Below are positions 1 through 64,000 of a stretch of DNA of 64,000 bases, one piece after another. How positions within the stretch are numbered: position 1 is the first letter of the stretch; each line of letters opens with the position of its first letter. The DNA comes from a virus. Taxonomy: Duplodnaviria > Caudoviricetes. Position numbers and translations under genes: made by a program. Where the stretch lies: IMG/VR virus record IMGVR_UViG_3300036762_000188. The stretch is one strand, 5' to 3'. Below the pieces are notes generated by a model that saw only the letters and a list, made by a program, of their open reading frames with translations, did not search any database and was not told where the DNA came from.

Positions 1-1
1 G

Positions 2-313
2 CTGGCGTCTTACATAAAAGCCTATAAATGCAAGTATAAGAGTATACCTGCATTCTTAGAGGCTTGCTACCTTACTGGTATTAATGGGGATTATATCTAT
101 ATACCAGACCTAATAGGTAGTACGGAGGGCGTCACGGAAGAGCTAATTGATAAGGCTGAAGAACTTAGCGAACGCGTACTCTTGGAAATTAATAACAAAT
201 ACGTGGATGACAAAATAGAGGAGCTTGAATTACGGATGAAAACATTGAAGCTAAATATAGATACTAGCCTCTTGCAGTTTCTGGAGGCTCTAAGGAGTAA
301 ACATGAGACTTGA
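2..313 (+). CDS. Hypothetical protein, 5'-truncated by the window edge
   Basis: Frame 2 is open from base 2 to TGA at 311-313 (LASYIKAYKC...LEALRSKHET*) and overlaps the next ATG; not in the ORF track. Confidence 0.7.
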   Translation: MASYIKAYKCKYKSIPAFLEACYLTGINGDYIYIPDLIGSTEGVTEELIDKAEELSERVLLEINNKYVDDKIEELELRMKTLKLNIDTSLLQFLEALRSKHET

Positions 314-728
314 CAGATTATTAAACAGCATGTCTGATATGACACCGTCTGCAGAGAAAGATCTCTGCACATTACCCTTTATAAAGATGGGTGTCGACGC
401 AGTAGCGTCTACCTCTTCACAACTATTCTACCGTTGCATGCGAAACGGTGATCTTATAAAGGACGCCATGTCCGGCAAGCTATTGATAGTGGACATGGTT
501 ATAGATACCCCGCTAAATGATATATTAGTAAGGTACCTAATGGAACTACAGCAGCACGGTTATTCTAGACATCCCGATAGGTTGATACTAGAATTATTGG
601 CCGCAGTAGTATCTTACGGAGAAGACTGCCTTCGTAAGAATGATATAGTGGGCGCATGTAGAGTGCAGTCCGAATGGCGCAAGATAGGCGCTGTATGTGA
701 AGAAGTATGGGTTAACATAGCGGCCTAG
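303..728 (+). CDS. Hypothetical protein
   Basis: 141-aa ORF, AAGGAG RBS upstream, followed by a terminator. Confidence 0.7.
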   Translation: MRLDRLLNSMSDMTPSAEKDLCTLPFIKMGVDAVASTSSQLFYRCMRNGDLIKDAMSGKLLIVDMVIDTPLNDILVRYLMELQQHGYSRHPDRLILELLAAVVSYGEDCLRKNDIVGACRVQSEWRKIGAVCEEVWVNIAA

Positions 729-742
729 GCCGCTTAACTATA

Positions 743-774
743 GGAGCAGGTACCCCCCCCCTGCTCCATTTTTT
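743..774 (+). terminator. Intrinsic terminator
   Basis: GGAGCAGG/CCTGCTCC stem followed by a T run. Confidence 0.6.
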
Positions 775-784
775 AGATTACGCA

Positions 785-796
785 GGTATAAATACA
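785..796 (+). promoter_or_regulatory. Class A (early-type) promoter motif, GGTATAAATA
   Basis: Variant of the recurring G(G/T)TATAAGTA motif, upstream of nrdA. Confidence 0.45.
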
Positions 797-864
797 ATGT
801 GGTATTGACATGGCTACCTCTGCGTATTAACATTGCAGGTAGTTTTTTACATTAGGAGAAGTTG

Positions 865-2670
865 ATGACTGAGTACTTAGGTATTAATATCGATTACAGT
901 AGAGATCGAATTATACCGGAACAGGGATTGTTAATGTTGACCACTAAGGGTTTCTATAAAACTGAGTGGGAGGGTTCTCCTCAAGAATCTTTTGCTAGAG
1001 CATCTACTTGCTACTGTTTCGGCGACTATGAATTAGCTAAGCGTATATATGACGCAGTGTCTAGTAAATGGTTTACATTCGCCAGTCCAGTGCTGAGCAC
1101 CGCTATTGAGATAGAGTGGCCGCGGGACTTGAGAGATTTCGAAGCTTATGGAGATTGGCTAGAGGATAACATAGACACTCCATCAGGCCTGCCTATAAGT
1201 TGTTTCTTAAATAGTATTGAGGACACTAAGGAGAGTCTAGTAGACACGCGTACGGAGGCTAACCTGCTGAGTATGAGTGGCGGCGGTATCGGTGTATACT
1301 TTGGTAACCGCTCCCCAGATGAGAAATCTACAGGTGTAATGGCGCACTTAGCTGGATGGGACGCCGACTGCCTATCATATAAACAGACCAGCTCACGCCG
1401 CGGTAGTATAGCAGCGTATTTAGATATCACTCACCCTGAAATCATTAAGTTCATACGTACCCGTAATCCTATCGGCGGTAAGAACTTTAACATAAATACA
1501 GGTGTTAACATTACCGATAAGTTTATGAAAGCCGTTATAAATGGCGATGACTATGAGCTTATCGATCCTAAGCATGGACCTACGGGGATATTCCTATCAG
1601 CACGAGAAGTGTGGGAAGATTTAATGGATCAGCGCTTTGAGACCGGCGAACCGTACCTATGTTTCATTGATACTATCAATCGTAGCCGTCCGCCACAGAT
1701 AACTAAGGCCCTGTATAATGTCCGCCAGAGTAACCTATGTTCAGAGATTACTCTTATGACGTCTAATAAGCGTACGGCTGTGTGCTGCCTATCGTCTCTA
1801 AACTTGGATAAGTACGATGAGTGGAAGGATACTACGCTAGTAGCAGACTTGGTAAGATTCTTAGATAACGTGCTAGAGTACTTCATTAGACTGGCCCCTC
1901 CGGGTTTAAGCAAGGCAGTATACTCCGCCCGTAAAGAGCGCGCTATAGGCCTCGGTACTTTAGGGTTCCATAGCTATCTACAGCGTAAAGGCGTACCATT
2001 CGAGTCCGGTGGTCTAGGAAGCGCTTCACAGATAAACTTTAACATATACCGTAATATCAAGGCCCAGGCAGTAGAGTCTAGTAAGGTACTGGCTAGTGAA
2101 CGAGGAGAGCCTGATGACTGTGTAGGAAGCGGCATGCGTAATAGTCATTTACTGGCTATAGCTCCTAACGCCAGCAGCTCATCCCTTGTCAACGTCAGTC
2201 CTTCTATCGAACCGTGGGCCGCTAACGCGTTCTCTGCCGAAGGTCGTGCCGGTGCATTCTTGATAAAGAACCCGCACTTAGTAACGGCTTTAGAGGAGTT
2301 AAATCTTAATACTGCGGATATGTGGGCTCGCATAGTTAAGGCAGAGGGTTCTATTCAGGGTATAGAGGAGATTCCCGAGAGCGTACGTAGAGTATTTAAG
2401 ACTAGCTTCGAGATAGACCAGATGTGGATCATAGAACACGCTGCTATCCGGGCTCCTGAAGTATGCCAGAGTCAGTCGGTGAATACCTTCTTGCTGCCCG
2501 GCAGTACTGCTCAGATGGCTAGTGATATCTGTATTGCCGCCTGGGCTAAAGGCGTCAAGTCTTTATATTACTGCCGTTCAGATGCACCGGTCAGCGCCAG
2601 TGTATCACGATCGGATACCGTACGGTCTAGTAAACCCTCCGAGCCAGCGTGCTTATCTTGTGAAGGATGA
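865..2670 (+). CDS. nrdA: Ribonucleoside-diphosphate reductase class Ia alpha subunit (short, no ATP cone)
   Basis: Motifs PISCFL, QSNLCSEI, VCCLSSLNL, RAIGLG, AIAPNASSS, KSLYYCR and C-terminal CLSCEG. Confidence 0.95.
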   Translation: MTEYLGINIDYSRDRIIPEQGLLMLTTKGFYKTEWEGSPQESFARASTCYCFGDYELAKRIYDAVSSKWFTFASPVLSTAIEIEWPRDLRDFEAYGDWLEDNIDTPSGLPISCFLNSIEDTKESLVDTRTEANLLSMSGGGIGVYFGNRSPDEKSTGVMAHLAGWDADCLSYKQTSSRRGSIAAYLDITHPEIIKFIRTRNPIGGKNFNINTGVNITDKFMKAVINGDDYELIDPKHGPTGIFLSAREVWEDLMDQRFETGEPYLCFIDTINRSRPPQITKALYNVRQSNLCSEITLMTSNKRTAVCCLSSLNLDKYDEWKDTTLVADLVRFLDNVLEYFIRLAPPGLSKAVYSARKERAIGLGTLGFHSYLQRKGVPFESGGLGSASQINFNIYRNIKAQAVESSKVLASERGEPDDCVGSGMRNSHLLAIAPNASSSSLVNVSPSIEPWAANAFSAEGRAGAFLIKNPHLVTALEELNLNTADMWARIVKAEGSIQGIEEIPESVRRVFKTSFEIDQMWIIEHAAIRAPEVCQSQSVNTFLLPGSTAQMASDICIAAWAKGVKSLYYCRSDAPVSASVSRSDTVRSSKPSEPACLSCEG

Positions 2671-2930
2671 ATGTAATGAATAGTAATGAAGCGATAATCC
2701 AGGCCCTTGATTCGGTACGTAGACTATACGCTAAGGAGATAGATGATATTGACAGTAAGATACGTACGGCTGCTGGTATGGGGAAGTTCTATGTGTCCAT
2801 AGATCTAACTGATTACCGTAGTGATATCACTCCTATGAAGGACGCCTTAGTTAACTTGTATAGATATAAATCTTTCACCGTGAAGTTACCTTTACCTGGT
2901 AGCGTGATTAACCTGGAGTGGCCTTTATGA
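2667..2930 (+). CDS. Hypothetical protein between nrdA and nrdB
   Basis: 87-aa ORF overlapping both neighbours (translational coupling). Confidence 0.65.
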   Translation: MNVMNSNEAIIQALDSVRRLYAKEIDDIDSKIRTAAGMGKFYVSIDLTDYRSDITPMKDALVNLYRYKSFTVKLPLPGSVINLEWPL

Positions 2931-3925
2931 TTATCTTTGAGCCTACACGTACGTACCACCCGTTTAAGGCGGCGTGGGCCATGGAGCTGGCAGAAGAACA
3001 CTCTATCAGTCTATACTGGGATAAGCATCAGCTTGAGTTTACGGATGACATCCGTCAGTATCACTCTAAGGATGGCCTTAAGACTGCTAACGTCAGCCAT
3101 GAGTCTAACAAGAACATGCTGGCTAAAAATCTTAGCGTATTCACCCAGAGTGATGTAGCGGTAGGAGAGTTGTACTGCCGACTGCTACCTTACGTTAAGA
3201 ACAATGAGATACGCAATTGGTTCATGGTGGCTGCTGCCCGTGAATCTACGCACCAGAGATGTTACGCTGCTGCGGTGGAGGAGTTAGGGTTCCCCGAGTC
3301 TACATGGGGTGAGTTCATGGAGTATAAAGCCATGAGCGATAAGATCGATCTTATTAGTGCTGCTAGTGAAGATCTATCTAAGCCTATAAACTTCGCTAAG
3401 ACTCTAGCACAACTTCTGTTGGCTGAGGGTATTGCCTTATTCGGAGCCTTCGCTAGTATGCTCAATCTTAAGCGCTTCGGGCTTATGATGGGTGTTAACA
3501 AGATTAACGAATGGTCACTTCGAGATGAAGAGCGTCACGTATACGGTAACATACTCGCGTTGAACGACGTCAAGTCTTACCTAACCGATGTAGAGTTGGT
3601 AGAGTTAAATGAGTTCATAGTAGAGGCAGTTACTCGTTATCGTGCAGCTGAGCATAAGTTCATCGAGCTAGCATACGAGATGGGTCCTCAGGAAGGTATG
3701 ACTGAGGGAGACATGAAGGACTACATAGATTACCTATGTGATTTACGATTAGAGCGTCTAGGGCTAGATCCTATCTACGGCACTAAAGATAACCCTTTAG
3801 AGTGGATGGATTGGTTACTAACAGGGCGTAAGCACGTTAACTTCTTTGAGAATCGTGTATCTCAGTATGATCACTTAGGATTGATAGGTGGTGTAGAATA
3901 CGATAAGTACGCATCTTATCTATAA
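2918..3925 (+). CDS. nrdB: Ribonucleoside-diphosphate reductase beta subunit (start may be ATG 2927)
   Basis: Di-metal ligands FTQSD, RESTH..Y, EGIALF, RDEERH and C-terminal NFFE. Confidence 0.95.
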   Translation: MAFMIIFEPTRTYHPFKAAWAMELAEEHSISLYWDKHQLEFTDDIRQYHSKDGLKTANVSHESNKNMLAKNLSVFTQSDVAVGELYCRLLPYVKNNEIRNWFMVAAARESTHQRCYAAAVEELGFPESTWGEFMEYKAMSDKIDLISAASEDLSKPINFAKTLAQLLLAEGIALFGAFASMLNLKRFGLMMGVNKINEWSLRDEERHVYGNILALNDVKSYLTDVELVELNEFIVEAVTRYRAAEHKFIELAYEMGPQEGMTEGDMKDYIDYLCDLRLERLGLDPIYGTKDNPLEWMDWLLTGRKHVNFFENRVSQYDHLGLIGGVEYDKYASYL

Positions 3926-3931
3926 GGGTAC

Positions 3932-3957
3932 CCCCTCTTACTTAAAAAGAGGGGTTT
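3932..3957 (+). terminator. Probable intrinsic terminator after nrdB
   Basis: CCCCTCTT/AAGAGGGG stem with a short T tail. Confidence 0.45.
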
Positions 3958-3958
3958 A

Positions 3959-3970
3959 GTTATAAACATA
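3959..3970 (+). promoter_or_regulatory. Class A promoter motif upstream of the ubiquitin-like operon
   Basis: GTTATAAACATA about 45 nt before ATG 4014. Confidence 0.5.
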
Positions 3971-4013
3971 TTGTAAGGGAACTTACGATCTCCAATATTT
4001 AAAGGAACATTAA

Positions 4014-5105
4014 ATGTCTAATACTATCGTTAATATCCCAGGCCGTGAATCACAAACTCTTACTGGTATGGTCCTGAGCGAGAAGGAAGTTCGCGACGCG
4101 TACGCAGGTGTGATCGACCTCGGTTCTTACGTAGCCACTACAACTAAATCTGGAGATGATACTATTATCACCTTCGCTAACCGTACTGGCACTAAAGGTG
4201 CTGATACTATCGTTAATATCCCTGGTCGTGAGTCTCAGACCCTTACTGGTATGGTCTTGAGCGAGAAAGACGTCCGTGACGCGTACGCAGGTGTAATTGA
4301 CCTAGGCTCTTACGTAGCTACAACTACTACTTCAGGCGGTAACACTGTTATTACCTTCGCTAACCGTACTGGCACTAAAGGTGCTGATACTATCGTTAAT
4401 ATCCCAGGCCGAGAATCCCAGACTCTTACGGGTATGGTCCTGAGTGAGAAAGACGTCCGCGATGCTTACGCAGGTGTGATTGACTTAGGCTCTTACGTAG
4501 CTACAACTACTACTTCAGGCGGTAACACTGTTATTACCTTCGCTAACCGTACTGGTACTAAGGGTGCCACTGCAGTGATTATTGATGGTGTCCAGGTCCT
4601 GTCTACTCCGGTAGATATGGATGAAGAGGATGTGCTGGATATCCTTGAGTCGGGCGCCTTTGGCGATGTCACTGACTACGAGTATACTACTCAGGAAGTA
4701 GGTAATACTACCTTCATGACTTTCACCCCAGTTATGGGTGAACTCGAGGCTCTTTTAAATAAGAACAAGCCTGTAGATTTGAAGGCCCTATTACTGCAAG
4801 GGCTAGTTGATAGTGACTCTTCAGACTTAGAGGAAGATGAGGGTGAAGACTATTATTGTTTTGATGAGTTTGATGAGTTTGATGAAGGCGAGGAGGACGA
4901 AGACGAGGTAACCTCTACCGAAGTTATCATCGACGGTATGACGCCTCGTGTTCTACAGGGCATCATAATGGATGCTAGTATGCTGATCGCAGCTTACCGT
5001 GACACTATTGACTTAAGCCAGTATGTAGCAGAAGAGCGTGTGCAGGGCAGTGTACTTAAGGTATATTTTACAAAACGCCAAGGTGCTAAAGGTGCCCTGG
5101 CGTAA
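4014..5105 (+). CDS. Polyubiquitin-like precursor: tandem prokaryotic Ubl (Prok_Ub / PRTRC protein C-like) domains
   Basis: Three 61-aa repeats ending RTGTKG (G62, G123, G184), a degenerate 4th unit, an acidic tract, and a 5th unit ending RQGAKG-ALA; VRDAYA and GTKG match PRTRC-C type Ubls; adjacent to E2, JAB and E1 genes. Confidence 0.8.
   Translation: MSNTIVNIPGRESQTLTGMVLSEKEVRDAYAGVIDLGSYVATTTKSGDDTIITFANRTGTKGADTIVNIPGRESQTLTGMVLSEKDVRDAYAGVIDLGSYVATTTTSGGNTVITFANRTGTKGADTIVNIPGRESQTLTGMVLSEKDVRDAYAGVIDLGSYVATTTTSGGNTVITFANRTGTKGATAVIIDGVQVLSTPVDMDEEDVLDILESGAFGDVTDYEYTTQEVGNTTFMTFTPVMGELEALLNKNKPVDLKALLLQGLVDSDSSDLEEDEGEDYYCFDEFDEFDEGEEDEDEVTSTEVIIDGMTPRVLQGIIMDASMLIAAYRDTIDLSQYVAEERVQGSVLKVYFTKRQGAKGALA
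4017..4565 (+). repeat. 3 x 183-bp tandem coding repeat
   Basis: Directly visible; the units differ mostly at synonymous positions. Confidence 0.95.
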
Positions 5106-5111
5106 TTAAAT

Positions 5112-5133
5112 AAGGGGCTTCGGCCCCTTTTTT
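5112..5133 (+). terminator. Intrinsic terminator inside the Ubl operon
   Basis: AAGGGGC-TTCG-GCCCCTT-TTTT. Confidence 0.8.
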
Positions 5134-5150
5134 ATTAAGGGTATTTTAAG

Positions 5151-5672
5151 ATGGATTTTAGATCTTCTTGCATGGCAAGAATACGCACTCTATTAGAAGA
5201 GTACGGTTCTACTAACGGATTACACCTACCAATCGGAGCTATAAATAGCACTTTAGGTTATATAGGGCCTTCAGGAGGCGTCTCTAATAATAATAATAGA
5301 TTAATTTACTTAATGGTGGGCGCCTTGACAGAACCTGCCAGTTATAACCACTGGCTTTTAAATGGCAGATCTATACCTATATATCTAGAGCATAACGCTA
5401 GTGTATGTATAGGCGTAGTGAGTGGGTATAGAGAACAGTTAATGGAGCAGCTCGAAAGGCTACATGGGGCTACTGTATCTATCGTACACATGAGTGATAC
5501 AGTGTCTACTGTAAGGATTAGATTTCAAGGAGGAACCCTTGAAGGCGTTATGGCTTCTTTAGTGCAGTTACGACAGATTATATCTGATATGGTTCTTAGT
5601 GGCAGGGCGTATGGATCTACTATACCTAACGTAAGTTATATGCTAGAGGAGGGTTCACATGGAACTTCTTGA
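5151..5672 (+). CDS. Hypothetical protein in the Ubl operon
   Basis: 173-aa ORF, co-oriented, overlaps the next gene. Confidence 0.7.
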   Translation: MDFRSSCMARIRTLLEEYGSTNGLHLPIGAINSTLGYIGPSGGVSNNNNRLIYLMVGALTEPASYNHWLLNGRSIPIYLEHNASVCIGVVSGYREQLMEQLERLHGATVSIVHMSDTVSTVRIRFQGGTLEGVMASLVQLRQIISDMVLSGRAYGSTIPNVSYMLEEGSHGTS

Positions 5673-5931
5673 GGCTATACTCGCCGTAGAGTCTAATGTA
5701 GCCGCGTCCCCTTTAGACGCAGCCGCAGAAGAGCTAATGACATTAGAAGCCAGGGTCCCTGATATCAGCTCTATAAGTGAGGTACTGCGCGTATTAGAGC
5801 GTGGCAATGACCTGCTTAACACTATCAATAGAGGTCCAGATCGTTACTGGCATAGCACATATAATAGTGTGTTCAACTTACAAAGGATATTATCCGTACC
5901 AACTTGTTCAGCAGGAGTGATTTATGTCTAG
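5659..5931 (+). CDS. Hypothetical protein in the Ubl operon
   Basis: 90-aa ORF with GAGGAG RBS, overlaps the E2 start. Confidence 0.7.
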   Translation: MELLEAILAVESNVAASPLDAAAEELMTLEARVPDISSISEVLRVLERGNDLLNTINRGPDRYWHSTYNSVFNLQRILSVPTCSAGVIYV

Positions 5932-6556
5932 TTTAATTATAAGCATGGACCGTAAGGATATCGTAACCGTAAAGGATGCTACAGGCAGCCACTTGAAAAC
6001 TATGTCGGTAACGTCATTTATAAACCTGCTTAAAGCCCTTAATCCAGAGGCCGTGGATTCCGTAGGGCGCCCTATATCCCTTCCTACCAGTATACTTACC
6101 ATAGCAGGTTCCCCTGCTCTATATAGTATATCTATGTACTTTCCCGAAAAAGAGGCTGTTGTACGGTGTAGCGGCACTAATTATAACATCGTACTCCCTA
6201 ATATAGTGCTAGAGATAGACCTGACCGAAGGTCCTGGATGCTGGACTATCACTAGAACTAGATGGATAATGACTGACAAGAGCCGGGTTGATTATAAACC
6301 TGAGTACGGTAAAGTTCTAGCTATGCCTAACGTGTATAGCGGCGGCAGTATGTGCTACGGCGGTAACGCACTACCCGGCAGGATCTACCATGATTGGACT
6401 ATACTAGATAGCCTGTATCATGATGTATTACTGAAATCTCCATTCAACAATGACCTAGGTGTACCTGGAGTTGGTGCAAGTGCCGACGACTGGTTAAAAA
6501 CCCTTAGCGATCGCCGACTTAACGGTGATAAATTCCCATATGAAAGATTCTTCTGA
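5924..6556 (+). CDS. Prokaryotic E2 ubiquitin-conjugating-like enzyme (Prok-E2 family D / PRTRC protein B-like)
   Basis: PNVYSGGSMCYG (Cys144) matches the E2 PNV..xG.iC catalytic motif; downstream SPFN. Confidence 0.8.
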   Translation: MSSLIISMDRKDIVTVKDATGSHLKTMSVTSFINLLKALNPEAVDSVGRPISLPTSILTIAGSPALYSISMYFPEKEAVVRCSGTNYNIVLPNIVLEIDLTEGPGCWTITRTRWIMTDKSRVDYKPEYGKVLAMPNVYSGGSMCYGGNALPGRIYHDWTILDSLYHDVLLKSPFNNDLGVPGVGASADDWLKTLSDRRLNGDKFPYERFF

Positions 6557-6563
6557 GGCTAAT

Positions 6564-7637
6564 ATGTCTATTATCATAAACCCTATTACTACCGTGTTAC
6601 TTAATCATACAGAAGTGGATGACCCTAAGTACAATCACTTCATGTTCAAATATGTGCTGGAGAAGGACCTGACGTTAACTAGTACGTCTGTCATGACCGG
6701 TGGACGGTTTATCAAGAAGTACATAGCCAACCTGGCCGGTAAGAAACTACCTGCCGACGAGATACAGCCACTAGTTAACGGGGTTAAGATCCCTATCCTC
6801 ATCATGCATCAGATCCATAAGTTCTTCATTGATGTTATGAAATTGCATTCTGGCAGTGAAGCGCAAGCTTTTGTGGTCATGAGAGACGGTGAGTACAAGA
6901 TATTAATCCCTGAGCAGACAGTAAGCGGGGCTGCTGTAACCTATGACCTGACTAAGGAATTATTACCGGGCGATATTATAGTTATGGATATACACTCCCA
7001 TAACTCTATGGCTGCGTTCTGGTCCGGTACAGATAACCGTGATGATAGTAAGAATACATGGATCTCTGGAGTATTCGGCAAGGTAAATACTAAGCTGGAG
7101 TATAAGTTCCGCTTCAGTGATGCTACAGGGTCTCATTATGATCTTGACATTAAGGACGTCTTTGAAGAGGCTGCCGAGGTATCGATACCTGCAGAGTGGG
7201 TATCTAATGTAAAAAAGTCGGTACTCTCACGAGCGCCTATAAGCAATTACCCCGGGTTATACCGAGGCCCTTCGAAGCCGAAGAAGTGGAAGCAGAGCCC
7301 GGGCTCTTTAGAATGGGTTGGTGGAACAGACTATTCAGAGGATGATCTATCCTTAGATACAATGATCACCTCTCTAGAAGATGCCTTAGTGGAGGACGAG
7401 TTGGTAGATATAATGACAGACATGATCGACCCGTATGCAGGGGATCGCCTAATGGTTAGTAAGGTACTGTCTAGTCTGGAAAACGCCTTCAGTGGTAACG
7501 GTAATATAGACGTATCGTTCCCTATAGGTGCCGAGAACCTATTCCATAAAACTCACACTGTATTATCAGGATATGGTACCGATAACAGTACCATACTGAC
7601 GTCACTAGCTACCGTAAAGGGTATGTACAATGTTTGA
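6564..7637 (+). CDS. JAB/MPN+ metallo-isopeptidase (PRTRC protein A-like) with C-terminal extension
   Basis: Upstream catalytic E (SEAQAF), PEQTVS, and DIHSHNSMAAFWSGTDNRDD = HxH-x7-S-x2-D JAMM motif; start at ATG 6564 after GAGG. Confidence 0.88.
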   Translation: MSIIINPITTVLLNHTEVDDPKYNHFMFKYVLEKDLTLTSTSVMTGGRFIKKYIANLAGKKLPADEIQPLVNGVKIPILIMHQIHKFFIDVMKLHSGSEAQAFVVMRDGEYKILIPEQTVSGAAVTYDLTKELLPGDIIVMDIHSHNSMAAFWSGTDNRDDSKNTWISGVFGKVNTKLEYKFRFSDATGSHYDLDIKDVFEEAAEVSIPAEWVSNVKKSVLSRAPISNYPGLYRGPSKPKKWKQSPGSLEWVGGTDYSEDDLSLDTMITSLEDALVEDELVDIMTDMIDPYAGDRLMVSKVLSSLENAFSGNGNIDVSFPIGAENLFHKTHTVLSGYGTDNSTILTSLATVKGMYNV

Positions 7638-8535
7638 GAGAAAATTTGAAAGCATAATATCTACAGTAGTAGTTATTGGATGCGGAGGTACTGGCTCTCG
7701 AGCCATACCTTTGATGGTGCAGATACTTAAGAATAGCCCTCGGGCGTTAGCGCCTCGCTTAGTACTTATCGATGATGACGTAGTGGAGCATAAGAACTTA
7801 GCACGTCAGAATTTTATCAACCAGGATGTTGGCAGAAGTAAGGCAGAGGTATTGGCCGAGAGGTATTCTGTTGCAATGGACTTCCCTATTGTATCCAATA
7901 AAGCTCGTATATCTGGTAACAATCTCGTAAATGTAGTAGATCAAGCTATGCATGGAAGAGGTTGGCCTTCTATCCGTGGTACACATAGTCCTATATTCAT
8001 ACTATGTGTAGATACCATGGAGGCTCGCATGGATATACTAAAACAGTTGCCGGGTGGATCTATTGTAATAGAGGCTGGTAACGAGGATACCTTCGGTAAC
8101 GTCACGGTGTTTGACGTAAGTGAATTCCGAGGTGCTAACGAAGCAACTCCATTCTATGGAACTGTGGAGATACCTGTAATACCAGCCCCGGTAGCACGAT
8201 ACGAACATGCATTAAAAAACCCGTCGGTTAAAACGGGTTCCTGTGCAGATTTAGATCAATCTGCTGCCATCAACAACTTGATGGCCGCAGGGATAAACAC
8301 TATACTCCAGAATATATCGTATGGTATACCTCTAAGATATCGTACTAAATTCTATGATCTGGCAGGTAGTGATCATACAGAGATAATGAACGTACACTGG
8401 TATAATCAGGAGTATAAGTGTGCTGGTATAAAAACTGCGATGCCAATGGCACATACGGCTAGGGCTGATGCTCTGAATCGAGACTTAGCAGCAGCCCGTA
8501 AGATACCTAAAGAACTACTTGCTGCTATAGCCTAG
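7630..8535 (+). CDS. E1/ThiF-family Ubl-activating enzyme (PRTRC ThiF-like)
   Basis: VIGCGGTGS, DDDVVEHKNLARQNF, GRSKAEVLA, LCVD..EAR and candidate catalytic GSCAD (Cys205). Confidence 0.9.
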   Translation: MFERKFESIISTVVVIGCGGTGSRAIPLMVQILKNSPRALAPRLVLIDDDVVEHKNLARQNFINQDVGRSKAEVLAERYSVAMDFPIVSNKARISGNNLVNVVDQAMHGRGWPSIRGTHSPIFILCVDTMEARMDILKQLPGGSIVIEAGNEDTFGNVTVFDVSEFRGANEATPFYGTVEIPVIPAPVARYEHALKNPSVKTGSCADLDQSAAINNLMAAGINTILQNISYGIPLRYRTKFYDLAGSDHTEIMNVHWYNQEYKCAGIKTAMPMAHTARADALNRDLAAARKIPKELLAAIA

Positions 8536-8798
8536 TAGTAAGTAGGCTTTTGCATAGCCTGCATTCCAAGTCCTGCTACCGACCCAGCTCCGTAACCCTT
8601 TAGTACTGTACTCCCTGCTACACGCAGGGCTGATACTAGTGCTTTAGGGTCTTTTTTAGCTATAGCAGCTAATAGGGCGGGGGCGGCTAAACCTGATGCA
8701 GAAGCAACTCCTATCGCACCACCTGTAAGAGCGGCAACTCCGTAGTCAGGGTCGAACGCCTTCTTCTCTAGCATTCTAGCTTTTTCCAGTAAAGACAT
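8532..8798 (-). CDS. Small Gly/Ala-rich hydrophobic late protein
   Basis: 88 aa; N-terminal KARMLEKKA followed by glycine-zipper-like segments. Confidence 0.6.
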   Translation of the reverse strand: MSLLEKARMLEKKAFDPDYGVAALTGGAIGVASASGLAAPALLAAIAKKDPKALVSALRVAGSTVLKGYGAGSVAGLGMQAMQKPTYY

Positions 8799-9225
8799 TT
8801 TTCTTCTCCATTAATATAGTTAACATCCTGCGGAATCCGAATACCGCCACGAAAATACCTATGATTATCCAGGTATACCAATCCGGTACTCCGGTCTTTA
8901 GAAATTCGAAGCCGGCCTTGACATTATCTTGAGTCTGAGGGAAAAATGAAGCTACGAATGGCGCTAGGAAAACTAGCATAACGAATTCATCCTTCCAGGA
9001 ATTCTCCTGACTCTTAACTGCTAGCATATCTAGATCATTCTGGGCGTCTGCGTCTCTCTGCATACGCACGATAGAGGCATTGGCCTCTGCCTCTATAAGT
9101 CTTATTCTAGCATCTACTTCAGCAGCTTTAATGTTAAGCTTCTGCTCCTCAGTCATAGTCTTACGATCCTGCCATTTACCCACCAGTTCAGTAACCGGTG
9201 ATATAAGAGCTGACCATATACTCAT
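8776..9225 (-). CDS. Putative holin (3TM-holin-like)
   Basis: Coiled N-terminus, SWKDEF motif, two hydrophobic segments, PDWY...FGFR. Confidence 0.65.
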   Translation of the reverse strand: MSIWSALISPVTELVGKWQDRKTMTEEQKLNIKAAEVDARIRLIEAEANASIVRMQRDADAQNDLDMLAVKSQENSWKDEFVMLVFLAPFVASFFPQTQDNVKAGFEFLKTGVPDWYTWIIIGIFVAVFGFRRMLTILMEKKNVFTGKS

Positions 9226-9452
9226 TCTAAATCCTTGCGCCTCTCTTTGGAAGCCGCGGTAGAACTATCACTTACTTGGAACTTACGCATCTCCAAGCCA
9301 TTATCATCGTAAGTAGTTAGGATACCCTGAGCTTTATCCCATTCCCAACTACCCTCAGCCTCTACTAGTAGGCTATCCACTTTAGCGTCTATCTCTACCA
9401 TGTACTGATATAGCTCAGCCATAGTTGGATTAAGAGGATCTACTGGTGTCAT
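9222..9452 (-). CDS. Hypothetical late protein
   Basis: 76-aa ORF overlapping both neighbours. Confidence 0.6.
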   Translation of the reverse strand: MTPVDPLNPTMAELYQYMVEIDAKVDSLLVEAEGSWEWDKAQGILTTYDDNGLEMRKFQVSDSSTAASKERRKDLE

Positions 9453-9903
9453 TTATCATCGCCTCTATATAAGTGTCCGCGGCTTTAGTAGCGTCACTGG
9501 TGATTAACTTCTCGTTACTAAACCTAGCTAACAGAGGGTGGTAAGGAGGTAGTCCTTCTGAGTTAAGTACGTATCGCACCACCGCTGTTATCATAGGAGA
9601 TTCTACGTCATCTACTAACTCGGACAATACGTGCAGGGCCCACACCAACTCCAGAGAGGTAGGCATGTGCGTAAAGTACTCATCAGGATAGTATAAATTA
9701 GAAACCTCTATGAATCGCAGGAAGTAATCAGCATAAGTAAGGAATTCCTCTGGATTACGATGTAGTGATATTAAAGTAGTCAATACCGCGTAGTCATTTT
9801 CTGTAAAGGACACTCCTAAGTCTAAGCTCAGAGTCTCAGGTTCCAACTCCCAATACTCTTCATATTTATTAGAGAGCATTTTATCTAGCTTAAGTATGTT
9901 CAC
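9430..9903 (-). CDS. Hypothetical late protein
   Basis: 157-aa ORF in the coupled minus-strand operon. Confidence 0.65.
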   Translation of the reverse strand: MNILKLDKMLSNKYEEYWELEPETLSLDLGVSFTENDYAVLTTLISLHRNPEEFLTYADYFLRFIEVSNLYYPDEYFTHMPTSLELVWALHVLSELVDDVESPMITAVVRYVLNSEGLPPYHPLLARFSNEKLITSDATKAADTYIEAMINDTSRSS

Positions 9904-10697
9904 ACTAAATCACCTATAAGACCTTTATGCGCTGAATCCAGTGCCTCTACCGCCTCTGGACCTGCGTCTATAGCATCAACTATCTCCTGCCCCATCACTC
10001 TACGTATATCGTCAGCTTTTGACACTAAAAGCTCATAGGATACCTGGCGTCTACCTAGGTTTATAAGCTCGTCGGGGCGACGGACTGTGAAAGCCTCTTT
10101 CTCAAAACATTTATGCAGACCGTTCTTACTATCCAACATACGTACCATACCGCAGATAGATCTATTATCCTCCACAGTTAGCTTACTAGTATTAGTACTC
10201 TGTATGAACGAAGCTATTTTAGTGAAGTTATCATCACCTGTATAGGATGCGCGCCATGACAATGCGTTAACTGCAGACTCTTTATTCAAATGTCCTGCGC
10301 CGGCATAAACCTTTAGATCGTCCGAGATACCTATAGAGTCATGCAGGGCTACACATGCTGACGCTACTTTCTCAAAATCTACGTGTATACCTGATAGATA
10401 TTCTCTTAGGAAGTCCTCTTCAGATTCCACGTTAGAAGCGACCTTAGTCATAGAGTTAGTTAAAGCAGTTACTTTATCTCTTAGATCGTATAGAGATACT
10501 GCTTTATTAACTCTCATTAGAGTATCGTAGTCTACTACTTCATGAGCCATTTTCTCCATGTACGCCAGTTCTAGCGCAGATACCAAGGTCTCGTTCATAC
10601 TACCTGTAGGGAATGATTGTTCCAGGCTGGCAGTCTTTATCAGGGGAGCTATCTCAGGAAGCAGCTTCACCATATTATTTATATTCTTGATAGGCAT
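9900..10697 (-). CDS. Putative internal head protein with multiple K-x-A motifs
   Basis: IKTAS, EKMAH, TKVAS, EKVAS, TKIAS, EKEAF. Confidence 0.55.
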   Translation of the reverse strand: MPIKNINNMVKLLPEIAPLIKTASLEQSFPTGSMNETLVSALELAYMEKMAHEVVDYDTLMRVNKAVSLYDLRDKVTALTNSMTKVASNVESEEDFLREYLSGIHVDFEKVASACVALHDSIGISDDLKVYAGAGHLNKESAVNALSWRASYTGDDNFTKIASFIQSTNTSKLTVEDNRSICGMVRMLDSKNGLHKCFEKEAFTVRRPDELINLGRRQVSYELLVSKADDIRRVMGQEIVDAIDAGPEAVEALDSAHKGLIGDLV

Positions 10698-11431
10698 TAT
10701 TTCCCGTATCCTTCTATGTAATTCATTAGTTTCTCAGCTTCCGTCATACTATGCTCGTAGCCGTCAGTATCGCCGCTTTCACCCATAGCCTTAGCTTTAG
10801 CCACCAGGTCGTGTACATGCGGTTTGTAGTACTCGTTAACCTCTCTTTTAGTAGGGGCTAAATCTACTCCACTCATTAATATATTTTTAGAGTTAGTTTT
10901 TAAAGTATCAGATACTATACTAGGCTTAGGAACGTGTCCAGTAAGCATGAATAGGTTAAGATCATCCTCACCCTTTATATTACGCAGCGATCCTACTACA
11001 TCAGCCTGATTCCTGTTACGCGCCCTATCAGTTAGTACCTCTGCTATAGTCCCACCGAGCGTAGCTACACCACCTAACGCTAGGGTAGACGGCAGTGCTT
11101 TCTTTATAGTAGAGTACAGTAACCCAGACTGTCCAGGCACTGTAGGCGCCCCGCGGGTCATCCACAGACTACCGATAAGAGAGCCTAATACTGGTACGGA
11201 TGCTAAGCTAGCGGTATTCGACAGAGATCTCCCTACCATACCGGGTAGTTTAGCTATTATACTCCTACCCTCTTGCACATCCAAGCCTTCTGCGGCTACT
11301 ATTCTCACCACCTCTTTCTGATCCGCCGTAGTCATGGCTTTGAAGAAAGGGCTGTTAAATGATTGATCTATAGGCTTAGAGCCGTTACGATGCGCTAGCA
11401 CCATAGCTCTTGCCATGCTTTTAGTGTCCAT
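10697..11431 (-). CDS. Putative virion protein with two hydrophobic Gly-rich segments
   Basis: 244 aa; preceded by the TAAAATA late motif and an AGGA RBS. Confidence 0.55.
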   Translation of the reverse strand: MDTKSMARAMVLAHRNGSKPIDQSFNSPFFKAMTTADQKEVVRIVAAEGLDVQEGRSIIAKLPGMVGRSLSNTASLASVPVLGSLIGSLWMTRGAPTVPGQSGLLYSTIKKALPSTLALGGVATLGGTIAEVLTDRARNRNQADVVGSLRNIKGEDDLNLFMLTGHVPKPSIVSDTLKTNSKNILMSGVDLAPTKREVNEYYKPHVHDLVAKAKAMGESGDTDGYEHSMTEAEKLMNYIEGYGK

Positions 11432-11458
11432 ATTATAGTTCCTATATGTTGATACTAG

Positions 11459-11465
11459 TATTTTA
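11459..11465 (-). promoter_or_regulatory. Class B (late-type) promoter motif TAAAATA
   Basis: About 28 nt upstream of the 11431 start; same motif precedes other late operons. Confidence 0.55.
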
Positions 11466-11499
11466 AGGCTTAATGCCTTTACACTTTTTTCTTATATAT

Positions 11500-11510
11500 G
11501 GTATAAGTAT
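11500..11510 (+). promoter_or_regulatory. Class A promoter motif
   Basis: GGTATAAGTAT, divergent from the class B site. Confidence 0.55.
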
Positions 11511-11531
11511 TGTACACACACAGGAGTGATT

Positions 11532-11609
11532 ATGAACATCTCTAAATTCTTATTTTCTATATACATAGCAGTATCTACTCTAGCTCTTCTATTAGCAGCA
11601 TGGAGATAG
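11532..11609 (+). CDS. Small membrane peptide (25 aa)
   Basis: CAGGAG RBS; MNISKFLFSIYIAVSTLALLLAAWR; not in the ORF track. Confidence 0.5.
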   Translation: MNISKFLFSIYIAVSTLALLLAAWR

Positions 11610-12202
11610 CCCGTATTAAGAACGGTTTGATTTCTTTAGATGATCTGTATGCCCACCTACAGGGTAGGCAATTGGCGCCTAAAGAGTGGATGGCCACGGA
11701 GGAGGTACAAACCGTCATATCTCATATGGAATGGGATGGATCCGTATTACCTAGTAACCGCATATATAAACAGGGCATACACTGCATGGTGTGTAAGGAG
11801 CTAGCAGTGATGTATGCCTGCGTAGATATTATGGTAGCTTGGAGAGTGGTCGAGTTATATGATAGCCTAGTAGAGGTGCTTTTTAAGAGAAAGGAGTTGG
11901 ACTATAAGTGGGCTGCCAGGGCCGCTCGTGTAGAAGTGTCTTTGGAGTATTTTATAGACCTAGCTCAAGATGTGGCAGGAGTATCTATATCAGAATCCAT
12001 GGTGATGGTCGGTATGACCTTCCCTGAATGGCTAGTGATGAATAAGAAGTTCCAAGAAGTTGATGTCCTAGAAGATCTTTTGCTTATAAGCGAGGTGAAG
12101 GGTGAGGAAAGGGCGTTAGCATATATAGGAGTTGATATACGACTGCCTAAATTACATAAAGCTATAGAGGAGTACACAGCAGAATGTTTATCCCACCACT
12201 GA
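11600..12202 (+). CDS. KilA-N domain DNA-binding protein
   Basis: GLISLDDLY...PKEW...MVCKELAVMYA resembles the KilA-N consensus. Confidence 0.65.
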   Translation: MEIARIKNGLISLDDLYAHLQGRQLAPKEWMATEEVQTVISHMEWDGSVLPSNRIYKQGIHCMVCKELAVMYACVDIMVAWRVVELYDSLVEVLFKRKELDYKWAARAARVEVSLEYFIDLAQDVAGVSISESMVMVGMTFPEWLVMNKKFQEVDVLEDLLLISEVKGEERALAYIGVDIRLPKLHKAIEEYTAECLSHH

Positions 12203-12834
12203 AAGACGATACATTCAACAGACTTAAGAGTACAGGGCTAGCCACTATATCTGGCATATCTTCTTTGAACCGGAATAACGTTAAAGGTAAGTTTACTACA
12301 AATCTACCTAATGGTATTAGTAGTGCGTTTGTAATACGTAACCATAAAGGCCGCTACAAGTATTTCCCTATAACAGTAGATCGGGGGATTATCAGCGGTC
12401 TACCTGAATTGATATGGTGCGGGTATATATATCACGATGGAGTGTGGTATTTCGCGTCTACCGATAACATGCTTAGATTACACAGAGGGGAAGTCCTCGG
12501 TATATGTCAGGTAGTAGAAACCTCTATGCTGGAGCAGAGAGGCGGTATTACGGAGGACACCAGACGTACCGGACCTGCTCCCGTACCTCCCGTACTTACA
12601 GCCCCTCCCACACAGCTAGAATTGGAGGGGGATTTAGAAGAGTCTCTCTTAGATATCCTAAACAGCGCGGAGGCTGGAGAGAGAGGGCCTAGTCTAAACG
12701 CTTCAGAGCAGGTAATTAGAGTAACTCCAGTAGAGCCAACTCCGCCTTTAATGCCTGCAATTAGTGAAAGACTGGTACTGCCAGAGCCACCTAGAACACT
12801 AGTACTGCCAGTGCCGCCCCTGATCGATTCGTAG
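12184..12834 (+). CDS. Hypothetical protein with Pro-rich C-terminus
   Basis: 216-aa ORF with GAGGAG RBS. Confidence 0.65.
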   Translation: MFIPPLKDDTFNRLKSTGLATISGISSLNRNNVKGKFTTNLPNGISSAFVIRNHKGRYKYFPITVDRGIISGLPELIWCGYIYHDGVWYFASTDNMLRLHRGEVLGICQVVETSMLEQRGGITEDTRRTGPAPVPPVLTAPPTQLELEGDLEESLLDILNSAEAGERGPSLNASEQVIRVTPVEPTPPLMPAISERLVLPEPPRTLVLPVPPLIDS

Positions 12835-12852
12835 AGCCTTCTGAGAAGGTCT

Positions 12853-12883
12853 TGAGGCCTACCTTATGGTAGGTCTCATTTTT
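12853..12883 (+). terminator. Intrinsic terminator at a convergent junction
   Basis: TGAGGCCTACC-TTAT-GGTAGGTCTCA-TTTTT. Confidence 0.7.
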
Positions 12884-12886
12884 AGA

Positions 12887-13186
12887 TTAAACGCTGTATA
12901 CGTGCGTTACAGGGGCTAGGAGGCTACCACACTGAGTAGGGTCCGACTCTCTAGCTATAGAGATGCCGTTTATTAATACCGTAGGGCTTCCGGCAGCTAC
13001 TACTGGAGTGTGCGGAGGTAGGGGTGGAGACGGGCATGCATGGTCTACACATACACTACCGAGAAGTGCTACAGGCTGGCCTTCTATAAATACGAAGTCT
13101 GACCCCTGTGACACTGTAGTAGGTATGAATCCCGGGGGATGTGCTGTTACTACACTACCAACAGTAGCGACTTTAAGTACCGCCAT
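12887..13186 (-). CDS. PAAR-repeat spike tip protein (T4 gp5.4-like)
   Basis: VFIEGQPVAL, HAC, GSPTVLINGISIARESD..CGS. Confidence 0.88.
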   Translation of the reverse strand: MAVLKVATVGSVVTAHPPGFIPTTVSQGSDFVFIEGQPVALLGSVCVDHACPSPPLPPHTPVVAAGSPTVLINGISIARESDPTQCGSLLAPVTHVYSV

Positions 13187-13676
13187 AATCTATCACCTTC
13201 TGTCCATGATATTCCCACGCCATCTCCACCTTGCATAACTGTACCAGTACCTCTGACAAAGGCGCACTAGTGACGGTGTGCACATACGTGGCCGTAACCG
13301 TGTATGTAGTATCTACTACTGTAGTAGGAGAGCACTCGAACTTAGTTAATTTACCTACCGTAGGATCTGTTAAAGCCTCGTACGCCTCCCAGGTACTTAC
13401 GGCGCCTATATTGGTTACGTAGTTATCCTGTAAATACGCATACTCTATATTATCCGGTGGAAACGGATCTAAGAACATACCGCTTACAGTGGAGGTGGCA
13501 CCTTCTGAAATAGTCACACCTGAATCAGTACGTGTAGTTTCTACCGTAGCACTGACGAATGCATAGCTAGGAGGCGGCTCGCATACGAATGTTATGATAA
13601 AACTCTCTAACTCTTTAAGTAGTACGAAAGGTGCTACCGGTACTAAAGGTGCACCTCCATTAACTGTTATAGGCAT
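13173..13676 (-). CDS. Baseplate-associated protein (possibly T4 gp5.1-like)
   Basis: Lies between the spike and PAAR genes; TYTVTATY and C-terminal W..DY pattern. Confidence 0.4.
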   Translation of the reverse strand: MPITVNGGAPLVPVAPFVLLKELESFIITFVCEPPPSYAFVSATVETTRTDSGVTISEGATSTVSGMFLDPFPPDNIEYAYLQDNYVTNIGAVSTWEAYEALTDPTVGKLTKFECSPTTVVDTTYTVTATYVHTVTSAPLSEVLVQLCKVEMAWEYHGQKVIDYGGT

Positions 13677-14761
13677 TATGATTTATTCCAGTGTATCTGT
13701 GCTCCGGCTATAGTAACGTTCTTAGGAGTAGACATACTGATATTCTCTGAAGACTGAAAGGTGAGACCGGCAGACGTTACGTCTAAAGACCCTCCTATAT
13801 TCAAAGTGGCAGCTCCGGTAGTACTGATTGACATAGTACCATCGGTATTAACCAATATGGATATATCCTTAACGTTCAGCGCTACTCCGGTAGGAGATAC
13901 GTCGTAGCTTATTACCGCGGATGCAGTGGTAAGCGTATGGTTTAAACCGCCGTTATGCACTACAGTATCAAGGGTATTATCTCCCTGTACGATCCTATGG
14001 CGCTTACCATCAGTATAAAGATCTTCTACCGAGGTTTGAACGTCGGTATAAGTATACGTTCGACGCATTACCCCGTCGTCCTCAGGATCAACCGGGAAGT
14101 CTGCTTCTAGTATCTCTCGAGGGCTGCCTATAGCCTCTAACGCCTCTCCCACTATTACAGCACCTTCATACTCTACTAGCGACGGTGTCTCGGTATGAGA
14201 AGCCGCAGGATCACGGTATAGACTTTTTTTAGAGTATAGACGGCCTCGTATAGAATTCTTCTGTACAGAGTCTACCTCTGTAAAATGATCGAAGTTACGC
14301 GATACGATGCGTACTAAGTCTCCCAGCCTAGAAGTTAATATCTGTGACAGTGCAGAAGATTTAGCTATGAAAGACCCTAGGCGTAGGAGCCCATATAATC
14401 CAAATTGATTGCTTACTATTTCATCGCCGTTAGACTGATCTTTAGGAGTACTACCACGTTTTATATCTACGTCTACCATAGAATAATCTGCGATGTCTAA
14501 AGTCTCATTGGCTTGGAGTGTGATATTTTGACGATCTATGTCTTCCGTAGTGTCTGAAGGGATGAGCCCTATTATAATAGGCATCCCCGTAGAAACATCT
14601 ACGAGGACCCTATCTGACTCTTTAGGCCCCAAGCCTGACCATATCACTTCACGAAGGATATCGCCATTATCTCCGAGACATTTAGCGACCTTGCGCCGCA
14701 GATCTACTGCAGTTACAGTAGCATGTTTCAGACTATTTGACTTATAGGGACTATACATCAT
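13676..14761 (-). CDS. Baseplate central spike (gp5/VgrG/gpV-like)
   Basis: N-terminal OB-fold-like ATVTAVD, C-terminal beta-helix-like S/T/G-rich repeats ending AGAQIHWN; upstream of PAAR. Confidence 0.65.
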   Translation of the reverse strand: MMYSPYKSNSLKHATVTAVDLRRKVAKCLGDNGDILREVIWSGLGPKESDRVLVDVSTGMPIIIGLIPSDTTEDIDRQNITLQANETLDIADYSMVDVDIKRGSTPKDQSNGDEIVSNQFGLYGLLRLGSFIAKSSALSQILTSRLGDLVRIVSRNFDHFTEVDSVQKNSIRGRLYSKKSLYRDPAASHTETPSLVEYEGAVIVGEALEAIGSPREILEADFPVDPEDDGVMRRTYTYTDVQTSVEDLYTDGKRHRIVQGDNTLDTVVHNGGLNHTLTTASAVISYDVSPTGVALNVKDISILVNTDGTMSISTTGAATLNIGGSLDVTSAGLTFQSSENISMSTPKNVTIAGAQIHWNKS

Positions 14762-15435
14762 TCCACCTTAACTGGTACTGCTCTATCGAATATGATCCCG
14801 ACGTTTTCCTGGATTACCGGAGCCTGAGCGGCTACTTGGAATTGGAAATTAGTCAGGGTGCATAGTTCTAAATAAGTAGCACCTATGATCTTACCATTAG
14901 TGCCATCCGTATCACCCTTAGTCTTGAAGACCATAAGGATACCGAATGGTATGTTAAGAGCTTCAGAGTCAAGGTTCAGGAACATATTACCATAACCAGG
15001 GGCTTTTCCGCCACTAGTATTTAAAGTATATCCATCACTGACATCCTGTCCAGTCTCTTCGTTATAAGCCATTTGAGACAGAGCTTTCATCAGAGACGAT
15101 TGGTCTGCCAGCATAGCTGATAATTGTAATTGACTCTGCGTTTTACCACGAGTAAAGAACGTACGGTTAGAACCGATTTCGTATAGAGGCTGTACAGAAG
15201 CGTTAGTACTGTAACCGAATGAATCTACCAGTCCGATAGCCGATAGGTTAGTACCGGTCTCATTAACTCCATTGAATCTAGGAGGTCCAGCATAGAGCAA
15301 AGTAGTATCAGGGGTCAAAGACCCCTGGCTAAAACGCTCTAGACCTGCACCGCTAGATAGACGATCTACATAACTCTCTTTCCAGTCCCAACCGGCTGCA
15401 AGACCTGTAGTATCTGACGTAACACCTAGTGCCAT
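14758..15435 (-). CDS. Putative tail tube protein
   Basis: Directly after the sheath gene; QPLYEIGS motif; size fits. Confidence 0.65.
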   Translation of the reverse strand: MALGVTSDTTGLAAGWDWKESYVDRLSSGAGLERFSQGSLTPDTTLLYAGPPRFNGVNETGTNLSAIGLVDSFGYSTNASVQPLYEIGSNRTFFTRGKTQSQLQLSAMLADQSSLMKALSQMAYNEETGQDVSDGYTLNTSGGKAPGYGNMFLNLDSEALNIPFGILMVFKTKGDTDGTNGKIIGATYLELCTLTNFQFQVAAQAPVIQENVGIIFDRAVPVKVE

Positions 15436-15446
15436 TTAAAAACTCC

Positions 15447-17435
15447 TTATACAACCAAGTACAGGTTAGTGTAGTTATTAGGATCGCCCATAGCAATAGC
15501 TATTTCTACATCCAGCGCGTCCTTAGAAGCCGCATTCTGAGATACTTTATTAATAGAGTAGCTGACTAGCGGCGCCCCTACCTTAGGTAACTTCTTACTA
15601 GTCAATCGACTAGCGGCTGAATCTAGGGTCTGGCGAATAGTACGTATAGTATCTACGTTGATATTCCATACACCGATGAACGGCTCTAGAATCTCTTTAA
15701 AGTAGTACGATAGGTAATCCCAGTTCTTAACCTTAAGTATCTCGCGATACTCCAAAGTGCTCATGTCTGATGTAAGAGCGTGTAGGCAGTAAGGGGTCGT
15801 ACCCTGCGCCTTCTGCGAGAACATCAGCATACCGCTACCTGCCAGAGTCTTGATTTGACTATCTGAGAAGTAGAAGTTCGAGTGTACTAAATTAGTCACA
15901 CCTGATAGAGCTACCTTAGTCATACCTACCTGTGGAGACACTCCGGATACATAACCTGCAACCGCAGCTCCTAGGTAATACCCAGGTACTTCCACTTCGA
16001 CGTCACTAGATACCACTGTCACATTACCAGGGATTATCCACTTGCGCTTATCAGCCCAGGTAGTAGCTTGAGCTACTAGGTAGTTAACTTGATCAGTCTT
16101 AGAGGCAGCACGTACTACCTTGAAGTCTACCACATCACCTTCCGATAGGGTAGAACCAGTACTGTCAAGTACTATAGTGTAAGCAGTAGCGTCAAGCACT
16201 TCTAATCCAGCGCTGATAAGATCAGGCTCGGTTAAAACACTCTCTAGCACTAGTATATCAGACGAAGTAGTATCGCCTACAGTACTACCATCGGTAATTA
16301 CTACAGTAGTCTCTGCACCAACTACACTTTGTACACGGCCTGTTATCAGACTAGTAGAAGTACCTACGATATCTAGGATATCAGGTATCTCAACGTTTAG
16401 TATAGCCGCACGCCACTTACCCACTAAAGGGTCACTCATAGCAGTAGCGTGAGATCCTACTAAGGTTCCTACACTAAGATTGCTAGTAAGTGGTACTAGT
16501 GCATAAACACCTACGCCTTCTAAATATTCTACAGCCTGTGTATACGCTAGAGTCTCTTCCAGAGAAGGGTCTACAGGCATTGCATACACAGTAGCTCCAC
16601 CGGCGTTAGCCAGGGCTAGAGATACACCTAGTGCCAAAGGATTATCAGGAGATACATTACCTAGTAAGTTAACTAGGGCAGTTACATCCTCTATCTCTAC
16701 TACAGTAGAAATGTCCTTACGATCGGCTATATAACCGATGTGCACTTCAGCTTGTTTACCAGTCCCTTTTACCGCTAATTCAGATGAGAACGCGTAGTTA
16801 TCAGTGAAAGTATCAGTGGTAGGTCGTAGGGTACTTAAAGTCAAAGCTCCGGCAGACCATGTAGGTACTGGAACAGTTACTTCTGGAGTAGCCTTATAAA
16901 CAGTAACTCGCTTAGTAGTAGAGAAACCGGTAATACCAGCGGCAGTATCAAAAGAACCGGTGGTATAGTCTATAGTAGTCAAGAAGCTAACAGTAGGATT
17001 AGTATCCGTGCTAGCATCAGAAATAACTACGATGTCTCCAACTTCAACATGGCGTGTGCTTGTTTTAAACGGTAGTACATCAGATATTAAATTATCAGTA
17101 CCTCCAATGTCATTGAATTCCAGAACCGGAGTGGCTACTGAGAAGTCAACGTCTTCACGGAAGGTCTTTATATAAGAGTCGGCCACAACTACAGTCATAG
17201 AGGCTTCATCGATTATCTGACCGGTGTACGCAGATCCCGGTACAGCAGTACCAGTGAAGGTAGTGACACTGGCTGCTAAACTAATAGCGCGCTGTGCTGT
17301 ATCTTCTAGATCTATTTTCACAACATTTTTTAGCGGCCCTATAATACAGGCAGGTAGATCAGGGCTTATAGCCGCAGCTCCTCCTGAATTAGCCAGCTCC
17401 TGGTAGACTGCTACCTGGGGTAATACATATGACAT
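15447..17435 (-). CDS. Contractile tail sheath protein
   Basis: N-terminal YVLPQVAVYQE, PACIIG, NPLALG, VPGYYLGAAVAG and sheath-like C-terminus; 662 aa. Confidence 0.8.
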   Translation of the reverse strand: MSYVLPQVAVYQELANSGGAAAISPDLPACIIGPLKNVVKIDLEDTAQRAISLAASVTTFTGTAVPGSAYTGQIIDEASMTVVVADSYIKTFREDVDFSVATPVLEFNDIGGTDNLISDVLPFKTSTRHVEVGDIVVISDASTDTNPTVSFLTTIDYTTGSFDTAAGITGFSTTKRVTVYKATPEVTVPVPTWSAGALTLSTLRPTTDTFTDNYAFSSELAVKGTGKQAEVHIGYIADRKDISTVVEIEDVTALVNLLGNVSPDNPLALGVSLALANAGGATVYAMPVDPSLEETLAYTQAVEYLEGVGVYALVPLTSNLSVGTLVGSHATAMSDPLVGKWRAAILNVEIPDILDIVGTSTSLITGRVQSVVGAETTVVITDGSTVGDTTSSDILVLESVLTEPDLISAGLEVLDATAYTIVLDSTGSTLSEGDVVDFKVVRAASKTDQVNYLVAQATTWADKRKWIIPGNVTVVSSDVEVEVPGYYLGAAVAGYVSGVSPQVGMTKVALSGVTNLVHSNFYFSDSQIKTLAGSGMLMFSQKAQGTTPYCLHALTSDMSTLEYREILKVKNWDYLSYYFKEILEPFIGVWNINVDTIRTIRQTLDSAASRLTSKKLPKVGAPLVSYSINKVSQNAASKDALDVEIAIAMGDPNNYTNLYLVV

Positions 17436-17436
17436 A

Positions 17437-17961
17437 TCATAATCCTTCTAGTTTTCTGAAGATGTGGCTTATTCTCATAGAATAATCGGTCACCTTCCAC
17501 CGATCTTCGACTATGTAAGGTACACTTATAGTGATTTTAAACTTTTCTGTGTCCTCTCCTACCATCTCGCATACAGATATGTCTATATCTGATCCGAAAC
17601 GCTGCATGCCGAACTTAGACTCTATGAGGGGTCTAGACCACGAGAGGAATTTCCTCAAGTAATCTGATATGATTTCACACTCGCCTTCTTCCCTGGCTTC
17701 TACTAAGAACATAAACATGCCGTTGACGTCTTGGCGCATTATAGTATCTGCCGTAGCATTGGACTGTAAACCAGACCCTATAAACTGAGTGCCTGAGCGG
17801 TAAGGTCCGCGCTGTAGCATAACACGCGGCATGACCTGTATTTTCTCTTCGTTACGGTCATTTATCATCTGTACGTGTACGTTCATATCTGCCATATCGG
17901 CAAATAATGCTTTAACTAGTTTAAGTATAAAACCACCGATATGATAATTACTATACTCCAT
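17437..17961 (-). CDS. Putative tail completion/terminator protein
   Basis: Position upstream of the sheath gene; MPRVMLQRG. Confidence 0.5.
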   Translation of the reverse strand: MEYSNYHIGGFILKLVKALFADMADMNVHVQMINDRNEEKIQVMPRVMLQRGPYRSGTQFIGSGLQSNATADTIMRQDVNGMFMFLVEAREEGECEIISDYLRKFLSWSRPLIESKFGMQRFGSDIDISVCEMVGEDTEKFKITISVPYIVEDRWKVTDYSMRISHIFRKLEGL

Positions 17962-18787
17962 GGACGTGCTCCTTATAATTAAACAGGTCGACGTATGGTA
18001 GGTCGAATAGTAGATTCTCCACGTGATTCTTACCTAATTCTTTAAGTACTACGGACTGGTGCTGTACGGTAGTCAACATCTCCGTACTACCTCGATGCCC
18101 TTCTACTCGGAATACCTTGCGATCTGATAACCTTAGTACTATAGCATGAGGCTGTAAGCTCGGGTAAGGTATAGTCCACGCTGAGGACATTATATCCTCT
18201 CTATTACCTATATAATCAGCTTGCATGCTAGGGTCTATAGGACCGAAGCTTATCTTAGTGAGCATACCCGTATGATACCCACCTTCATAAGAAGTGCCAT
18301 AGCAAGTACGGCAGTGATCTTTTGTAGTACGCTTAGTATTATCATCCCAGCATTCGCTACATCTAGGACCTCTAATCTTAGGTGTAAATACTACTGAGTC
18401 CACACCTACGAATTTCTTAAGGAGTATAGACTCTCTGCGTATTATATCCCTCCACCTCAGCCAGTGGAACCTAGACAGCTGCTGAGAGGGTCCTACAGGG
18501 GTAGTGAACACTCCCTGACCTTCTACAATAAATAGCTCATCGTAGAATTTACGATCCTGTAAGCATGGGGCTACATAAAACGTATCGGTTATCGGTATCG
18601 CAGTAAGCTTACGATAAGGACCTCCCTCTGAATCCATAGAGTAAACAGTATATGGTCCACCAAAATCCTCCCATTCTATAAATGAGGTAGAACCCCAGGA
18701 AGGGGTGACCTTCACAGTTATATTCGAGAAGGTCGGTTTGTCTATCACCTCTCCGGTGATAAAGTACTGCCAATCTATCTTTACCAT
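17951..18787 (-). CDS. Putative neck/head-closure protein with Cys4 zinc motif
   Basis: RCSECWD...HCRTCYGTSYEGGY; lies between adaptor and tail genes. Confidence 0.5.
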   Translation of the reverse strand: MVKIDWQYFITGEVIDKPTFSNITVKVTPSWGSTSFIEWEDFGGPYTVYSMDSEGGPYRKLTAIPITDTFYVAPCLQDRKFYDELFIVEGQGVFTTPVGPSQQLSRFHWLRWRDIIRRESILLKKFVGVDSVVFTPKIRGPRCSECWDDNTKRTTKDHCRTCYGTSYEGGYHTGMLTKISFGPIDPSMQADYIGNREDIMSSAWTIPYPSLQPHAIVLRLSDRKVFRVEGHRGSTEMLTTVQHQSVVLKELGKNHVENLLFDLPYVDLFNYKEHVHGV

Positions 18788-19215
18788 GTAGGGAACGTCG
18801 CGTAATCAGTTGATACAGAGCCCCAGCCGGCCTCCATATTAATAGCTATCTTAAGACTCTTAGCACTCTGTGAGAATAAGTCTTGATACATACCGGCTAG
18901 CTGTATGTAAAACTGGTAGCGCTCTTCTATAGGTACCGTTAAACCTCCGTCTGAGTAAGACATCTGGTTACGAGCTGCTAAGGCAGATTGCCCTAGAAAC
19001 AACTGCCATAAAGTACCGTATAATAGTACTGCCTTACTACGTAGTGTAGTCTCCGTATCGCTAGTTAACGGTGGAGTATTGTTGTAAGAATCCAGTGCCA
19101 TACTCTTAGCCAGGTCTATACGGGCGTCTGAGAATTCTACACCATCCAGTAGATGGTTATCATCTACAGAGTCTGCTATATAAGTCCTTACTTCCTCTGC
19201 TGTTAAACTAGCCAT
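18781..19215 (-). CDS. Putative head-tail adaptor
   Basis: EEVRTYIAD, FSDARI, YSDGG; downstream of the capsid gene. Confidence 0.5.
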   Translation of the reverse strand: MASLTAEEVRTYIADSVDDNHLLDGVEFSDARIDLAKSMALDSYNNTPPLTSDTETTLRSKAVLLYGTLWQLFLGQSALAARNQMSYSDGGLTVPIEERYQFYIQLAGMYQDLFSQSAKSLKIAINMEAGWGSVSTDYATFPTW

Positions 19216-19218
19216 AGA

Positions 19219-19716
19219 TTACCCCTTGAATTCAGCTATCATAACGGCTTTAGACTTACGACGGTCTAGCTCTACACCTTTTGATCTTGCGTAGGCTTCG
19301 ATCTCGATTTTAGACATACTCTCCAGATCAACTTCATCAGTAGACTCAGAACTATCAGTATCAGTACCGTCTTCCACCATAATCTCAGCGATTTCATTAG
19401 TATCTTCGATAAGCTCTGCTTCAGGCTCTGCCAATTCTGCTTCATCTGATTCACCTGCTTCACCTGCCAGTTCTGCTTCACCTGCCAGTTCTGCTTCAGG
19501 CTCTGCCAGTTCTGCTTCATCTGCGACACCTTTAAGTTCGAATACTTCTGGTATAATGCGTAAAGTCTTAATCTTATCTCCTCTACTATAAATATCTCCA
19601 TTAGGTGATATCATATCATCAAGCAGGGCTTTGGCCATTGTAGCTTCTAAGCGAGTCATGACACCTTCTGCCACACTATCAATAACCCATAGGTCAAATG
19701 TATCTCTAGTAATCAT
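19219..19716 (-). CDS. Acidic low-complexity protein with C-terminal HeH/SAP/Rho-N-like helical motif
   Basis: EAELA(EP/G) repeats; DLESMSKIEIEAYARSKGVELDRRKSKAVMI. Confidence 0.55.
   Translation of the reverse strand: MITRDTFDLWVIDSVAEGVMTRLEATMAKALLDDMISPNGDIYSRGDKIKTLRIIPEVFELKGVADEAELAEPEAELAGEAELAGEAGESDEAELAEPEAELIEDTNEIAEIMVEDGTDTDSSESTDEVDLESMSKIEIEAYARSKGVELDRRKSKAVMIAEFKG
19414..19524 (-). repeat. Imperfect 18-21 bp coding tandem repeat (EAELAG/EAELAEP)
   Basis: Repeated CTGCCAGTTCTGCTTCA units. Confidence 0.8.
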
Positions 19717-19739
19717 ATACTACTCCTTTGTGTATACTT

Positions 19740-19746
19740 TATTTTA
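19740..19746 (-). promoter_or_regulatory. Class B promoter motif TAAAATA
   Basis: About 24 nt upstream of 19716, just past the capsid terminator. Confidence 0.6.
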
Positions 19747-19752
19747 GGTAAT

Positions 19753-19778
19753 AAAAAAGGGTCCCTAAGGACCCTTTT
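19753..19778 (-). terminator. Intrinsic terminator after the major capsid gene
   Basis: AAAAGGGTCC/GGACCCTTTT stem with T runs. Confidence 0.8.
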
Positions 19779-19783
19779 ATTTA

Positions 19784-20779
19784 TCAGCTCAATCGAGGGC
19801 TGATCTTACCGATCACGAAGGCTTTCGTGTTACCGATACCTACGCCTACTGCCTCATAAGTACGGAAGCTAATCATATCAGCTTCAGCCTTCAAGAACAC
19901 AGTCGGTTCTTGTAGAGAGTAGAATTGGCCCAGATACTCTTCCGGAGCAAACGCAACAACTAGGTTACCCTTGTTAGTACGTGACACTGCGGTGCCATCC
20001 AAGAAGTCACTTGACAAGATGTCAGACTTGTTAGAGGTCACGATGTCTAGCCCGTAGAAACCTTCCATGCTACCAGTATCAAAGTGGCGAGCTGCAGTAG
20101 CATCACCAAGCTGAGTAGCTGGTTCACGTAGGATGGCTAGGTACAATTGATGAGACATCAATACCTTACCAGGCTTCTGGAAGTCATCTACCAGGAACTG
20201 AACTAGCTGCATTACTTTATCAGTAACGCGAGTACCAGTCAAAGACAGATCAGTTAGATAAGGCTTCTGTGCAGTTTCCAGAGGGAAATCACCGCTAGCA
20301 CCAGTGTTACGTGCATTAAAGATTGAACCTAGAGCAGACACGAAGTTACTGTCTTCTGCTTTCTGAATATCCTTAACGCTGTTCTCTTGCAGGATCTGAC
20401 GGATGTCAGTCTTGTAAGTAGCTAGCTCGAACTTAGACTTAGTGAATTCAGCAGATTCAATCTTACTGAAACCTACTTCATAACGAGTACCTTTGAAGTA
20501 GCGCAGTTCGCTCTTACCGCTCAAGTCGATAGTAGCAGCTACTGAGTCAGGTTCTTTCTCGATGATAACACGAGGTTGATCATCAAGACCGCGGTCTAGA
20601 TCGCTAGAGTTAACCATTACAGGAGTGAAGATTTTACGAGTAAAACCGTCTTCACGTAATTTTTGACGTACGAATGCAGACATAGCCGCAGACGCTTCTT
20701 TAGTCATGCCTTTATCGATCTTGTCGATGAAAGCTGAGTTCATGTATTGAACATTGACTGTTTCAGTGTTGTAATCCAT
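19784..20779 (-). CDS. Major capsid protein (HK97-like fold, putative)
   Basis: 331 aa, follows protease, scaffold and decoration genes, followed by a terminator; KLREDGFTRKI, C-terminal YEAVGVGIGN; N-terminal TKEAS. Confidence 0.75.
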   Translation of the reverse strand: MDYNTETVNVQYMNSAFIDKIDKGMTKEASAAMSAFVRQKLREDGFTRKIFTPVMVNSSDLDRGLDDQPRVIIEKEPDSVAATIDLSGKSELRYFKGTRYEVGFSKIESAEFTKSKFELATYKTDIRQILQENSVKDIQKAEDSNFVSALGSIFNARNTGASGDFPLETAQKPYLTDLSLTGTRVTDKVMQLVQFLVDDFQKPGKVLMSHQLYLAILREPATQLGDATAARHFDTGSMEGFYGLDIVTSNKSDILSSDFLDGTAVSRTNKGNLVVAFAPEEYLGQFYSLQEPTVFLKAEADMISFRTYEAVGVGIGNTKAFVIGKISPRLS

Positions 20780-20789
20780 TATTTACCCC

Positions 20790-21281
20790 TTAACGTACAA
20801 CGATGGTAGCTGATTTAGCTGCAGTACCGTCAGCTAAAAATACATCGCTAACATCAGTACAGAAACCACGCTTGACAGTAAGAGTACCGTCTACAGCAGC
20901 CCATTTGCCATTAGCGCTAACGCCTACAGCAGTTCCTTTTACAGGGATAGCAGCACCTACAGTAGCGCCTGTTTCGATGTTAGTAGTACGAACTACATAG
21001 TTACCGAATAGTACGATAGCAGGAGTGGCAGTTCCGCCTGTGCCTACGCTGTTAGTACGACGATCGCGGGGACCGCGAGCAACGATACCGATTTCTACAG
21101 CATCAGTAGTAGCGCCAGCAATGGCAATACCATCAGACGCCAGTACTACCAAATCGCCATTACCAGCCTGGGCCGCACCGTATGAAGCACTAACTGGAAG
21201 ATTCATCTCCAGAGTAGGCTCCGCTACTGGCCAACCACGTTGGAATTCAGCGACGTATTCCATAGTGTTTACTTGTGACAT
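20790..21281 (-). CDS. Putative capsid decoration/cement protein
   Basis: Gly/Ala/Thr-rich beta-type sequence directly upstream of the capsid gene. Confidence 0.55.
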   Translation of the reverse strand: MSQVNTMEYVAEFQRGWPVAEPTLEMNLPVSASYGAAQAGNGDLVVLASDGIAIAGATTDAVEIGIVARGPRDRRTNSVGTGGTATPAIVLFGNYVVRTTNIETGATVGAAIPVKGTAVGVSANGKWAAVDGTLTVKRGFCTDVSDVFLADGTAAKSATIVVR

Positions 21282-21302
21282 AATTGTCTAATCTCCGTTA
21301 AA

Positions 21303-21809
21303 TTAAGACATGCAGAATCTAAGCATTGGATCGCCGTCTGTATCCATTTTAGTAGAAGGACCACCGTATGATGGGACGTCCGCTGTAATGGTTCTGGCCA
21401 TCTTCTCTAGAAGTGAGGGATCTAGCTCCGCAAGTTTTTCAAGATCTTCCTCGCTGAAAGCATCTTTCAGGGCTTCTACTGAAGTTCTGCTAGAGGCTGA
21501 TTTAGTAAGGTTTTTAATCTCTACTTCTTTATCACTTAGTTTAACCTCTAAACCAGTGATGTGTGAAGCTACTTTAGTAAGAATATCACCCATACGGGCA
21601 TATTCTGATTGTAACTTAAGCTCGAGTTCTCTATTAGGCGAGACCTCTTCAGCAAGTTTTTCAAGCAGCTTGTCGGCTTCTTCTTCAGATACGCCTTCAG
21701 CTACCAGCTTGGCAGAGGCTGCTTTCTTAACCATCTGCCAATCGCCGTCAGAAGCTTTAGCCTCGAGTTCGCGAGCCTGACTTAGCAGTAACTCTACGAC
21801 TCTAGACAT
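21303..21809 (-). CDS. Putative scaffold/core protein
   Basis: Helical, charged, six K-x-A motifs. Confidence 0.5.
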   Translation of the reverse strand: MSRVVELLLSQARELEAKASDGDWQMVKKAASAKLVAEGVSEEEADKLLEKLAEEVSPNRELELKLQSEYARMGDILTKVASHITGLEVKLSDKEVEIKNLTKSASSRTSVEALKDAFSEEDLEKLAELDPSLLEKMARTITADVPSYGGPSTKMDTDGDPMLRFCMS

Positions 21810-21810
21810 A

Positions 21811-22713
21811 TTAACCTCGAGCTGCTTCGTTTACTAGCTGCAATGCTCTCTCTACATCAAGACCATCTTCTTCTACTAAAGTCTTTACAGCAGCTGCCTT
21901 CTCTAGATCGCTGTATTGTGGAGTAGTCATATACGCCACTGCGTCATCGAATGAATAGCCACTTTGTACGGCTTCTAGGATAGAGGCTGCTTTAATCATC
22001 TCGTTTTCAGCTAGCTCAGAAGCCTGCTTAACTAGAGCTACCGCATCTTCAAGATCGTAACCTTCAGCAGTCAAAGACTCGATGAAAGCACGCTTCTCAC
22101 GAGAAGCTAGAGCTGCACCAACACCGGTAGCAGCAGCTACGCCAGCAGCAATGCCTAGAGCTTTCTTATTTTTCTTAGCGAAGGCTTTGACCTTGTCCAT
22201 TTTACCCATAGGGGCAGCTTTAGGGGCAGCTTTAGGGGCCTGGTTAAATGCCTTGCCCGGAGTAGGAGTACGTTTACCCATAGCTGGAGTACGTTTACCC
22301 ATAGCAGCCTGTTTTACCATCTCTACCGCGTCATCGAATGAGTAGCCTGATTCCAATAGTTCACCAAGAGCCGCAGCTTTCTCGATAGTATCTTCAGTGT
22401 CTTCATCCATGTCTTCGTCTTCATCTACGCCTGCACGATCCATGATAGCCTTAGCGGTATCAGTAATAGTACCTACTAGAGGAGTATCTTCAATAGCGTC
22501 GTCAGCGTCAGCTACCATATCATCAGTTTCATCAATAACATTGTTAGCACGCTTAAGCATACCAATGATATTATCTGCTAAGGCTAGGCCTTTTTGGCTC
22601 ATAGTGTCGTCTCCGTCAGAGGCTTGTTTAGTTAAAGTTTGTTCAAGCTCGTTAGTTTGAGGGGCTGTTACGCCGGATACCTCATCTAACAGAGCGTCAA
22701 GGGGTGATTTCAT
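21811..22713 (-). CDS. Putative scaffold/internal head protein with repeated helical modules
   Basis: Eight K-x-A motifs, four L..(S/E)G(Y/L)...A repeats, AMGKRTP x2, one hydrophobic segment. Confidence 0.55.
   Translation of the reverse strand: MKSPLDALLDEVSGVTAPQTNELEQTLTKQASDGDDTMSQKGLALADNIIGMLKRANNVIDETDDMVADADDAIEDTPLVGTITDTAKAIMDRAGVDEDEDMDEDTEDTIEKAAALGELLESGYSFDDAVEMVKQAAMGKRTPAMGKRTPTPGKAFNQAPKAAPKAAPMGKMDKVKAFAKKNKKALGIAAGVAAATGVGAALASREKRAFIESLTAEGYDLEDAVALVKQASELAENEMIKAASILEAVQSGYSFDDAVAYMTTPQYSDLEKAAAVKTLVEEDGLDVERALQLVNEAARG
22265..22305 (-). repeat. 2 x 21-bp coding repeat (AMGKRTP); a PKAA x2 repeat lies nearby at about 22210-22240
   Basis: GGAGTACGTTTACCCATAGC repeated. 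Confidence 0.75.
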
Positions 22714-24071
22714 AATTTCTCCAAGTCCTTAGATAAGGATAAATCCATTAGCAGGACAGGTACATCTGCCACATACTTAGATTTTACAGCGAATTTAGTT
22801 AAAGCAGAAGATATATTCGATATCATCATTTTTGCTATAATGGCTCCACCTACTAATTGTAATAGAGAGCTACTACTTTTACGTACCCGAGATGAATCTA
22901 CAGGCTCCCTGCCAGGCTGCCAGTTAAGATAGCCGGAAGCTCTCTTCTCTACATATGGCATGGCGTAACTGCAGTGATCCATATAGCGCCATAAAGTTCT
23001 TACCAAGTATGGGTTAGGTTCATGATCTTCGATGTCAGGCACTAAATCTTTAGAAGATTCTGGTATGGCCGAGAGGCCTCTAGCAGATAACTCTGATAGT
23101 GCACTAGCAGCTACAGAGGACACATCACCGTCTACATACTTACTTACTAGTATTTTAAGCATAAATTCTAGTGATGGATTAATGCTTAAGTATCCTAGCG
23201 TAGATATTATATCCTCGAGAGAATATCCTTTAAGATCGTCTATCAGGCTATCATCTGGATCTTTAATATCCTTAAGTATACTCTGAAGAGTATCACTGAT
23301 ATCTACTATATCACCCGGAGAGTTCTTAATTAAATCTGAGAACTTCTCTATAGCCATCTTAGTTATATTAGAAGTACGTGGAGTGTACTCTACACCTTCT
23401 AACTCGGCCATCTCTGCGCTACCTATCTCTACACCTGCTACCTTCTGAAGTACAGAAGATGTTACATCAGCAGGACGCATTACGATAGATATATCGAAGA
23501 ACTTAAGAGGCCCGCTGTTAATAGCGTATACCCCACGGCCGTCACTAAGCACCTGCCTTAATTGAGTATTTAAGTGAGAACAATACTCCGAGCGACTATG
23601 GGCCTTATTACCACAGATAGAGCATACGTCGAATGGAGTGTGGCAGGCCATAGAGGTCTGAGGATACTCCCCGCGCACGATAGCTAGGTATTCAGGTGCC
23701 GCACGCTCACGATCAAGTTCGGCTATAAGTTCTACTCGGTGCATACGCTCGTTATAATACGAGTATATCACACGGCCTATGGCTATCTCAGGATTCTTAT
23801 TAATGTGATGCCTGTACACATGGGCAGGGGTGGTCTCGAAGGTCTTGTGCCAAGCCTTAAGATTTTCCTCCGGGAAATAATCGCCGTTACGATTATTCCC
23901 GTAGTACTCCCCTGCGCCCATAGCGTTAATATGCAGGTAGAACTTATTCTTATCCGGAGTGATACTAGAGATGAAATCAGCTACCTCGCTGGCAGTAGCC
24001 CTCTTCTCTAGTGAGAAGTCGATCATACCGCCCACATCGTCGTATTCGAAGTGTCTTAGTAGCTTATCCAT
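22710..24071 (-). CDS. Prohead maturation protease (HK97/assemblin-like fold) with Zn-ribbon insertion
   Basis: HH..NP..AIGRV, RVEL, TSMAC..FDVCSICGN..YCSHL, FFDISIV..PAD; position upstream of scaffold and capsid genes. Confidence 0.7.
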   Translation of the reverse strand: MDKLLRHFEYDDVGGMIDFSLEKRATASEVADFISSITPDKNKFYLHINAMGAGEYYGNNRNGDYFPEENLKAWHKTFETTPAHVYRHHINKNPEIAIGRVIYSYYNERMHRVELIAELDRERAAPEYLAIVRGEYPQTSMACHTPFDVCSICGNKAHSRSEYCSHLNTQLRQVLSDGRGVYAINSGPLKFFDISIVMRPADVTSSVLQKVAGVEIGSAEMAELEGVEYTPRTSNITKMAIEKFSDLIKNSPGDIVDISDTLQSILKDIKDPDDSLIDDLKGYSLEDIISTLGYLSINPSLEFMLKILVSKYVDGDVSSVAASALSELSARGLSAIPESSKDLVPDIEDHEPNPYLVRTLWRYMDHCSYAMPYVEKRASGYLNWQPGREPVDSSRVRKSSSSLLQLVGGAIIAKMMISNISSALTKFAVKSKYVADVPVLLMDLSLSKDLEKL

Positions 24072-24448
24072 TACATATCCCTGATTATCGCGTCTGCGTC
24101 GTCTTCAGTTAAACCGGCTTCTAGTAAAGCTGCTTTTTGAGGACTAAACACCTTCTTAATAGTACCTACACCAGCACCTATAACACCGCCGGATAGACCA
24201 CCTTGTATGGCACCGCCTAGAGCTCCTAGGGCGGTTCCACCTGCAGCAACTCCTAGGGTGGCCCCTCCAAATCCCATCCTATGTGCCATTATACCAGCTA
24301 GCAAGCCAGCGCCTGCACCACCTAGCCCAGCACCAATCTTAGCACCTTTCTTAACACCTGCCTTAGTGTCTTCCCATACGGTCGCCTGCTTAATTAACGC
24401 ATTAGCGTCAGCTTCAGTAAGGCCTAACTCTAATAATTCGTCTTTCAT
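24071..24448 (-). CDS. Glycine-zipper-like hydrophobic head protein
   Basis: GxxxG-rich core flanked by duplicated LLExGLTExDAxAxI ends and K-x-A sites. Confidence 0.55.
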   Translation of the reverse strand: MKDELLELGLTEADANALIKQATVWEDTKAGVKKGAKIGAGLGGAGAGLLAGIMAHRMGFGGATLGVAAGGTALGALGGAIQGGLSGGVIGAGVGTIKKVFSPQKAALLEAGLTEDDADAIIRDM

Positions 24449-25293
24449 CCTAGTCTCTCTCTTATTTTCAAAGCTATATCATCCATTTGTCCCGCGTCTT
24501 CATTATGACCACCGGCACGTAAAGAGCTGGCTAATTCACATGCAGCTCGATAAGTAGCCTTAGTCAGACCTACGCCTAGACCTAAGGTACCGCCTGCAGC
24601 GTAGCCGAGGGCCTTACCTGAAACACCGCCTACCATAACACCACCTGCCACACCAGCAAGAGCAGTACCTATACCAGGTATGGGATCCCTTACATTAATA
24701 CCGGCTCTTTCTCCTACAGCTAGAGCCGTACCAGCGCCAATCAGACTACCAACACGTCTACCTGCTACCTCGCCGATAGCACCCCCGGCAGATGCTCCAC
24801 CGCGGATATCGTCCCATACACCGGCCTTTTTCTTCATACCGGATACACGGGCCTTCTCTACAAGGGTACCTACTACTGATCCTAATGCAGCACCGGCTAC
24901 CATGTTGCGTACACCTAACTTGTGGGTGCGAGAGTTAAACTTAGGTATCTTCCTTTTTAAAGAGCTTTGTAATGCATCTCGGAGTTTATTATTCTGATGG
25001 ATGCGTAGACCGTAATCCGCCCCGGCTATAATAGCGCCACCCACAGCGCCTCTAGCAGCCTCGCCCTTTAGATTAGAGGGGCGAGTATTATGGGTAGCCT
25101 TGCGTTGCTTGCCTACCTTATATGCTCCGTATGCAGCAGCGCCTACGCCTAGGGCGCCGGCGGCGGTGGCGGCACCTTTAAGGCCTCCTGTAACTTTTTT
25201 ACGTCGGGCAGCTTTGATCTTATCCATATGATGGACTATAGCACTTGCGTTATGCAGGCTACGGTCCTTCATATAATTATGGTATACGGACAT
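24445..25293 (-). CDS. Basic, glycine-zipper-rich head protein
   Basis: Multiple Gly/Ala hydrophobic segments; KKAGVWDDI module. Confidence 0.55.
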   Translation of the reverse strand: MSVYHNYMKDRSLHNASAIVHHMDKIKAARRKKVTGGLKGAATAAGALGVGAAAYGAYKVGKQRKATHNTRPSNLKGEAARGAVGGAIIAGADYGLRIHQNNKLRDALQSSLKRKIPKFNSRTHKLGVRNMVAGAALGSVVGTLVEKARVSGMKKKAGVWDDIRGGASAGGAIGEVAGRRVGSLIGAGTALAVGERAGINVRDPIPGIGTALAGVAGGVMVGGVSGKALGYAAGGTLGLGVGLTKATYRAACELASSLRAGGHNEDAGQMDDIALKIRERLG

Positions 25294-25297
25294 GGTA

Positions 25298-25909
25298 TCA
25301 CTTCAGCAACTTAGCTGCCACAGAAGGGTTATTATCTAAGTAACGTTTTTCTAAGTCAGTTACTGCGCGCATAGTCTCTACGTCCATAGATTCACCGCGA
25401 ACACTGTGTGTTAGAACGTTGGCTAGGATGTTAGGGTCCTGAGCTATGTTAGGGCCGTAGCGGTAGATGGTATCCGCGAAGCTCTTAACCTTCTCATAAT
25501 CTTCCTGCTGTAGAATAACGTTACGTTCTATAACAGTTTTAAGAGTACGCTCGAACTTAAGGCGATCAGCTGCGTTACCCACTGCTTTAATAGCTTTACT
25601 CATGGCTATAGCAGATAGCCCTACTAGGGCCGTGGCACCTGCGGCACCTAAAGCTTTAGCTGCAGAGCCGGAAACGTTCTGCCCGAAAGTATCTTGGTGC
25701 AGTATTCTATTGCCATCACGATTTAGTACCGGGGAGCCTACGGGATGATCCCATACTCCAGTAAAAGCGTCTGTCCAGTCTGCTAACTTCTCCATATCCA
25801 CACCTTCTAGAAGTGCTTCCATCTCTAATGAAGCTGACTTGATAAGATCAGCTTTCTCCGGGATGTCTTCGATGGTATTCTCTAGCATTTCTTTAAATTG
25901 TTCTATCAT
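25298..25909 (-). CDS. Putative internal head protein
   Basis: IKSAS, EKLAD and one hydrophobic segment. Confidence 0.55.
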   Translation of the reverse strand: MIEQFKEMLENTIEDIPEKADLIKSASLEMEALLEGVDMEKLADWTDAFTGVWDHPVGSPVLNRDGNRILHQDTFGQNVSGSAAKALGAAGATALVGLSAIAMSKAIKAVGNAADRLKFERTLKTVIERNVILQQEDYEKVKSFADTIYRYGPNIAQDPNILANVLTHSVRGESMDVETMRAVTDLEKRYLDNNPSVAAKLLK

Positions 25910-25910
25910 A

Positions 25911-26750
25911 TTAACCTCGTAGGTCTGACCAGGGATTGTAATTCTTCTTAGCTCTATTACGTACTTCAGACGCCATACCAGCAGCCTCTACCATACCGAC
26001 TCCTTTCTTAAGCTTGCTCACACCCTTGACTTTACCGAGTTTTGAGCCCATTTTAGATCCTGCGCTGGCAAGCATAGACGCTCCTCTTACCAGTAAAGGT
26101 GCCATGGCTTTCTTAAGAAATTCGTCCGCTCTATTTAAAGTAGCCTTACGGGAACTTAATGTAGCGTCTATTTCAGCTAGTTTTTCTAAGTTATCTGAAA
26201 GATATTTTACGTCAAGCAGAGCACTAGGGGCTAGTTTACGATGATCAGAAGCCTCTTTTTTAAAGAACTCGCGTACAGTATCATAGTGTTGTACTGCTAC
26301 ATCAAAATCATCTCTCTTAGCTATACGAGATGAATCACTAGCTATCTTAGTCATTATAGAGTCTCGAGTCACCGATAGTTCCTCTATCTCTCTGCGGCAT
26401 GCCTGAGCCTCGCGATATATATCTGATGCCCGTACCTCATCAGAATGCTCTGCTACCTTCTCCATGTCATACGAGAACATATCTCGTATAGAGACTGACG
26501 CAGCCTTTTCTATCTCTGACGGTACCGCGATAGATCCCATGACAGTATCATAATCTGCTAGTGGAAATTCTATGGTACGATCGCCCTTAGTCATCCTAGA
26601 TAAGTAGGCTAGTTTATTAGTAGCCTCGATTAGGCGTTTAATAAAGTCTGAAGATAAGTCCTCGCGTAAGGATATTTCTAATACAGCAGCATTTAAATCT
26701 TCTTTGGCAGCAGCTTCCACTGCCAGCATGGTTATTTCGTCTTGGTTCAT
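25911..26750 (-). CDS. Putative internal head/core protein
   Basis: IKRLIEATNK; six K-x-A motifs. Confidence 0.55.
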   Translation of the reverse strand: MNQDEITMLAVEAAAKEDLNAAVLEISLREDLSSDFIKRLIEATNKLAYLSRMTKGDRTIEFPLADYDTVMGSIAVPSEIEKAASVSIRDMFSYDMEKVAEHSDEVRASDIYREAQACRREIEELSVTRDSIMTKIASDSSRIAKRDDFDVAVQHYDTVREFFKKEASDHRKLAPSALLDVKYLSDNLEKLAEIDATLSSRKATLNRADEFLKKAMAPLLVRGASMLASAGSKMGSKLGKVKGVSKLKKGVGMVEAAGMASEVRNRAKKNYNPWSDLRG

Positions 26751-27385
26751 GTTAGGTCCTCTATAGACATTATATTTGAATTGGACTCGGTTATCTTCTC
26801 AAGTTCTAGTAGAAGCTGTTCCTCTGCTTCATCCACTTCAGGCTCTATATCAGTAAGTTGTTTAATAAGTGCAGAAGCGTGTTTAGACCAGTGACGGGCC
26901 TCTTTAGAAGCGTCCGCGGTATTACCATTAAAAAACGCCTCTCTACTACGATACACCGCATCGGCGCATAACTGTGCTAGAATAGACGTTTTATCATAGT
27001 CAGGCAACAGACCCATACGCCATGTGACGAAGGGCAGGCCTGCTGATAGGGCCCACTTCTTCATCTGTAACTCCGAAGGATCTCCTATAGTGGCTATATG
27101 AGCCACTACATGTATCCTAGAGAGATCGTGCACCGAGTAGTACAGGTCGTGATACAATTGGATTACCTCTAAAGGTAGTCCCATCAGGTCGGATATAGCG
27201 TCTAAGTCCTTAGTGGCTATCAAAGATGCTTCCACGTAGGTCTTGACTAACTTGTCCCTACCCAGGTTTGTGACTTCTTCTACCAACTCTTTAGGTATAG
27301 TACCGTCTAGTATATCATCCACTAAAGGATCCTTACCTTCAATACTTCTAGAGAGTAACCAAGATCTATATCCGACGCTACTCAT
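26747..27385 (-). CDS. Hypothetical late protein
   Basis: 212-aa ORF coupled to both neighbours. Confidence 0.65.
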   Translation of the reverse strand: MSSVGYRSWLLSRSIEGKDPLVDDILDGTIPKELVEEVTNLGRDKLVKTYVEASLIATKDLDAISDLMGLPLEVIQLYHDLYYSVHDLSRIHVVAHIATIGDPSELQMKKWALSAGLPFVTWRMGLLPDYDKTSILAQLCADAVYRSREAFFNGNTADASKEARHWSKHASALIKQLTDIEPEVDEAEEQLLLELEKITESNSNIMSIEDLT

Positions 27386-29151
27386 GCAGCCACCAGAGCC
27401 TTTAACCTAACGTAAGAATTACCTAGATCTTTAAATGTATTACGGATAGAAGTGACTAGTGTAGATATCTCGTCAGAGCTAAGCCTATCGGATAGCTTAC
27501 TAGTATTCAATCTTACTAACAGTAGAGTGCGCCCTAGTTTATCAACCGCGTCTCCTATGTCAGGTATGTACTCAGATATAGTACTATCCATATCCGTGTT
27601 ACAAAGTATCTGGGCTATAATACTAGCCTGCACTACCTGAGGGTCTCCGGTGTTAACTGCAGACCTTACGGTGGCCATACCTCTGTCACGATCTTCTTTG
27701 TTACCAGTCACTGCTACTGATGGCTGTGGAGTAGCTCCGTACGATACTATAGGTGATGGTGATGTAGAATTAGGTCCTATACCTGCCATTTTAATCATAG
27801 TGATACCTTTAGAGCGTACACTATCCATTAAAGAACGGGCTTGATCAACCGGCATAGCCCAGCGTACTACACTATGCTCCATCATCTTGACTTCAGGACC
27901 TATCTCTTTACCATCAACAGCGAATACACCATCACGATGCATTATAGTTGCAGAGTATGGCAGTACCATATTCTCTAATCTGTTATGGTTAAATTGAGCC
28001 TTGTTAATATCAGACTCTAAGTCCTGTATGTAATCGCCCTTTACTAATACAGCAGCGGCAGTGGATCCTAGATATACAGTATCTCCTATACGCTCATACA
28101 AGGTCTTGATATCCGGAGAACAGACTATAGTATAATCCATACTAACTATACGCACCCCGCGGTTAGTCAGAGTTACCTCGACAACGTCCATGGGGGATAG
28201 GTAGCGCAATCCCGTGAAGGGTACTATACGCTGCCCTCTTACAACTCTATCTAGCGGTACTATAGTATTTCGGCTAAGTACGTCTGGACTCTCAGTACGA
28301 GCGTAGCATACGAATTTATGGAGGTCTCCGCAGGATACACGTCCGTCTTCAGATAAGTATGCTGATTTATAACCCCTTTCCATGGGTAAGCGCATTACAC
28401 CTAAGCCACGACCTTCTATATCTACTGCTATAGTGGAATCGCCTTCGATCATAGCCTGGCTATAAGTAAACTCATCACGATCTTGGGATTCTACCATTAC
28501 TACAGGTATAGTACAGGGATGGATTACAGTGTAACCGTTAGCCAGAACTTCCTGCTTCTGCTCTTCAGACAGATCGCCTTCACTTACTACTTTAGGTATA
28601 GGCTTAGCGTCTGGAGTAAACTCCATATCATCTTTACCTAGAGCTTCTTTAAGATCTTCCACATCCAGGAACTCTGATAGTTCATGGAGGGTATCCTCTG
28701 ATATACCAGCGGATATGTACTGGCGCATACTAGGTGGTAGTGCATCTATAAGTGAGGTTAGACGACTAGACGCGTATACGAACTTACCAGTGCGTGGTGG
28801 TACCACAGCTTCTAGAAGTGACGGATTCTTCTCTACACCTATAGGCGTATCCACGGCGCATCCCAGAGAGAAGTCCTCGTCTAGTACCTTACGGATTACG
28901 TCTTTAGACACGGGTAGGAATTTAGTACCATCATTCTCATACATAATACACTCTATAGGGAATACTACAGTGCCCTGTCCGATAACAGGTATGTACATAA
29001 TGCTGTTCTTAACTTTAACCGTGAAGATACCCATATGGGTATCGGTATCTTCCGGTGATTCATCGGATACATCTGCGAAGGTAGTCACATATTGACTAAG
29101 CTCTGGCAGTTGTTCACTTAAGCGCTTAGTGGCTATAGTAGTGAAGTTCAT
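27382..29151 (-). CDS. Large putative head protein
   Basis: 589 aa, first gene after a class B motif; IKMAG site. Confidence 0.55.
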   Translation of the reverse strand: MNFTTIATKRLSEQLPELSQYVTTFADVSDESPEDTDTHMGIFTVKVKNSIMYIPVIGQGTVVFPIECIMYENDGTKFLPVSKDVIRKVLDEDFSLGCAVDTPIGVEKNPSLLEAVVPPRTGKFVYASSRLTSLIDALPPSMRQYISAGISEDTLHELSEFLDVEDLKEALGKDDMEFTPDAKPIPKVVSEGDLSEEQKQEVLANGYTVIHPCTIPVVMVESQDRDEFTYSQAMIEGDSTIAVDIEGRGLGVMRLPMERGYKSAYLSEDGRVSCGDLHKFVCYARTESPDVLSRNTIVPLDRVVRGQRIVPFTGLRYLSPMDVVEVTLTNRGVRIVSMDYTIVCSPDIKTLYERIGDTVYLGSTAAAVLVKGDYIQDLESDINKAQFNHNRLENMVLPYSATIMHRDGVFAVDGKEIGPEVKMMEHSVVRWAMPVDQARSLMDSVRSKGITMIKMAGIGPNSTSPSPIVSYGATPQPSVAVTGNKEDRDRGMATVRSAVNTGDPQVVQASIIAQILCNTDMDSTISEYIPDIGDAVDKLGRTLLLVRLNTSKLSDRLSSDEISTLVTSIRNTFKDLGNSYVRLKALVAA

Positions 29152-29174
29152 AGTTTTCTCCTGTTAACTGAATA

Positions 29175-29181
29175 TATTTTA
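29175..29181 (-). promoter_or_regulatory. Class B promoter motif TAAAATA
   Basis: About 24 nt upstream of 29151; overlaps the stop codon of the RNAP beta'-C gene. Confidence 0.55.
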
Positions 29182-30990
29182 GTACTTACCATCTGCACCA
29201 TCCCCGAAGTTACGACCCATAATATAAGCCGCTATAGGATCTGTAGAAGATATCTCCGCAGAATGTCCTTCAGCTACACCAGTCTTTAGAGTACGCGCCT
29301 GGTGGCCCAATGTTAATTTAGAAATCCAATTATCATCGTAGAATTTGACAGATTTAAGACCTGGCACTATAGCCTCTGTGGTAAGACCCGATTTACTGAT
29401 CTTAACTTCCTTGACGCCGTGATTAAGTAAGTACTCTATATGGTTATTATCCATCACAGTACCTGGTGTTAACTGCAGGTACTGCTGTGCTAACTTACTA
29501 CCTATAGAGTTCTTAACGTCTACAGTGGCAGTGTCTTTAGTCAAAGCATCTTGTATAGCATTTACCGTAAGTACCTGTCCTGATAGATAATCCGTGTCAC
29601 CCGGGTTTTTAACTCGCACGTGCTTGATTACATTCTTGGCTACTATTTCAAAATGTCTTTTATCTAAAAAGTTACCAGAATCCTCGTAGATGCGGTTCAT
29701 CTCCTCTGATATGTATTTACGCCCGTCACCGGTACCGCGTAAAGATACTAACTCACGAGGATCCGTAGTACCGCCAGATAACTGGTCGCCGATACGTATA
29801 GTGTCTCCTACACTAACTCTTAGGCCTCTAGTGCGCGGTACGAAGTGCTCTACTCCGTTAACGAATACCTTGTTATCTTTAAGAGAAGTCTCGGTTATAT
29901 CATTGACGGTGCCATCTACTTTGGATATAGTCGCCTTATCCAAAAACTTCTGAGGGTTAGTAAGCAGGTTACTGACTAGGTCGAACGGGTTTGACTTCTT
30001 ACCAGCCTTAGCATCATGCTTAGTACCTAGTACCATCTGAGTCAGTACTTCTGATACAGACTGAGACGCTATCACACCGACGTTCTCTCCTATATCAGGA
30101 AGATGTCCCCGGGAATCTAATCCGTAGCACTTCTGACACACACCGTCTTTAATCGTACAGGTCATAGGAGAGCGTACTACAACAGTCTTCTTACTACCCT
30201 TAAGATCGCTCCAACGCGCCTCATCTATTAATACGTTAGTACCAGCTTCATATCTACCTATGATACCACGCTTATCATCTATCTTAACAGGTATACCATT
30301 GGAAGTACCACAGTCATGAGTGATAACCACCTCTCTCATAAGATTAGGAGTGATCTGCTTAAACATATCTCCAGGCTTAGATGTAGCTAACTGTGCCGCT
30401 ACAGTATTACCCCTACCCCAATAACTCATAGCCAGCTGCTGTGCTGGAGTAAGTCCCTCACTATAAGATTTAGTGATAGGTAGTGGTATAGGAGTCTTAT
30501 CTATACGCTTGGATATTAACGGAGTGGACGTACCCTGCATTAATTGGTTAGGGTTACCACGAGCTCCTGTCTGTGCCATCAAAGCTGCTGTACTACCGTT
30601 ATTAAGTAAATGACTTAAGTTCTGTGTATTTAGCAGTTTCTCATAGTCATGAGTTATCTCGTTAATACGGTCATCTTTCTTAGAGCGTTCCATGTCTGAG
30701 GATTCTACTCCGTCTATCTTGGAACTGAATTCCTTAATAAGTGCTGCGCGATCTTCTGAGTCGTTCAAGTAGTCTGCTAGAGGTGTAGAGAACCCGTTTA
30801 CAGTAGCTTGATGAAAAAACTCTTTAGATATGTTAGATATAGTTGTACCAGCGTCTTTACCACCGTGGGTGATGATAGATGCCATCAAGTCCTTAACACC
30901 GCCTTTGTCTAACTCTACCTTAGGATCGTAGTAAGGCTTAACTGAATCAGGCAGCATATGCTTGATCTTTATAGATCCTGCAGTAATCAT
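29179..30990 (-). CDS. Phage RNA polymerase beta'-like subunit, C-terminal half
   Basis: TGARGN, SYSEGL, bridge-helix-like ATSKPG, DCGT, RSPMTC, VCQKCYG, trigger loop GENVGVIASQSVSEVLTQMVLGTKH, DKRHFEIV. Confidence 0.9.
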   Translation of the reverse strand: MITAGSIKIKHMLPDSVKPYYDPKVELDKGGVKDLMASIITHGGKDAGTTISNISKEFFHQATVNGFSTPLADYLNDSEDRAALIKEFSSKIDGVESSDMERSKKDDRINEITHDYEKLLNTQNLSHLLNNGSTAALMAQTGARGNPNQLMQGTSTPLISKRIDKTPIPLPITKSYSEGLTPAQQLAMSYWGRGNTVAAQLATSKPGDMFKQITPNLMREVVITHDCGTSNGIPVKIDDKRGIIGRYEAGTNVLIDEARWSDLKGSKKTVVVRSPMTCTIKDGVCQKCYGLDSRGHLPDIGENVGVIASQSVSEVLTQMVLGTKHDAKAGKKSNPFDLVSNLLTNPQKFLDKATISKVDGTVNDITETSLKDNKVFVNGVEHFVPRTRGLRVSVGDTIRIGDQLSGGTTDPRELVSLRGTGDGRKYISEEMNRIYEDSGNFLDKRHFEIVAKNVIKHVRVKNPGDTDYLSGQVLTVNAIQDALTKDTATVDVKNSIGSKLAQQYLQLTPGTVMDNNHIEYLLNHGVKEVKISKSGLTTEAIVPGLKSVKFYDDNWISKLTLGHQARTLKTGVAEGHSAEISSTDPIAAYIMGRNFGDGADGKY

Positions 30991-31175
30991 GTATCCCTCC
31001 TAGGGGCACCTGTAGGTTTAAAATTTACGGGCATACCTTTCCTGGCTACAAAAGCCCTGCCAGTGCCCTTCTTTACGTCTACGCCTTTACGTGTTAATAA
31101 GCGTGCCGGTTTATGTACTTGCATAGTCTGGTCTGCGTATGATCCAGATGCTCTTATCTTAGATATCAAGCTCAT
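30987..31175 (-). CDS. Small basic late protein
   Basis: 62 aa, Lys/Arg-rich, overlaps both neighbours by 4 nt. Confidence 0.55.
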   Translation of the reverse strand: MSLISKIRASGSYADQTMQVHKPARLLTRKGVDVKKGTGRAFVARKGMPVNFKPTGAPRRDT

Positions 31176-31345
31176 ACTCGTCTGTTCCTAGACTCTCTCC
31201 ATAGCTTAGATACTATAAATCTCTTAAAAGCGTTCTTACTGACCCCATGGTTTACCACTACACCTACAGCGGGGCGTAGCTCATCGTACACGTCTGCTTG
31301 TTTAAGCATACGTGCCTTAGAGGCAAGCTCTTCTATCCTATTCAT
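31172..31345 (-). CDS. Small late protein (57 aa)
   Basis: AAGGAG RBS; MNRIEELASKARMLKQADVY...; not in the ORF track. Confidence 0.6.
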   Translation of the reverse strand: MNRIEELASKARMLKQADVYDELRPAVGVVVNHGVSKNAFKRFIVSKLWRESRNRRV

Positions 31346-31374
31346 AACCCACTCCTTTGGCTATCTATAATAGG

Positions 31375-31381
31375 TATTTTA
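31375..31381 (-). promoter_or_regulatory. Class B promoter motif TAAAATA
   Basis: About 30 nt upstream of 31345; heads the operon containing the beta'-C gene. Confidence 0.55.
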
Positions 31382-31455
31382 GTGTAGGTGTGTAATAACA
31401 TCGCTTTGCATAAGCATCCTATACACTTCTTAAAGTACATTAGCTATGGTATTTT

Positions 31456-31466
31456 GGTTATAAGTA
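31456..31466 (+). promoter_or_regulatory. Class A promoter motif
   Basis: GGTTATAAGTA about 26 nt before ATG 31493. Confidence 0.65.
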
Positions 31467-31492
31467 CTATGTACATAAATTAGGAGTATACC

Positions 31493-31828
31493 ATGAATAA
31501 AGTAACACTGTTAAAAGAAGCCGTCTCTTTGCTAGAGGAACTTCAGGCCCAAGTGGCTGATTACGACCGTACTATTGAGTTGTTAATATCTGAGGGTAAG
31601 GAGGTAGAGAATAAGATCAATACTCTTAGCAGTACTCTACCTAAAGTCATACGAAAGAGCACTAAGTTGAGCCCTTCACAGTTAACCTCTTCAAAAGAGA
31701 GGGAGGGGTTGCTTGTGAGTAAGGTGGTATGGGATGCTCACTTAAAAATGTGTATGGAAGAACGCGTTACGTGTATAGATATGCACGACCGTGTCTATAC
31801 ACTAGCTGTAGTGAAATGCTGCTACTAG
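31493..31828 (+). CDS. Hypothetical coiled-coil protein
   Basis: AGGAG RBS, own promoter motif and terminator. Confidence 0.7.
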   Translation: MNKVTLLKEAVSLLEELQAQVADYDRTIELLISEGKEVENKINTLSSTLPKVIRKSTKLSPSQLTSSKEREGLLVSKVVWDAHLKMCMEERVTCIDMHDRVYTLAVVKCCY

Positions 31829-31843
31829 TGTGTGGATATTATA

Positions 31844-31869
31844 AGGGTTGATTCGTCAACCCTATTTTT
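31844..31869 (+). terminator. Intrinsic terminator
   Basis: AGGGTTGA-TTCG-TCAACCCT-ATTTTT. Confidence 0.75.
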
Positions 31870-31902
31870 AAACCTGTACAATTTTATAGTCGGAGACGTA
31901 TT

Positions 31903-32766
31903 ATGTTAAGTGAGAAACTTGAAAAACTGTTTACGCACTGTACCGCACCTTTAACAGTGTTAGATCAGTACATTAAGAAGGGGCTGTCTGGTCAAGGATG
32001 GGGCCCTATAGAGGGGGTGGATGACTATTATATAAAACAGGTGGAGGCAGCGGTAACGCTATACCGTGTGGATTTGGAAAAAAGTACTTCAATATGTATA
32101 AGATTCCATAATGATAGTGCTAATATCATAGGGATTCGTAACAAACTTATAAGGAGTGGTCTCTCCAAAAGTACTAGTGACTCGCTAGTATCCGGTGCAT
32201 TGGAGAATGACGAGTGGGCCAATTTACTTACAGTGTGCGATACCCTGGGGATAGATACTGATGAACTAATGAAGGGTTATGAGGAGAATCCTATACATGA
32301 GTTTCAGTACGACATCGAACCTTCAAGTGATGAATTCGAGGAATTTTCAAAGAATGTAATACCTTCTTTGAATATGCCGGTGGAAGAGGCGATCATCCTC
32401 TTGAAGAGGGCAGTTGAAGAGGATGACCTAGAAACATGGAAAATCCTAGTGGATAACGGAGGACCGCTACTCGAAAAGTTTCGCATGATTATACAGGTGG
32501 CACGCGAGTACTACAATTGTGAAATAAATCTGTACAATGGTAGACTTCCTGATATCAAAGGACTAGATGATATTATAACGTCTATGATAAGACCGACTCT
32601 AGGATCCTCAATAACGGAGACTATGTTAGAGAAAGCTATTTACCATGGAGATGTTGGTATAATAGAACCCCTGTGCACTATGGCAGGAGTGGACTCGGCA
32701 CTACGAGCACACATCCTAGGACGGGTTTCAGATAACAAACCTGACGTAGTCTTGAAGCTGAAATAG
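31903..32766 (+). CDS. Hypothetical protein, paralog of 33165-34031
   Basis: Shared KKG..G.GW, W.NL...CD.LGI, NP..E..YDI.P and W.ILVD.GG.LL motifs. Confidence 0.75.
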   Translation: MLSEKLEKLFTHCTAPLTVLDQYIKKGLSGQGWGPIEGVDDYYIKQVEAAVTLYRVDLEKSTSICIRFHNDSANIIGIRNKLIRSGLSKSTSDSLVSGALENDEWANLLTVCDTLGIDTDELMKGYEENPIHEFQYDIEPSSDEFEEFSKNVIPSLNMPVEEAIILLKRAVEEDDLETWKILVDNGGPLLEKFRMIIQVAREYYNCEINLYNGRLPDIKGLDDIITSMIRPTLGSSITETMLEKAIYHGDVGIIEPLCTMAGVDSALRAHILGRVSDNKPDVVLKLK

Positions 32767-32794
32767 CATCGAATGGGGGCTTAGGCCCTCATTC

Positions 32795-33147
32795 TGTTAC
32801 AAAAGCCTTAAGAAATGTAACACGTTTGTAACACCCTAATTCCAGTAATGACGCGGCTTTTTTTAGATTTGTTACAAAAAAACATTGTTACATAAAATAA
32901 TACACATACTATGAGAGAGAGAGGGAGAGGGAGGAATGTATATATAAATACACTATATAAGAAAAGTGTGTTTTTATATATAGGCCTCTCCCTCTCTCAT
33001 AGTATGTGTGTGTTCCAGTGTTTCTGTGTTTTCTGTAACGACTCCTCCTCAACCCGCATAGAAGCTAGGATCCGGCGTTACACGGGTGTTACAGGATTAT
33101 GTTTTAATAACATCTATGTTATTTAATGTTATAAGTACTTTAGTACA
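32795..33147. repeat. 353-bp dispersed direct repeat, copy 1 (palindromic, TGTTAC/GTAACA iterons; candidate origin)
   Basis: Near-identical to 55049-55401; 18-bp perfect inverted arms at 32902-32919 and 32992-33009. Confidence 0.9.
33127..33137 (+). promoter_or_regulatory. Class A promoter motif
   Basis: TGTTATAAGTA at the right end of the repeat. Confidence 0.65.
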
Positions 33148-33164
33148 TTAACTAGGAGTATAGT

Positions 33165-34031
33165 ATGAACAAATTAGCTGAGCTAATCCAAGAAGCCTTA
33201 GAAAATTGTGAATCCGTAGACGAACTTGATGAAGCGCTTAAGAAGGGGTTTGCAGGGGACGGCTGGGACGACGTACCGGGAGTAGACCCTGTTACGATGA
33301 AAGAGTTATCACTAGCGGTTTTAGCTGACCGCCTGTGCACACGTAGTACGAAGGAGATGTGTATTAAATTCGGGAGTAACACCCCGGCTATAGACGCTGT
33401 TTTAAATGGTATGGCGGCGGCAGGTCTAAGTCCAACGGAGTGCAACGAGCTGTTAGGTACGGCACTAAAGGATTCCAGCTGGGTTAACCTCCGCGTTATA
33501 TGTGATGGGCTGGGGATTAGTGGACTGGATGCTATGATAGCTAGCTTAGAGGCTAACCCTTTAAGAGAGCTATCATATGATATCACTCCCGTTACTAATG
33601 GGTTAGATAGATTTGTTAAAGGTATAATACCTGCAGTGGGTCTACCTATATCCCAGGTAGAGCCTTTGTTACACGCTGCGGTAGCTGGTGACGAGAGCGC
33701 CTGGCAGATACTAGTAGATAAAGGAGGGGAGCTTCTCTCTGACTTCAAATATTTAGTATCCAATATGAAATTGCAGGTATCTGGCTCCCTGAGCCTATAT
33801 GATGGCGTAGTACCATCCCTGGATGATCTTGATGAATTACTCCTTGCCCTTATAGACCATGAAGTACCCCCTGAGACAATATCAGGATTAATTAGTCTAA
33901 TGGCTATTACCGGTAGTATGTCCGAGGTAGAGTCGTTATGCGCGGCCTTAGGGATAGACGGCGGGGTAGTTCGGATAGCCGAGCGTTGGGTCGCGGGTAA
34001 CCGTCCCGCTATAACTCTTAATATACAGTAG
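33165..34031 (+). CDS. Hypothetical protein, paralog of 31903-32766
   Basis: 288 aa, colinear similarity along its length. Confidence 0.75.
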   Translation: MNKLAELIQEALENCESVDELDEALKKGFAGDGWDDVPGVDPVTMKELSLAVLADRLCTRSTKEMCIKFGSNTPAIDAVLNGMAAAGLSPTECNELLGTALKDSSWVNLRVICDGLGISGLDAMIASLEANPLRELSYDITPVTNGLDRFVKGIIPAVGLPISQVEPLLHAAVAGDESAWQILVDKGGELLSDFKYLVSNMKLQVSGSLSLYDGVVPSLDDLDELLLALIDHEVPPETISGLISLMAITGSMSEVESLCAALGIDGGVVRIAERWVAGNRPAITLNIQ

Positions 34032-34073
34032 TGCTACATTAGCGCCGGCCTACGGGCCGGTTAGGATATTATA

Positions 34074-34529
34074 ATGACTGTAGAAAAGTGTTTTGAAAGA
34101 ATACTGATTGATATAGCGTCTGGAGACACTATCGTGTCTCTAGAATCCTTCATAAACGGATACGCCGCCTTAATATTAAACGGTGATTACTCTGATCTAC
34201 AGAGTTCTCTACCATCGAGTTCATTAGACGAGGTAATAGAGTGCACATCCGGTAAGAGCCCCGCGGAGATACATAGTGAGGCCGGTCCAGTGATGGATAA
34301 TGTGCTGGACATGTATCTAAGTACTAACCTAGTAGATATCGTAGGGAATTATAGACGCGAGCTAAGAGAGGTAAGCTACCAAGTGAAGAATAAAGGCCCT
34401 CTCACGGCGGCCACTCTACTCAGCAACACTAACGGGGATGATCTAGTTAATGGACTGAAGGCTAGTGTAAATGAGTACCAGGATAATATAGCATCCTTAC
34501 TAACGTCTATAAGGGCTTACAATGAGTAG
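34074..34529 (+). CDS. Hypothetical protein
   Basis: 151-aa ORF. Confidence 0.65.
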   Translation: MTVEKCFERILIDIASGDTIVSLESFINGYAALILNGDYSDLQSSLPSSSLDEVIECTSGKSPAEIHSEAGPVMDNVLDMYLSTNLVDIVGNYRRELREVSYQVKNKGPLTAATLLSNTNGDDLVNGLKASVNEYQDNIASLLTSIRAYNE

Positions 34530-34920
34530 CCCTCTAGCCGAAGTACTCCATGGGATCAGCACCTACGGAGTATCGCTTAGCAAGCTGGCGGCCGACCTCA
34601 TCATCGTGTCCGGCGGATCTCTACCCGCTGATATAGAAGATCGCTCTCTTAGACTTCAGTCGTTCTACCGGAGTATCTTAGGGGATCCACAGGATCCTCT
34701 TATAGAGGACCTATTATACCTGTATAAGTCTGGATGTATCCTGAGTAAAATCATGGCGCAGGCCGAGAACATGGTGAATTATCGAGCCGATGACGTAGCT
34801 AGCGCCTATACTCTTGCTGATGACGAACTACGCGGCTTACTAATTAAGCGTGATAAGGAGTTATTGGTAGGTACTATAAACGATATAAATGAGATGCTGG
34901 AGGAGCTGGAAAACTTGTAA
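34522..34920 (+). CDS. Hypothetical protein
   Basis: 132-aa ORF coupled to the previous gene. Confidence 0.65.
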   Translation: MSSPLAEVLHGISTYGVSLSKLAADLIIVSGGSLPADIEDRSLRLQSFYRSILGDPQDPLIEDLLYLYKSGCILSKIMAQAENMVNYRADDVASAYTLADDELRGLLIKRDKELLVGTINDINEMLEELENL

Positions 34921-34935
34921 CTTTCGACCTCCTAG

Positions 34936-34972
34936 CGGTTATAAGTATAATGTACAGACTTATAATTGGAGA
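34936..34972 (+). promoter_or_regulatory. 37-bp class A promoter plus RBS cassette (copy 1)
   Basis: CGGTTATAAGTATAATGTACAGACTTATAATTGGAGA; internal TTATAAGT/ACTTATAA inverted repeat. Confidence 0.7.
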
Positions 34973-34977
34973 GACTC

Positions 34978-35307
34978 ATGGAAAACCGAATGACGAACCG
35001 AATGGCGTACATACAACACTGCTTGATAAAGGCGGCCATAGCAAGTGGAGTATCTGAGTACGCCCTAGCTGAGCTAGTCGATCAGATGCAAACTGGGGAT
35101 TGGAGTGGGTTAGAAGGGATTAAAGGGGCAGAGGCTCAGGTGGCGAGCCTTAAGGAGTATTACGAAGACAATGGGGTCCCTTATAACTCCTTCACGTACC
35201 TGCCGACCTCTGCATCTCTGCTGAATAGAGACGAGACCCTGAAGAGAGCTGAGGGTGTAGTATCTCCTGAATTTATAGAGTCTATGAAAAGACTCTGGAA
35301 TTACTGA
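34978..35307 (+). CDS. Hypothetical protein
   Basis: ATG 34978 follows a GGAGAG RBS. Confidence 0.65.
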   Translation: MENRMTNRMAYIQHCLIKAAIASGVSEYALAELVDQMQTGDWSGLEGIKGAEAQVASLKEYYEDNGVPYNSFTYLPTSASLLNRDETLKRAEGVVSPEFIESMKRLWNY

Positions 35308-35317
35308 AGTTGTAATT

Positions 35318-35342
35318 AAAGTAGAGCCTAGCTCTACTTTTT
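35318..35342 (+). terminator. Intrinsic terminator
   Basis: AAAGTAGAGC/GCTCTACTTT stem plus T run. Confidence 0.7.
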
Positions 35343-35353
35343 AGCCTCACCAA

Positions 35354-35390
35354 CGGTTATAAGTATAATGTATAGACTTATAATTGGGGA
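35354..35390 (+). promoter_or_regulatory. 37-bp class A promoter plus RBS cassette (copy 2)
   Basis: Two mismatches relative to 34936-34972. Confidence 0.7.
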
Positions 35391-35395
35391 TAGAA

Positions 35396-35803
35396 ATGTT
35401 AAACATGCTAATGGAAGTACACCGTATCAAGGCCTCTATGGCAGTTACCTTCCCGCAGGGGGTGAACGATATGAATAAGTTCGCTCATCTCGTGATTAAC
35501 GAGGAGGTAATACCGGATCGTAAGATTCGAGATACACAGCGTAAGGTAGATGCCCTTAACCACCTGCTAGATGCGTGTAGGATTAAGAATGGGAAGGAGT
35601 TGAAGATGAGCCAGACTATGTGGGCTCATGTCAACTCGGAAAAGCCTAAGGGCTTAACTATGATACTTAGAAAATTGGTTTGTGAACACTTGGGGGTGAA
35701 GAGCCACCCAATCACTCCTAAACGGATACTCGAGCTATACGCAGAGTATCCGGAGGATCGGGTGATCTATAACGTAGCCCGAGCTATCACGCTGCTCGGG
35801 TGA
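35396..35803 (+). CDS. Hypothetical protein
   Basis: ATG 35396 after GGGGA; 3' end overlaps the RNAP gene end. Confidence 0.65.
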   Translation: MLNMLMEVHRIKASMAVTFPQGVNDMNKFAHLVINEEVIPDRKIRDTQRKVDALNHLLDACRIKNGKELKMSQTMWAHVNSEKPKGLTMILRKLVCEHLGVKSHPITPKRILELYAEYPEDRVIYNVARAITLLG

Positions 35804-38800
35804 TTTGAACCGGAGTATCCTCGGAGATGGTACCGGCTGCTAACGCGGCTAGTACCTCTTCCTCGGATGAAAAGACTACGGTCTTTTTATCTGACGGACG
35901 GGTCATGTACACAGATCCTAGAATAGCCTCATGACCAGGGGCGTACATAGGACTGCCGAATCCCTTACGGGCGTCGTGCAGATGGTTAGAAGGCAACAGT
36001 TTCTCGTTAGCCTCTTTTATAGCCTCTGGAGTAACCGGTACGTGCATACTCAAGGCATCACCATCATAATCCGCTGCATATCCTGGTAGATGCAATATGT
36101 TAAGACCTATAGTCTTACCTGTAGTAGGTATAGGCTTAAGGGCTAGAATGTTAGTTTTCATAAGAGTAGGAGCACGATTAAGTATAATCGGTATTTCCTT
36201 GATAACCTTATTGAAACTACTTACTGCAGCCATATTACGATCTTCACACGCTTTTTTAGCTGCAGCAGGATTGTACCCCTTCTGAGCTAGGTCACGCTTG
36301 ATATGCATATCGTACATAGTCCACAGCTGTTCCGCCGGGATCTTAACTTCATCAAACCCTAGGTCTGGCGCTGCGTAAATAGTACCGCGGCCTGACATAT
36401 CCTGCTTACGACTCAGTAGCTTAGACTGGAAGTAACCGGTCTTAGGACCACCGTCACCGCCTATCTGTTTCATCAGGCCTTTAAGATGTTTATTCTTAAA
36501 GCGAACCGGCTCTCCCGCAGCCATAATAGCCTTGGCAGCAGAGTAGGTATCAGCACGTGCCTGTTGCAGAGTAGGGAAGCTATGATCGTATAGATCTTTA
36601 TTCTTATCTACCCCATCGTTAACCAGATATAGATCCTGGTACAGACTGTTAACGTCCGCTACTACTGCACGCCCCTCATTGACAGATATAGGACGCATCA
36701 CCGGAGGTATAACTGGTATATTACGTAGCAGTACTGCGCTACTTAAATCCTTAAACCCCTGTTTATGCAATCCATGTAAAGCCTTGATACGCTTGATGAT
36801 ATTATTCTTAGTGGATACAGCCTTGGTAACCTCTAGCTCTCGCGTAAGGGCCGCTATCTCCGCCTCAGGGTCGATATCATCCAGCATCTGCTTAAAGGCT
36901 TCCCCGCCTATAACAGCTTCATCACTAGCCGCCTTAGTCATACCGGCGTTAACGTGGATAGAACGTACTAGCTTCTCAGTATCACTATCGAGTATATCGA
37001 AGTTACCGGAACCTTTACGCTTAACCATGTACTTACCGGATACTATGTTATCGTACTCAGCCTGTTTAAGACCTAGTATGCTAATAACCGTGGGCTCTAA
37101 CACCGGAGATACTATAGACTCTGATAGAGGTAAGTGTGACCACTTAGTACCGTCTATACCACCGGTCATACCGATATCGAATAGGCCACCTTTACTGGTA
37201 CGTGCGTCACTGCCCTGAAGCATCTTAGTGTTCCTCAAGGCGCCACTGCTCATAGACAGTATCTTCTCGTCTGTCAGTGGTGCTAGCGTAAGTCTACCGT
37301 CTCGCTGAGACACTTCTATACCACTACCTTTCAGATAGTCGAAGAACTTCTGAGTGGCGAAGGTAGTAGAAGGTTTAGGTAGAGGCTTACCTCGTATAAA
37401 CTTATCCCAGTAGTCGCCTTGCTGTGATAGTTTACCACCCTCCGCCTTAATAGTAGCCATTTCCTTAAGGTTACTACGGGCGTTAGATCCTAGAAGTCCT
37501 AAGAACTCCATATATCCTACTGCCTTAGCACCCTCTTCACCACCCTTAGTAGGCTGCCCGACGTTATCATACTTCCCTGTACTACGGGCGAAGTAGTTAG
37601 CGTCTACCGTCTTATCTAACTTAACGATATACTGAGGTCCTGCGAATACCTTACTACCTATAGTCTTACCTGTCTTAGGATCATAGATCTCCTCGGTATC
37701 AGATAGTCCGCGGTCAGCTAGCTCTTTCTTAAGCGTGCCGATGTTGCTCGCGTTCTCATAGTTCTTAACCATGTAAGGCTTACCGTCGTGCTTAGCGATC
37801 TTAGCAGCTACGGTCTCCATGATCTGGCCTAGGTTAATACGCGAGGTAACAGACGCAGGGTTAAATAGTACGTCTACAGGCTTACCCGTCTCTCTACTAT
37901 GAGGCATCTCATGATCATCTAGGATCAGAGATACGATACCCTTACCGCCGTGGAAGTTGGTTATCTTATCCCCTTCGACTAGACTCTTCTCAGAACGTAC
38001 TATAATACGTATGTTCTTACCGGTCTTGTCTATGTCTACTATCTCACCTAACTCCTCGTGATCCCATATAAGGCTAGCGTCGCGATATTTATTTACCAGT
38101 GTCTTATGCAGACGTCCTAGTAGCATATCCATCTCGCTCACTTCCTTTTCTTCCAGGATAGGCCAGATTATATCACCCTTATGCAGTACACGGCCTTTAG
38201 CCGGAGCTCCATCCCTGGCCAACCCTTGTAGTTGCTGTGGAGTATACTTACGACCGAATTGACCTCGGAAGGTCTCAAGGTCTAGTACAGTCTTATCCCC
38301 TGCACTATAATCAAACTTGTAAGCGTGATTACTTATCATAGACTCCGCTGCAGAGCGGCTTAGCACTACGGCGTCTTCGTGGTTAAACCCTTCATACGGC
38401 ATATAGGCGATATGTAGGTTCTTACCTAAAGCCAGTACACCATCCTTGGTATAATTATTGTCTGCTATAGTCTGCCCGGCCTTTACACTATCTCCCACCT
38501 TAAGATGTGTAGGCTCGTCGTCGTGAAATCCCTTCATGTTAAAAGGTAGGTTATCCACTAGACTTACTTCATGGTTACCTTCCGCTCCGCGTATAGTAAC
38601 CTTCTTAGGTTCTACTTTAACCACCACGCCGTCTACCGGTGACTTAGTGGTGAATACACGTGCTAGACTCTCTGAGAATGAACGGCCTTTACTATCCACG
38701 GTCTGTACTAAAGGAGCCTCACGATCCCGTAAACTCAGAGTCTGTGGAATAGCTTTACCCGCCATGGTTAAACGTCCAGGGTGGTCACTATTAAGGAAAG

Positions 38801-40319
38801 GCACTAAATTAGTAGTAACCGTATACATGTCAGATCCCGCAGGGATCCAGTAGTCTACGTGGCTACGTGGAACTTTCTTAAAATTACCATTAACCTGAGC
38901 ATGTACCTCATCACCATCATCTCCCGGGAATCCGATAGTATGTTCGCCCATCTCCTTGGCTGATAGGTACACTATCTTACCGTTATTATCCTTAACTCTA
39001 GCATACATGTTACCATCACGATCGCGACGCGAAGTCATGGTGAACCGCAGATCGATACCTGCCATGTCAGACTCAGGAGTACGTGACGGATCTAATATGC
39101 CAAGGTGGCTAGGATCGACGTTACGGGCTTCTGAAGGCACTCCCTGGGCACTACCTATACCACCATAGCCTGCACCGATGATCGTGGCCTTACCGACGTT
39201 CTCCATCGATTCTATAGGGTTAGTCTCTGTCGGTGTAGACGATAGACTAGACTCAGTAATAAACGAAGAGAACACTTTGTTGAAGGGCTTGGCGCCGATC
39301 AAGTTACGTATCTTAAGCGTATCTGGGTTAGCCGGGTTGACACGTCCTAGAGAACGAGCCATGTTCTTAACGGTACCTGTAACGCGTAGGTTACCTTTAC
39401 TGAAGTGAGACGATATAAAATCTGGTAGATTCTGCACTTTCTTAAACTGCAGGCTATCACGGTTATCCTCACCTCTATCACCTCTATGAGTATCTACTAG
39501 ATTCTTCATAGCGCGAAGTATGGCTTCCTGGCTTACATGACTGAAAGAAGCACCTAACGTTATCTCTGTAGTATCTACATCCAGTCTGGAGGCTTCCAAA
39601 GCCTCTTTAAGCGCTACCGTCTTCTCTTCTATAGAAGCATCCTTATTCTGCTTCATGCGGTTAACCATCTTAGAATATAAAGATGATATAGCACGATCAG
39701 CCGGCTGATTCTTATTAGCAGCGATAACGTCGTCAGGTAGATATCTCTTAAGATCTGAGTCGGTTAGCCCGAAGCAACGGATCATAACAGGTATCAACGG
39801 TACGCCCACAGATTTAGTGCTACCAGCACGTATGTTAAACTGTAGACTCTCAGGGTCTAACACGATAGAGAAACCGGAGCCACTATTAGTGTTAAACTCA
39901 CTCTCCACCTCTCCGTTCTCACGACTGTGCAAGTATACACCTGGTTTACGTAGGATAAGGTTGGAGACGTTATAGTTATTACCGCGGTACACTATAGTGT
40001 GCTTACCTGTCATAGCGTAAGTATCAGACAGGTTAAAGTTCTTAACCTTATCAAGTACCTTCCCGGTATTCTTATCGGTCAACGTCATAGTACCCTTGAT
40101 AGGGTAGGTCAAAGACTTACTCTTCAGAATAGCCTCTTTCTCGTCTGCATGACCGAACTCTTTTTTAGCGGCGTACACATCACTGACGTCTAATCTGTAG
40201 TTATTATCCTCTACAGGGAACGTGGACATTATACCACTTATCATAGCCTCATCAGTCTGATCATTTATCTCAGCAGGAGAGGCGAATATAGGGGTTAGTT
40301 CACTCGGATCTTTCGGCAT
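35787..40319 (-). CDS. Phage RNA polymerase: beta-like subunit fused to the N-terminal half of beta' (catalytic DxDGD)
   Basis: Beta motifs RNVDPSHLG..TPES, LVPFLNSD, LALGKN..GFNHED, GDKITNFHGGKG, SRINLGQ, ARSTG, QPTKGG; beta' motifs GGLFD, IPVIPPVMRP, DMSGRGTI, LNRAPTL, YAADYDGD. Confidence 0.92.
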   Translation of the reverse strand: MPKDPSELTPIFASPAEINDQTDEAMISGIMSTFPVEDNNYRLDVSDVYAAKKEFGHADEKEAILKSKSLTYPIKGTMTLTDKNTGKVLDKVKNFNLSDTYAMTGKHTIVYRGNNYNVSNLILRKPGVYLHSRENGEVESEFNTNSGSGFSIVLDPESLQFNIRAGSTKSVGVPLIPVMIRCFGLTDSDLKRYLPDDVIAANKNQPADRAISSLYSKMVNRMKQNKDASIEEKTVALKEALEASRLDVDTTEITLGASFSHVSQEAILRAMKNLVDTHRGDRGEDNRDSLQFKKVQNLPDFISSHFSKGNLRVTGTVKNMARSLGRVNPANPDTLKIRNLIGAKPFNKVFSSFITESSLSSTPTETNPIESMENVGKATIIGAGYGGIGSAQGVPSEARNVDPSHLGILDPSRTPESDMAGIDLRFTMTSRRDRDGNMYARVKDNNGKIVYLSAKEMGEHTIGFPGDDGDEVHAQVNGNFKKVPRSHVDYWIPAGSDMYTVTTNLVPFLNSDHPGRLTMAGKAIPQTLSLRDREAPLVQTVDSKGRSFSESLARVFTTKSPVDGVVVKVEPKKVTIRGAEGNHEVSLVDNLPFNMKGFHDDEPTHLKVGDSVKAGQTIADNNYTKDGVLALGKNLHIAYMPYEGFNHEDAVVLSRSAAESMISNHAYKFDYSAGDKTVLDLETFRGQFGRKYTPQQLQGLARDGAPAKGRVLHKGDIIWPILEEKEVSEMDMLLGRLHKTLVNKYRDASLIWDHEELGEIVDIDKTGKNIRIIVRSEKSLVEGDKITNFHGGKGIVSLILDDHEMPHSRETGKPVDVLFNPASVTSRINLGQIMETVAAKIAKHDGKPYMVKNYENASNIGTLKKELADRGLSDTEEIYDPKTGKTIGSKVFAGPQYIVKLDKTVDANYFARSTGKYDNVGQPTKGGEEGAKAVGYMEFLGLLGSNARSNLKEMATIKAEGGKLSQQGDYWDKFIRGKPLPKPSTTFATQKFFDYLKGSGIEVSQRDGRLTLAPLTDEKILSMSSGALRNTKMLQGSDARTSKGGLFDIGMTGGIDGTKWSHLPLSESIVSPVLEPTVISILGLKQAEYDNIVSGKYMVKRKGSGNFDILDSDTEKLVRSIHVNAGMTKAASDEAVIGGEAFKQMLDDIDPEAEIAALTRELEVTKAVSTKNNIIKRIKALHGLHKQGFKDLSSAVLLRNIPVIPPVMRPISVNEGRAVVADVNSLYQDLYLVNDGVDKNKDLYDHSFPTLQQARADTYSAAKAIMAAGEPVRFKNKHLKGLMKQIGGDGGPKTGYFQSKLLSRKQDMSGRGTIYAAPDLGFDEVKIPAEQLWTMYDMHIKRDLAQKGYNPAAAKKACEDRNMAAVSSFNKVIKEIPIILNRAPTLMKTNILALKPIPTTGKTIGLNILHLPGYAADYDGDALSMHVPVTPEAIKEANEKLLPSNHLHDARKGFGSPMYAPGHEAILGSVYMTRPSDKKTVVFSSEEEVLAALAAGTISEDTPVQITRAA

Positions 40320-40581
40320 CTACCGGGTTCCTTTCTAAATAGTTTATTACGCATGTATAAATGCCAGTGTTCGGAGATATGCTCTCCTTCCTGCTCATTA
40401 TTACTATATCATTAGATCCATCGACGCCTCGAGTTAACAATCTCTCTAGTGCCATCTGATCGTCATCGTTATCAGTACCTAGGCGATATAGATTTATACG
40501 GGCTCTATAACCCGTAGTACTAGACGTATCTATGCCCTGCGCAAGCATGTCGGGCATTAAATCATTCATCTCCATTACCAT
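40300..40581 (-). CDS. Hypothetical late protein
   Basis: 93-aa ORF between the portal and RNAP genes. Confidence 0.6.
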   Translation of the reverse strand: MVMEMNDLMPDMLAQGIDTSSTTGYRARINLYRLGTDNDDDQMALERLLTRGVDGSNDIVIMSRKESISPNTGIYTCVINYLERNPVDAERSE

Positions 40582-42229
40582 CTCCTTGTATAAGGCTCAC
40601 TACCTCTGCGAACATGGCAGGATTATCGTGTTTCAGTTGTATAGCCATCTTCTGCTGTTCTTCTGGAGTAGCCTGGGATAATTTCTGCGCTAACTTGACT
40701 ACCTCAGCACGGTGTTCCTTATAGCCGTTATCATCCTCTCCATCATCATCACTTTGATTGGCCTGGAATGTAGCACGCTTAACAGCCTCTGCAGTGCGGA
40801 CAGCCTCTTCAGCCTTATGTACAGCCTGTTCCCTTAATCTAGATTTGATCTTATCTGGGTCCATACCGAATATCTCTAGTACGGTAGTCTCGTCTATAAG
40901 GTTATTATCTAGCATGCTAAGATACATCTGCTTAAGATTATCATTATCTGTCAATTCGAACGGTACTAAATCTACATCAAGTTTTTCTATGTCCAGGAAA
41001 TTAGCTATTTTAGAATATATCCAATCCAGCGTGTTACGTAGCTTACGAACGTACTGGTTCATGTTATTCTCTAATAGTCGCAGACCTACCGTAGAACTAG
41101 TCCAGTTAGTAGTACCACTAAGCAGCTCCCTACTCACGCCCTGGCCCATAAGCAACTGCTCTTCTGCGAACTGAAGCTCGTTAGTCACTAGTAGTGATTT
41201 ACCCTGGCCTCCCATATATCCTACACCTATAGGTATAGGGCTTAGTAGTATGTGGTTAGGGTCTTGCTTAAACTTCTGCAAGTTAGTCTTCATAGCCGCG
41301 GTGAAGTTACCCATAGACATAGATGCTATAGGATCGGCGTTAGCAGAGCCTTGCTGAGGGTATATCATCCTCATAGGGTTCATATGCTCCAGCGCTATAG
41401 ACTCGTTAGCCTTACGTAGGCACTGCATATAGAATACCGTAGAGTACATACTTAGTAACGGAGGTACTCCGAAGCCTGGTATAAGATCTCCCATAGATAA
41501 CCCCTTAAGGTGGTATACCTCGTCCTTAGCGAACATGAAATCTTTATTCAGTCTGATAGCATCTATAAAGCCCATGGGCATAGTGCATATAAAGTGCGGG
41601 TCTCCCAGTATAACCTTACGTTTAACATCACCCGGTATAGTATAGTAGTACTCGCTCTCTCCTGATATAGGATTCTCATTTACCGCTATATGGTCCAACT
41701 TCCATTTAATAATGTTTATACGCGATATATCTCTACTACGCGTATCTTTAACTTTAAACACTCCGGTCGTGTGACATGACGGACACGTACCGTGGAACCC
41801 GAATTTAGTCCACTTGACCTCTTTACCTAACGAAGTACGTGCGTTAATAAGATTCTCACACTCTCTACATTCTAGCATGCGCTCAAATGGGTAATATATA
41901 GATAGGAATGCGTTACCGTGGGCAGAGTAATCAAAACCTGCGTCGCTAAGCTTCTCTATGACCCTTACGCTATCCGTAATTTCATTGTACTTCTTACGAA
42001 GAGATTCATTGTTAGTGGTATAACTCACCTCCGTCATAGGGTACGTAGCCATCTTACGTAGCACTTCGGTTACAGTAGGCGACTTTATAAGAATGAATCT
42101 GGTCTGCTTTAGCAGATCATGGAAGTTGCGTGGTATGAACTGAGTACTAACGTCGTAAGACGGGTTGGCGTAGGTGCCTAGGTCATATCTACCGTATAAC
42201 CCTCTTGTATCTGTCCTAGAGCCAATCAT
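40562..42229 (-). CDS. Putative portal protein with Zn-ribbon insertion
   Basis: 555 aa; portal-like DYSAHGNAF, EVYHLK..PGFGVPPL, GVSRELL; CxxC...CxxC insert; first gene of a late operon. Confidence 0.65.
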   Translation of the reverse strand: MIGSRTDTRGLYGRYDLGTYANPSYDVSTQFIPRNFHDLLKQTRFILIKSPTVTEVLRKMATYPMTEVSYTTNNESLRKKYNEITDSVRVIEKLSDAGFDYSAHGNAFLSIYYPFERMLECRECENLINARTSLGKEVKWTKFGFHGTCPSCHTTGVFKVKDTRSRDISRINIIKWKLDHIAVNENPISGESEYYYTIPGDVKRKVILGDPHFICTMPMGFIDAIRLNKDFMFAKDEVYHLKGLSMGDLIPGFGVPPLLSMYSTVFYMQCLRKANESIALEHMNPMRMIYPQQGSANADPIASMSMGNFTAAMKTNLQKFKQDPNHILLSPIPIGVGYMGGQGKSLLVTNELQFAEEQLLMGQGVSRELLSGTTNWTSSTVGLRLLENNMNQYVRKLRNTLDWIYSKIANFLDIEKLDVDLVPFELTDNDNLKQMYLSMLDNNLIDETTVLEIFGMDPDKIKSRLREQAVHKAEEAVRTAEAVKRATFQANQSDDDGEDDNGYKEHRAEVVKLAQKLSQATPEEQQKMAIQLKHDNPAMFAEVVSLIQGDGNGDE

Positions 42230-42259
42230 AAGATTCTCCGGTTATTATTGAGTATATTC

Positions 42260-42266
42260 TATTTTA
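42260..42266 (-). promoter_or_regulatory. Class B promoter motif TAAAATA
   Basis: About 31 nt upstream of the portal start. Confidence 0.6.
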
Positions 42267-42315
42267 CATTTTAACGCCGTACTAGGCTATAAGCAAGTAG
42301 AGCCTAGGAGGGTTT

Positions 42316-42552
42316 ATGAAAATAATAGATGACGTACATGCACGGTTATATGAAGACTTGATATCTGGAGAGCGGGTCATCCACGGAGTTATAAGTAATA
42401 AGATGCTGGATGAGTTACGTGCTGTAGGCGTAGATGTATCAATCAAGATGTCAGCAGGGGCTGCTATTTTAGTACATATAGATACTGAAAACCTACATCT
42501 CATACGCCCGGCCGTATTAGAGTGCCATAAAATTCAATTTACACGGTTGTAA
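42316..42552 (+). CDS. Hypothetical protein
   Basis: AGGAGG RBS; GGCTATAAGC class A-like motif upstream. Confidence 0.65.
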   Translation: MKIIDDVHARLYEDLISGERVIHGVISNKMLDELRAVGVDVSIKMSAGAAILVHIDTENLHLIRPAVLECHKIQFTRL

Positions 42553-42611
42553 TTGGTATAATTAAAGTATGATAGAATTCCCTATCATGAAACTGTATAG
42601 AGAGTAAAACT

Positions 42612-42854
42612 ATGTCTGATTTAGAGAACTTAAAAGGCCGTGTAGAAGACCTAACTTCACGCATCTCAGAGATGGAAAAATCATCGGATGCATCGGTTGA
42701 ATCCCTGAAAGATGAAATCTCCGGTGAACGTGACTGGCGTAAGATCGGCCTGTATGCTGCAGGTACAATCGCGGTTGCAGGTGTGGTCGGTGGTATAGCG
42801 TACGCCGTTCGTAAGAAGTCTGCTGCTGAAGTACCGGAAGTGGTACTGAAATGA
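42612..42854 (+). CDS. Small coiled-coil plus C-terminal TM membrane protein
   Basis: Heptad N-terminus, IGLYAAGTIAVAGVVGGIAYAV, then RKK. Confidence 0.7.
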   Translation: MSDLENLKGRVEDLTSRISEMEKSSDASVESLKDEISGERDWRKIGLYAAGTIAVAGVVGGIAYAVRKKSAAEVPEVVLK

Positions 42855-43030
42855 GTGAACTGGCCGACACTACTGAGCGCGTACACGAGCTGTACGAGCG
42901 GATGAAAGTGGTAGGCCAGGGGCTGGGGCATGAGCCTCAGCCACCCAAGAGGAGTTACACCCCTCTTTTGGTCGGACTAACATTATTAGTAGCCGGAGGG
43001 ACTATATATGTTCTTTCAAAGAAAGACTAA
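42851..43030 (+). CDS. Small tail-anchored membrane protein (59 aa)
   Basis: ATGA overlap with the previous gene; MSELADTTERVHELYER...LLVGLTLLVAGGTIYVLSKKD; not in the ORF track. Confidence 0.6.
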   Translation: MSELADTTERVHELYERMKVVGQGLGHEPQPPKRSYTPLLVGLTLLVAGGTIYVLSKKD

Positions 43031-43379
43031 GAAAGCCTCTGTACTGGCAGTTAAGGAGTACGCCAGCTCCTTGAAGGCCATCGTCCCGACAGACGATAAC
43101 ATCTTAAAGGTGATAGAGGCTTTAAACTCTCTGTCTGCATGCATTCAAAAGGCTAATTATGAAAACGGGTCAGCAGAGCTGCTGTCCCGTAGACATAACT
43201 ACCTAGCTATGCTAGACAAGATGGATAGGCTGGAGGGGCGGATAAACCCTGCCACAATATTGCTTATTAACAAGCAGTTAACCTCTATAAAAGAATCTCT
43301 ACATCGGGCCGATGTAGATACAGAGATAGTAATACCTACACCTACCTGTGCCTTACTAGAAGAGTTACGGTTGATGTAG
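43008..43379 (+). CDS. Hypothetical protein
   Basis: GGAGG RBS; 123 aa. Confidence 0.65.
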   Translation: MFFQRKTKKASVLAVKEYASSLKAIVPTDDNILKVIEALNSLSACIQKANYENGSAELLSRRHNYLAMLDKMDRLEGRINPATILLINKQLTSIKESLHRADVDTEIVIPTPTCALLEELRLM

Positions 43380-43380
43380 T

Positions 43381-43404
43381 AAAAGGCCCTGCGAGGCCTT
43401 TTTT
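43381..43404. terminator. Bidirectional intrinsic terminator
   Basis: AAAAGGCC/GGCCTTTT stem between convergent genes. Confidence 0.75.
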
Positions 43405-44290
43405 AGATCTGATAGACTACAGCCTGTCGTACTCTGGCAGACGTAGCGGAGGTTACAGCTGACGATAGTACTATGTTATTAGTACCTGAGTTCCAGGTCC
43501 AGTCGAACTGGTTAACACCGTCTAGGAAGACTTCTACTGCGTCTATGTTACTAGTGTCAATACTAGTACCAGATAGAGGTATTAATGATTGACCTGTGGT
43601 TAACGAAGTAGTGTAGTGCACGTAGTCTATTCTAGTAGTGGCAGATATATTAGAAGCCTGTTGCAATGTCTTATATTCTAGGTACGAGATTATGGCGTTA
43701 TTAAGAGTAGTAGTGCCATAAGGTACAATAATCTCCATAACAGGTATTCTACCTACGTCCGGTGATATTGAAGGCGCCGCGCCACTCATAGGGTACTCGT
43801 TAGAGTTTTTAATAGAGAATGTCAGCACTTTTATCATCGAGTCACCTGAAGCCACCCGGTCAGTACTAATCGGTTCTCTATAGGTAGCCTGTACTAGATA
43901 CTTAACTGCGTTACCAGCGTTAGCTGCAGGTGCTATGTTAGTAAACCTAGTAGTCTTATCATGCACTGCCATAAGGGGTACGGAGGTGCTAATACTCTCT
44001 ATAGTTTCTGTTAGAAGGAAGATACCGTAGCTAAAAGATAAGTCTAGCAGTAGAGAGTTACTGTAGGTAATATGCGAACCTAATACCCCACGTCCACCTA
44101 GTTTGGCGTATCCATTAAGAGTAGCGGCTAGGGCTGCACGCTTAGAACTACCAGTTTGTGAGTCTAAACCTTCTGCTACTAGCCGGATGTTATCATCCAA
44201 GTCCGCTAAAGGTCTATTATCTGTAGTGTAGTGGTACGGGTCGTTTTCTACGTAATATCTTACAAGGGTTAGGGAATCTAAAGTAGACAT
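43403..44290 (-). CDS. Putative tail fibre/baseplate-associated structural protein
   Basis: Start ATG 44290 after AGGAG; N-terminal VRYY..NDPYHY..DNRPLADL, C-terminal VFLDGVNQ beta-sandwich-like segment. Confidence 0.5.
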   Translation of the reverse strand: MSTLDSLTLVRYYVENDPYHYTTDNRPLADLDDNIRLVAEGLDSQTGSSKRAALAATLNGYAKLGGRGVLGSHITYSNSLLLDLSFSYGIFLLTETIESISTSVPLMAVHDKTTRFTNIAPAANAGNAVKYLVQATYREPISTDRVASGDSMIKVLTFSIKNSNEYPMSGAAPSISPDVGRIPVMEIIVPYGTTTLNNAIISYLEYKTLQQASNISATTRIDYVHYTTSLTTGQSLIPLSGTSIDTSNIDAVEVFLDGVNQFDWTWNSGTNNIVLSSAVTSATSARVRQAVVYQI

Positions 44291-44355
44291 ATTGTCTCCT
44301 ATTGAGTTTAATAAAGGTATAGTATACACTGTGTAAAACAGTACAGGGATGTTAC

Positions 44356-46116
44356 ATGAAAATTGCAGACTACGACAAAGATTATTTTGATATAATCCCG
44401 GAGTCCCCTTCGGAGCGAGGGTTGCTAGATAAGTTCCCCGCCTTTCTACGAGTTAAGCGTAGATTCCTCATGGCTAAGAAGCCTCACGTCATACGTAATA
44501 TTTTAGCTCGTCTAAAGTTAGTGTACAAGAAGCCTATCGCATCATATAAGGAGTTTAACGATATGTTAAGCTCTGAGGTAGAGCTTAAGGACTTACCAGA
44601 GGACTTCCCCTGGATAACCACTCCTCTTAGACATCAGGAGTTGGCACTTAAGTACTTATATACCCACGGTCACCTAGGATTACTGCTGTCACCGGGGCTA
44701 GGTAAGACCTACGTCATCTTGAATTATATCAAGCTAATGGGTTTTAAGCGGTCGCTAGTAGTATGCCCTAAGGCTCTGTGCTTCGTATGGGTAGACGAGG
44801 TGCGTAGACATAGGCCGGATTTAGATATACACGTCATGTCTTCTACCTCCTGGGAATCGCGTATAGAAGGTGCTAAGAAGAGACTGCTGAAGTGGAGCGG
44901 TGATGACGAGCGTTCAGTATCCAATCGCAGGATAGCAGAGAGAGATTTAGAGAGGTTTCCTAAGCTTAGAGACGCTGAGTACGCACGAGTAGAAGAGGCT
45001 GATATAGTAGTTATAAACTACGAGAAGGTTGCGCCTGGTATGGATTATCTTAGTACCGTCGACTTCGATATGATAGCCGTAGATGAGGGCCTTATTAAAG
45101 ACACTAGCACTCAACGTACTAAGGCCATCACTAAGCTATCTACCGCTATACCGTCTAGAATAGTTATGTCTGGTACTCTTATAAACAACGGCCCTTTAGA
45201 TGTATACGCCCCTATAAGATTCATGGAGCCCTCACTAGTAGGTACGGGGTACGCTAGATTCGAGTCGTATTACGCCCGGTATTCGTCAGGCAGACAGAAG
45301 TTTGTAGTAGGCATGGCGCCTAATAGCGTACAGGTGATAAAGGGTATACTAGAGTCATGCTCTATAGTAATGACTAAAGATTGGCTAGATCTTCCAGGTA
45401 AGACTTTCTTACCTAAATACGTGGATATGACGGAGGAGCAGAACCACTACTACCATGAACTACGTCGTAATTATATCACAGAGATAGGCGGGGGTTATGT
45501 AGAGGCTACCAATCCTCTTACGGTCGCAGGTAAGTTACATCAGATATGCAACGGGTTTATATACAGTGATAGTACTATACCTATACCTACGAATAAAGGT
45601 GCAGTACTAAAGGAGCTAATAGATGAGCTATCCGATAGGAAGGTTATTATATGGTATAACTACGAGGCTGAACTATCCATAATCAAAGAAGTTCTGGGAG
45701 ATACTCCCTATAAAGTCATTAAGGGAGGTAATAAAGACACGGGCGCTGATGTGCATGAATTCAACGATAGTCCCACCCTTAAAGTACTGGTATGTCAAGC
45801 ACAGGCGGTCAACTACGGTATAACAGTATTAGGTAGTGACCCTGAGAGCCTCGAGAGTGATATCCAGGTATTACCAGATTTTGACACTAGATGTTATACC
45901 CAGATATTCTGGAGTCTATCATATTCATTAGAGCGCTTCCTCCAGCAGCAGGATCGTATACACCGCATAGGTCAGGTCATGGAATGCGAGTATTATATAC
46001 TCATGACCAGGGATTCTATAGAGGAGTATATCTGGGGATGTCTGGCGGATAAGAAGGATATAAGTGATACTATACTGGAAGACATAATGTATAGAATTAC
46101 ATTGCAGGACCTATAA
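44356..46116 (+). CDS. SNF2-family (SF2) helicase
   Basis: LRHQ, GLGKT, LVVCP, INYE, VDEG, MSGT..N, QQQDRIHRIGQ. Confidence 0.9.
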   Translation: MKIADYDKDYFDIIPESPSERGLLDKFPAFLRVKRRFLMAKKPHVIRNILARLKLVYKKPIASYKEFNDMLSSEVELKDLPEDFPWITTPLRHQELALKYLYTHGHLGLLLSPGLGKTYVILNYIKLMGFKRSLVVCPKALCFVWVDEVRRHRPDLDIHVMSSTSWESRIEGAKKRLLKWSGDDERSVSNRRIAERDLERFPKLRDAEYARVEEADIVVINYEKVAPGMDYLSTVDFDMIAVDEGLIKDTSTQRTKAITKLSTAIPSRIVMSGTLINNGPLDVYAPIRFMEPSLVGTGYARFESYYARYSSGRQKFVVGMAPNSVQVIKGILESCSIVMTKDWLDLPGKTFLPKYVDMTEEQNHYYHELRRNYITEIGGGYVEATNPLTVAGKLHQICNGFIYSDSTIPIPTNKGAVLKELIDELSDRKVIIWYNYEAELSIIKEVLGDTPYKVIKGGNKDTGADVHEFNDSPTLKVLVCQAQAVNYGITVLGSDPESLESDIQVLPDFDTRCYTQIFWSLSYSLERFLQQQDRIHRIGQVMECEYYILMTRDSIEEYIWGCLADKKDISDTILEDIMYRITLQDL

Positions 46117-46117
46117 A

Positions 46118-46128
46118 TGTTATAAGTA
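46118..46128 (+). promoter_or_regulatory. Class A promoter motif
   Basis: TGTTATAAGTACTTTAGT, same as the copies at 33127 and 55381. Confidence 0.65.
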
Positions 46129-46156
46129 CTTTAGTCAGATTATTAATGGTGACAGT

Positions 46157-46534
46157 ATGAATAACATGCAAATCATCCGCGATCTATACTGTGACATCAG
46201 TGATCGCGGGGTGGAAGCTGCAGTGGTCTCTGCAGACACCGTAGGCCTGCTCCCCACCGTAAGCGATATACTAGAGGAACTGTCGGTCTGCACATCCTTC
46301 AAGGACGTGCAGATGATATGCTGCGTACTGCGCTCACTACTAGCAGGGCAGGATGACTCTATAAAGAATAGATGGTTGTACAATCACCTCCTAGTAGATG
46401 CTATAAGTGTACTCCGAGAAGGTGATCCTGTTAAGGCTAAGAAACTAGCCGGTAGCTGCCCTTCAGAATTAGTGGACGAAGTATCTGTATGGGCTAATGT
46501 ATGTAAGCTTGGAGATAAGGTATGTACAGGATAA
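46157..46534 (+). CDS. Hypothetical protein
   Basis: 125-aa ORF. Confidence 0.65.
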   Translation: MNNMQIIRDLYCDISDRGVEAAVVSADTVGLLPTVSDILEELSVCTSFKDVQMICCVLRSLLAGQDDSIKNRWLYNHLLVDAISVLREGDPVKAKKLAGSCPSELVDEVSVWANVCKLGDKVCTG

Positions 46535-46899
46535 TAAAGAAGTTCGCAGAGGGTTGGCTAGAAATAGCCGACAGTGAGCACGCTCTTGTAAAAGAGATGG
46601 ATTTGGTAGAGGAACTTGGTTATTTGAATGACCTGAAAGAGTTCATGCACTACACCCGCGGTAGCGGTCTAGTGTCTCTGCTCAAGGACAATCCAGAAGC
46701 CCAGGAGGATAAGGCTCTATGGCGTAAGTACTTTGCTAGACGTTCTAAGTATCTTATAGATACTCAAGAGGCTGCTAATGCCCGGAGAATAGCTATTATG
46801 CGTGCCGGTGGTACGGCAGCCCAGATGGAACACACAGAAGTAGCAGGAGTCGTAGAGATGGTCCATATGATGGGTAATCTAGACTCCTATTTGAAATAG
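46522..46899 (+). CDS. Hypothetical protein
   Basis: 125-aa ORF, coupled to the previous gene. Confidence 0.65.
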   Translation: MYRIIKKFAEGWLEIADSEHALVKEMDLVEELGYLNDLKEFMHYTRGSGLVSLLKDNPEAQEDKALWRKYFARRSKYLIDTQEAANARRIAIMRAGGTAAQMEHTEVAGVVEMVHMMGNLDSYLK

Positions 46900-46946
46900 C
46901 CAGCACCCTGGCCACCCTACTACGGACAGGAGTCCTGCGTAGGCCT

Positions 46947-46970
46947 GCCCGTATTAATACGGGCTTTTTT
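46947..46970 (+). terminator. Intrinsic terminator
   Basis: GCCCGTAT/ATACGGGC stem plus T6. Confidence 0.7.
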
Positions 46971-47012
46971 ATCAGAGGTACATATGTGGGATTGGGATGA
47001 GTTTCCTAATGG

Positions 47013-47783
47013 TTAGCATAGTATTTCAGCTAATCGCTTTATAGAATCCTCTTTCATAGCTTTCAGTGCAGCCTTACTAGTATCCGGATACATATCCTGC
47101 AGCTGTGAGTAAGATAGTCTTTTACCCTCTCTAGTCAATCCATGTAGCGACAAAATCATATCCGCATCATCACCGTATTCAGAATCTATAGCGGAGTAGA
47201 GATCATTAACTAAAAGTTCATATTCTAGAGTTTTCATACCTTCCATGGTAGGCATCTCATCCTCCCCTACACTGTCCATGTAGAAGGTTAAGAATGCAGT
47301 ACCATTAAGTTCCCTCAAGTCTTTTTCACTACAGTCAGGTAACTGTTCCTTTAATTCATCCATCGATAATGATTGAGAGCTCTCATCTTTTAGACGTTTA
47401 ATCTTAACTGACAGTTGCTGCTTCTGAGTAGGTAGACTAACTAGTCTGAACTCAGACATCTGCTTCATCTGTCTTTGATATACCCACCAACCGGCGTAAG
47501 TCAGGAATCTCATACCTGACTTATGATCGAACTTCTCAAGCCCGACGACTAATCCTTCATTACCAGCAGAGATAAGCTCGATGAACTGCTCTGTGTCACC
47601 TTTAGATAGTAGCTTAGCTCTCTTGAACACGAAACGCATGTTACTGGATATAAGTCTGTGCTTAGCACTTTTTTTAGCTGACTCGCTATCACTCTCGAAA
47701 TACGTAGTGAGTAATTCTAATTCCTCAGCCGCGGTAAGTATAGGGAACTTGCATATGTCTGCGTAGTAGTTGCTTAAATTCAT
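47013..47783 (-). CDS. Sigma70-family RNA polymerase sigma factor (regions 1.2-4)
   Basis: Region 1.2 YYADICKFPILTAAEELEL; region 2 LISSNMRFV, LISAGNEGL..LEKFD..GMRFLTYAGWWV; true start is probably ATG 47783. Confidence 0.88.
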   Translation of the reverse strand: MNLSNYYADICKFPILTAAEELELLTTYFESDSESAKKSAKHRLISSNMRFVFKRAKLLSKGDTEQFIELISAGNEGLVVGLEKFDHKSGMRFLTYAGWWVYQRQMKQMSEFRLVSLPTQKQQLSVKIKRLKDESSQSLSMDELKEQLPDCSEKDLRELNGTAFLTFYMDSVGEDEMPTMEGMKTLEYELLVNDLYSAIDSEYGDDADMILSLHGLTREGKRLSYSQLQDMYPDTSKAALKAMKEDSIKRLAEILC

Positions 47784-47824
47784 AGTGAATCCGTAGTTAA
47801 TATCTATTGACTTAAGTATCACAT

Positions 47825-47831
47825 TAAAATA
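47825..47831 (+). promoter_or_regulatory. Class B-like motif TAAAATA on the plus strand
   Basis: About 31 nt upstream of ATG 47863. Confidence 0.4.
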
Positions 47832-47862
47832 TGATAATATCAAGTACCTATTGGAGATTATT

Positions 47863-48042
47863 ATGATAAAGGTAGAGTTAACTAAGTTAGACGGTGTAAT
47901 GCGTTTAGAGTTCACTAGTAATAAACCGGATGATCGCGATCTATTAGATACCATCGGTAACCTAATACTATGCAGTAACCCTAAGAGAGGTAGTTATGAA
48001 GGTGACGTTATGATGGTGGACATTAAAAATGGAAAAGTCTAG
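47863..48042 (+). CDS. Small hypothetical protein
   Basis: GGAG RBS before ATG 47863. Confidence 0.55.
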   Translation: MIKVELTKLDGVMRLEFTSNKPDDRDLLDTIGNLILCSNPKRGSYEGDVMMVDIKNGKV

Positions 48043-48163
48043 TAACCCCGTTCTTACCCCTGCAGAAATTGAAATGATTAACGCCGGTGTACTTCCCAAA
48101 CGCTTCGAAGGGTGGTATACTATACAAGAATTAAAAGCGCTACCCCCTGGTAAAACTTTTTAG
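48029..48163 (+). CDS. Small hypothetical protein (44 aa)
   Basis: MEKSSNPVLTPAEIEMINAG...; overlaps the previous gene; not in the ORF track. Confidence 0.45.
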   Translation: MEKSSNPVLTPAEIEMINAGVLPKRFEGWYTIQELKALPPGKTF

Positions 48164-48171
48164 GTTCTTGC

Positions 48172-48181
48172 GGTATAACTA
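48172..48181 (+). promoter_or_regulatory. Class A promoter motif
   Basis: GGTATAACTA upstream of the SSB gene. Confidence 0.55.
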
Positions 48182-48220
48182 AGATGGTGAGGACCACCGA
48201 TAATTTCAATGGAGCAATAA

Positions 48221-48856
48221 ATGGAATTCGATTATTCAGTAGTAAATGGCGAAGTTAAATTCAATTCGTATGAGCGTGTCACTACACCATTAGGAGAGGC
48301 GGAGTGGGCCCATCTGGTAGAGCCTGATACTAAGTTTAATGTGGAGGGTGATTATAAAGTAAATATCATCTTAAAGGGTGATGATGCCTTATCCCTACGT
48401 GCAGTGATCGATAACGCCCATGAAGAGGCTTTCAAGATCTACTCAGAAGCTGCTGCGACTAACACTAAAGCTGGTAAACGTCCTCGTGCGGTTAAGAAGA
48501 GTGACATCGTCCCTTACGAAGAGTTAGAAGACGGTATCATGTTTAAGCTTAAGCGTAAGGCAGGCTATACTAACGATATCGGTGAGCGTATCGATTTCGA
48601 TGTACCGCTATATAACAGTATCGGTAAGAAGTATAGCGATGAAGATCGTGCGGCATTGAAGATCGGTAATGGATCTACTATCCGTGCAATGTTCGATATC
48701 CTACCTTATAATATGGCTACTTCCGGTGTAGGTATCTCCCTTCGCCTGGTAAACGCACAGCTTAAGAACATCGTAGAGTATGAGTCTGCGTCTCCATACG
48801 ATTCAGTTGATGACGAATACGTAGAAGAAGCGGAAGACAATACGTACACTGTATAA
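48221..48856 (+). CDS. Single-stranded DNA-binding protein, T7 gp2.5-like
   Basis: TTPLGEAEWAHLVEPDTKF, IGNGS, GISLRL..Q and acidic tail. Confidence 0.85.
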   Translation: MEFDYSVVNGEVKFNSYERVTTPLGEAEWAHLVEPDTKFNVEGDYKVNIILKGDDALSLRAVIDNAHEEAFKIYSEAAATNTKAGKRPRAVKKSDIVPYEELEDGIMFKLKRKAGYTNDIGERIDFDVPLYNSIGKKYSDEDRAALKIGNGSTIRAMFDILPYNMATSGVGISLRLVNAQLKNIVEYESASPYDSVDDEYVEEAEDNTYTV

Positions 48857-48860
48857 TTAC

Positions 48861-48887
48861 AGCGGGCCTAGTGCCCGCTATTTTTTT
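48861..48887 (+). terminator. Intrinsic terminator
   Basis: AGCGGGC/GCCCGCT stem plus T7. Confidence 0.8.
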
Positions 48888-48902
48888 GCCCAAGGAAGAA
48901 GC

Positions 48903-49061
48903 ATGACCACTAATGAGTTATTAGTAAAAGGCTACAAGGATGGAGTCGACCCTTTAAGTATTCTACTGGTAGTGGAAGTTCTACGTGCTCTGGGTTCAGA
49001 TCCTGTAGAATTACTGAAGGATATCCCATTATCATACCTAGGAGCAGGCTATGTTAGATGA
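48903..49061 (+). CDS. Small hypothetical protein (52 aa)
   Basis: AAGGA RBS; MTTNELLVKGYKDG...; not in the ORF track. Confidence 0.5.
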   Translation: MTTNELLVKGYKDGVDPLSILLVVEVLRALGSDPVELLKDIPLSYLGAGYVR

Positions 49062-49899
49062 TGTAACGTGGTCGCTGTCTAAGCTTAAGATGCTAGAGAA
49101 GTGTCCTTTACAGTATTATCTCAAGTATATTGTACGCTTAGACGGTACAGAGGGGGATACTCTAGAGAGAGATCTAGGTACGTTGGTACACTACGTGTTT
49201 GAGCGTATGTACTCTGGATGTAGTATCGACCAGGCGGTACAAGAAGCTTTAGATAAATATGGCGATAGTATACCGGTAGAGAATCTCCACAGGGTACACG
49301 ATATGATACCTAACGTACGTCGCTTTGATTACATGATGCACGAGATGGACGCAGGTAAGGTAGACTTGGTTATACCAGAGCGAGAGGTGGCTATAGATCG
49401 CGAGTTCAACCCTGTAAGCTTCAATGATCCTAATGCATATTTCAGGGGTATTATAGATTTTAGTTGGAGAGCAGGGCCTAACGCTTTACTGCTGGATTTT
49501 AAGAAAGGGGGAGGTGCGTTCCTCACTAAGTATCATACTCCACAGTTAGCATCCTACATTTTGCTAGAGTACTGTACGTCACCTTTCCAAGAGGCTTCGT
49601 CTTACATTTACTATGTAGAGGCCGGTCAGCTATCCAAAGGACCTACGTTAAATGCAGAGGGTATAGAGAGGCATACCAGGGGTTGGTTAGTAAATAAGAT
49701 TGAAGACGCGAAAAATGCCGTCAAGGACGCCGGTATATTCATGCACAAGAGAGGTAGTCATTGCAAGTATTGTAATTACTCAACTCTATGCGGTAAGGGC
49801 AGAGGATGCGGAGACCTAACCACTTACGAACAGCAGTCCAGGAGTATTTATGATGAAAGTGTACAGGGGCAACCGGGATTATTACTTATTGGATCCTAG
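49051..49899 (+). CDS. PD-(D/E)xK exonuclease, RecB/Cas4-like with Fe-S cysteines
   Basis: SLSKL..KCP, GTLVH, RGIID, LDFKKG, QLASY, CKYC..LC. Confidence 0.85.
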   Translation: MLDDVTWSLSKLKMLEKCPLQYYLKYIVRLDGTEGDTLERDLGTLVHYVFERMYSGCSIDQAVQEALDKYGDSIPVENLHRVHDMIPNVRRFDYMMHEMDAGKVDLVIPEREVAIDREFNPVSFNDPNAYFRGIIDFSWRAGPNALLLDFKKGGGAFLTKYHTPQLASYILLEYCTSPFQEASSYIYYVEAGQLSKGPTLNAEGIERHTRGWLVNKIEDAKNAVKDAGIFMHKRGSHCKYCNYSTLCGKGRGCGDLTTYEQQSRSIYDESVQGQPGLLLIGS

Positions 49900-50413
49900 G
49901 TTTAAAGATGTATCGGCATATGAAGAATCACGACTATCACTAACGCGGATATTTTCAGAGCTAGCCAAGGATAATATATATAATATTAGAGTCCGTGTCC
50001 AGGGAGGGCGTGATGAGCTTGTAAATAAGGGGGGTATCCAGCAGTTAGTCAACAGGCATCATACGCGTGTAATAGATAGTCGGTCGAATACTCCCCTTAA
50101 CCGAATTTTAAGCAGAGCGTTTAGAAAAAACTCAAGCTCGGGAATAGAGTTATGGGGATGCCTTAGCAGACCTGTACTACTAGACAGTAGTGGTGCAATT
50201 GTTGATAAATGGGTTAAAGTACCCTCTGCCTTAAACAACCACAACCTCTCCATGATAAGATCTAATCATAAAGAGAGGGTGACTGGTATGGTGGTGGAAG
50301 GGGCTATAATGTACTGTGATAATAAGAAAGTACTTAATTATAACGGTTGTATATCCAAGCTAACCTTAGTGGCAAGCCTAGATATTATAAGGATATTTTA
50401 TGAGCATGATTAA
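49850..50413 (+). CDS. Hypothetical protein
   Basis: 187-aa ORF. Confidence 0.6.
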   Translation: MMKVYRGNRDYYLLDPRFKDVSAYEESRLSLTRIFSELAKDNIYNIRVRVQGGRDELVNKGGIQQLVNRHHTRVIDSRSNTPLNRILSRAFRKNSSSGIELWGCLSRPVLLDSSGAIVDKWVKVPSALNNHNLSMIRSNHKERVTGMVVEGAIMYCDNKKVLNYNGCISKLTLVASLDIIRIFYEHD

Positions 50414-51053
50414 ACTGGCCATGGTTACTACTGGCGATTGGGTTGCTAGGATAATAACTGCAGGAGAACCTGGCATAGGTCTAAGGGATGAATCTAACAC
50501 CCATAAATGTTTAAAGATAGGCAGGAGTGACGGTTTAGCTCATAGGCACTTCGTGTATACTAAAGACCGAGGTCTTCATGGAGGTATATATGGTCGTCCC
50601 GCATCTACACGTGCTACTAGTACTGTAGATATGCTAAAGCATGGCCTGGATGTTAAAGGTATTATCAATCCAGGTATGATCTTGAGTGGACCTCCAAGAT
50701 TTGTTTTTTATAAAGACCTTACCTGTACTACTAGTATATTAGGATGGTACTTTGAAGTCCCGAGGGGTGCCTATCGTGCACTGAATATGCGTGTTGGTGA
50801 GGATAGACGATTGACCTTTAATGAAGAGGCTGCTACGTATGCATCAGGGAGTGTTGATATGCTATTCACACAGCATGTGGACATGGAAGAGCCTACTATA
50901 GTACGTAGTGTAACTGAGATGTTAGTTAATGATGAGTCTGTAGGCTTAGCTACCGTATTACCTGCCGGTATTAGTAAGTTATCAGTACGCCTAGGTCCCT
51001 CCATCGGATTGACTCTAGAAGATGGTAAAGGTGACTCGGGGATTATTATATGA
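50400..51053 (+). CDS. Hypothetical protein
   Basis: 217-aa ORF. Confidence 0.6.
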   Translation: MSMIKLAMVTTGDWVARIITAGEPGIGLRDESNTHKCLKIGRSDGLAHRHFVYTKDRGLHGGIYGRPASTRATSTVDMLKHGLDVKGIINPGMILSGPPRFVFYKDLTCTTSILGWYFEVPRGAYRALNMRVGEDRRLTFNEEAATYASGSVDMLFTQHVDMEEPTIVRSVTEMLVNDESVGLATVLPAGISKLSVRLGPSIGLTLEDGKGDSGIII

Positions 51054-51472
51054 AAGCTGCTGTAGATGGATGTTGTAAAGGTAATCCAGGCCCCGGAGGA
51101 TGGGGCATAGCCTTAGAAGATGGTAACACTTACTTCGGCGGGGAGTCCGCCACTACTAATAACCGTATGGAACTGGAAGCGTTCCTAAATCTCATGATTC
51201 TTATACAAAATGGATTAGAGATAGATGAAATATTCATAGACAGTAAATACGTTATGCAAGGGTTCTCTGATTGGTCTCCTGTATGGGCGCGTAAAGGCTG
51301 GGTTACTAGTCAGAAAACTCCGGTATTAAATGTGAGCCTATGGAGGCGTATACATGATCTAAGAAGCGTACTCGATGGCGTAACGTTGACGTGGGTTAAA
51401 GGGCATTCAGGGCACTCACTGAACGAGGCAGCAGATGCTGCGGCCAATAAGGGTGCCTTAGAATACTTATAG
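51050..51472 (+). CDS. rnhA: Ribonuclease HI
   Basis: DGCCKGNPGPGGWG, TTNNRMEL, DSKYV, WVKGHSG..NEAAD. Confidence 0.95.
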   Translation: MKAAVDGCCKGNPGPGGWGIALEDGNTYFGGESATTNNRMELEAFLNLMILIQNGLEIDEIFIDSKYVMQGFSDWSPVWARKGWVTSQKTPVLNVSLWRRIHDLRSVLDGVTLTWVKGHSGHSLNEAADAAANKGALEYL

Positions 51473-51479
51473 GATATGT

Positions 51480-54257
51480 ATGGACAATATAAGCTTACTT
51501 AAGAATAACATAAGCATTGAAGACGTGGTTGCTAAGTATGTAGGTCCTGTAGTAGTAAGGGGTGGTGGTATGGCCCTAGAGGATGATGCATGCCCCTTCC
51601 ACGGTGGCAGCGGTAGTTTTTCTATAAATACCAGAGATGGATATGCCAAATGTTTCGGAGGCACCTGTCCGTCTGAAGGTAAGAACCTAGATATAATAGG
51701 ATTCGTACAGGAACTCCGCGGAGTGAGTTGCAAAAATGCCATAGGTATATTAGCTAAGGACTTTGGAGTGACTTTACAGTCACTCAGCAAGAAGGCCCAG
51801 GTGTTATATGCAGCTTATCATTATTATCGAGATATAATGCAGAAATGTCTTGATGATATGGATATACTAGGCGGAAGGACGCCTATGCAGTACCAGCTAG
51901 AAGTGAGGCATCATCTCGAGTCTACCGTTACCGGGCTACAGATAGGATGGGCCGATGGGGCGTTACACCGTCATTTAGAATCAGAGGGATTCTCTAGTGT
52001 CGAGATGTTAGAGGCGGGGGTAGTGTTCGAGAACGAGGATGGTACTATACGTGATATGGTGCCTAATGACTCTTTCGTGTACCCTCACTTCTGGGAAGGT
52101 AAGGTAAGCCGGCTGTCCTTTAAGTGTCTCCGTACTAACCGTAAGACAGGCGCTCCTCTGGCCTGGCAGATGCGTAAAGAGCATATGCAGAACGGCGTCA
52201 CCTTCTATAGGCATGGGGAGGGGCAACCTACCGCGGTGGTAGAAGGTGAGAACGACCTGGCCACCTTAGTAGATCTAGGATGGAACGGGACTATCCTATG
52301 TACTATAGGTCAGTTATCCAGAGATCAAGTCAAATGGATGTGTGATAATCCAGGTGAATATCATACGTTCTTTGATAATGATGATGGTGGGGAGAAGTAT
52401 AGGGATACTATATGGAAAGCTGTATTGACCGGACATCTTACCGCATCTCAGTACGTAGTGCCCGAGGTTAAGGATATAGATGACTATGTGAAAGGCGGCG
52501 GTAGTATAGACCTACTAGCTCCTATAGAGCCTCCTAGACGTGAAGACGTGGTGGAGACTAGTGTAGCATCAACTCAGGACATAACGGTCCAGGACGGCTG
52601 CTACGCTATCACTAAGGTCACTCCTGATGGTAAGGAGGTGCTTCATATTCTAAGTAACTTCCTAATACAGCTGATGTACGTCAAGGTGGCCAACGACGAG
52701 CGTTCACGTATGATTCGCATCGTGCGTAATGACGGAGTCAGATCCGAGCCTGTAGTAGTAAACTCCGAGGCTAAAGTATCCCTTAGACACTTCAAGATCC
52801 TGATAGCAAACGCTATAGACGCTAAGTTTAAGGGTAGTGAAGGAGACCTGGCTGACATATGGGACTACGTTTACTCTAGGCAGAAAGAAGCCGTGGTAGA
52901 AGTACCTCCGTACGTAGGCTGCACTGAGAGGGGAGGTTGGCTATTCTCTAATCAGTATGTAGGACCGGAGGGTGATATCGTAGGCGACGCAGATAATATA
53001 ATGTGGTTCAACGAGACTAAGTCCCGCGGTATAGCACCTAAGAGTCTGCTGACCCAGTTATCCTCAGTGAATCAGGCGGGTGATATACCTGACGTGTATG
53101 AAGGGGAGGATACCATGGAATTGTTAGAGGGTGTAGTAACCAGCCTGGCTACCATATTCAAAGATCCCGGCCCTGCCTTGTTATATCTAGGGTGGTTAGA
53201 GAGCTGTGCGTATTCCATGGACATGTTCCATAAGGCTAACATAGGATACTTCCCGTTCATGCTTCTATGGGGGCGCCATGGTAAAGGTAAGTCTACAGTA
53301 GTAGGGTGGGGTATGGCGCTATATGATATGGCAGATAAAGGCGTCACTACGGTAGGTCAGATAAAGTCAGGAGTGGGTATTGAGCGTAAGCTAGCTTACT
53401 ATAGAGGCTTGCCTTTCTGTATCGATGAGTTACGTGCAGATAAACAGGCTCAGGAGTTCTACGGTACATGGCGCGGTTGGTATAACCGCACTACACGAGT
53501 TAAAGGTACCCGTAGCGGAGAGAGTGCTATCACAGTACCGTTTAACGCGTGCCTAATGTTCTCCGGCCAGGACATCTTCACTGACGCCGCTATGCGCTCT
53601 CGTAGTATCCCTATAAAATTCCCTCAAAATGCAGGTGATGCAAAAGCTTTTGTGTGGATGCAGGATCACGTAGACTACTTCCCTGAGATCGGGTACATGT
53701 GGATCAAGGAGGCTATGAAGACTAAGGCTAGAGATATCAAGGAGGCTATCTCTGAAGTGTCAGCCGATCTCGCAGTTAGATGTCCAGGGATACCTAACCG
53801 TACTATAAACAATTATGCCATACCGCTATTATTCGCTAAACGTATGAGGGATCAGTTCTACCCTGATTATGACCTAGACGGATACATAGAGAATGAGATA
53901 TCCGGTGAATTCGTAGAGGCCTCTGAGAGCGATACGGTAAATCAACTGTGGGAGATTATATCAGGCCTGCAGTCGGGTGATAGACCTATGTTAGACAGCA
54001 CGCATATACGAGTCAAGGATAGTAACGTGTGTGTATGGATGGCAGAGGTATTCCGTATAGTAGAGAATTCTAATAGGGGTAAGGAATGGTTCTCTAAGAC
54101 AGCTATTAAGCATGCACTTAGGGAGGAGCCTTACTACGTAGGGGAGTCCTTAGAGCGCCTGCACAACGTTCAGCGACGCTGTATGGTATTCCGTATGGAT
54201 GGCGCTCCCGAGAACCTGTTAGCTATAGCCGAGGCTTCAGTGCAGTCTTATGGGTAA
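51480..54257 (+). CDS. DNA primase-helicase (CHC2 zinc finger, TOPRIM, C-terminal P-loop ATPase)
   Basis: CPFH...CFG..C, VEGEND, FDNDDGG, KDIDD, Walker A GRHGKGKST, Walker B FCIDE. Confidence 0.88.
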   Translation: MDNISLLKNNISIEDVVAKYVGPVVVRGGGMALEDDACPFHGGSGSFSINTRDGYAKCFGGTCPSEGKNLDIIGFVQELRGVSCKNAIGILAKDFGVTLQSLSKKAQVLYAAYHYYRDIMQKCLDDMDILGGRTPMQYQLEVRHHLESTVTGLQIGWADGALHRHLESEGFSSVEMLEAGVVFENEDGTIRDMVPNDSFVYPHFWEGKVSRLSFKCLRTNRKTGAPLAWQMRKEHMQNGVTFYRHGEGQPTAVVEGENDLATLVDLGWNGTILCTIGQLSRDQVKWMCDNPGEYHTFFDNDDGGEKYRDTIWKAVLTGHLTASQYVVPEVKDIDDYVKGGGSIDLLAPIEPPRREDVVETSVASTQDITVQDGCYAITKVTPDGKEVLHILSNFLIQLMYVKVANDERSRMIRIVRNDGVRSEPVVVNSEAKVSLRHFKILIANAIDAKFKGSEGDLADIWDYVYSRQKEAVVEVPPYVGCTERGGWLFSNQYVGPEGDIVGDADNIMWFNETKSRGIAPKSLLTQLSSVNQAGDIPDVYEGEDTMELLEGVVTSLATIFKDPGPALLYLGWLESCAYSMDMFHKANIGYFPFMLLWGRHGKGKSTVVGWGMALYDMADKGVTTVGQIKSGVGIERKLAYYRGLPFCIDELRADKQAQEFYGTWRGWYNRTTRVKGTRSGESAITVPFNACLMFSGQDIFTDAAMRSRSIPIKFPQNAGDAKAFVWMQDHVDYFPEIGYMWIKEAMKTKARDIKEAISEVSADLAVRCPGIPNRTINNYAIPLLFAKRMRDQFYPDYDLDGYIENEISGEFVEASESDTVNQLWEIISGLQSGDRPMLDSTHIRVKDSNVCVWMAEVFRIVENSNRGKEWFSKTAIKHALREEPYYVGESLERLHNVQRRCMVFRMDGAPENLLAIAEASVQSYG

Positions 54258-54459
54258 TATGTACGTTAGTGAGATAGAAGTTTACGCGAGGAAGGATGAG
54301 ATTTTAGGAAGCATAGATAGGAATGATGCCCCTAGAATTCTGCGCAATATGATCAGTGAAGGTTTGAACTCAGGTGAATTCCTGCCTGAGTTCAGACGTA
54401 GGTCCTTAATAACCGCGGCAGCGGCCTTACTAGTATTAATGGAGTTAGAATGCAAGTAG
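54250..54459 (+). CDS. Hypothetical protein
   Basis: 69-aa coupled ORF. Confidence 0.55.
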   Translation: MGNMYVSEIEVYARKDEILGSIDRNDAPRILRNMISEGLNSGEFLPEFRRRSLITAAAALLVLMELECK

Positions 54460-55046
54460 TATTGGATATAGAGACACTAGACACTAAAGAAACTGCGGTG
54501 ATACTTAGTATAGGAGCGGTGAAGTTCGACCCTATGAAAGATGGCTACCAGGCTTTCGAGGTAAAGATAGACACTAATCAACCAGGGCGTACCGTATCTG
54601 CTAGTACGGTAGAGTGGTGGGATCTACCACAGAACGCAGCTGCAAAGGCTGACTTGGATAAAGGTCTAAAGGTATCTCTTCGAGATGCCCTAGGTAAGCT
54701 AGCAGTATTTATGTATGGAGCTAACCAGGTATGGGCATGTGATCCTGACTTCGATTTAAAGATACTCAGTAACGCGTATGAGCAGGATGGTACTAAGACT
54801 CCCTATAAGTATAGCTCCGGCCGTTCTATACGCACCATAGAAGATCTATTCTTCGGCGGATGTCAGCGGAATAAAGGCGGCTTGTTCTATCAGAATGATC
54901 TTAAACATAATGCGCTATCTGATTGTATCCTAGAGATGCGAGTAGTTAAGGCTGTGTATGATATCCTATCCAAGTGCAGTATATCAGGAGAGGAAGCTTG
55001 CTCTTACCTAGACGCTTTCGAGGACAATGTAAGTAGATTGGGTTAA
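54450..55046 (+). CDS. DEDDh 3'-5' exonuclease (Rv2179c-like)
   Basis: LDIETL, ILSIGAV, W...PDFD..IL, RSIRT, HNALSD. Confidence 0.88.
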   Translation: MQVVLDIETLDTKETAVILSIGAVKFDPMKDGYQAFEVKIDTNQPGRTVSASTVEWWDLPQNAAAKADLDKGLKVSLRDALGKLAVFMYGANQVWACDPDFDLKILSNAYEQDGTKTPYKYSSGRSIRTIEDLFFGGCQRNKGGLFYQNDLKHNALSDCILEMRVVKAVYDILSKCSISGEEACSYLDAFEDNVSRLG

Positions 55047-55048
55047 AG

Positions 55049-55401
55049 TGTTACAAAAGCATCCTAGAATGTAACACGTTTGTAACACCCTAATCCCAGC
55101 AATGACGCGGCTTTTTCTTGATTTGTTACAAAAAAACATTGTTACATAAAATAATACACATACTATGAGAGAGAGAGGAAGGGGGAGGAATGTATATATA
55201 AATACACTATATAAGAAAAGTGTGTTTTTATATATAGGCCTCTCCCTCTCTCATAGTATGTGTGTGTTCTGGTGTTTCTGTGTTTTCTGTAACGACTCCT
55301 CCATAACCCGCATAGAAGCTAGGATCCAGCGTTACATGGATGTTACAGGATTATGTTTTAATAACATCTATGTTATTTAATGTTATAAGTACTTTAGTAC
55401 A
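55049..55401. repeat. 353-bp dispersed direct repeat, copy 2
   Basis: Near-identical to 32795-33147; lies just downstream of the primase-helicase operon. Confidence 0.9.
55381..55391 (+). promoter_or_regulatory. Class A promoter motif
   Basis: TGTTATAAGTA. Confidence 0.65.
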
Positions 55402-55421
55402 CTTAAAACTAGGAGTTAAGG

Positions 55422-55712
55422 ATGATAATAGCAAGAAAGCCACCTGCTGGGTCTGTAGTATACAAGGCGGATCGTAAGCTTAGTACCGTAGATGAGTTAA
55501 GGATCAATTCCTCCTCTACTAAATCGGTATGCTATAACCACGTAGGTACTTACCGTAAGGACTCTCCTTATGTTAAGGTGGGGTTACCAAGAGTATACTC
55601 ATCTCCTGAAGATCTAGGAGTGGGCACTGTCAGTATCTTCCGTCTATTTAATAAAAGACGGTTTATCCTGACAGATAGTCTATCAGAGGCTATTGATTAT
55701 GCGGGGATCTAA
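55422..55712 (+). CDS. Hypothetical protein
   Basis: AGGAG RBS; 96 aa. Confidence 0.65.
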   Translation: MIIARKPPAGSVVYKADRKLSTVDELRINSSSTKSVCYNHVGTYRKDSPYVKVGLPRVYSSPEDLGVGTVSIFRLFNKRRFILTDSLSEAIDYAGI

Positions 55713-55827
55713 CCCCCTAGAAGTCCTCTACCTGTTAGTAGTTATACTGCTGATAGTAGGAGGGCTTGCACACTCACTATGCCTGGTATATGATAGTATT
55801 GTAATAATATGGGAATTACCTTACTAA
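55699..55827 (+). CDS. Small membrane peptide (42 aa)
   Basis: GAGG RBS; MRGSNPLEVLYLLVVILLIVGG...; not in the ORF track. Confidence 0.4.
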   Translation: MRGSNPLEVLYLLVVILLIVGGLAHSLCLVYDSIVIIWELPY

Positions 55828-55840
55828 TAAGGTAATTTCC

Positions 55841-55851
55841 TGTTATAACTA
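55841..55851 (+). promoter_or_regulatory. Class A promoter motif
   Basis: TGTTATAACTA upstream of the ligase operon. Confidence 0.55.
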
Positions 55852-55881
55852 CATGTGGCACTTTATTTTTTAGGAGTCCCT

Positions 55882-55980
55882 ATGGACAAGGATAAACGTA
55901 AAGAGAGATTAGCACGTTCGGTTAAGGCTCGTATAAAACGCAAGAACGCTAAAGTTCGTAAGATTCTAAAGGAGGCTTAA
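55882..55980 (+). CDS. Very basic 32-aa peptide
   Basis: AGGAG RBS; MDKDKRKERLARSVKARIKRKNAKVRKILKEA; stop overlaps the ligase ATG. Confidence 0.55.
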   Translation: MDKDKRKERLARSVKARIKRKNAKVRKILKEA

Positions 55981-57242
55981 TGGAAACTTCTATTTTATTT
56001 AAGATAGATTCTCAGGGTAAGACTCGCTGCTGGCAGGGAAAGGTCTTAGAGAATGAAGATGGAACTGCGACTATATGTAGTGAATCCGGTATCTATAAAG
56101 GTAAGATAACATCTACACCTATACATGTTACTGAAGGCAAGAATGTTGGTCGTAAAAACGCCACTACCCCCTATGAACAGGCTTGTAAAGAAGTCAACTC
56201 GTCTATGCAGAAGAAACTCACCGAGGGTTACACGGAGAACTTAGATGAGTTTGTTAAATCTGGGGTCATGCTTGCGTTGCCTGCCGATCTACACCTTCAT
56301 AAAATGTCTCAGCTGTGCCTAGCACAGCCCAAGATAGACGGTGTCCGATTGTGGATAAAGAAAGACGACCATTTAGTCCTCAACACCAAGTCCGGTAAAT
56401 TACATCCAGAGTTCTTAAGAGAGACCGTATGGGCGTCCTATCTAGAATCGACTATGGTGAAAGGTGAGGAGTTAGATGGGGAGTTATACATACACGGCGT
56501 AGAACTGCCGGATATAAATGCGTTAGTTAGATCCTATAAGCTAACCACCCGAGAGCTACACGCCCTATGCTCTCCTGTAGAAGGCGGTACTTTAATCAAG
56601 TGTACTGCAGCCCAGCTCAAGAGCCAGGTATTCCAGGGTGAATTCGACACGGACTACGTAGTAGCCCATTCAGAGAAGATGTATAAAGGCATGTTCGTGC
56701 CTATCCACATGTCACAGCTGCGCACTATAGGTACTATGGACTTGGAGTATTGGATCTTCGATGCACCTAGCGATAATGCTACCGAGGATCGTCTGGCTAA
56801 GATTGAATGTATGCGAGATGCGGAGGCTCATATGATCCGTATAGTACCTTCTACTCTAATAGATAAATCCAAGCTAGGAGAATTCAATGATGAGATGGTA
56901 GAGCTGGGATTTGAAGGTACTATGTTACGAAACCCCTCTACTCCATATCATTATGATTATAGATCACCGTCCCTGCTTAAGTATAAAACGTTTATAGATG
57001 AGGAATTCCTTATCATAGACATGGCGTTAGATCGCGAAGGCAATCCTACACTAGTATTCCTGAGTGAAGCCGGTTACGAATTCAGATGTAGGCCTACCGG
57101 TAACAAGACGTTCCGCGCACGACTACTCAAGGATAAGTATAAGGTAATAGGTCTGCACGCCACTATACGTTTCCAGGCTTATTTTGAAGACACTCTAGTA
57201 CCTCAATTCGGTAGGGTTATAGATATAAGAGACTACGAATGA
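55980..57242 (+). CDS. ATP-dependent DNA ligase
   Basis: Motif I QPKIDGVR, LDGELY, IFD, EGTMLR, LLKYK. Confidence 0.92.
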   Translation: METSILFKIDSQGKTRCWQGKVLENEDGTATICSESGIYKGKITSTPIHVTEGKNVGRKNATTPYEQACKEVNSSMQKKLTEGYTENLDEFVKSGVMLALPADLHLHKMSQLCLAQPKIDGVRLWIKKDDHLVLNTKSGKLHPEFLRETVWASYLESTMVKGEELDGELYIHGVELPDINALVRSYKLTTRELHALCSPVEGGTLIKCTAAQLKSQVFQGEFDTDYVVAHSEKMYKGMFVPIHMSQLRTIGTMDLEYWIFDAPSDNATEDRLAKIECMRDAEAHMIRIVPSTLIDKSKLGEFNDEMVELGFEGTMLRNPSTPYHYDYRSPSLLKYKTFIDEEFLIIDMALDREGNPTLVFLSEAGYEFRCRPTGNKTFRARLLKDKYKVIGLHATIRFQAYFEDTLVPQFGRVIDIRDYE

Positions 57243-58447
57243 GTAAGTATGACAAGCTAGATTTAGAAGAGCTCTACGAGCTAGCGGCCGTAAAGGCCAC
57301 CCCGGGTATAGTACAGGCGATAGTATCTAAAGAGGATTTCTCCTCCTTCAAACATCCGTACTGGGATATAATCTGCAAAACCCCTGGTAAGCCAGGGCCA
57401 CCTATAAGCGTAGACTACCGTCCAGTGGATATTCTAGTTATACAGAATAACCTACCATTCCCTGAGAAATATAAGAAGTCCGGTCAGCTCACTGCTATAT
57501 ATGAGCGCCAGATACGTTCTATGGTAGACGCCTCTATAGGGTTCACTTCCCTTATGAAGACTCCTGCTGTGCCATTTAGAACTCCTAAGGGTAAGGTATC
57601 TTCTACATACACCATAACCCACGCGAGACCGTACCTTCCGTACCTCCTAGAAGAGATACGCCGGCGCAAGCCTAAGGTGCTGGTATCTTTAGATACCAAC
57701 GTCACTAAGCTTCTGGGCCTGGCTAAATCCAACGGTGGTAATAAGGGTAATAGAGGTGAGATACATATATCACCTCTAGTAGGCCTACCTGTGGTTATCA
57801 CTCTCAACCCGCGCTTCTTAAATATGATACGCCAGCAGGCTAGTGGTGGTACGTGGGGTGATGACTATTACTCGGTCATTAAGCGTGATATGGAGAAGGC
57901 GGTGCAATTACTAGAGGTTAAGAAGCCCGCTCTAGAGGATGCAGTTAAAGAGGTTGCCTCTAGAATACACGTATGTGAGAGCATAGAGGACGTAAGATAC
58001 TGGACTGACATAATGTGCAAGCTTCCGGCGGGGCAGTTTACCTCCTGGGATCTAGAGACTACTTCTTTAGATCCGTGGAGTGACGACGCACGTATCTTAA
58101 CTAGTCAGGTAGGCATGCGCATAGACGGTGAGATTTTAAACATAGTCATACCTTTGTGGCATAAAGATAATAAGGGGTATGATCCGCAGGAGGCATTCGA
58201 TATACATCGTAGTTATTTAGAGCGTGATTCTGCTAAGGTAGGCCACAATATAACTTTCGATATAGTATTTCTGGCAGTCACTACGGGCGTACGATTAAAA
58301 GGTACCATAGTATGCACCTTGCTAGCTCTGCATAGTATGGATTCTGGTATCACTGGTTGTTACGGCTTGAAAACAGCCGTATGGGATCACCTACCCTGGT
58401 CAGGGCTAGGTGGATATGAGGATTTATTAGAATGGTCAGGAAGTTAG
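57239..58447 (+). CDS. DNA polymerase A N-terminal part: degenerate UDG-like domain plus 3'-5' exonuclease motifs I-II
   Basis: PYLLEEIRRRKPKVLVSL (UDG-like), WDLETTSL (Exo I), GHNITFD (Exo II), YGLK. Confidence 0.75.
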   Translation: MSKYDKLDLEELYELAAVKATPGIVQAIVSKEDFSSFKHPYWDIICKTPGKPGPPISVDYRPVDILVIQNNLPFPEKYKKSGQLTAIYERQIRSMVDASIGFTSLMKTPAVPFRTPKGKVSSTYTITHARPYLPYLLEEIRRRKPKVLVSLDTNVTKLLGLAKSNGGNKGNRGEIHISPLVGLPVVITLNPRFLNMIRQQASGGTWGDDYYSVIKRDMEKAVQLLEVKKPALEDAVKEVASRIHVCESIEDVRYWTDIMCKLPAGQFTSWDLETTSLDPWSDDARILTSQVGMRIDGEILNIVIPLWHKDNKGYDPQEAFDIHRSYLERDSAKVGHNITFDIVFLAVTTGVRLKGTIVCTLLALHSMDSGITGCYGLKTAVWDHLPWSGLGGYEDLLEWSGS

Positions 58448-58899
58448 TATTAGACATGATGGCTGTGGCGCGTAGTTTGAACGGGGAGGATACTATAGAC
58501 TTAGTCGACTGGCAGGCTGGGGTTATATCGTCCGGTGTGTACGGTCGCAATGAGTTTTGTAACGTCCTGTCTTTCATGCGCAACTCTAGAGGTGCCGTCA
58601 AGCGGCCCTCTAAAGTTAAGTCTACTGATTACCATGATAATCTTAAGTTTATAGTGCTCAATTATTTTGACTTTAGAGATTTTATTATACCTACATTTTT
58701 AAGTAGTATCAGCGGTAAGAGTAAACCCTTCATTAAACGTTTTTTAAAGGATATATTCGGCAACCCTAACGTCTCTCTAATAGATATACGTTTTGGTGAT
58801 TGTTTCACCGCCGCGGATCTGATACAGGCGTTAGTCAGCTACTACAGAAGTAGCGCGATATATCTACACTCGAGAGGCTTAGATAGGTTATATGGCTAA
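58432..58899 (+). CDS. Hypothetical protein inserted within the split polymerase locus
   Basis: 155 aa, overlaps both polymerase halves. Confidence 0.6.
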   Translation: MVRKLVLDMMAVARSLNGEDTIDLVDWQAGVISSGVYGRNEFCNVLSFMRNSRGAVKRPSKVKSTDYHDNLKFIVLNYFDFRDFIIPTFLSSISGKSKPFIKRFLKDIFGNPNVSLIDIRFGDCFTAADLIQALVSYYRSSAIYLHSRGLDRLYG

Positions 58900-60412
58900 A
58901 CCCCCTACATACGAGTATTACGACTACGACGATCTATGCCTGTACGCAGGTATAGATACCGAGGTTACGCTTAACCTCTTGGCTAAATTGATGCCACAAA
59001 TACGGACGTCCCCTGAATACTTCAAATCTATTAAGGGTACTATAATCCGGAGTAACGCCACGTCCATCTGGAGGGAGTTGTTAGACGTAAAACAGCTAGC
59101 TTTAGAATTCACCTGCAACCTCAAGATAACAGGTATGCAGTATGACATACCAGCTAACGCTCGTATGGCCGTTATCATGGAGAAGGATCTCGAGGATACC
59201 CGGCTGCGTATCAATGCTGCAGTAGGAAGGGATGTTCCTCTGAGCGGTGATGGTTTCAGTAAGTTCTTATTCAGAGATATGCGTCTGGTATCTGATGTTA
59301 AGACGGACGGCGGTGACGACGCTACCTCTGGAGAGGCTTTAAAACACCTGTACGAAAAATATGGCCATGAGTGGCTGTTAGATATTAAGAGATACGTAGA
59401 AGTACGGGCTATGTATAATGGATTTATCAATGATTACGTAGATAAATTCGTCAAGAAGGACGGCAGGATACACTGTGACTACAATCTGCAGGGTACTAGC
59501 TCTCACCGTATATCCTCTACCAATCCTAACATGCTCAACATGCCACGCCCCTCAAGGGCGTATCCTCTCTACAATATCCGTACTCTATATACTGCCACGG
59601 AGGGTCATTCCCTACTAGCATTCGACTTCTCTTCCTGTGAAGTTAAGATCCTAGCAGCCCTGTCGGGCGATAAGAATATGATATATGCATGTGAACAGGG
59701 TTATGACTTCCATACGTTTACTGCGTCTATGATCGAAGGGGTTGGTTACATCGAGTTCCACGCCATGGTGGAGGACGAAAGCCACCCTCGACATAAATGG
59801 GCTAAAGAGCGTCGTCAATTCGCTAAGGCCGTAACCTTCGGTTTGCTATATGGCTCTTCTGTAGCTGGTATCGCCGCTACTCTTAACGTAACTATACCGG
59901 AGGCGGAGGCTATCATCGCAGGTTACTTTGATAGGTTCCCTGACGTTAAGGTATACATAGATGATTGTCACGCTATGGCCCGTATGAACCATTATATGGT
60001 CACTCCATTCGGCCAGCGTAAGCAAGAGCACGGTTCCCGTGATGTATTCAGAGGTACCTCTGTATACAACGCTTCATTCCGTAATGCCCAGAACGTAAGT
60101 ATTCAATCACCTGCTTCTACAGTAGGTTTGATATGCTTCGCCATGCTAGATCGTGATTTACGTAGACGCGGTATAGGACGCGCAGTACTTACAGTATATG
60201 ACTCTGTAGAATTTGAGGTATTACACGGTCATGAAGCAGAGGCTGCTGAATTAGCGTACTACTATCTAGATGATTGGCCTGTGGATAATTTCGACTGGTT
60301 AACCTTTAAGATCGGGTGCGACGGGGAGATAGGCTTTAACTTCGGTGAGTTGCATAAGATACACCGCGGTGTAACACAGGAGGATATAGAAGAGTTACTT
60401 AACGCTGCATAA
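58892..60412 (+). CDS. DNA polymerase family A, C-terminal part (Exo III plus polymerase domain)
   Basis: YAGID, TSSHRISSTNPN, motif A DFSSCEVK, motif B RQFAKAVTFGLLYG, motif C VYDS. Confidence 0.92.
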   Translation: MAKPPTYEYYDYDDLCLYAGIDTEVTLNLLAKLMPQIRTSPEYFKSIKGTIIRSNATSIWRELLDVKQLALEFTCNLKITGMQYDIPANARMAVIMEKDLEDTRLRINAAVGRDVPLSGDGFSKFLFRDMRLVSDVKTDGGDDATSGEALKHLYEKYGHEWLLDIKRYVEVRAMYNGFINDYVDKFVKKDGRIHCDYNLQGTSSHRISSTNPNMLNMPRPSRAYPLYNIRTLYTATEGHSLLAFDFSSCEVKILAALSGDKNMIYACEQGYDFHTFTASMIEGVGYIEFHAMVEDESHPRHKWAKERRQFAKAVTFGLLYGSSVAGIAATLNVTIPEAEAIIAGYFDRFPDVKVYIDDCHAMARMNHYMVTPFGQRKQEHGSRDVFRGTSVYNASFRNAQNVSIQSPASTVGLICFAMLDRDLRRRGIGRAVLTVYDSVEFEVLHGHEAEAAELAYYYLDDWPVDNFDWLTFKIGCDGEIGFNFGELHKIHRGVTQEDIEELLNAA

Positions 60413-60413
60413 C

Positions 60414-60424
60414 TGTTATAAGTA
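60414..60424 (+). promoter_or_regulatory. Class A promoter motif
   Basis: TGTTATAAGTA. Confidence 0.6.
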
Positions 60425-60440
60425 TCAAAAGGAGATACTT

Positions 60441-60581
60441 ATGAAACTGATAGTAACTGCGTTGATAGTATACTGGATTCTGCGTGCGGCTAAAAAGGCC
60501 CACATAGCCGAGTCTATTCTGGCAGTAGTGGGGTTCTTCGGAGTCCTACTGCTGATCATAATGCTAGGAGGTGCTCTATGA
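60441..60581 (+). CDS. Small membrane protein (46 aa)
   Basis: AAGGAG RBS; MKLIVTALIVYWILRAAKK...; not in the ORF track. Confidence 0.6.
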   Translation: MKLIVTALIVYWILRAAKKAHIAESILAVVGFFGVLLLIIMLGGAL

Positions 60582-60772
60582 GTATACTAATAGCGTTAGT
60601 GTCGTTAGTCGTCATATCGATTGTGTTCTTTAGCATAGTCTTTACGATGTTCCCACCTGCCATTATCGTAGCAGCTTTAATGGATAAATCCCCTACTGTT
60701 AACCTAACGGTTAATCAGTGGATTGTAATTGACCTGATTATAGGACTGATATTACTATGCTTATTAACTTAA
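60578..60772 (+). CDS. Small membrane protein
   Basis: Two hydrophobic segments; GGAGG RBS. Confidence 0.6.
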   Translation: MSILIALVSLVVISIVFFSIVFTMFPPAIIVAALMDKSPTVNLTVNQWIVIDLIIGLILLCLLT

Positions 60773-61011
60773 CTGATGCCCTCATACCGAGGGCAGAGGA
60801 CCTAGAAGAATTACCGGTCCTTTTTCGTCTAGTGGGCAATATAGATCGCGTGGAGGACTTCGCAGATGCTATAAATGTTCTTGGAGTAGACACAGTCGTG
60901 TTGGATGTGTCTGATGAGTATCTAGAGGTTTTATCAGATCTAGTCCCTGACGTAGAGCTGATAGACCTGGCAACTTACTTGGAGTCTAGCGATGAAGTCG
61001 ATAGATCATAG
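60757..61011 (+). CDS. Acidic hypothetical protein
   Basis: 84-aa coupled ORF. Confidence 0.6.
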   Translation: MLINLTDALIPRAEDLEELPVLFRLVGNIDRVEDFADAINVLGVDTVVLDVSDEYLEVLSDLVPDVELIDLATYLESSDEVDRS

Positions 61012-61639
61012 AACTGTAGAGGTTATAGACTGCCATGGAATATTAGTGTCTAGCTTCCTGTCAGACGACCGCTCTGTGATATGGATATCGACTAGCGATC
61101 TAGTAGAAACTCTAGGTTTAGATATAGAGGAGGAGGGCGAACCTTTTACTCTGTATGATTACCGTGGGCATCCCACTGTACACCGCTGTATAACGCATGA
61201 CATGTTGAACCACTATCTATTCTCAGTAGACTGTGCCGACCGCGGTACGCTAGATGAGCTACGCAAGTGGTTACTATGTGAAACACTACGTTTCTGGGAG
61301 CGTTTCAAGAACGCACCTGCATCTATGTCCATACAGGACGCCCTAGCAGTCATAGACCGGCGACACGCCGAGTCGGCAGCGTGGGTATCTCTACCTGGGA
61401 TAGTTCTTACTGATCTACCCTATCACTCTCTGGGTCTACCAGGCCCTGTAGCCAAAAGTACTCTTAACGCTAAGGAGCATATGTTCATTACTATGGTCCA
61501 AGACTTGGTATTATCAGAGTGCATACTATCTCTAGATACTGGAGATGATCCCGGCGAACGTTATTCAATGCTAGTCAACGCCATCGAAGAACCTTTACTC
61601 GCCATAGGTAATGTAATAAGGAGACGTTATGGAAAATGA
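60992..61639 (+). CDS. Diverged P22 antirepressor N-terminal-like protein
   Basis: Similar layout to 61790 and 62613 (IDCHG..WIS..LVETLGL..LNHYLFSV..RFW). Confidence 0.45.
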   Translation: MKSIDHRTVEVIDCHGILVSSFLSDDRSVIWISTSDLVETLGLDIEEEGEPFTLYDYRGHPTVHRCITHDMLNHYLFSVDCADRGTLDELRKWLLCETLRFWERFKNAPASMSIQDALAVIDRRHAESAAWVSLPGIVLTDLPYHSLGLPGPVAKSTLNAKEHMFITMVQDLVLSECILSLDTGDDPGERYSMLVNAIEEPLLAIGNVIRRRYGK

Positions 61640-61793
61640 ACTGTTAGAAGCCCTAGCTAACTTAGTAAAGGAATGTGAGGATGACGGGTGGGATGATGAA
61701 GGCCCTTCGGATCCTCTAGTAAAGGCTCGTGAGGTGCTTGTTAAATATAATGCAGCACCCTGTTATAAGTTAAGTACCAAGGAGAAATTATGA
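61629..61793 (+). CDS. Small hypothetical protein (54 aa)
   Basis: AAGGAG RBS; MENELLEALANLVKEC...; not in the ORF track. Confidence 0.55.
   Translation: MENELLEALANLVKECEDDGWDDEGPSDPLVKAREVLVKYNAAPCYKLSTKEKL
61761..61771 (+). promoter_or_regulatory. Class A promoter motif
   Basis: TGTTATAAGTT. Confidence 0.5.
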
Positions 61794-62611
61794 GAACATA
61801 CCTGCAAGACGTTACCACCGTTAATTTTTACGGTTCAGATATTGTAACCGGTTTCTGCGAAGAGACCTCTAAATTTTACGTACCCATGAAGCACATCGTA
61901 GAAGATCATCTGGGGTTAGGCTGGGAGGTTCAACGTAGAAAATTAGATGAATCACCTATCTATACACCTATCCTGGTATCCGGTGAATCACTAGGTGATA
62001 GCTTCAATAACGCCAATGAGTACATCTGCCTGCCACTGGCGGAGCTTAACATCTTCCTCTGCCAAATCAACGTACTGCGAGTACCTGTAGAAGTGCGAGA
62101 TACCCTGTTGAAATATCAGCTTGAGTGTACTACAGTGCTCCACGATTACTGGATGTACGGCGCTGCTATAAACGGCCGTGTTAAGCCATTCGACGTCACC
62201 TCTGATCTACGTGACTATCTACCGCTTAAAGAAGTACACCGCCGTTTCACTCGCGCAAGTGAGTCCTATGCCGAGTATTATACTCGTCAATCTGATAATG
62301 ACACTAACGCCGAGAGCGTACGAACTGCCGTATACTCGATCATCCAGGAATTCAATATGAAAGTCCCTGGCGATGATATGTCTGTCATTGAGGAGTTTAT
62401 ATTAGCCTACCAGTTAAAAGCGGTAGCCGATATACTGTACTTAATGATTCGTAATGAAGTGTGTAGCGTAGCGGATGAATTCGTCGAATGTATCACAGCT
62501 AACCTACTAGCATGTACTAATCACAGTATGGGCGATATCCTTACTATCAAGGCTCCATACTCACCATTCCCAGGCGCTAACGATGGCCTACCACGTGAAC
62601 TAAGAGGTTAA
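61790..62611 (+). CDS. P22 antirepressor N-terminal domain (P22_AR_N-like) protein
   Basis: VNFYG, YVPMKHIVE..LGLGW..QRRKL, CLPL..LN.FL.IN, YQLEC..VLHDYW. Confidence 0.8.
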   Translation: MRTYLQDVTTVNFYGSDIVTGFCEETSKFYVPMKHIVEDHLGLGWEVQRRKLDESPIYTPILVSGESLGDSFNNANEYICLPLAELNIFLCQINVLRVPVEVRDTLLKYQLECTTVLHDYWMYGAAINGRVKPFDVTSDLRDYLPLKEVHRRFTRASESYAEYYTRQSDNDTNAESVRTAVYSIIQEFNMKVPGDDMSVIEEFILAYQLKAVADILYLMIRNEVCSVADEFVECITANLLACTNHSMGDILTIKAPYSPFPGANDGLPRELRG

Positions 62612-62612
62612 T

Positions 62613-63335
62613 ATGTTAGATATTACTCAAATAACTGAAGTCAATTTCTACGGTGACGTCCTCCACTTAGTGGAGGGTACTGACACAGATACTGGAGAGA
62701 CTGTGCCCTGCGTAAGTGTGGCGGAGATTACGGAGAACCTGTCGGTATCTAACTTCGATCGCTTTCTAGACGATGAGCGCGTAGACGTATTCAACACGGA
62801 TAGCGGCTACATGGTGCCGGTACGACATCTTCCTGCAATGCTTATGCTTATCGGTAAAGACGAGGTTATCCCTGAGAAGTGGGGCGAGCTCCTGGTGTAC
62901 CAGCGTGAGTGCGGTGATGCCCTATACAACTACTGGATTCACGGTGTAGCGGTAAACGGAAGAGAGACTCCTTACGACGTACGCTCTAAGTTCAAAGACT
63001 TCCGGGTATCTAGCCGTCCGGCGTTAATCGAGGCGTGTAAAGAATATGCCACCGCTACAGGTAATGACCCTGACACAGTGTTTAATAAAGTATTAGCTAA
63101 CTGCTATGAGATTGCCCGCTTAAAGCCTCTGCATGAGTATGAAGCTTTAAACGGTACTCAGGCTACTTTCTTAGCCAGTATTGAAGTGCGTTACGCTAAT
63201 ACGTTGCGTCACTGTGTGGCGTGGGGTAAGAACCCTGAAGATATGGCGGTCGAGGACGTACGTGCGTACGCCCAGACTGTAGGTCAGATGTGGTTACGTC
63301 TAGCAGACGATATACCACCGGCGTTGTTTACTTAA
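62613..63335 (+). CDS. P22_AR_N-like protein, paralog of 61790
   Basis: VNFYG, YQRECGDALYNYW.HG.A.NGR..P.DV. Confidence 0.75.
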   Translation: MLDITQITEVNFYGDVLHLVEGTDTDTGETVPCVSVAEITENLSVSNFDRFLDDERVDVFNTDSGYMVPVRHLPAMLMLIGKDEVIPEKWGELLVYQRECGDALYNYWIHGVAVNGRETPYDVRSKFKDFRVSSRPALIEACKEYATATGNDPDTVFNKVLANCYEIARLKPLHEYEALNGTQATFLASIEVRYANTLRHCVAWGKNPEDMAVEDVRAYAQTVGQMWLRLADDIPPALFT

Positions 63336-63603
63336 CGCTTTCTTTCAGGATAGCGCTAGCTCGGAACTTAGGTACTCTCTTAGCCGGGATATCGATGGGC
63401 TCACCTGTCTGCGGATTACGGCCGCTACGAGCTTCACGATTGATGGTATAGAAAGTACCTAAACCTGAGATAGACACTTCGCCTTCATCAGCGATAGCTG
63501 AGGCAACTTTATTAAACAGAATGTCTACTAGACGCTTTGCATGTGCCTTAGAGTTGATGCCTTCCTGTTCTGACATGAAGTCAATAAGATTAGATTTGTT
63601 CAT
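63328..63603 (-). CDS. HU/IHF-family histone-like DNA-binding protein
   Basis: MNKSNLID, GLGTF, REARSGRNPQTGE, IPAKRVPKFRAS..LKE. Confidence 0.95.
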   Translation of the reverse strand: MNKSNLIDFMSEQEGINSKAHAKRLVDILFNKVASAIADEGEVSISGLGTFYTINREARSGRNPQTGEPIDIPAKRVPKFRASAILKESVK

Positions 63604-63652
63604 TGTATTTCCTTTGGGTTGTTTTTGGTAAAAAGCTTTACCGATGTATATT

Positions 63653-63659
63653 TATTTTA
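63653..63659 (-). promoter_or_regulatory. Class B promoter motif TAAAATA
   Basis: About 50 nt upstream of the HU start. Confidence 0.5.
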
Positions 63660-63689
63660 TACTAAAAAAATCTAAAGTAAACAGGAATT

Positions 63690-63959
63690 TTGATTGATAA
63701 GGGATTATTTATGGGCAAGAGCCTGATGATTATAGACTCCACCGGTTCTCGTATGGTAGCACTGGAGGATTTGGACACCGATTATTTAACCTTAGGCCAG
63801 GCTATGTATTCTGCTGCTGCCAGTATGCAGACTGATAAGCTCAACCTACCTAATTGGCCGCGATTCGCTTCTCCCGAGTATCTTACTCTGAAGGAAGAGA
63901 TCGTCGGCCTGACTGATGCACAGAAAGTTTTACATTGTATAGATTATCTACGGAGTTAA
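63690..63959 (+). CDS. Hypothetical protein (start may be ATG 63711)
   Basis: ORF followed by a further gene starting at 63961 that is cut by the window edge. Confidence 0.55.
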   Translation: MIDKGLFMGKSLMIIDSTGSRMVALEDLDTDYLTLGQAMYSAAASMQTDKLNLPNWPRFASPEYLTLKEEIVGLTDAQKVLHCIDYLRS

Positions 63960-64000
63960 TATGGAATTTAATTTAGAATATATCGAGTCGCTTGTAGAAT

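Follow-up and report, generated by a model that had tools for sequence, protein, structure and literature searches.

We identified, at positions 4,014–5,105 (plus strand) of the window, by which we mean the whole 64,000-nucleotide stretch of phage DNA that was analysed, a gene whose 363-aa product (P0001) is an array of putative ubiquitin-like (Ubl) units: three near-identical units head to tail, followed by a fourth that has decayed, an acidic tract and a fifth with a C-terminal cap. The ORF has an AGGA ribosome-binding site 8 nt upstream of its ATG, and its carrier is a complete phage genome of 148,929 bp that encodes its own E1-, E2- and JAB-type enzymes beside the precursor. On balance we think it probable that the gene is a polyubiquitin-type precursor supplying the phage's own Ubl conjugation cassette, the biochemical steps of which, above all internal cleavage, we infer.

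The translation of the ORF agrees with the description of units 1–3 in an earlier note on this DNA, which gave them 61 residues each and the junction RTGTKG|A at G62, G123 and G184. Unit 1 (residues 2–62; 4,017–4,199, plus strand) ends in RTGTKG62 and unit 2 (residues 63–123; 4,200–4,382, plus strand) in RTGTKG123, both followed by Ala, and unit 3 (residues 124–184; 4,383–4,565, plus strand) has the same protein sequence as unit 2. The three units abut with no spacer between them and were reported by Tandem Repeats Finder as 3.0 copies of period 183 (88% matches, score 842); against a unit profile from which the window's own rows were left out, each scored about 90 bits (E ~1e−30; 90.8 bits for unit 1, which AlphaFold2 modelled with a pLDDT of ~90). 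Because the repeat copies differ at 16–30 of 183 bases and the exact 363-aa protein is on record from four contigs, the array is unlikely to be an assembly artefact. Comparison of units 2 and 3 revealed 16 synonymous and 0 non-synonymous changes (dN 0, dS 0.44), and units 1 and 2 gave a dN of 0.057 and a dS of 0.70; 16 random changes were all synonymous in 0 of 200,000 simulations. Judged by this pattern of substitution, each of units 1–3 is kept by purifying selection.

The remainder of the protein is more heterogeneous. Unit 4 (residues 185–244; 4,566–4,745, plus strand) ends in PVMG without a reactive tail, as expected from the claim that it had lost its GTKG end; the accompanying statement that it keeps the repeat pattern proved generous, the unit scoring only 3.9–5.7 bits on the unit profile, with an aligned part confined to the last hairpin (residues 218–238), and being modelled at a pLDDT of 56–64 in the full-length AlphaFold2 prediction, where residues 181–202 are disordered. 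Units 4 and 5 have a TxVIIDG start in common, and, rather than being a well-kept unit, unit 4 is of the same type as unit 5 but decayed. It is followed by short helices and an acidic tract (residues 245–300; 4,746–4,913, plus strand), predicted to be disordered and containing 23 D+E against 3 K+R; the three FDE motifs previously seen there correspond to a micro-repeat of period 9 (TTTGATGAG x 2.9; Tandem Repeats Finder) at 4,860–4,885 (plus strand). The suggestion that the tract serves as a nucleic-acid mimic or solubilising tag is pure speculation. Unit 5 (residues 301–360; 4,914–5,093, plus strand), a diverged last-position or 'C-type' unit ending in GAKG360, was borne out as a true unit (45.6 bits, E 3e−16), and of the two units that had been proposed for modelling it alone was predicted confidently (pLDDT 92–95). 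It differs from units 1–3 by the changes IPGRE to IDGMTPR and TGTKG to QGAKG; since the tail is altered and the IPGRE motif lost, its competence is less certain than theirs. The translation closes with an Ala-Leu-Ala cap and the stop codon (5,094–5,105, plus strand), the relatives having no cap or one of 1–5 residues.

The single-unit AlphaFold2 model (unit 2; pLDDT 88.7) has a strand-strand-helix-strand-strand order with a flexible tail at residues 55–60, and the prediction of a small, ubiquitin-like beta-grasp with a floppy Gly tail is supported. An all-against-all structure search with VIA-align was dominated by MoaD, ThiS, Urm1, ubiquitin, SUMO, ISG15, FAT10 and GB1, with Z scores of 3.3–5.3 that are low in absolute terms; a Foldseek search of the PDB with the unit model gave no significant match (best E 0.39), and the unit and E2-like profiles found nothing meaningful among PDB sequences. 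The full-length model (pTM 0.26) combines confident units with disorder at residues 181–202 and 241–289 and no inter-domain packing, so far as a model can tell an arrangement of beads on a string. Searches of the window Ubl against Pfam, PHROGs and NCBIfam returned chance-level matches only (for example GroES and YhcN), and neither Prok_Ub nor PRTRC_C matched at E ≤ 1; its homology to these two families is consequently transitive. The unit profile, searched against 1.84 billion representatives, reaches P0039 (E 1e−9) and P0063 (E 1e−4), which themselves pass the PRTRC_C model (TIGR03738; cut-off 45.95) with 77.7 and 71.5 bits, respectively; on Pfam Prok_Ub, where the cut-off is 25, the family member P0006 reaches 24.6 bits.

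The same profile search yielded 53 cluster representatives with 1 to 5 units each, and the comparison of repeat number that had been called for showed variation over this range even among close relatives. Proteins of 450–1500 aa that also appeared in the search were rejected as family members, only parts of the profile being matched. Exactly at KG end 28 of the 53 proteins, the others being capped by 1–5 varied residues. Single-unit proteins (62–68 aa) account for 16 representatives, and Salmonella phage Arash encodes one 66-aa unit with an RTGTKG-stop end in the same cassette; a single unit may itself be the functional entity. The spacer-free, in-register head-to-tail layout recurs in P0026, P0029, P0032, P0035, P0039, P0062 and P0063, and in P0032, P0035 and P0062 the sequence after Met1 equals that after the internal KG, so that cutting together with Met removal would yield identical products. 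Most relatives have spacers of 12–60 residues between units with conserved patterns, unit 2 being preceded by a stretch of (G-D-hydrophobic) type and the acidic tract by an amphipathic helix; this could point to a folded multi-domain protein rather than a string to be cut. Megablast of positions 3,900–8,600 against 50,697 phage records gave no match, the relatives being found at the protein level only, and a search of IMG/VR added one related locus only. In the literature searched, we found no paper describing a phage poly-Ubl precursor gene and no report of cleavage, a thioester or a conjugate for any member of the family.

Within the family, the tail of internal units is conserved. Across 23 units with ~50% identity elsewhere, residues F52, R55, G57, K59 and G60 do not vary, and among the 53 representatives the xG[TN]KG tail is kept in ~70 of 72 internal units, being absent from only two, in P0001 and P0008. 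The proposal that every KG is followed by Ala holds for all four KG motifs of the window protein but not across the family, where an internal KG is most often followed by Ala (28 of 70) but also by N, Q, S or T; KG|A is, on these alignments, a preference and not a rule. Furthermore, the idea that the precursor contains two kinds of modifier gained support from the unit tree, in which the last units form a separate, old clade (support 91/93) that includes unit 5 of the window on a long branch. A tract with at least 8 D+E precedes 16 of the 18 members of this clade, unit 5 among them, and in most relatives a helix and acidic tract stand before the last unit, which points to the second, acidic kind of modifier as a family trait. 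Of the 19 units preceded by an acidic tract, three fall outside the clade, and single-unit forms without the tract are common. We discarded the notion, taken from P0009 with its acidic tract before unit 2, that the spacer travels with the following unit, as that unit lies outside the last-unit clade.

The gene is set between two terminator-like hairpins, one with a T-rich tail at 3,932–3,964 (plus strand), between the gene for the ribonucleotide reductase (RNR) small subunit and the poly-Ubl gene, and the other (stem AAGGGGC, loop TTCG) with a T-run at 5,112–5,136 (plus strand), directly after the poly-Ubl stop; 11 of 11 related loci have an equivalent hairpin and T-run after the (poly)Ubl gene. 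Downstream, all on the plus strand, lie ORF X (173 aa; 5,151–5,672), which is fast-evolving, and ORF Y (90 aa; 5,659–5,931), which overlaps its neighbours and has the C-terminus (I/D)YV; both are conserved in position, neither matched a family in Pfam, PHROGs, NCBIfam or PADLOC, and the ESM Atlas offered only sub-threshold KH-like leads for ORF X (scores ≤ 0.82). The next gene (5,924–6,556) encodes a 210-aa E2-like protein with an invariant Pro135-Asn136-x7-Cys144; it matches Prok-E2_D at E 0.12, a model that five of five orthologues also hit (best E 3.8e−4, all below the 25-bit cut-off), and has no NCBIfam match at E ≤ 1. A JAB/JAMM peptidase (6,564–7,637; frame open from 6,525, likely start ATG 6,564) matches Prok-JAB (1.2e−5) and PRTRC_A (4e−16) and has the invariant JAMM residues E112 and H157-x-H159-x7-S167-x2-D170 (ORF numbering), and a 301-aa ThiF-type E1 (7,630–8,535; ThiF 2e−13, PRTRC_ThiF 2.7e−18) has an invariant GxGGxG loop, RQN, D128 and Cys205. 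With the JAMM residues, the PN-x7-Cys motif and the E1 motifs with Cys205 in place, the cassette enzymes look intact and are predicted to be so.

All relatives examined have in common the (poly)Ubl gene, the terminator hairpin, two fast-evolving ORFs, and the E2-like, JAB and ThiF-type E1 genes, and the order is conserved in loci L001–L006 and L010–L016; the cassette adjoins nucleotide-metabolism genes, those for the large and small RNR subunits. JAB is kept in phage Arash, whose Ubl is a single uncapped unit, and its presence alone is thus no proof of precursor processing; since nothing needs trimming there, the role of JAB may be limited to deconjugation. Labels of 'structural protein' on the E1 and E2-like proteins of Arash were rejected as a sign of virion packaging, because the underlying mass-spectrometry list comprises 116 proteins, including RNR and RNA polymerase, and hence shows expression at most; the gp numbering in the Arash paper also maps poorly onto GenBank.

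In the mechanism that we propose, the position of the poly-Ubl gene between two terminator-like hairpins would allow it to be transcribed in excess over the enzyme genes, and five units per precursor would multiply the yield per message. The JAMM peptidase would remove the Ala-Leu-Ala cap after G360 and would probably cut after G62, G123 and G184 too, given that units 1–3 share the fold and the RTGTKG tail followed by a small residue. The products would be three 61-aa Ubls of ~6.3–6.4 kDa and one of 176 aa (~19.5 kDa, pI ~4) comprising the decayed beta-grasp, helix, acidic tract and unit 5; this would be a two-domain modifier of the ISG15/FAT10 kind, for which we infer a separate role. The free Gly would then be adenylated by the ThiF-type E1 (Cys205) and passed to Cys144 of the E2-like protein and on to target lysines. 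The fuller scenario, in which the JAMM enzyme cuts several identical small modifiers and an acidic one from a phage polyubiquitin gene, E1 and E2 attach both to different host or phage targets, and the whole evolved independently of eukaryotes, is put forward tentatively, as a possibility that we rate below an even chance. Cleavage of this type has been observed in the Bil system, where BilC, the JAB peptidase, cleaves a linear Ubl-GFP fusion at the Gly97–Ala98 bond (10.1101/2023.09.26.559546).

The array might instead function uncut, only the ALA cap being removed and the 360-residue chain activated at G360 and attached whole, in the manner of ISG15, FAT10 or Ubl3 or as a ready-made linear chain. 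Domains of uncut multi-domain proteins usually specialise, whereas units 1–3 are near-identical and abut without a spacer; moreover, the tail remains invariant in ~70 of 72 internal units while the rest diverges to ~50% identity, single-unit orthologues end at KG, unit number ranges from 1 to 5 among close relatives, and the model (pTM 0.26) has no inter-domain packing. These features render such a modifier doubtful, although it has its own evidence: a free C-terminus is certain for the last unit only, the decayed unit 4 indicates that a permanent N-terminal appendage of at least one unit can be accommodated, the spacers between the units of relatives show conserved patterns, and bacterial Ubl3, with three beta-grasp domains, acts as one unit and forms filaments (PMC11601603).

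It is very unlikely, in our estimate, that the units are sulfur carriers without a protein-modifying role, thiocarboxylated by the ThiF-type E1 as are ThiS, MoaD, TtuB and Urm1, with the sulfur destined for cofactor, tRNA or DNA modification and the Cys protein a persulfide relay rather than an E2. MoaD and ThiS are among the top structural matches, the E1 also matches ThiF and MoeB models and the cassette adjoins the genes for both RNR subunits; but the best matches of E1 and JAB are PRTRC_ThiF and PRTRC_A rather than ThiF or MoeB, the Cys protein matches Prok-E2_D in five of five orthologues with an E2-like PN-x7-C spacing, no rhodanese was found in the complete 148.9-kb genome, and the cassette contains no ThiG or MoaE partner. 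To our knowledge, moreover, sulfur carriers have no counterpart of a multi-unit capped precursor. Least probable of all is a decoy or inhibitor, in which repeated Ubls and the acidic tract would sequester or inhibit host Ubl defence enzymes (Bil, CBASS Cap2/Cap3) or mimic nucleic acid and would not be conjugated by the phage enzymes: many identical copies in excess would suit a stoichiometric inhibitor, and aromatic-rich acidic tracts recall DNA-mimic anti-restriction proteins, yet the poly-Ubl gene is in every case accompanied by E1, E2-like and JAB genes of its own, PADLOC gave no match to Bil or CBASS Ubl models, and single-unit forms without the acidic tract are common.

Polyubiquitin genes have been seen as a eukaryotic way of making much modifier fast; if the array is cut, as the favoured reading of a polyubiquitin-type precursor supposes, this phage family, with a reactive tail in nearly every unit, would be the first example of the precursor strategy on the prokaryote side. 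The cassette also places a full Ubl system on the virus side of the phage–host conflict, bacterial Ubl conjugation having so far been studied as anti-phage defence. The 6d/PRTRC-type cassette, known since 2006 from comparative genomics only, becomes testable, with Vibrio phages D69, D148 and D181 and Salmonella phage Arash as cultured relatives. Trypsin acting at the Lys-Gly tail would leave on target lysines a mono-Gly remnant that equals the iodoacetamide artefact in nominal mass, and standard di-Gly workflows would therefore miss such conjugates.

Among known systems, the nearest by profile is PRTRC, the operon type 6d of Iyer, Burroughs and Aravind 2006 (PMC1779556; NCBIfam TIGR03734–03742), with which the cassette has its core parts in common: the small beta-grasp protein has a conserved Gly at its C-terminus, the E2-like protein a Cys, the JAB is extended at its N-terminus, the ThiF-type E1 stands alone, and further uncharacterised proteins are encoded. 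In NCBIfam the window JAB and E1 match PRTRC_A and PRTRC_ThiF best, at scores below the curated cut-offs (59.1 versus 101.8 bits and 66.2 versus 144.75 bits, respectively), while P0039 and P0063 pass the PRTRC_C cut-off and have Prok-E2_D in their neighbours. A search of the complete phage genome (148,929 bp) for PRTRC ParB (TIGR03734) gave nothing at E ≤ 0.01. The carrier here is a lytic-type large phage rather than a plasmid or ICE, and the Ubl of the phage family is an array of 1–5 units, in contrast to the single small protein of the described type 6d.

The Bil operon (BilA Ubl, BilB E2, BilC JAB, BilD E1) unites the same four activities, and the trimming of BilA by BilC at Gly|Ala (10.1101/2023.09.26.559546) is the best mechanistic precedent for cuts at KG|A. 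Bil is, however, a host defence against phages and the present cassette phage-borne, and BilA, a protein of one to three domains, has not been described as an array that is cleaved; with PADLOC, the Ubl, E2-like and JAB proteins matched none of BilA, BilB and BilC, and the E1 alone gave matches, mostly to CBASS E1-E2 models (BilD E 0.035). The Ubl3 ('polyUbl') of Bub, type 6E of Iyer et al. 2006, likewise has several beta-grasp domains per protein beside E1-, E2- and JAB-type proteins, and such multi-domain Ubls were called 'reminiscent of poly-ubiquitin' in 2006 (PMC1779556). Ubl3 stays uncut, as a compact homodimer that assembles into Ca-dependent filaments (PMC11601603), whereas units 1–3 and 5 of the phage protein keep their own tails and show no packing in the model; furthermore, Bub fuses JAB to E1 or E2 to E1 and includes a DUF6527 protease, whereas the JAB, E1 and E2-like genes are separate here and a family search of the window proteins gave no match to DUF6527. 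The predicted product of residues 185–360 resembles ISG15 and FAT10 in joining a non-reactive N-terminal beta-grasp remnant to a reactive C-terminal unit; it differs in that the N-terminal domain is decayed, the linker is a 56-residue helix and acidic tract, and there is no sequence relationship. ThiS and MoaD carriers have a C-terminal GG, in contrast to the KG of the phage tail.

In plan, the array is like eukaryotic polyubiquitin of the UBB, UBC and yeast UBI4 type: spacer-free units stand head to tail, each with a reactive Gly tail, copies are identical in protein with synonymous divergence, a short C-terminal cap needs removal, and unit number varies among relatives. The relationship to ubiquitin itself lies in fold class and not in sequence, the phage unit having ~60 residues, four strands and a tail of xTGTKG in place of LRLRGG. 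In contrast to eukaryotic polyubiquitin, the presumed processing enzyme of the phage would be a JAMM metallopeptidase, acting by the cleavage proposed here, and the phage array further contains a unit that has decayed, an acidic tract and a last unit of a distinct type.

The ORF at 4014-5105 (+ strand) encodes a precursor of 363 residues that begins with three ubiquitin-like units of 61 residues each (residues 2-62, 63-123 and 124-184), all ending RTGTKG with Ala as the next residue; Tandem Repeats Finder gave a period of 183, 3.0 copies and a score of 842 for this ORF. The poorly conserved unit 4 (residues 185-244) ends PVMG and is followed by short helices and an acidic tract (residues 245-300; 23 D+E versus 3 K+R) in which FDE occurs three times (4860-4885), and unit 5 (residues 301-360) ends GAKG before an Ala-Leu-Ala cap and the stop codon. 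Translation of the ORF confirmed all four glycines, G62, G123, G184 and G360, after which the earlier note had predicted cleavage. Using a profile built with the window's own rows left out, units 1-3 scored ~90 bits and unit 5 45.6 bits (E 3e-16), and unit 4 just 3.9 bits. Because units 4 and 5 start alike (T-x-V-I-I-D-G), unit 4 appears to be a last-type unit that has decayed.

The exact precursor protein is recorded from 4 contigs, and the repeat copies appear to be no assembly artefact. Units 2 and 3 are identical in protein but differ at 16 codons, every change being synonymous (dN 0, dS 0.44), and units 1 and 2 show a dN of 0.057 and a dS of 0.70; an all-synonymous outcome for 16 random substitutions was obtained in 0 of 200,000 simulations, and in 1.2% of trials when the substitutions were confined to third positions. 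This pattern, together with the simulations, indicates that the copies are old enough to have drifted and that purifying selection retains each of them.

A word-based search returned 16 relatives of 231-368 residues, and a unit-profile search of 1.84 billion cluster representatives returned 53 proteins. Repeat number, which the earlier note had singled out for comparison across related phages, does vary: counted as tails, one unit is found in 16 of the 53 proteins, two in 12, three in 20, four in 2 and five in 3. The close-family unit is exactly 60 residues long, from xTxIxIPGRE through NRTGTKG, with F52, R55, G57, K59 and G60 invariant at an overall identity of ~50%. Setting profile-matched stretches against tail counts revealed just two tail-less internal units in the 53-protein set, window unit 4 and one unit of the family member P0008, both immediately upstream of the last unit. 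KG is the exact C-terminus in 28 of the 53 proteins, and the remainder bear varied caps, 1-5 residues long (A, EA, DA, E, N, K, C, I, ND, ILA, ALA, ALLAA and INYSK); the residue following an internal KG is A (28), N (14), Q (12), S (9), T (5), H (1) or W (1), and never Pro.

Distant members include spacer-free arrays of identical units, five in P0039, four in P0063 and two each in P0029, P0032, P0035 and P0062. What follows Met1 in P0032, P0035 and P0062 is the same sequence as follows the internal KG; therefore, cleavage after KG and removal of the initiator Met would yield identical products. The P0063 array comes from a deposited bacterial assembly (GCA_002140695.1, contig NGLF01000003.1 of 216 kb; locus L016), with Prok-E2_D, JAB and ThiF neighbours and with ParA-like and NADAR genes nearby; this contig may be a large plasmid, phage-plasmid or prophage. 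At the other extreme, a lone 66-residue Ubl ORF ending RTGTKG-stop heads the same cassette in Salmonella phage Arash (profile E 5e-13). This ORF, at L003:107-307 close to the end of record OQ632216.1, appears to be a real single-unit gene that the annotation misses, since GenBank took a different frame (gp251c, 102-320) whose translation appears meaningless.

In a maximum-likelihood tree of 74 close-family units, 18 last units formed one clade (support 91/93), including window unit 5 on a long branch; ahead of 16 of these 18 lies a stretch containing 8 or more D+E, in most cases itself behind an amphipathic helix (Q-T-N-L-L-S-A-I-F-A-A-V type), and three units with a preceding acidic tract fall outside the clade. 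First units cluster too, making up 16 of the 18 units of another clade (support 98/98). The last-unit clade and its shared acidic tract thus point to an old, conserved module rather than a quirk of this phage, which supports in outline the proposal of the earlier note that two kinds of modifier are made. In the window phage, three copies of one unit type have taken the place of the ancestral first and second units, and the tail of the last unit has drifted to QGAKG.

The AlphaFold2 model of a single unit, based on an alignment of 23 units, has a strand-strand-helix-strand-strand fold (pLDDT 88.7) with less confident tail residues 55-60. A Foldseek search of the PDB gave no significant match, with protein L B1 and some Ubl domains in the top rows, and a VIA-align all-against-all search gave Z-scores of 3.3-5.3 for a list dominated by MoaD, ThiS, Urm1, ubiquitin, SUMO, ISG15, FAT10, Fubi and GB1, which suggests the beta-grasp class. 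On an absolute scale these Z-scores are low, and the fold is therefore assigned from the model, the match list and the profile links together. In the full-length model (pTM 0.26), units 1-3 and 5 are confident, unit 4 is half-formed (pLDDT 56-64) and residues 181-202 and 241-289 are disordered, so that the precursor is predicted to resemble beads on a string.

The window belongs to a virus record of 148,929 bp that is complete and has direct terminal repeats (window 753-64000 corresponds to record 1-63248, and window 1-752 precedes its start). The order (poly)Ubl, ORF X (5151-5672), ORF Y (5659-5931), E2-like, JAB and E1 was found in every locus with enough DNA among Vibrio phages D69 and D181, a 172-kb IMG/VR contig, a 169-kb ENA contig, several shorter contigs and phage Arash; two distant loci keep this order with larger middle genes. 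The JAB protein has the full JAMM signature (E112, H157-x-H159-x7-S167-x2-D170), invariant at all positions. Its open frame begins at GTG 6525, within the end of the E2-like gene, and its orthologues all align from Met14, making ATG 6564 (MSIIINPITT) the likelier start. In the E2-like protein, Pro135-Asn136 and, eight residues further on, Cys144 are invariant, which is the spacing of the HPN...Cys motif in canonical E2s; the E1 carries a GxGGxG loop, RQN and Asp128, and its Cys205 is invariant. ORFs X and Y are 12-25% identical among orthologues (ORF X 12-20%) and match no family in Pfam, PHROGs, NCBIfam or PADLOC, and for X the ESM Atlas yielded KH-like leads below threshold; so rapid a divergence would suit a specificity factor or a target. 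ORF Y (~90-99 aa in the window and orthologues) overlaps both neighbours, and conservation in it is confined to a C-terminal (I/D)YV plus some scattered residues. In 11 of 11 loci (5112-5136 in the window), a GC-rich hairpin and then a T-run come immediately 3' of the stop codon of the (poly)Ubl gene, and a second hairpin lies upstream of the window gene (3932-3964), a layout that fits production of the modifier in excess over the enzymes.

Directly 3' of the cassette, the minus strand (8532-9225) carries small Gly/Ala-rich and hydrophobic ORFs (88 and 149 aa), apparently membrane-associated. RNR genes and an oppositely oriented block flank the cassette in loci L001, L002, L004, L005, L006, L010 and L011. 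The RNR large subunit just upstream of the cassette in L011 (762-4010; 1082 aa) appears to contain an intein, given its intein and LAGLIDADG matches, and a 181-aa ORF between JAB and E1 in the IMG/VR relative L004 (10842-11387) resembles a homing endonuclease by its HNH-type motif (DHINRD...N) and AP2-like domain, both seen by eye; L005 shares this insertion (179 aa).

The mature form most likely consists of one unit carrying a free Gly, because single-unit orthologues and proteins ending at KG exist. Where a cap is present, some peptidase must cut the peptide bond after KG, and the JAMM peptidase of the cassette is the obvious candidate; the related BilC makes just such a cut at Gly|Ala, even when GFP follows (10.1101/2023.09.26.559546). 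Cutting at the junctions of units 1-3 is the simplest expectation, since fold and tail are the same and a small residue follows. We infer all biochemical steps of this pathway, which would yield three Ubls of 6.3-6.4 kDa together with an acidic product of 19.5 kDa spanning residues 185-360. The main rival explanation, an uncut multi-domain modifier, draws support from the patterned spacers in relatives and from the Ubl3 precedent: the 2-3 tandem Ubl domains of 6E operons were termed 'reminiscent of poly-ubiquitin' in 2006 (PMC1779556), and these three-domain proteins were later shown to act as modifiers without being cut and to form filaments that depend on Ca (PMC11601603). We judge this explanation rather unlikely and hold internal cleavage of the precursor to be reasonably probable. 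Cleavage is also the sole reading offered for why almost every internal unit has had its tail kept by selection.

Our literature search, with partial journal coverage, found no report of a comparable cassette carried by a phage, nor of a cleaved prokaryotic poly-Ubl. Among known systems, Bil membership was ruled out by profile, and Bub/6E membership by separate genes, with neither DUF6527 nor any sign of a compact Ubl3 found in the window. The best NCBIfam matches were PRTRC_A for JAB (E 4e-16) and PRTRC_ThiF for E1 (E 3e-18), both under the curated cut-offs. All E2-like orthologues matched Pfam Prok-E2_D weakly, and the E2-like genes beside P0039 and P0063 have precomputed Prok-E2_D matches of a stronger grade. 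P0039 (5 stretches) and P0063 (4 stretches) passed the PRTRC_C cut-off, and the window's own units are linked to Prok_Ub/PRTRC_C by transitive homology. The parts list of the cassette matches that of operon type 6d (Iyer, Burroughs and Aravind, PMC1779556); because PRTRC ParB is absent from the complete 148,929-bp phage genome, the cassette would represent a distant phage branch rather than a PRTRC member.

Follow-up and report, generated by a model that had tools for sequence, protein, structure and literature searches.

Results

The window, by which we mean the whole stretch of 64,000 nucleotides analysed here, comes from an uncultured phage whose genome is complete at 148,929 bp, with terminal repeats present. 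Two minus-strand ORFs of 1510 and 603 aa, both confirmed at the coordinates given in Table 1, encode the RNA polymerase as two proteins, one in which beta is fused to the front half of beta' and one that carries the back half of beta' separately. The complete genome contains one beta locus and one beta'-C locus, the beta'-C gene being the sole locus with PF04998, and the two ORFs are in all likelihood both chains of the only recognisable RNA polymerase of this phage, a stripped-down core of the bacterial type.

Table 1. Positions of the polymerase genes, their neighbours and associated motifs in the window
Feature	Position (nt)	Strand	Remarks
589-aa protein	27382..29151	-	directly 3' of beta'-C; homologue of Arash virion protein gp218
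beta'-C gene (P0002), 603 aa	29179..30990	-	bridge helix, second Zn site, trigger loop
Two small ORFs, 57 and 62 aa	30987..31345	-	head of minus-strand operon ending in beta'-C
Cargo island between polymerase genes	31346..35786	+	eight plus-strand ORFs
Cargo ORFs	31493-31828, 31903-32766, 32911-33126, 33165-34031, 34074-34529, 34522-34920, 34966-35307, 35384-35803	+	
Tentative late-type motif CTAAAATA	31375..31382	-	30 nt upstream of small-ORF/beta'-C operon
GTTATAAGTA promoter-like motif	31457..31466	+	27 nt upstream of ORF 31493
GTTATAAGTA promoter-like motif	33128..33137	+	upstream of ORF 33165
GTTATAAGTA promoter-like motif	34938..34947	+	upstream of ORF 34966
GTTATAAGTA promoter-like motif	35356..35365	+	upstream of ORF 35384
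beta::beta'-N fusion gene (P0001), 1510 aa	35787..40319	-	Pfam, phmmer vs PDB, MAFFT
beta'-N part, aa 1008-1510	35790-37298	-	
Catalytic loop Y1414-AADYDGD-1421	36057..36080	-	three Asp invariant in family
Deletion site of beta' N-terminal Zn ribbon, 32 residues	37146..37151	-	between G1057 and T1058; MAFFT
beta part, ~aa 1-1007	37299-40319	-	
Conserved 93-aa ORF	40300..40581	-	20-nt overlap with fusion-gene start; homologue of Arash gp205
Portal-like protein, 555 aa	40562..42229	-	heads operon portal/93-aa ORF/fusion gene; 46% identical to Arash portal gp204
Tentative late-type motif TAAAATAGAATATA	42253..42266	-	24 nt upstream of portal gene heading fusion-gene operon
sigma-70-family factor	47013..47954	-	region 2 recognised here, region 4 in relatives; 44% identical to Arash gp196

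The first-pass annotation had read the 1510-aa ORF as running from beta motifs straight into beta' motifs through a YAADYDGD catalytic loop, and Pfam, phmmer and MAFFT all agree with that reading. Rpb2_6 (PF00562) was found at aa 620-926 (1.6e-56) and Rpb1_1 and Rpb1_2 across aa 1166-1439, while in phmmer comparisons with the PDB aa 24-1006 aligned with a whole cyanobacterial beta (residues 31-1039) and aa 1134-1475 with E. coli beta' 177-516. The beta part is of a compact bacterial type, and in the MAFFT alignment its C-terminus is joined seamlessly, with no linker, to beta' residue ~13. Beyond beta, the chain continues through the clamp helices and the Mg-binding DxDGD loop for ~90 more residues, and stops within the surface loop that corresponds to E. 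coli beta' ~553-571; both catalytic (double-psi beta-) barrels do lie in one polypeptide, as had been proposed. D1417, D1419, G1420 and D1421 do not vary among 66 relatives. The loop has Ala where Asn is usual (N458 in E. coli, in contact with the substrate ribose in cellular enzymes), so that substrate selectivity may differ. The supposed loss of the N-terminal zinc-binding domain of beta' appeared as a clean 32-residue deletion of the four-Cys ribbon when the chain was aligned by MAFFT with beta and beta' of Salmonella, E. faecalis and S. aureus and with phage YerA41: the ribbon is kept in the three bacterial beta' and in YerA41, and is absent in all members of the fused family. In the rifampicin pocket, the phage enzyme has S, T, N, K and T at the positions of Q513, D516, H526, R529 and S531.

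The 603-aa ORF, in which Pfam recognised Rpb1_4 and Rpb1_5, aligns with beta' ~620-1100 (phmmer against the PDB), and motif checks likewise agree with the bridge helix, C-terminal Zn site and trigger loop first described in it. All four Cys of this second Zn site are kept, the trigger loop reads TQMVLGTKH with no SI3 insert, and the gene has its own AGGAGG ribosome-binding site. The chain starts at the residue where the fusion chain stops. Placed end to end, the two chains match the single-chain relatives described below, with a gap minus expected gap of ~0 to -1 for most of 79 single chains; by this alignment, the break is in a surface loop, and no residues have been lost or gained.

Neither alpha (PF01000, PF01193, PF03118) nor omega (PF01192), already reported as missing from the window, gave a six-frame match in the complete genome, in a search where the controls did match and which highly diverged analogues may escape, as it relied on Pfam. 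The genome carries two sigma-like genes. The one in the window probably starts at 47783 and encodes 256 aa; the other, at 136.6 kb of the genome, is a homologue of Arash virion sigma gp10.

The order portal, small ORF, fusion gene, variable spacer, beta'-C and virion protein is kept in Arash, D69, L014 and the P0080 contig, and the window shows the same; the 62-aa small ORF is found at the same place in Vibrio phages D69 and D181. The distance between the two polymerase genes is 4,796 nt, made up of the eight plus-strand cargo ORFs and the two small minus-strand ones, so that the first-pass description of about 4.8 kb of mostly opposite-strand genes stands; that these genes are early, as it also said, is suggested solely by the promoter-like motif they share. 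The eight cargo ORFs gave no Pfam or PHROG match, and the spacers at this place in Arash, D69 and L014 hold no homologues of them. In relatives, spacer length ranges from 0.65 kb (D69) to 8.5 kb, with unrelated cargo; by these comparisons the 4.8-kb spacing is not constant, and the spacer is a variable cargo island.

The motif in question, GTTATAAGTA, occurs 8 times in the window, always on the plus strand, versus 0.53 copies expected by chance. Four copies are in the spacer; the motif sits 25-40 nt upstream of start codons, and its orientation is conserved in D69. A late-type motif was tentatively placed ahead of both polymerase operons; an equivalent TAAAATA lies upstream of the D69 beta'-C operon and directly upstream of Arash gp216, and as a raw count TAAAATA is not enriched (17 found, 11.2 expected).

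Alignment and phylogeny, which the first-pass annotation had named as checks, bore out the two-chain layout. The same split was seen in 165 of 268 relatives, and 79 of the 268 have a single chain. The layout is common to Salmonella phage Arash (gp206 and gp216), Vibrio phages D69, D148 and D181, and more than 130 metagenomic clusters; it is present in hundreds of phages, a few of them cultured, and cultured ones are already in GenBank. Our searches of the literature found no paper describing a fused-and-split layout. In a tree with a bacterial outgroup, the window protein falls inside a split clade of 130 sequences (support 97), whose sister is a single-chain clade of 50 (support 89), and a single change of state between the two layouts was found in the 178-sequence tree. 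Since the enzyme of the sister clade is one unbroken chain, the two-chain form probably arose once, by secondary fission in an ancestor with a single chain; as the root lies between the two clades, parsimony is the sole guide to the direction, fission as against fusion. Introns and inteins also occur in the gene family: a group I intron is present in the beta part in D181 and D148, and intein domains in many relatives.

Discussion

The closest known systems are Arash (OQ632216; PMC10585845; sigmas gp10 and gp196) and the Vibrio phages D69, D148 and D181, whose chains are laid out in this way too and are 55-62% identical to ours from end to end, and which share with the window the Zn-ribbon deletion, the AADYDGD loop, the split point, the portal/small ORF/fusion synteny, and homologues of both sigmas. 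In their published records the chains are named "beta", "beta-prime" or "hypothetical", with no mention of a fusion or a split. These phages differ from ours in genome size (181-187 kb versus 149 kb) and, in Arash and D69, in their unrelated spacer cargo. The single-chain enzymes of uncultured phages (~2000-2100 aa, such as P0126 on L005) have the same fusion joint and Zn-ribbon deletion and, at 33-40% identity, are collinear with chain 1 plus chain 2 of the window; their beta-prime, however, is unbroken, and most keep the catalytic-loop Asn (NADFDGD).

A distinct, compact two-chain architecture had been claimed at this locus. The layout holds, and so does its distinctness from phiKZ/AR9-type enzymes, but it is not peculiar to this phage, being the property of a large clade to which 130 of 180 sampled relatives belong. 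The phiKZ/AR9-type RNA polymerases are also phage beta/beta' homologues with no alpha or omega and a split beta-prime, and one of their two enzymes is packaged in the virion; in those phages, however, beta is in 2-3 pieces, there are two paralogous sets, and gp68 or gp226 takes the place of a sigma homologue (PMC7598289, PMC7824862). The window enzyme is instead one set, with an unsplit beta fused to beta'-N, one beta'-C locus and sigma-70-family genes, which rules out membership of that group, and the phiKZ/AR9 enzymes are far more diverged from the bacterial enzyme. Yersinia phage YerA41 has a bacterial-type enzyme with a split beta-prime as well, encoded by three adjacent genes (beta'-N, beta'-C and beta), but its beta is unfused, its Zn ribbon is kept, the split is ~50 residues further downstream, and the tree places it outside the fused family. 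Other tailed phages, too, have beta and beta' of a recognisably bacterial type, namely Rhizobium phage RHph_Y65 (beta' of 1127 aa) and the mReC phages of Weinheimer and Aylward (2020), for which beta and beta' had to be separate proteins, each 800 aa or longer, with NADxDGD in the beta' hit (PMC7481178). Our enzyme, with an AADYDGD loop and a beta' in two pieces, one fused to beta, would not pass the mReC filter, and the family was missed by that survey of phage beta/beta' genes because of the survey's filters (PMC7481178). The T4-type major capsid protein (PF07068), a further mark of mReC, had no match in the genome, in a search where the control genomes could not give one either.

Among cellular enzymes, the gamma/beta' (rpoC1/rpoC2) split of cyanobacteria and plastids likewise separates the catalytic domain from the bridge helix; cyanobacterial gamma chains match fusion-chain aa 1134-1500, but their break is ~60-70 residues further on, as gamma is ~624 aa long and its alignment to the fusion chain ends at ~548. 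In the rpoB-rpoC fusions of Helicobacter and Wolbachia, the beta C-terminus is joined to the beta' N-terminus. These cellular fusions and splits, however, keep alpha, omega and the Zn ribbon. The window enzyme, with no Zn ribbon and no detectable alpha or omega, poses the question of how assembly and initiation proceed in their absence. Two chains totalling ~2,100 residues and a ~250-residue sigma would make the smallest natural bacterial-type transcription machine, and a compact sigma-directed polymerase with its own promoter might become an orthogonal expression tool. Together, single-chain and two-chain sisters and their more fragmented relatives form a natural series of subunit cutting and joining, and cultured members, Arash for Salmonella and D69 for Vibrio, are at hand.

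As to function, Gp206 was the most detected protein in purified Arash virions (3516 spectra), ahead of the major capsid protein, and Gp216 (1210 spectra) and sigma Gp10 were found as well (PMC10585845). Because Arash virions hold both chains and a sigma, we infer that a virion-delivered, sigma-dependent polymerase is the best reading, with packaging taken from one proteomics study of a relative 55% identical. The covalent beta-beta' link would replace the scaffolding role of the alpha dimer, and promoters would be recognised by the phage's own sigma-family proteins. Both chains would be expressed from late-type operons with portal and head proteins, packed in the capsid, and enter the cell along with the DNA, where the polymerase would start transcription of phage genes at promoters specific to the phage, GTTATAAGTA among them, without relying on the host enzyme, and would probably be insensitive to rifampicin; the spacer would be a variable cargo island at the fission point of the ancestral single-chain gene. 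In its fullest form, which we offer tentatively and would rate at somewhat less than an even chance, this would be a self-sufficient, virion-delivered machine of two chains, or of one chain in the sister clade, and a small sigma, in which the link does away with the need for alpha and omega, GTTATAAGTA promoters are read from the start of infection, and rifampicin is ignored. The ancestral single-chain gene would have been split by one event, the insertion of a cassette of promoter and gene into the part encoding a surface loop, and early-gene cargo would later have settled at this same site.

In many phages the host core is redirected by a phage-encoded sigma, and it could be that the polymerase, although real, is made after infection to transcribe middle and late genes only, the host polymerase, possibly sigma-redirected, reading the early, GTTATAAGTA-bearing genes. 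This we consider unlikely. The motif does resemble an extended -10 element (TGnTATAA-), but it has a G where sigma-70 requires the conserved last T of the -10 hexamer. The Arash authors themselves cautioned that abundant non-structural enzymes may carry over into virion preparations (PMC10585845); against the rival reading, Gp206 outnumbered the major capsid protein in spectra, the sigma was packaged too, and both polymerase genes lie in late-strand head-gene operons, next to the portal, in every relative examined.

That the split is an artefact, either an assembly or frame error or a gene rejoined by intron, intein or trans-splicing into a single mature chain, is highly improbable, even though sister-clade enzymes are single chains and the introns and inteins of this gene family are real. 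The stop and start fall at the identical position in the 165 split relatives and in four independently sequenced isolates, which speaks against the assembly error that the first-pass annotation had raised. The spacers hold ordinary genes, partly on the opposite strand; beta'-C, with a ribosome-binding site of its own, lies downstream of two small ORFs; Rfam gave no intron in 28500-42500; and the chain ends carry no surplus residues from which split-intein halves could be made. Several normally conserved elements are in fact absent, namely the Zn ribbon, alpha, omega and the catalytic-loop Asn, but a decaying relic that no longer transcribes is hardly credible when hundreds of diverged relatives with the same losses keep long frames, the Asp triad, the bridge helix, the trigger-loop His and the second Zn site, and when the polymerase proteins are abundant in Arash (PMC10585845).

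Results

A two-chain beta/beta' core polymerase with intact catalytic elements is encoded by this phage and is conserved in hundreds of phages. The window derives from a complete IMG/VR virus that spans 148,929 bp and is bounded by direct terminal repeats (contig 1-63248 corresponds to window 753-64000); beta and beta'-C each occupy a single locus in this genome. Both long ORFs described in the first-pass annotation are present as claimed. In the 1510-aa product, the catalytic domain of beta, Rpb2_6 (1.6e-56), precedes beta' domains 1 and 2, and beta' domains 4 and 5 are found in the 603-aa product. Upon comparison to solved structures, residues 24-1006 of the longer chain align with an entire cyanobacterial beta and residues 1134-1475 with E. 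coli beta' 177-516, and the shorter chain covers beta' from about 620 to 1100. No phage DNA nearly identical to 29000-41000 was found by megablast against the phage collection. The initial observation was confirmed, and its interpretation as a distinct, compact two-chain architecture with both catalytic barrels in one polypeptide was supported in part.

For residue-level analysis, both chains were concatenated end to end and aligned with the two-chain sets of Salmonella phage Arash and Vibrio phage D69, six relatives of the single-chain type, the enzyme encoded by three genes in phage YerA41, and beta plus beta' of Salmonella, E. faecalis, and S. aureus. The end of beta (…GIEVSQRD) passes without a linker into beta' at about its 13th residue, and the absence of the beta' N-terminal Zn ribbon with its four Cys could be traced to the clean loss of 32 residues between G1057 and T1058, a deletion common to every member of the fused family, the ribbon being kept in YerA41 and bacteria. 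The catalytic loop does read AADYDGD; neither its three Asp nor the Gly varies among 66 relatives, and the Asn of cellular enzymes is replaced by Ala here and in 60 of the 165 split-type relatives but mostly kept in single-chain ones. The chain break (between …PVQITRAA and MITAGS…) falls in the loop equivalent to E. coli beta' ~553-571 and, because the two parts abut with essentially equal residue number, to within about one residue, in the 79 single-chain relatives, no residues were lost or added there. The bridge helix, second Zn site, and trigger loop attributed to the shorter chain are all kept, the trigger loop being short and without a lineage insert. At the rifampicin-pocket positions Q513, D516, H526, R529, and S531 the alignment places S, T, N, K, and T; three of the altered positions are classical resistance sites, and these substitutions predict an enzyme that rifampicin does not inhibit.

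That the two ORFs might be rejoined, either by an intron or by a split intein, is excluded, since an Rfam scan of 28500-42500 for introns or other RNAs returned sub-threshold chance matches only, with no intron-like RNA bridging the genes, and there is no space for intein halves at the chain ends. The interruption of the fused gene in Vibrio phage D181, and likewise in Vibrio phage D148, is not an additional split: it consists of a group I intron (Rfam RF00028, 100.7 bits) with a homing-endonuclease gene after it. The D69 gene is uninterrupted.

The long ORF is matched end to end by four records of the phage collection, namely Arash at 55% identity and D69, D148, and D181 at 62%, all of which encode beta'-C as a gene of its own. 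More than 100 clusters of 1450-1600 aa in large protein databases have an identical domain string and lie on contigs of up to 187 kb. A profile of the junction and the beta'-N part, used in an exhaustive search, yielded ~4,700 matches and a second architecture, that of ~2000-2100-aa proteins in which the match lies mid-protein and beta' runs on to its end; one such gene sits in a phage-like contig. When 268 fetched proteins were classified by the position of part matches, 165 were of the split type, ending right after beta'-N as in the window, and 79 were complete single chains. Two sequences considered as unfused beta' relatives (P0125 and P0204) were rejected, both being fragments cut by contig ends. 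The window phage is one member of a large family, and its layout is no curiosity of this phage.

On a FastTree phylogeny of 178 sequences (region beta-C through beta'-N) from a non-exhaustive sample picked by similarity to the window protein, split versus single-chain architecture required one state change. With bacterial outgroups, the fused family formed one clade (support 99), comprising a split clade of 130 sequences (support 97) that includes the window, Arash, and D69, and a single-chain clade of 50 (support 89). Because the root falls between these two clades, the tree itself gives no direction of change; if cellular enzymes, which are neither split nor fused, are taken as the starting state, a single-chain ancestor followed by one fission is favoured by parsimony.

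The absence of alpha and omega, reported for the window, extends to the whole genome, where six-frame searches with three alpha Pfam families and with omega had no match and controls were detected; the lack of matches to T7-type polymerase (PF00940) and T4-type capsid (PF07068) is uninformative, as the controls were unable to match either. The sigma-70-family gene would encode 313 aa from its first ATG, but the protein is ~256 aa in the database annotation and in all relatives, so that translation probably begins at the Met at 47783. The second sigma-like protein is 42% identical to the Arash sigma gp10, and its gene is placed among virion genes. Complex prediction for beta'-N (P0001:1007-1510, 66-row alignment) with the 256-aa window sigma (50-row) returned a score of zero and was uninformative.

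An unbiased k-mer count of intergenic DNA identified GTTATAAGTA, with eight exact copies in the window against 0.53 expected, exclusively on the plus strand and half of them between the polymerase genes. The genome contains 27 copies of its core, TTATAAGT; the plus strand has 23 of them, and most of these lie 25-40 nt ahead of a start codon. The motif is also found ahead of the tRNA cluster (contig 66-68 kb) and, in D69, on the strand opposite the polymerase genes, one copy lying within the short spacer. It resembles an extended -10 element without its last T and, as host sigma-70 requires that final T, we take it to be recognised specifically by a phage sigma and propose it as a candidate promoter for a single temporal class of genes. 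Sites matching the sigma-70 consensus were no commoner than in shuffled sequence. A weaker lead is TAAAATA, which, with TATA-like bases after it, lies 8-30 nt ahead of several minus-strand operons, including the portal/fusion-gene operon, the beta'-C operon, and the gene after beta'-C. The raw count of this tentative late-type motif, as HTAAAATA, is not above chance; the lead is positional and conserved across phages, as TAAAATA also lies ahead of the D69 beta'-C operon and directly ahead of Arash gp216, gp218, and gp212.

Features of the polymerase region and related loci (window or contig numbering; L015 is a piece of the same genome, L013 is D181, and L009 is YerA41)
Feature	Position	Strand	Remark
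beta::beta'-N fusion gene	window 35787-40319	-	1510 aa
beta'-C gene	window 29179-30990	-	603 aa
Last cargo ORF	window 35384-35803	+	
Overlap of last cargo ORF and fusion gene	window 35787-35803		17 nt, tail to tail
SNF2-family helicase gene	window 44356-46116	+	close to portal and polymerase block
Sigma-70-family gene	window 47013-47954	-	region 2 recognised here, region 4 in relatives
Second sigma-like gene	contig 136590-137306 (L015:1091-1807)	-	238 aa; outside window; weak Sigma70_r3 match
GTTATAAGTA copies	window 31457, 33128, 34938, 35356, 42388, 46119, 55382, 60415	+	
Repeat-element copies	window 32794-33160, 55049-55416; contig 102391-102700, 130731-131039		
D181 group I intron	L013:7533-7813		
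YerA41 polymerase genes	L009:4535-10599		three adjacent genes: beta'-N, beta'-C, beta

Discussion

Both halves of this layout have cellular precedents, as beta and beta' are fused in Helicobacter and Wolbachia, and beta' is split into gamma and beta' in cyanobacteria, although the cyanobacterial break lies further downstream than the one seen here. Known phage enzymes differ from it. In YerA41, beta is unfused, the Zn ribbon is kept, and the split lies ~50 residues further on than in the fused family. In the phiKZ/AR9 phages, beta is cut into pieces, two sets of the enzyme are encoded, and a sigma is lacking (PMC7598289, PMC7824862). Membership of the mReC group was defined by separate beta and beta' proteins, each 800 aa or longer, and the motif NADxDGD (PMC7481178), a definition that leaves out the window enzyme. 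The Arash paper names its chains just beta and beta-prime and does not describe their layout (PMC10585845). As no published description was found in an incomplete search of the literature, the fused-and-split family appears to be undescribed in print.

In purified Arash virions, no protein was detected more than Gp206, the counterpart of the fused chain, and Gp216 (beta'-C) and the sigma Gp10 were also found; the authors caution about possible carry-over of abundant proteins (PMC10585845). In the mechanism that we propose, the enzyme would be made late, alongside head proteins, packed in the virion, and then injected; with a phage sigma, it could transcribe the phage genome from the phage's own promoters without the host enzyme, and the covalent link between beta and beta' might replace the alpha scaffold.

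The gene order (portal, small ORF, fusion gene, spacer, beta'-C, virion protein) is conserved, and the spacer is a variable cargo site, measuring 0.65 kb in D69, 1.9 kb in the relative's contig P0080, where it contains a primase-polymerase gene, 4.8 kb in Arash and, as first estimated, in the window, and 8.5 kb in the relative's contig L014. The eight plus-strand ORFs of the window spacer have no homologues in the other spacers and no Pfam or PHROG matches. The last of them overlaps the fusion gene tail to tail, with no terminator-like hairpin at the overlap. The beta'-C gene has its own AGGAGG site and lies downstream of two small ORFs, one of which is conserved in D69. The genome contains four copies, 94-96% identical, of a repeat element of 310-370 bp. 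The element includes a ~71-aa ORF whose start is rich in Arg, Glu, and Gly, with TTGTTACA-type repeats ahead of it; GTTATAAGTA directly follows two of the four copies, and one copy lies inside the spacer. An SNF2 gene is also found in the equivalent neighbourhood of the distant relatives represented by P0080 and L014.
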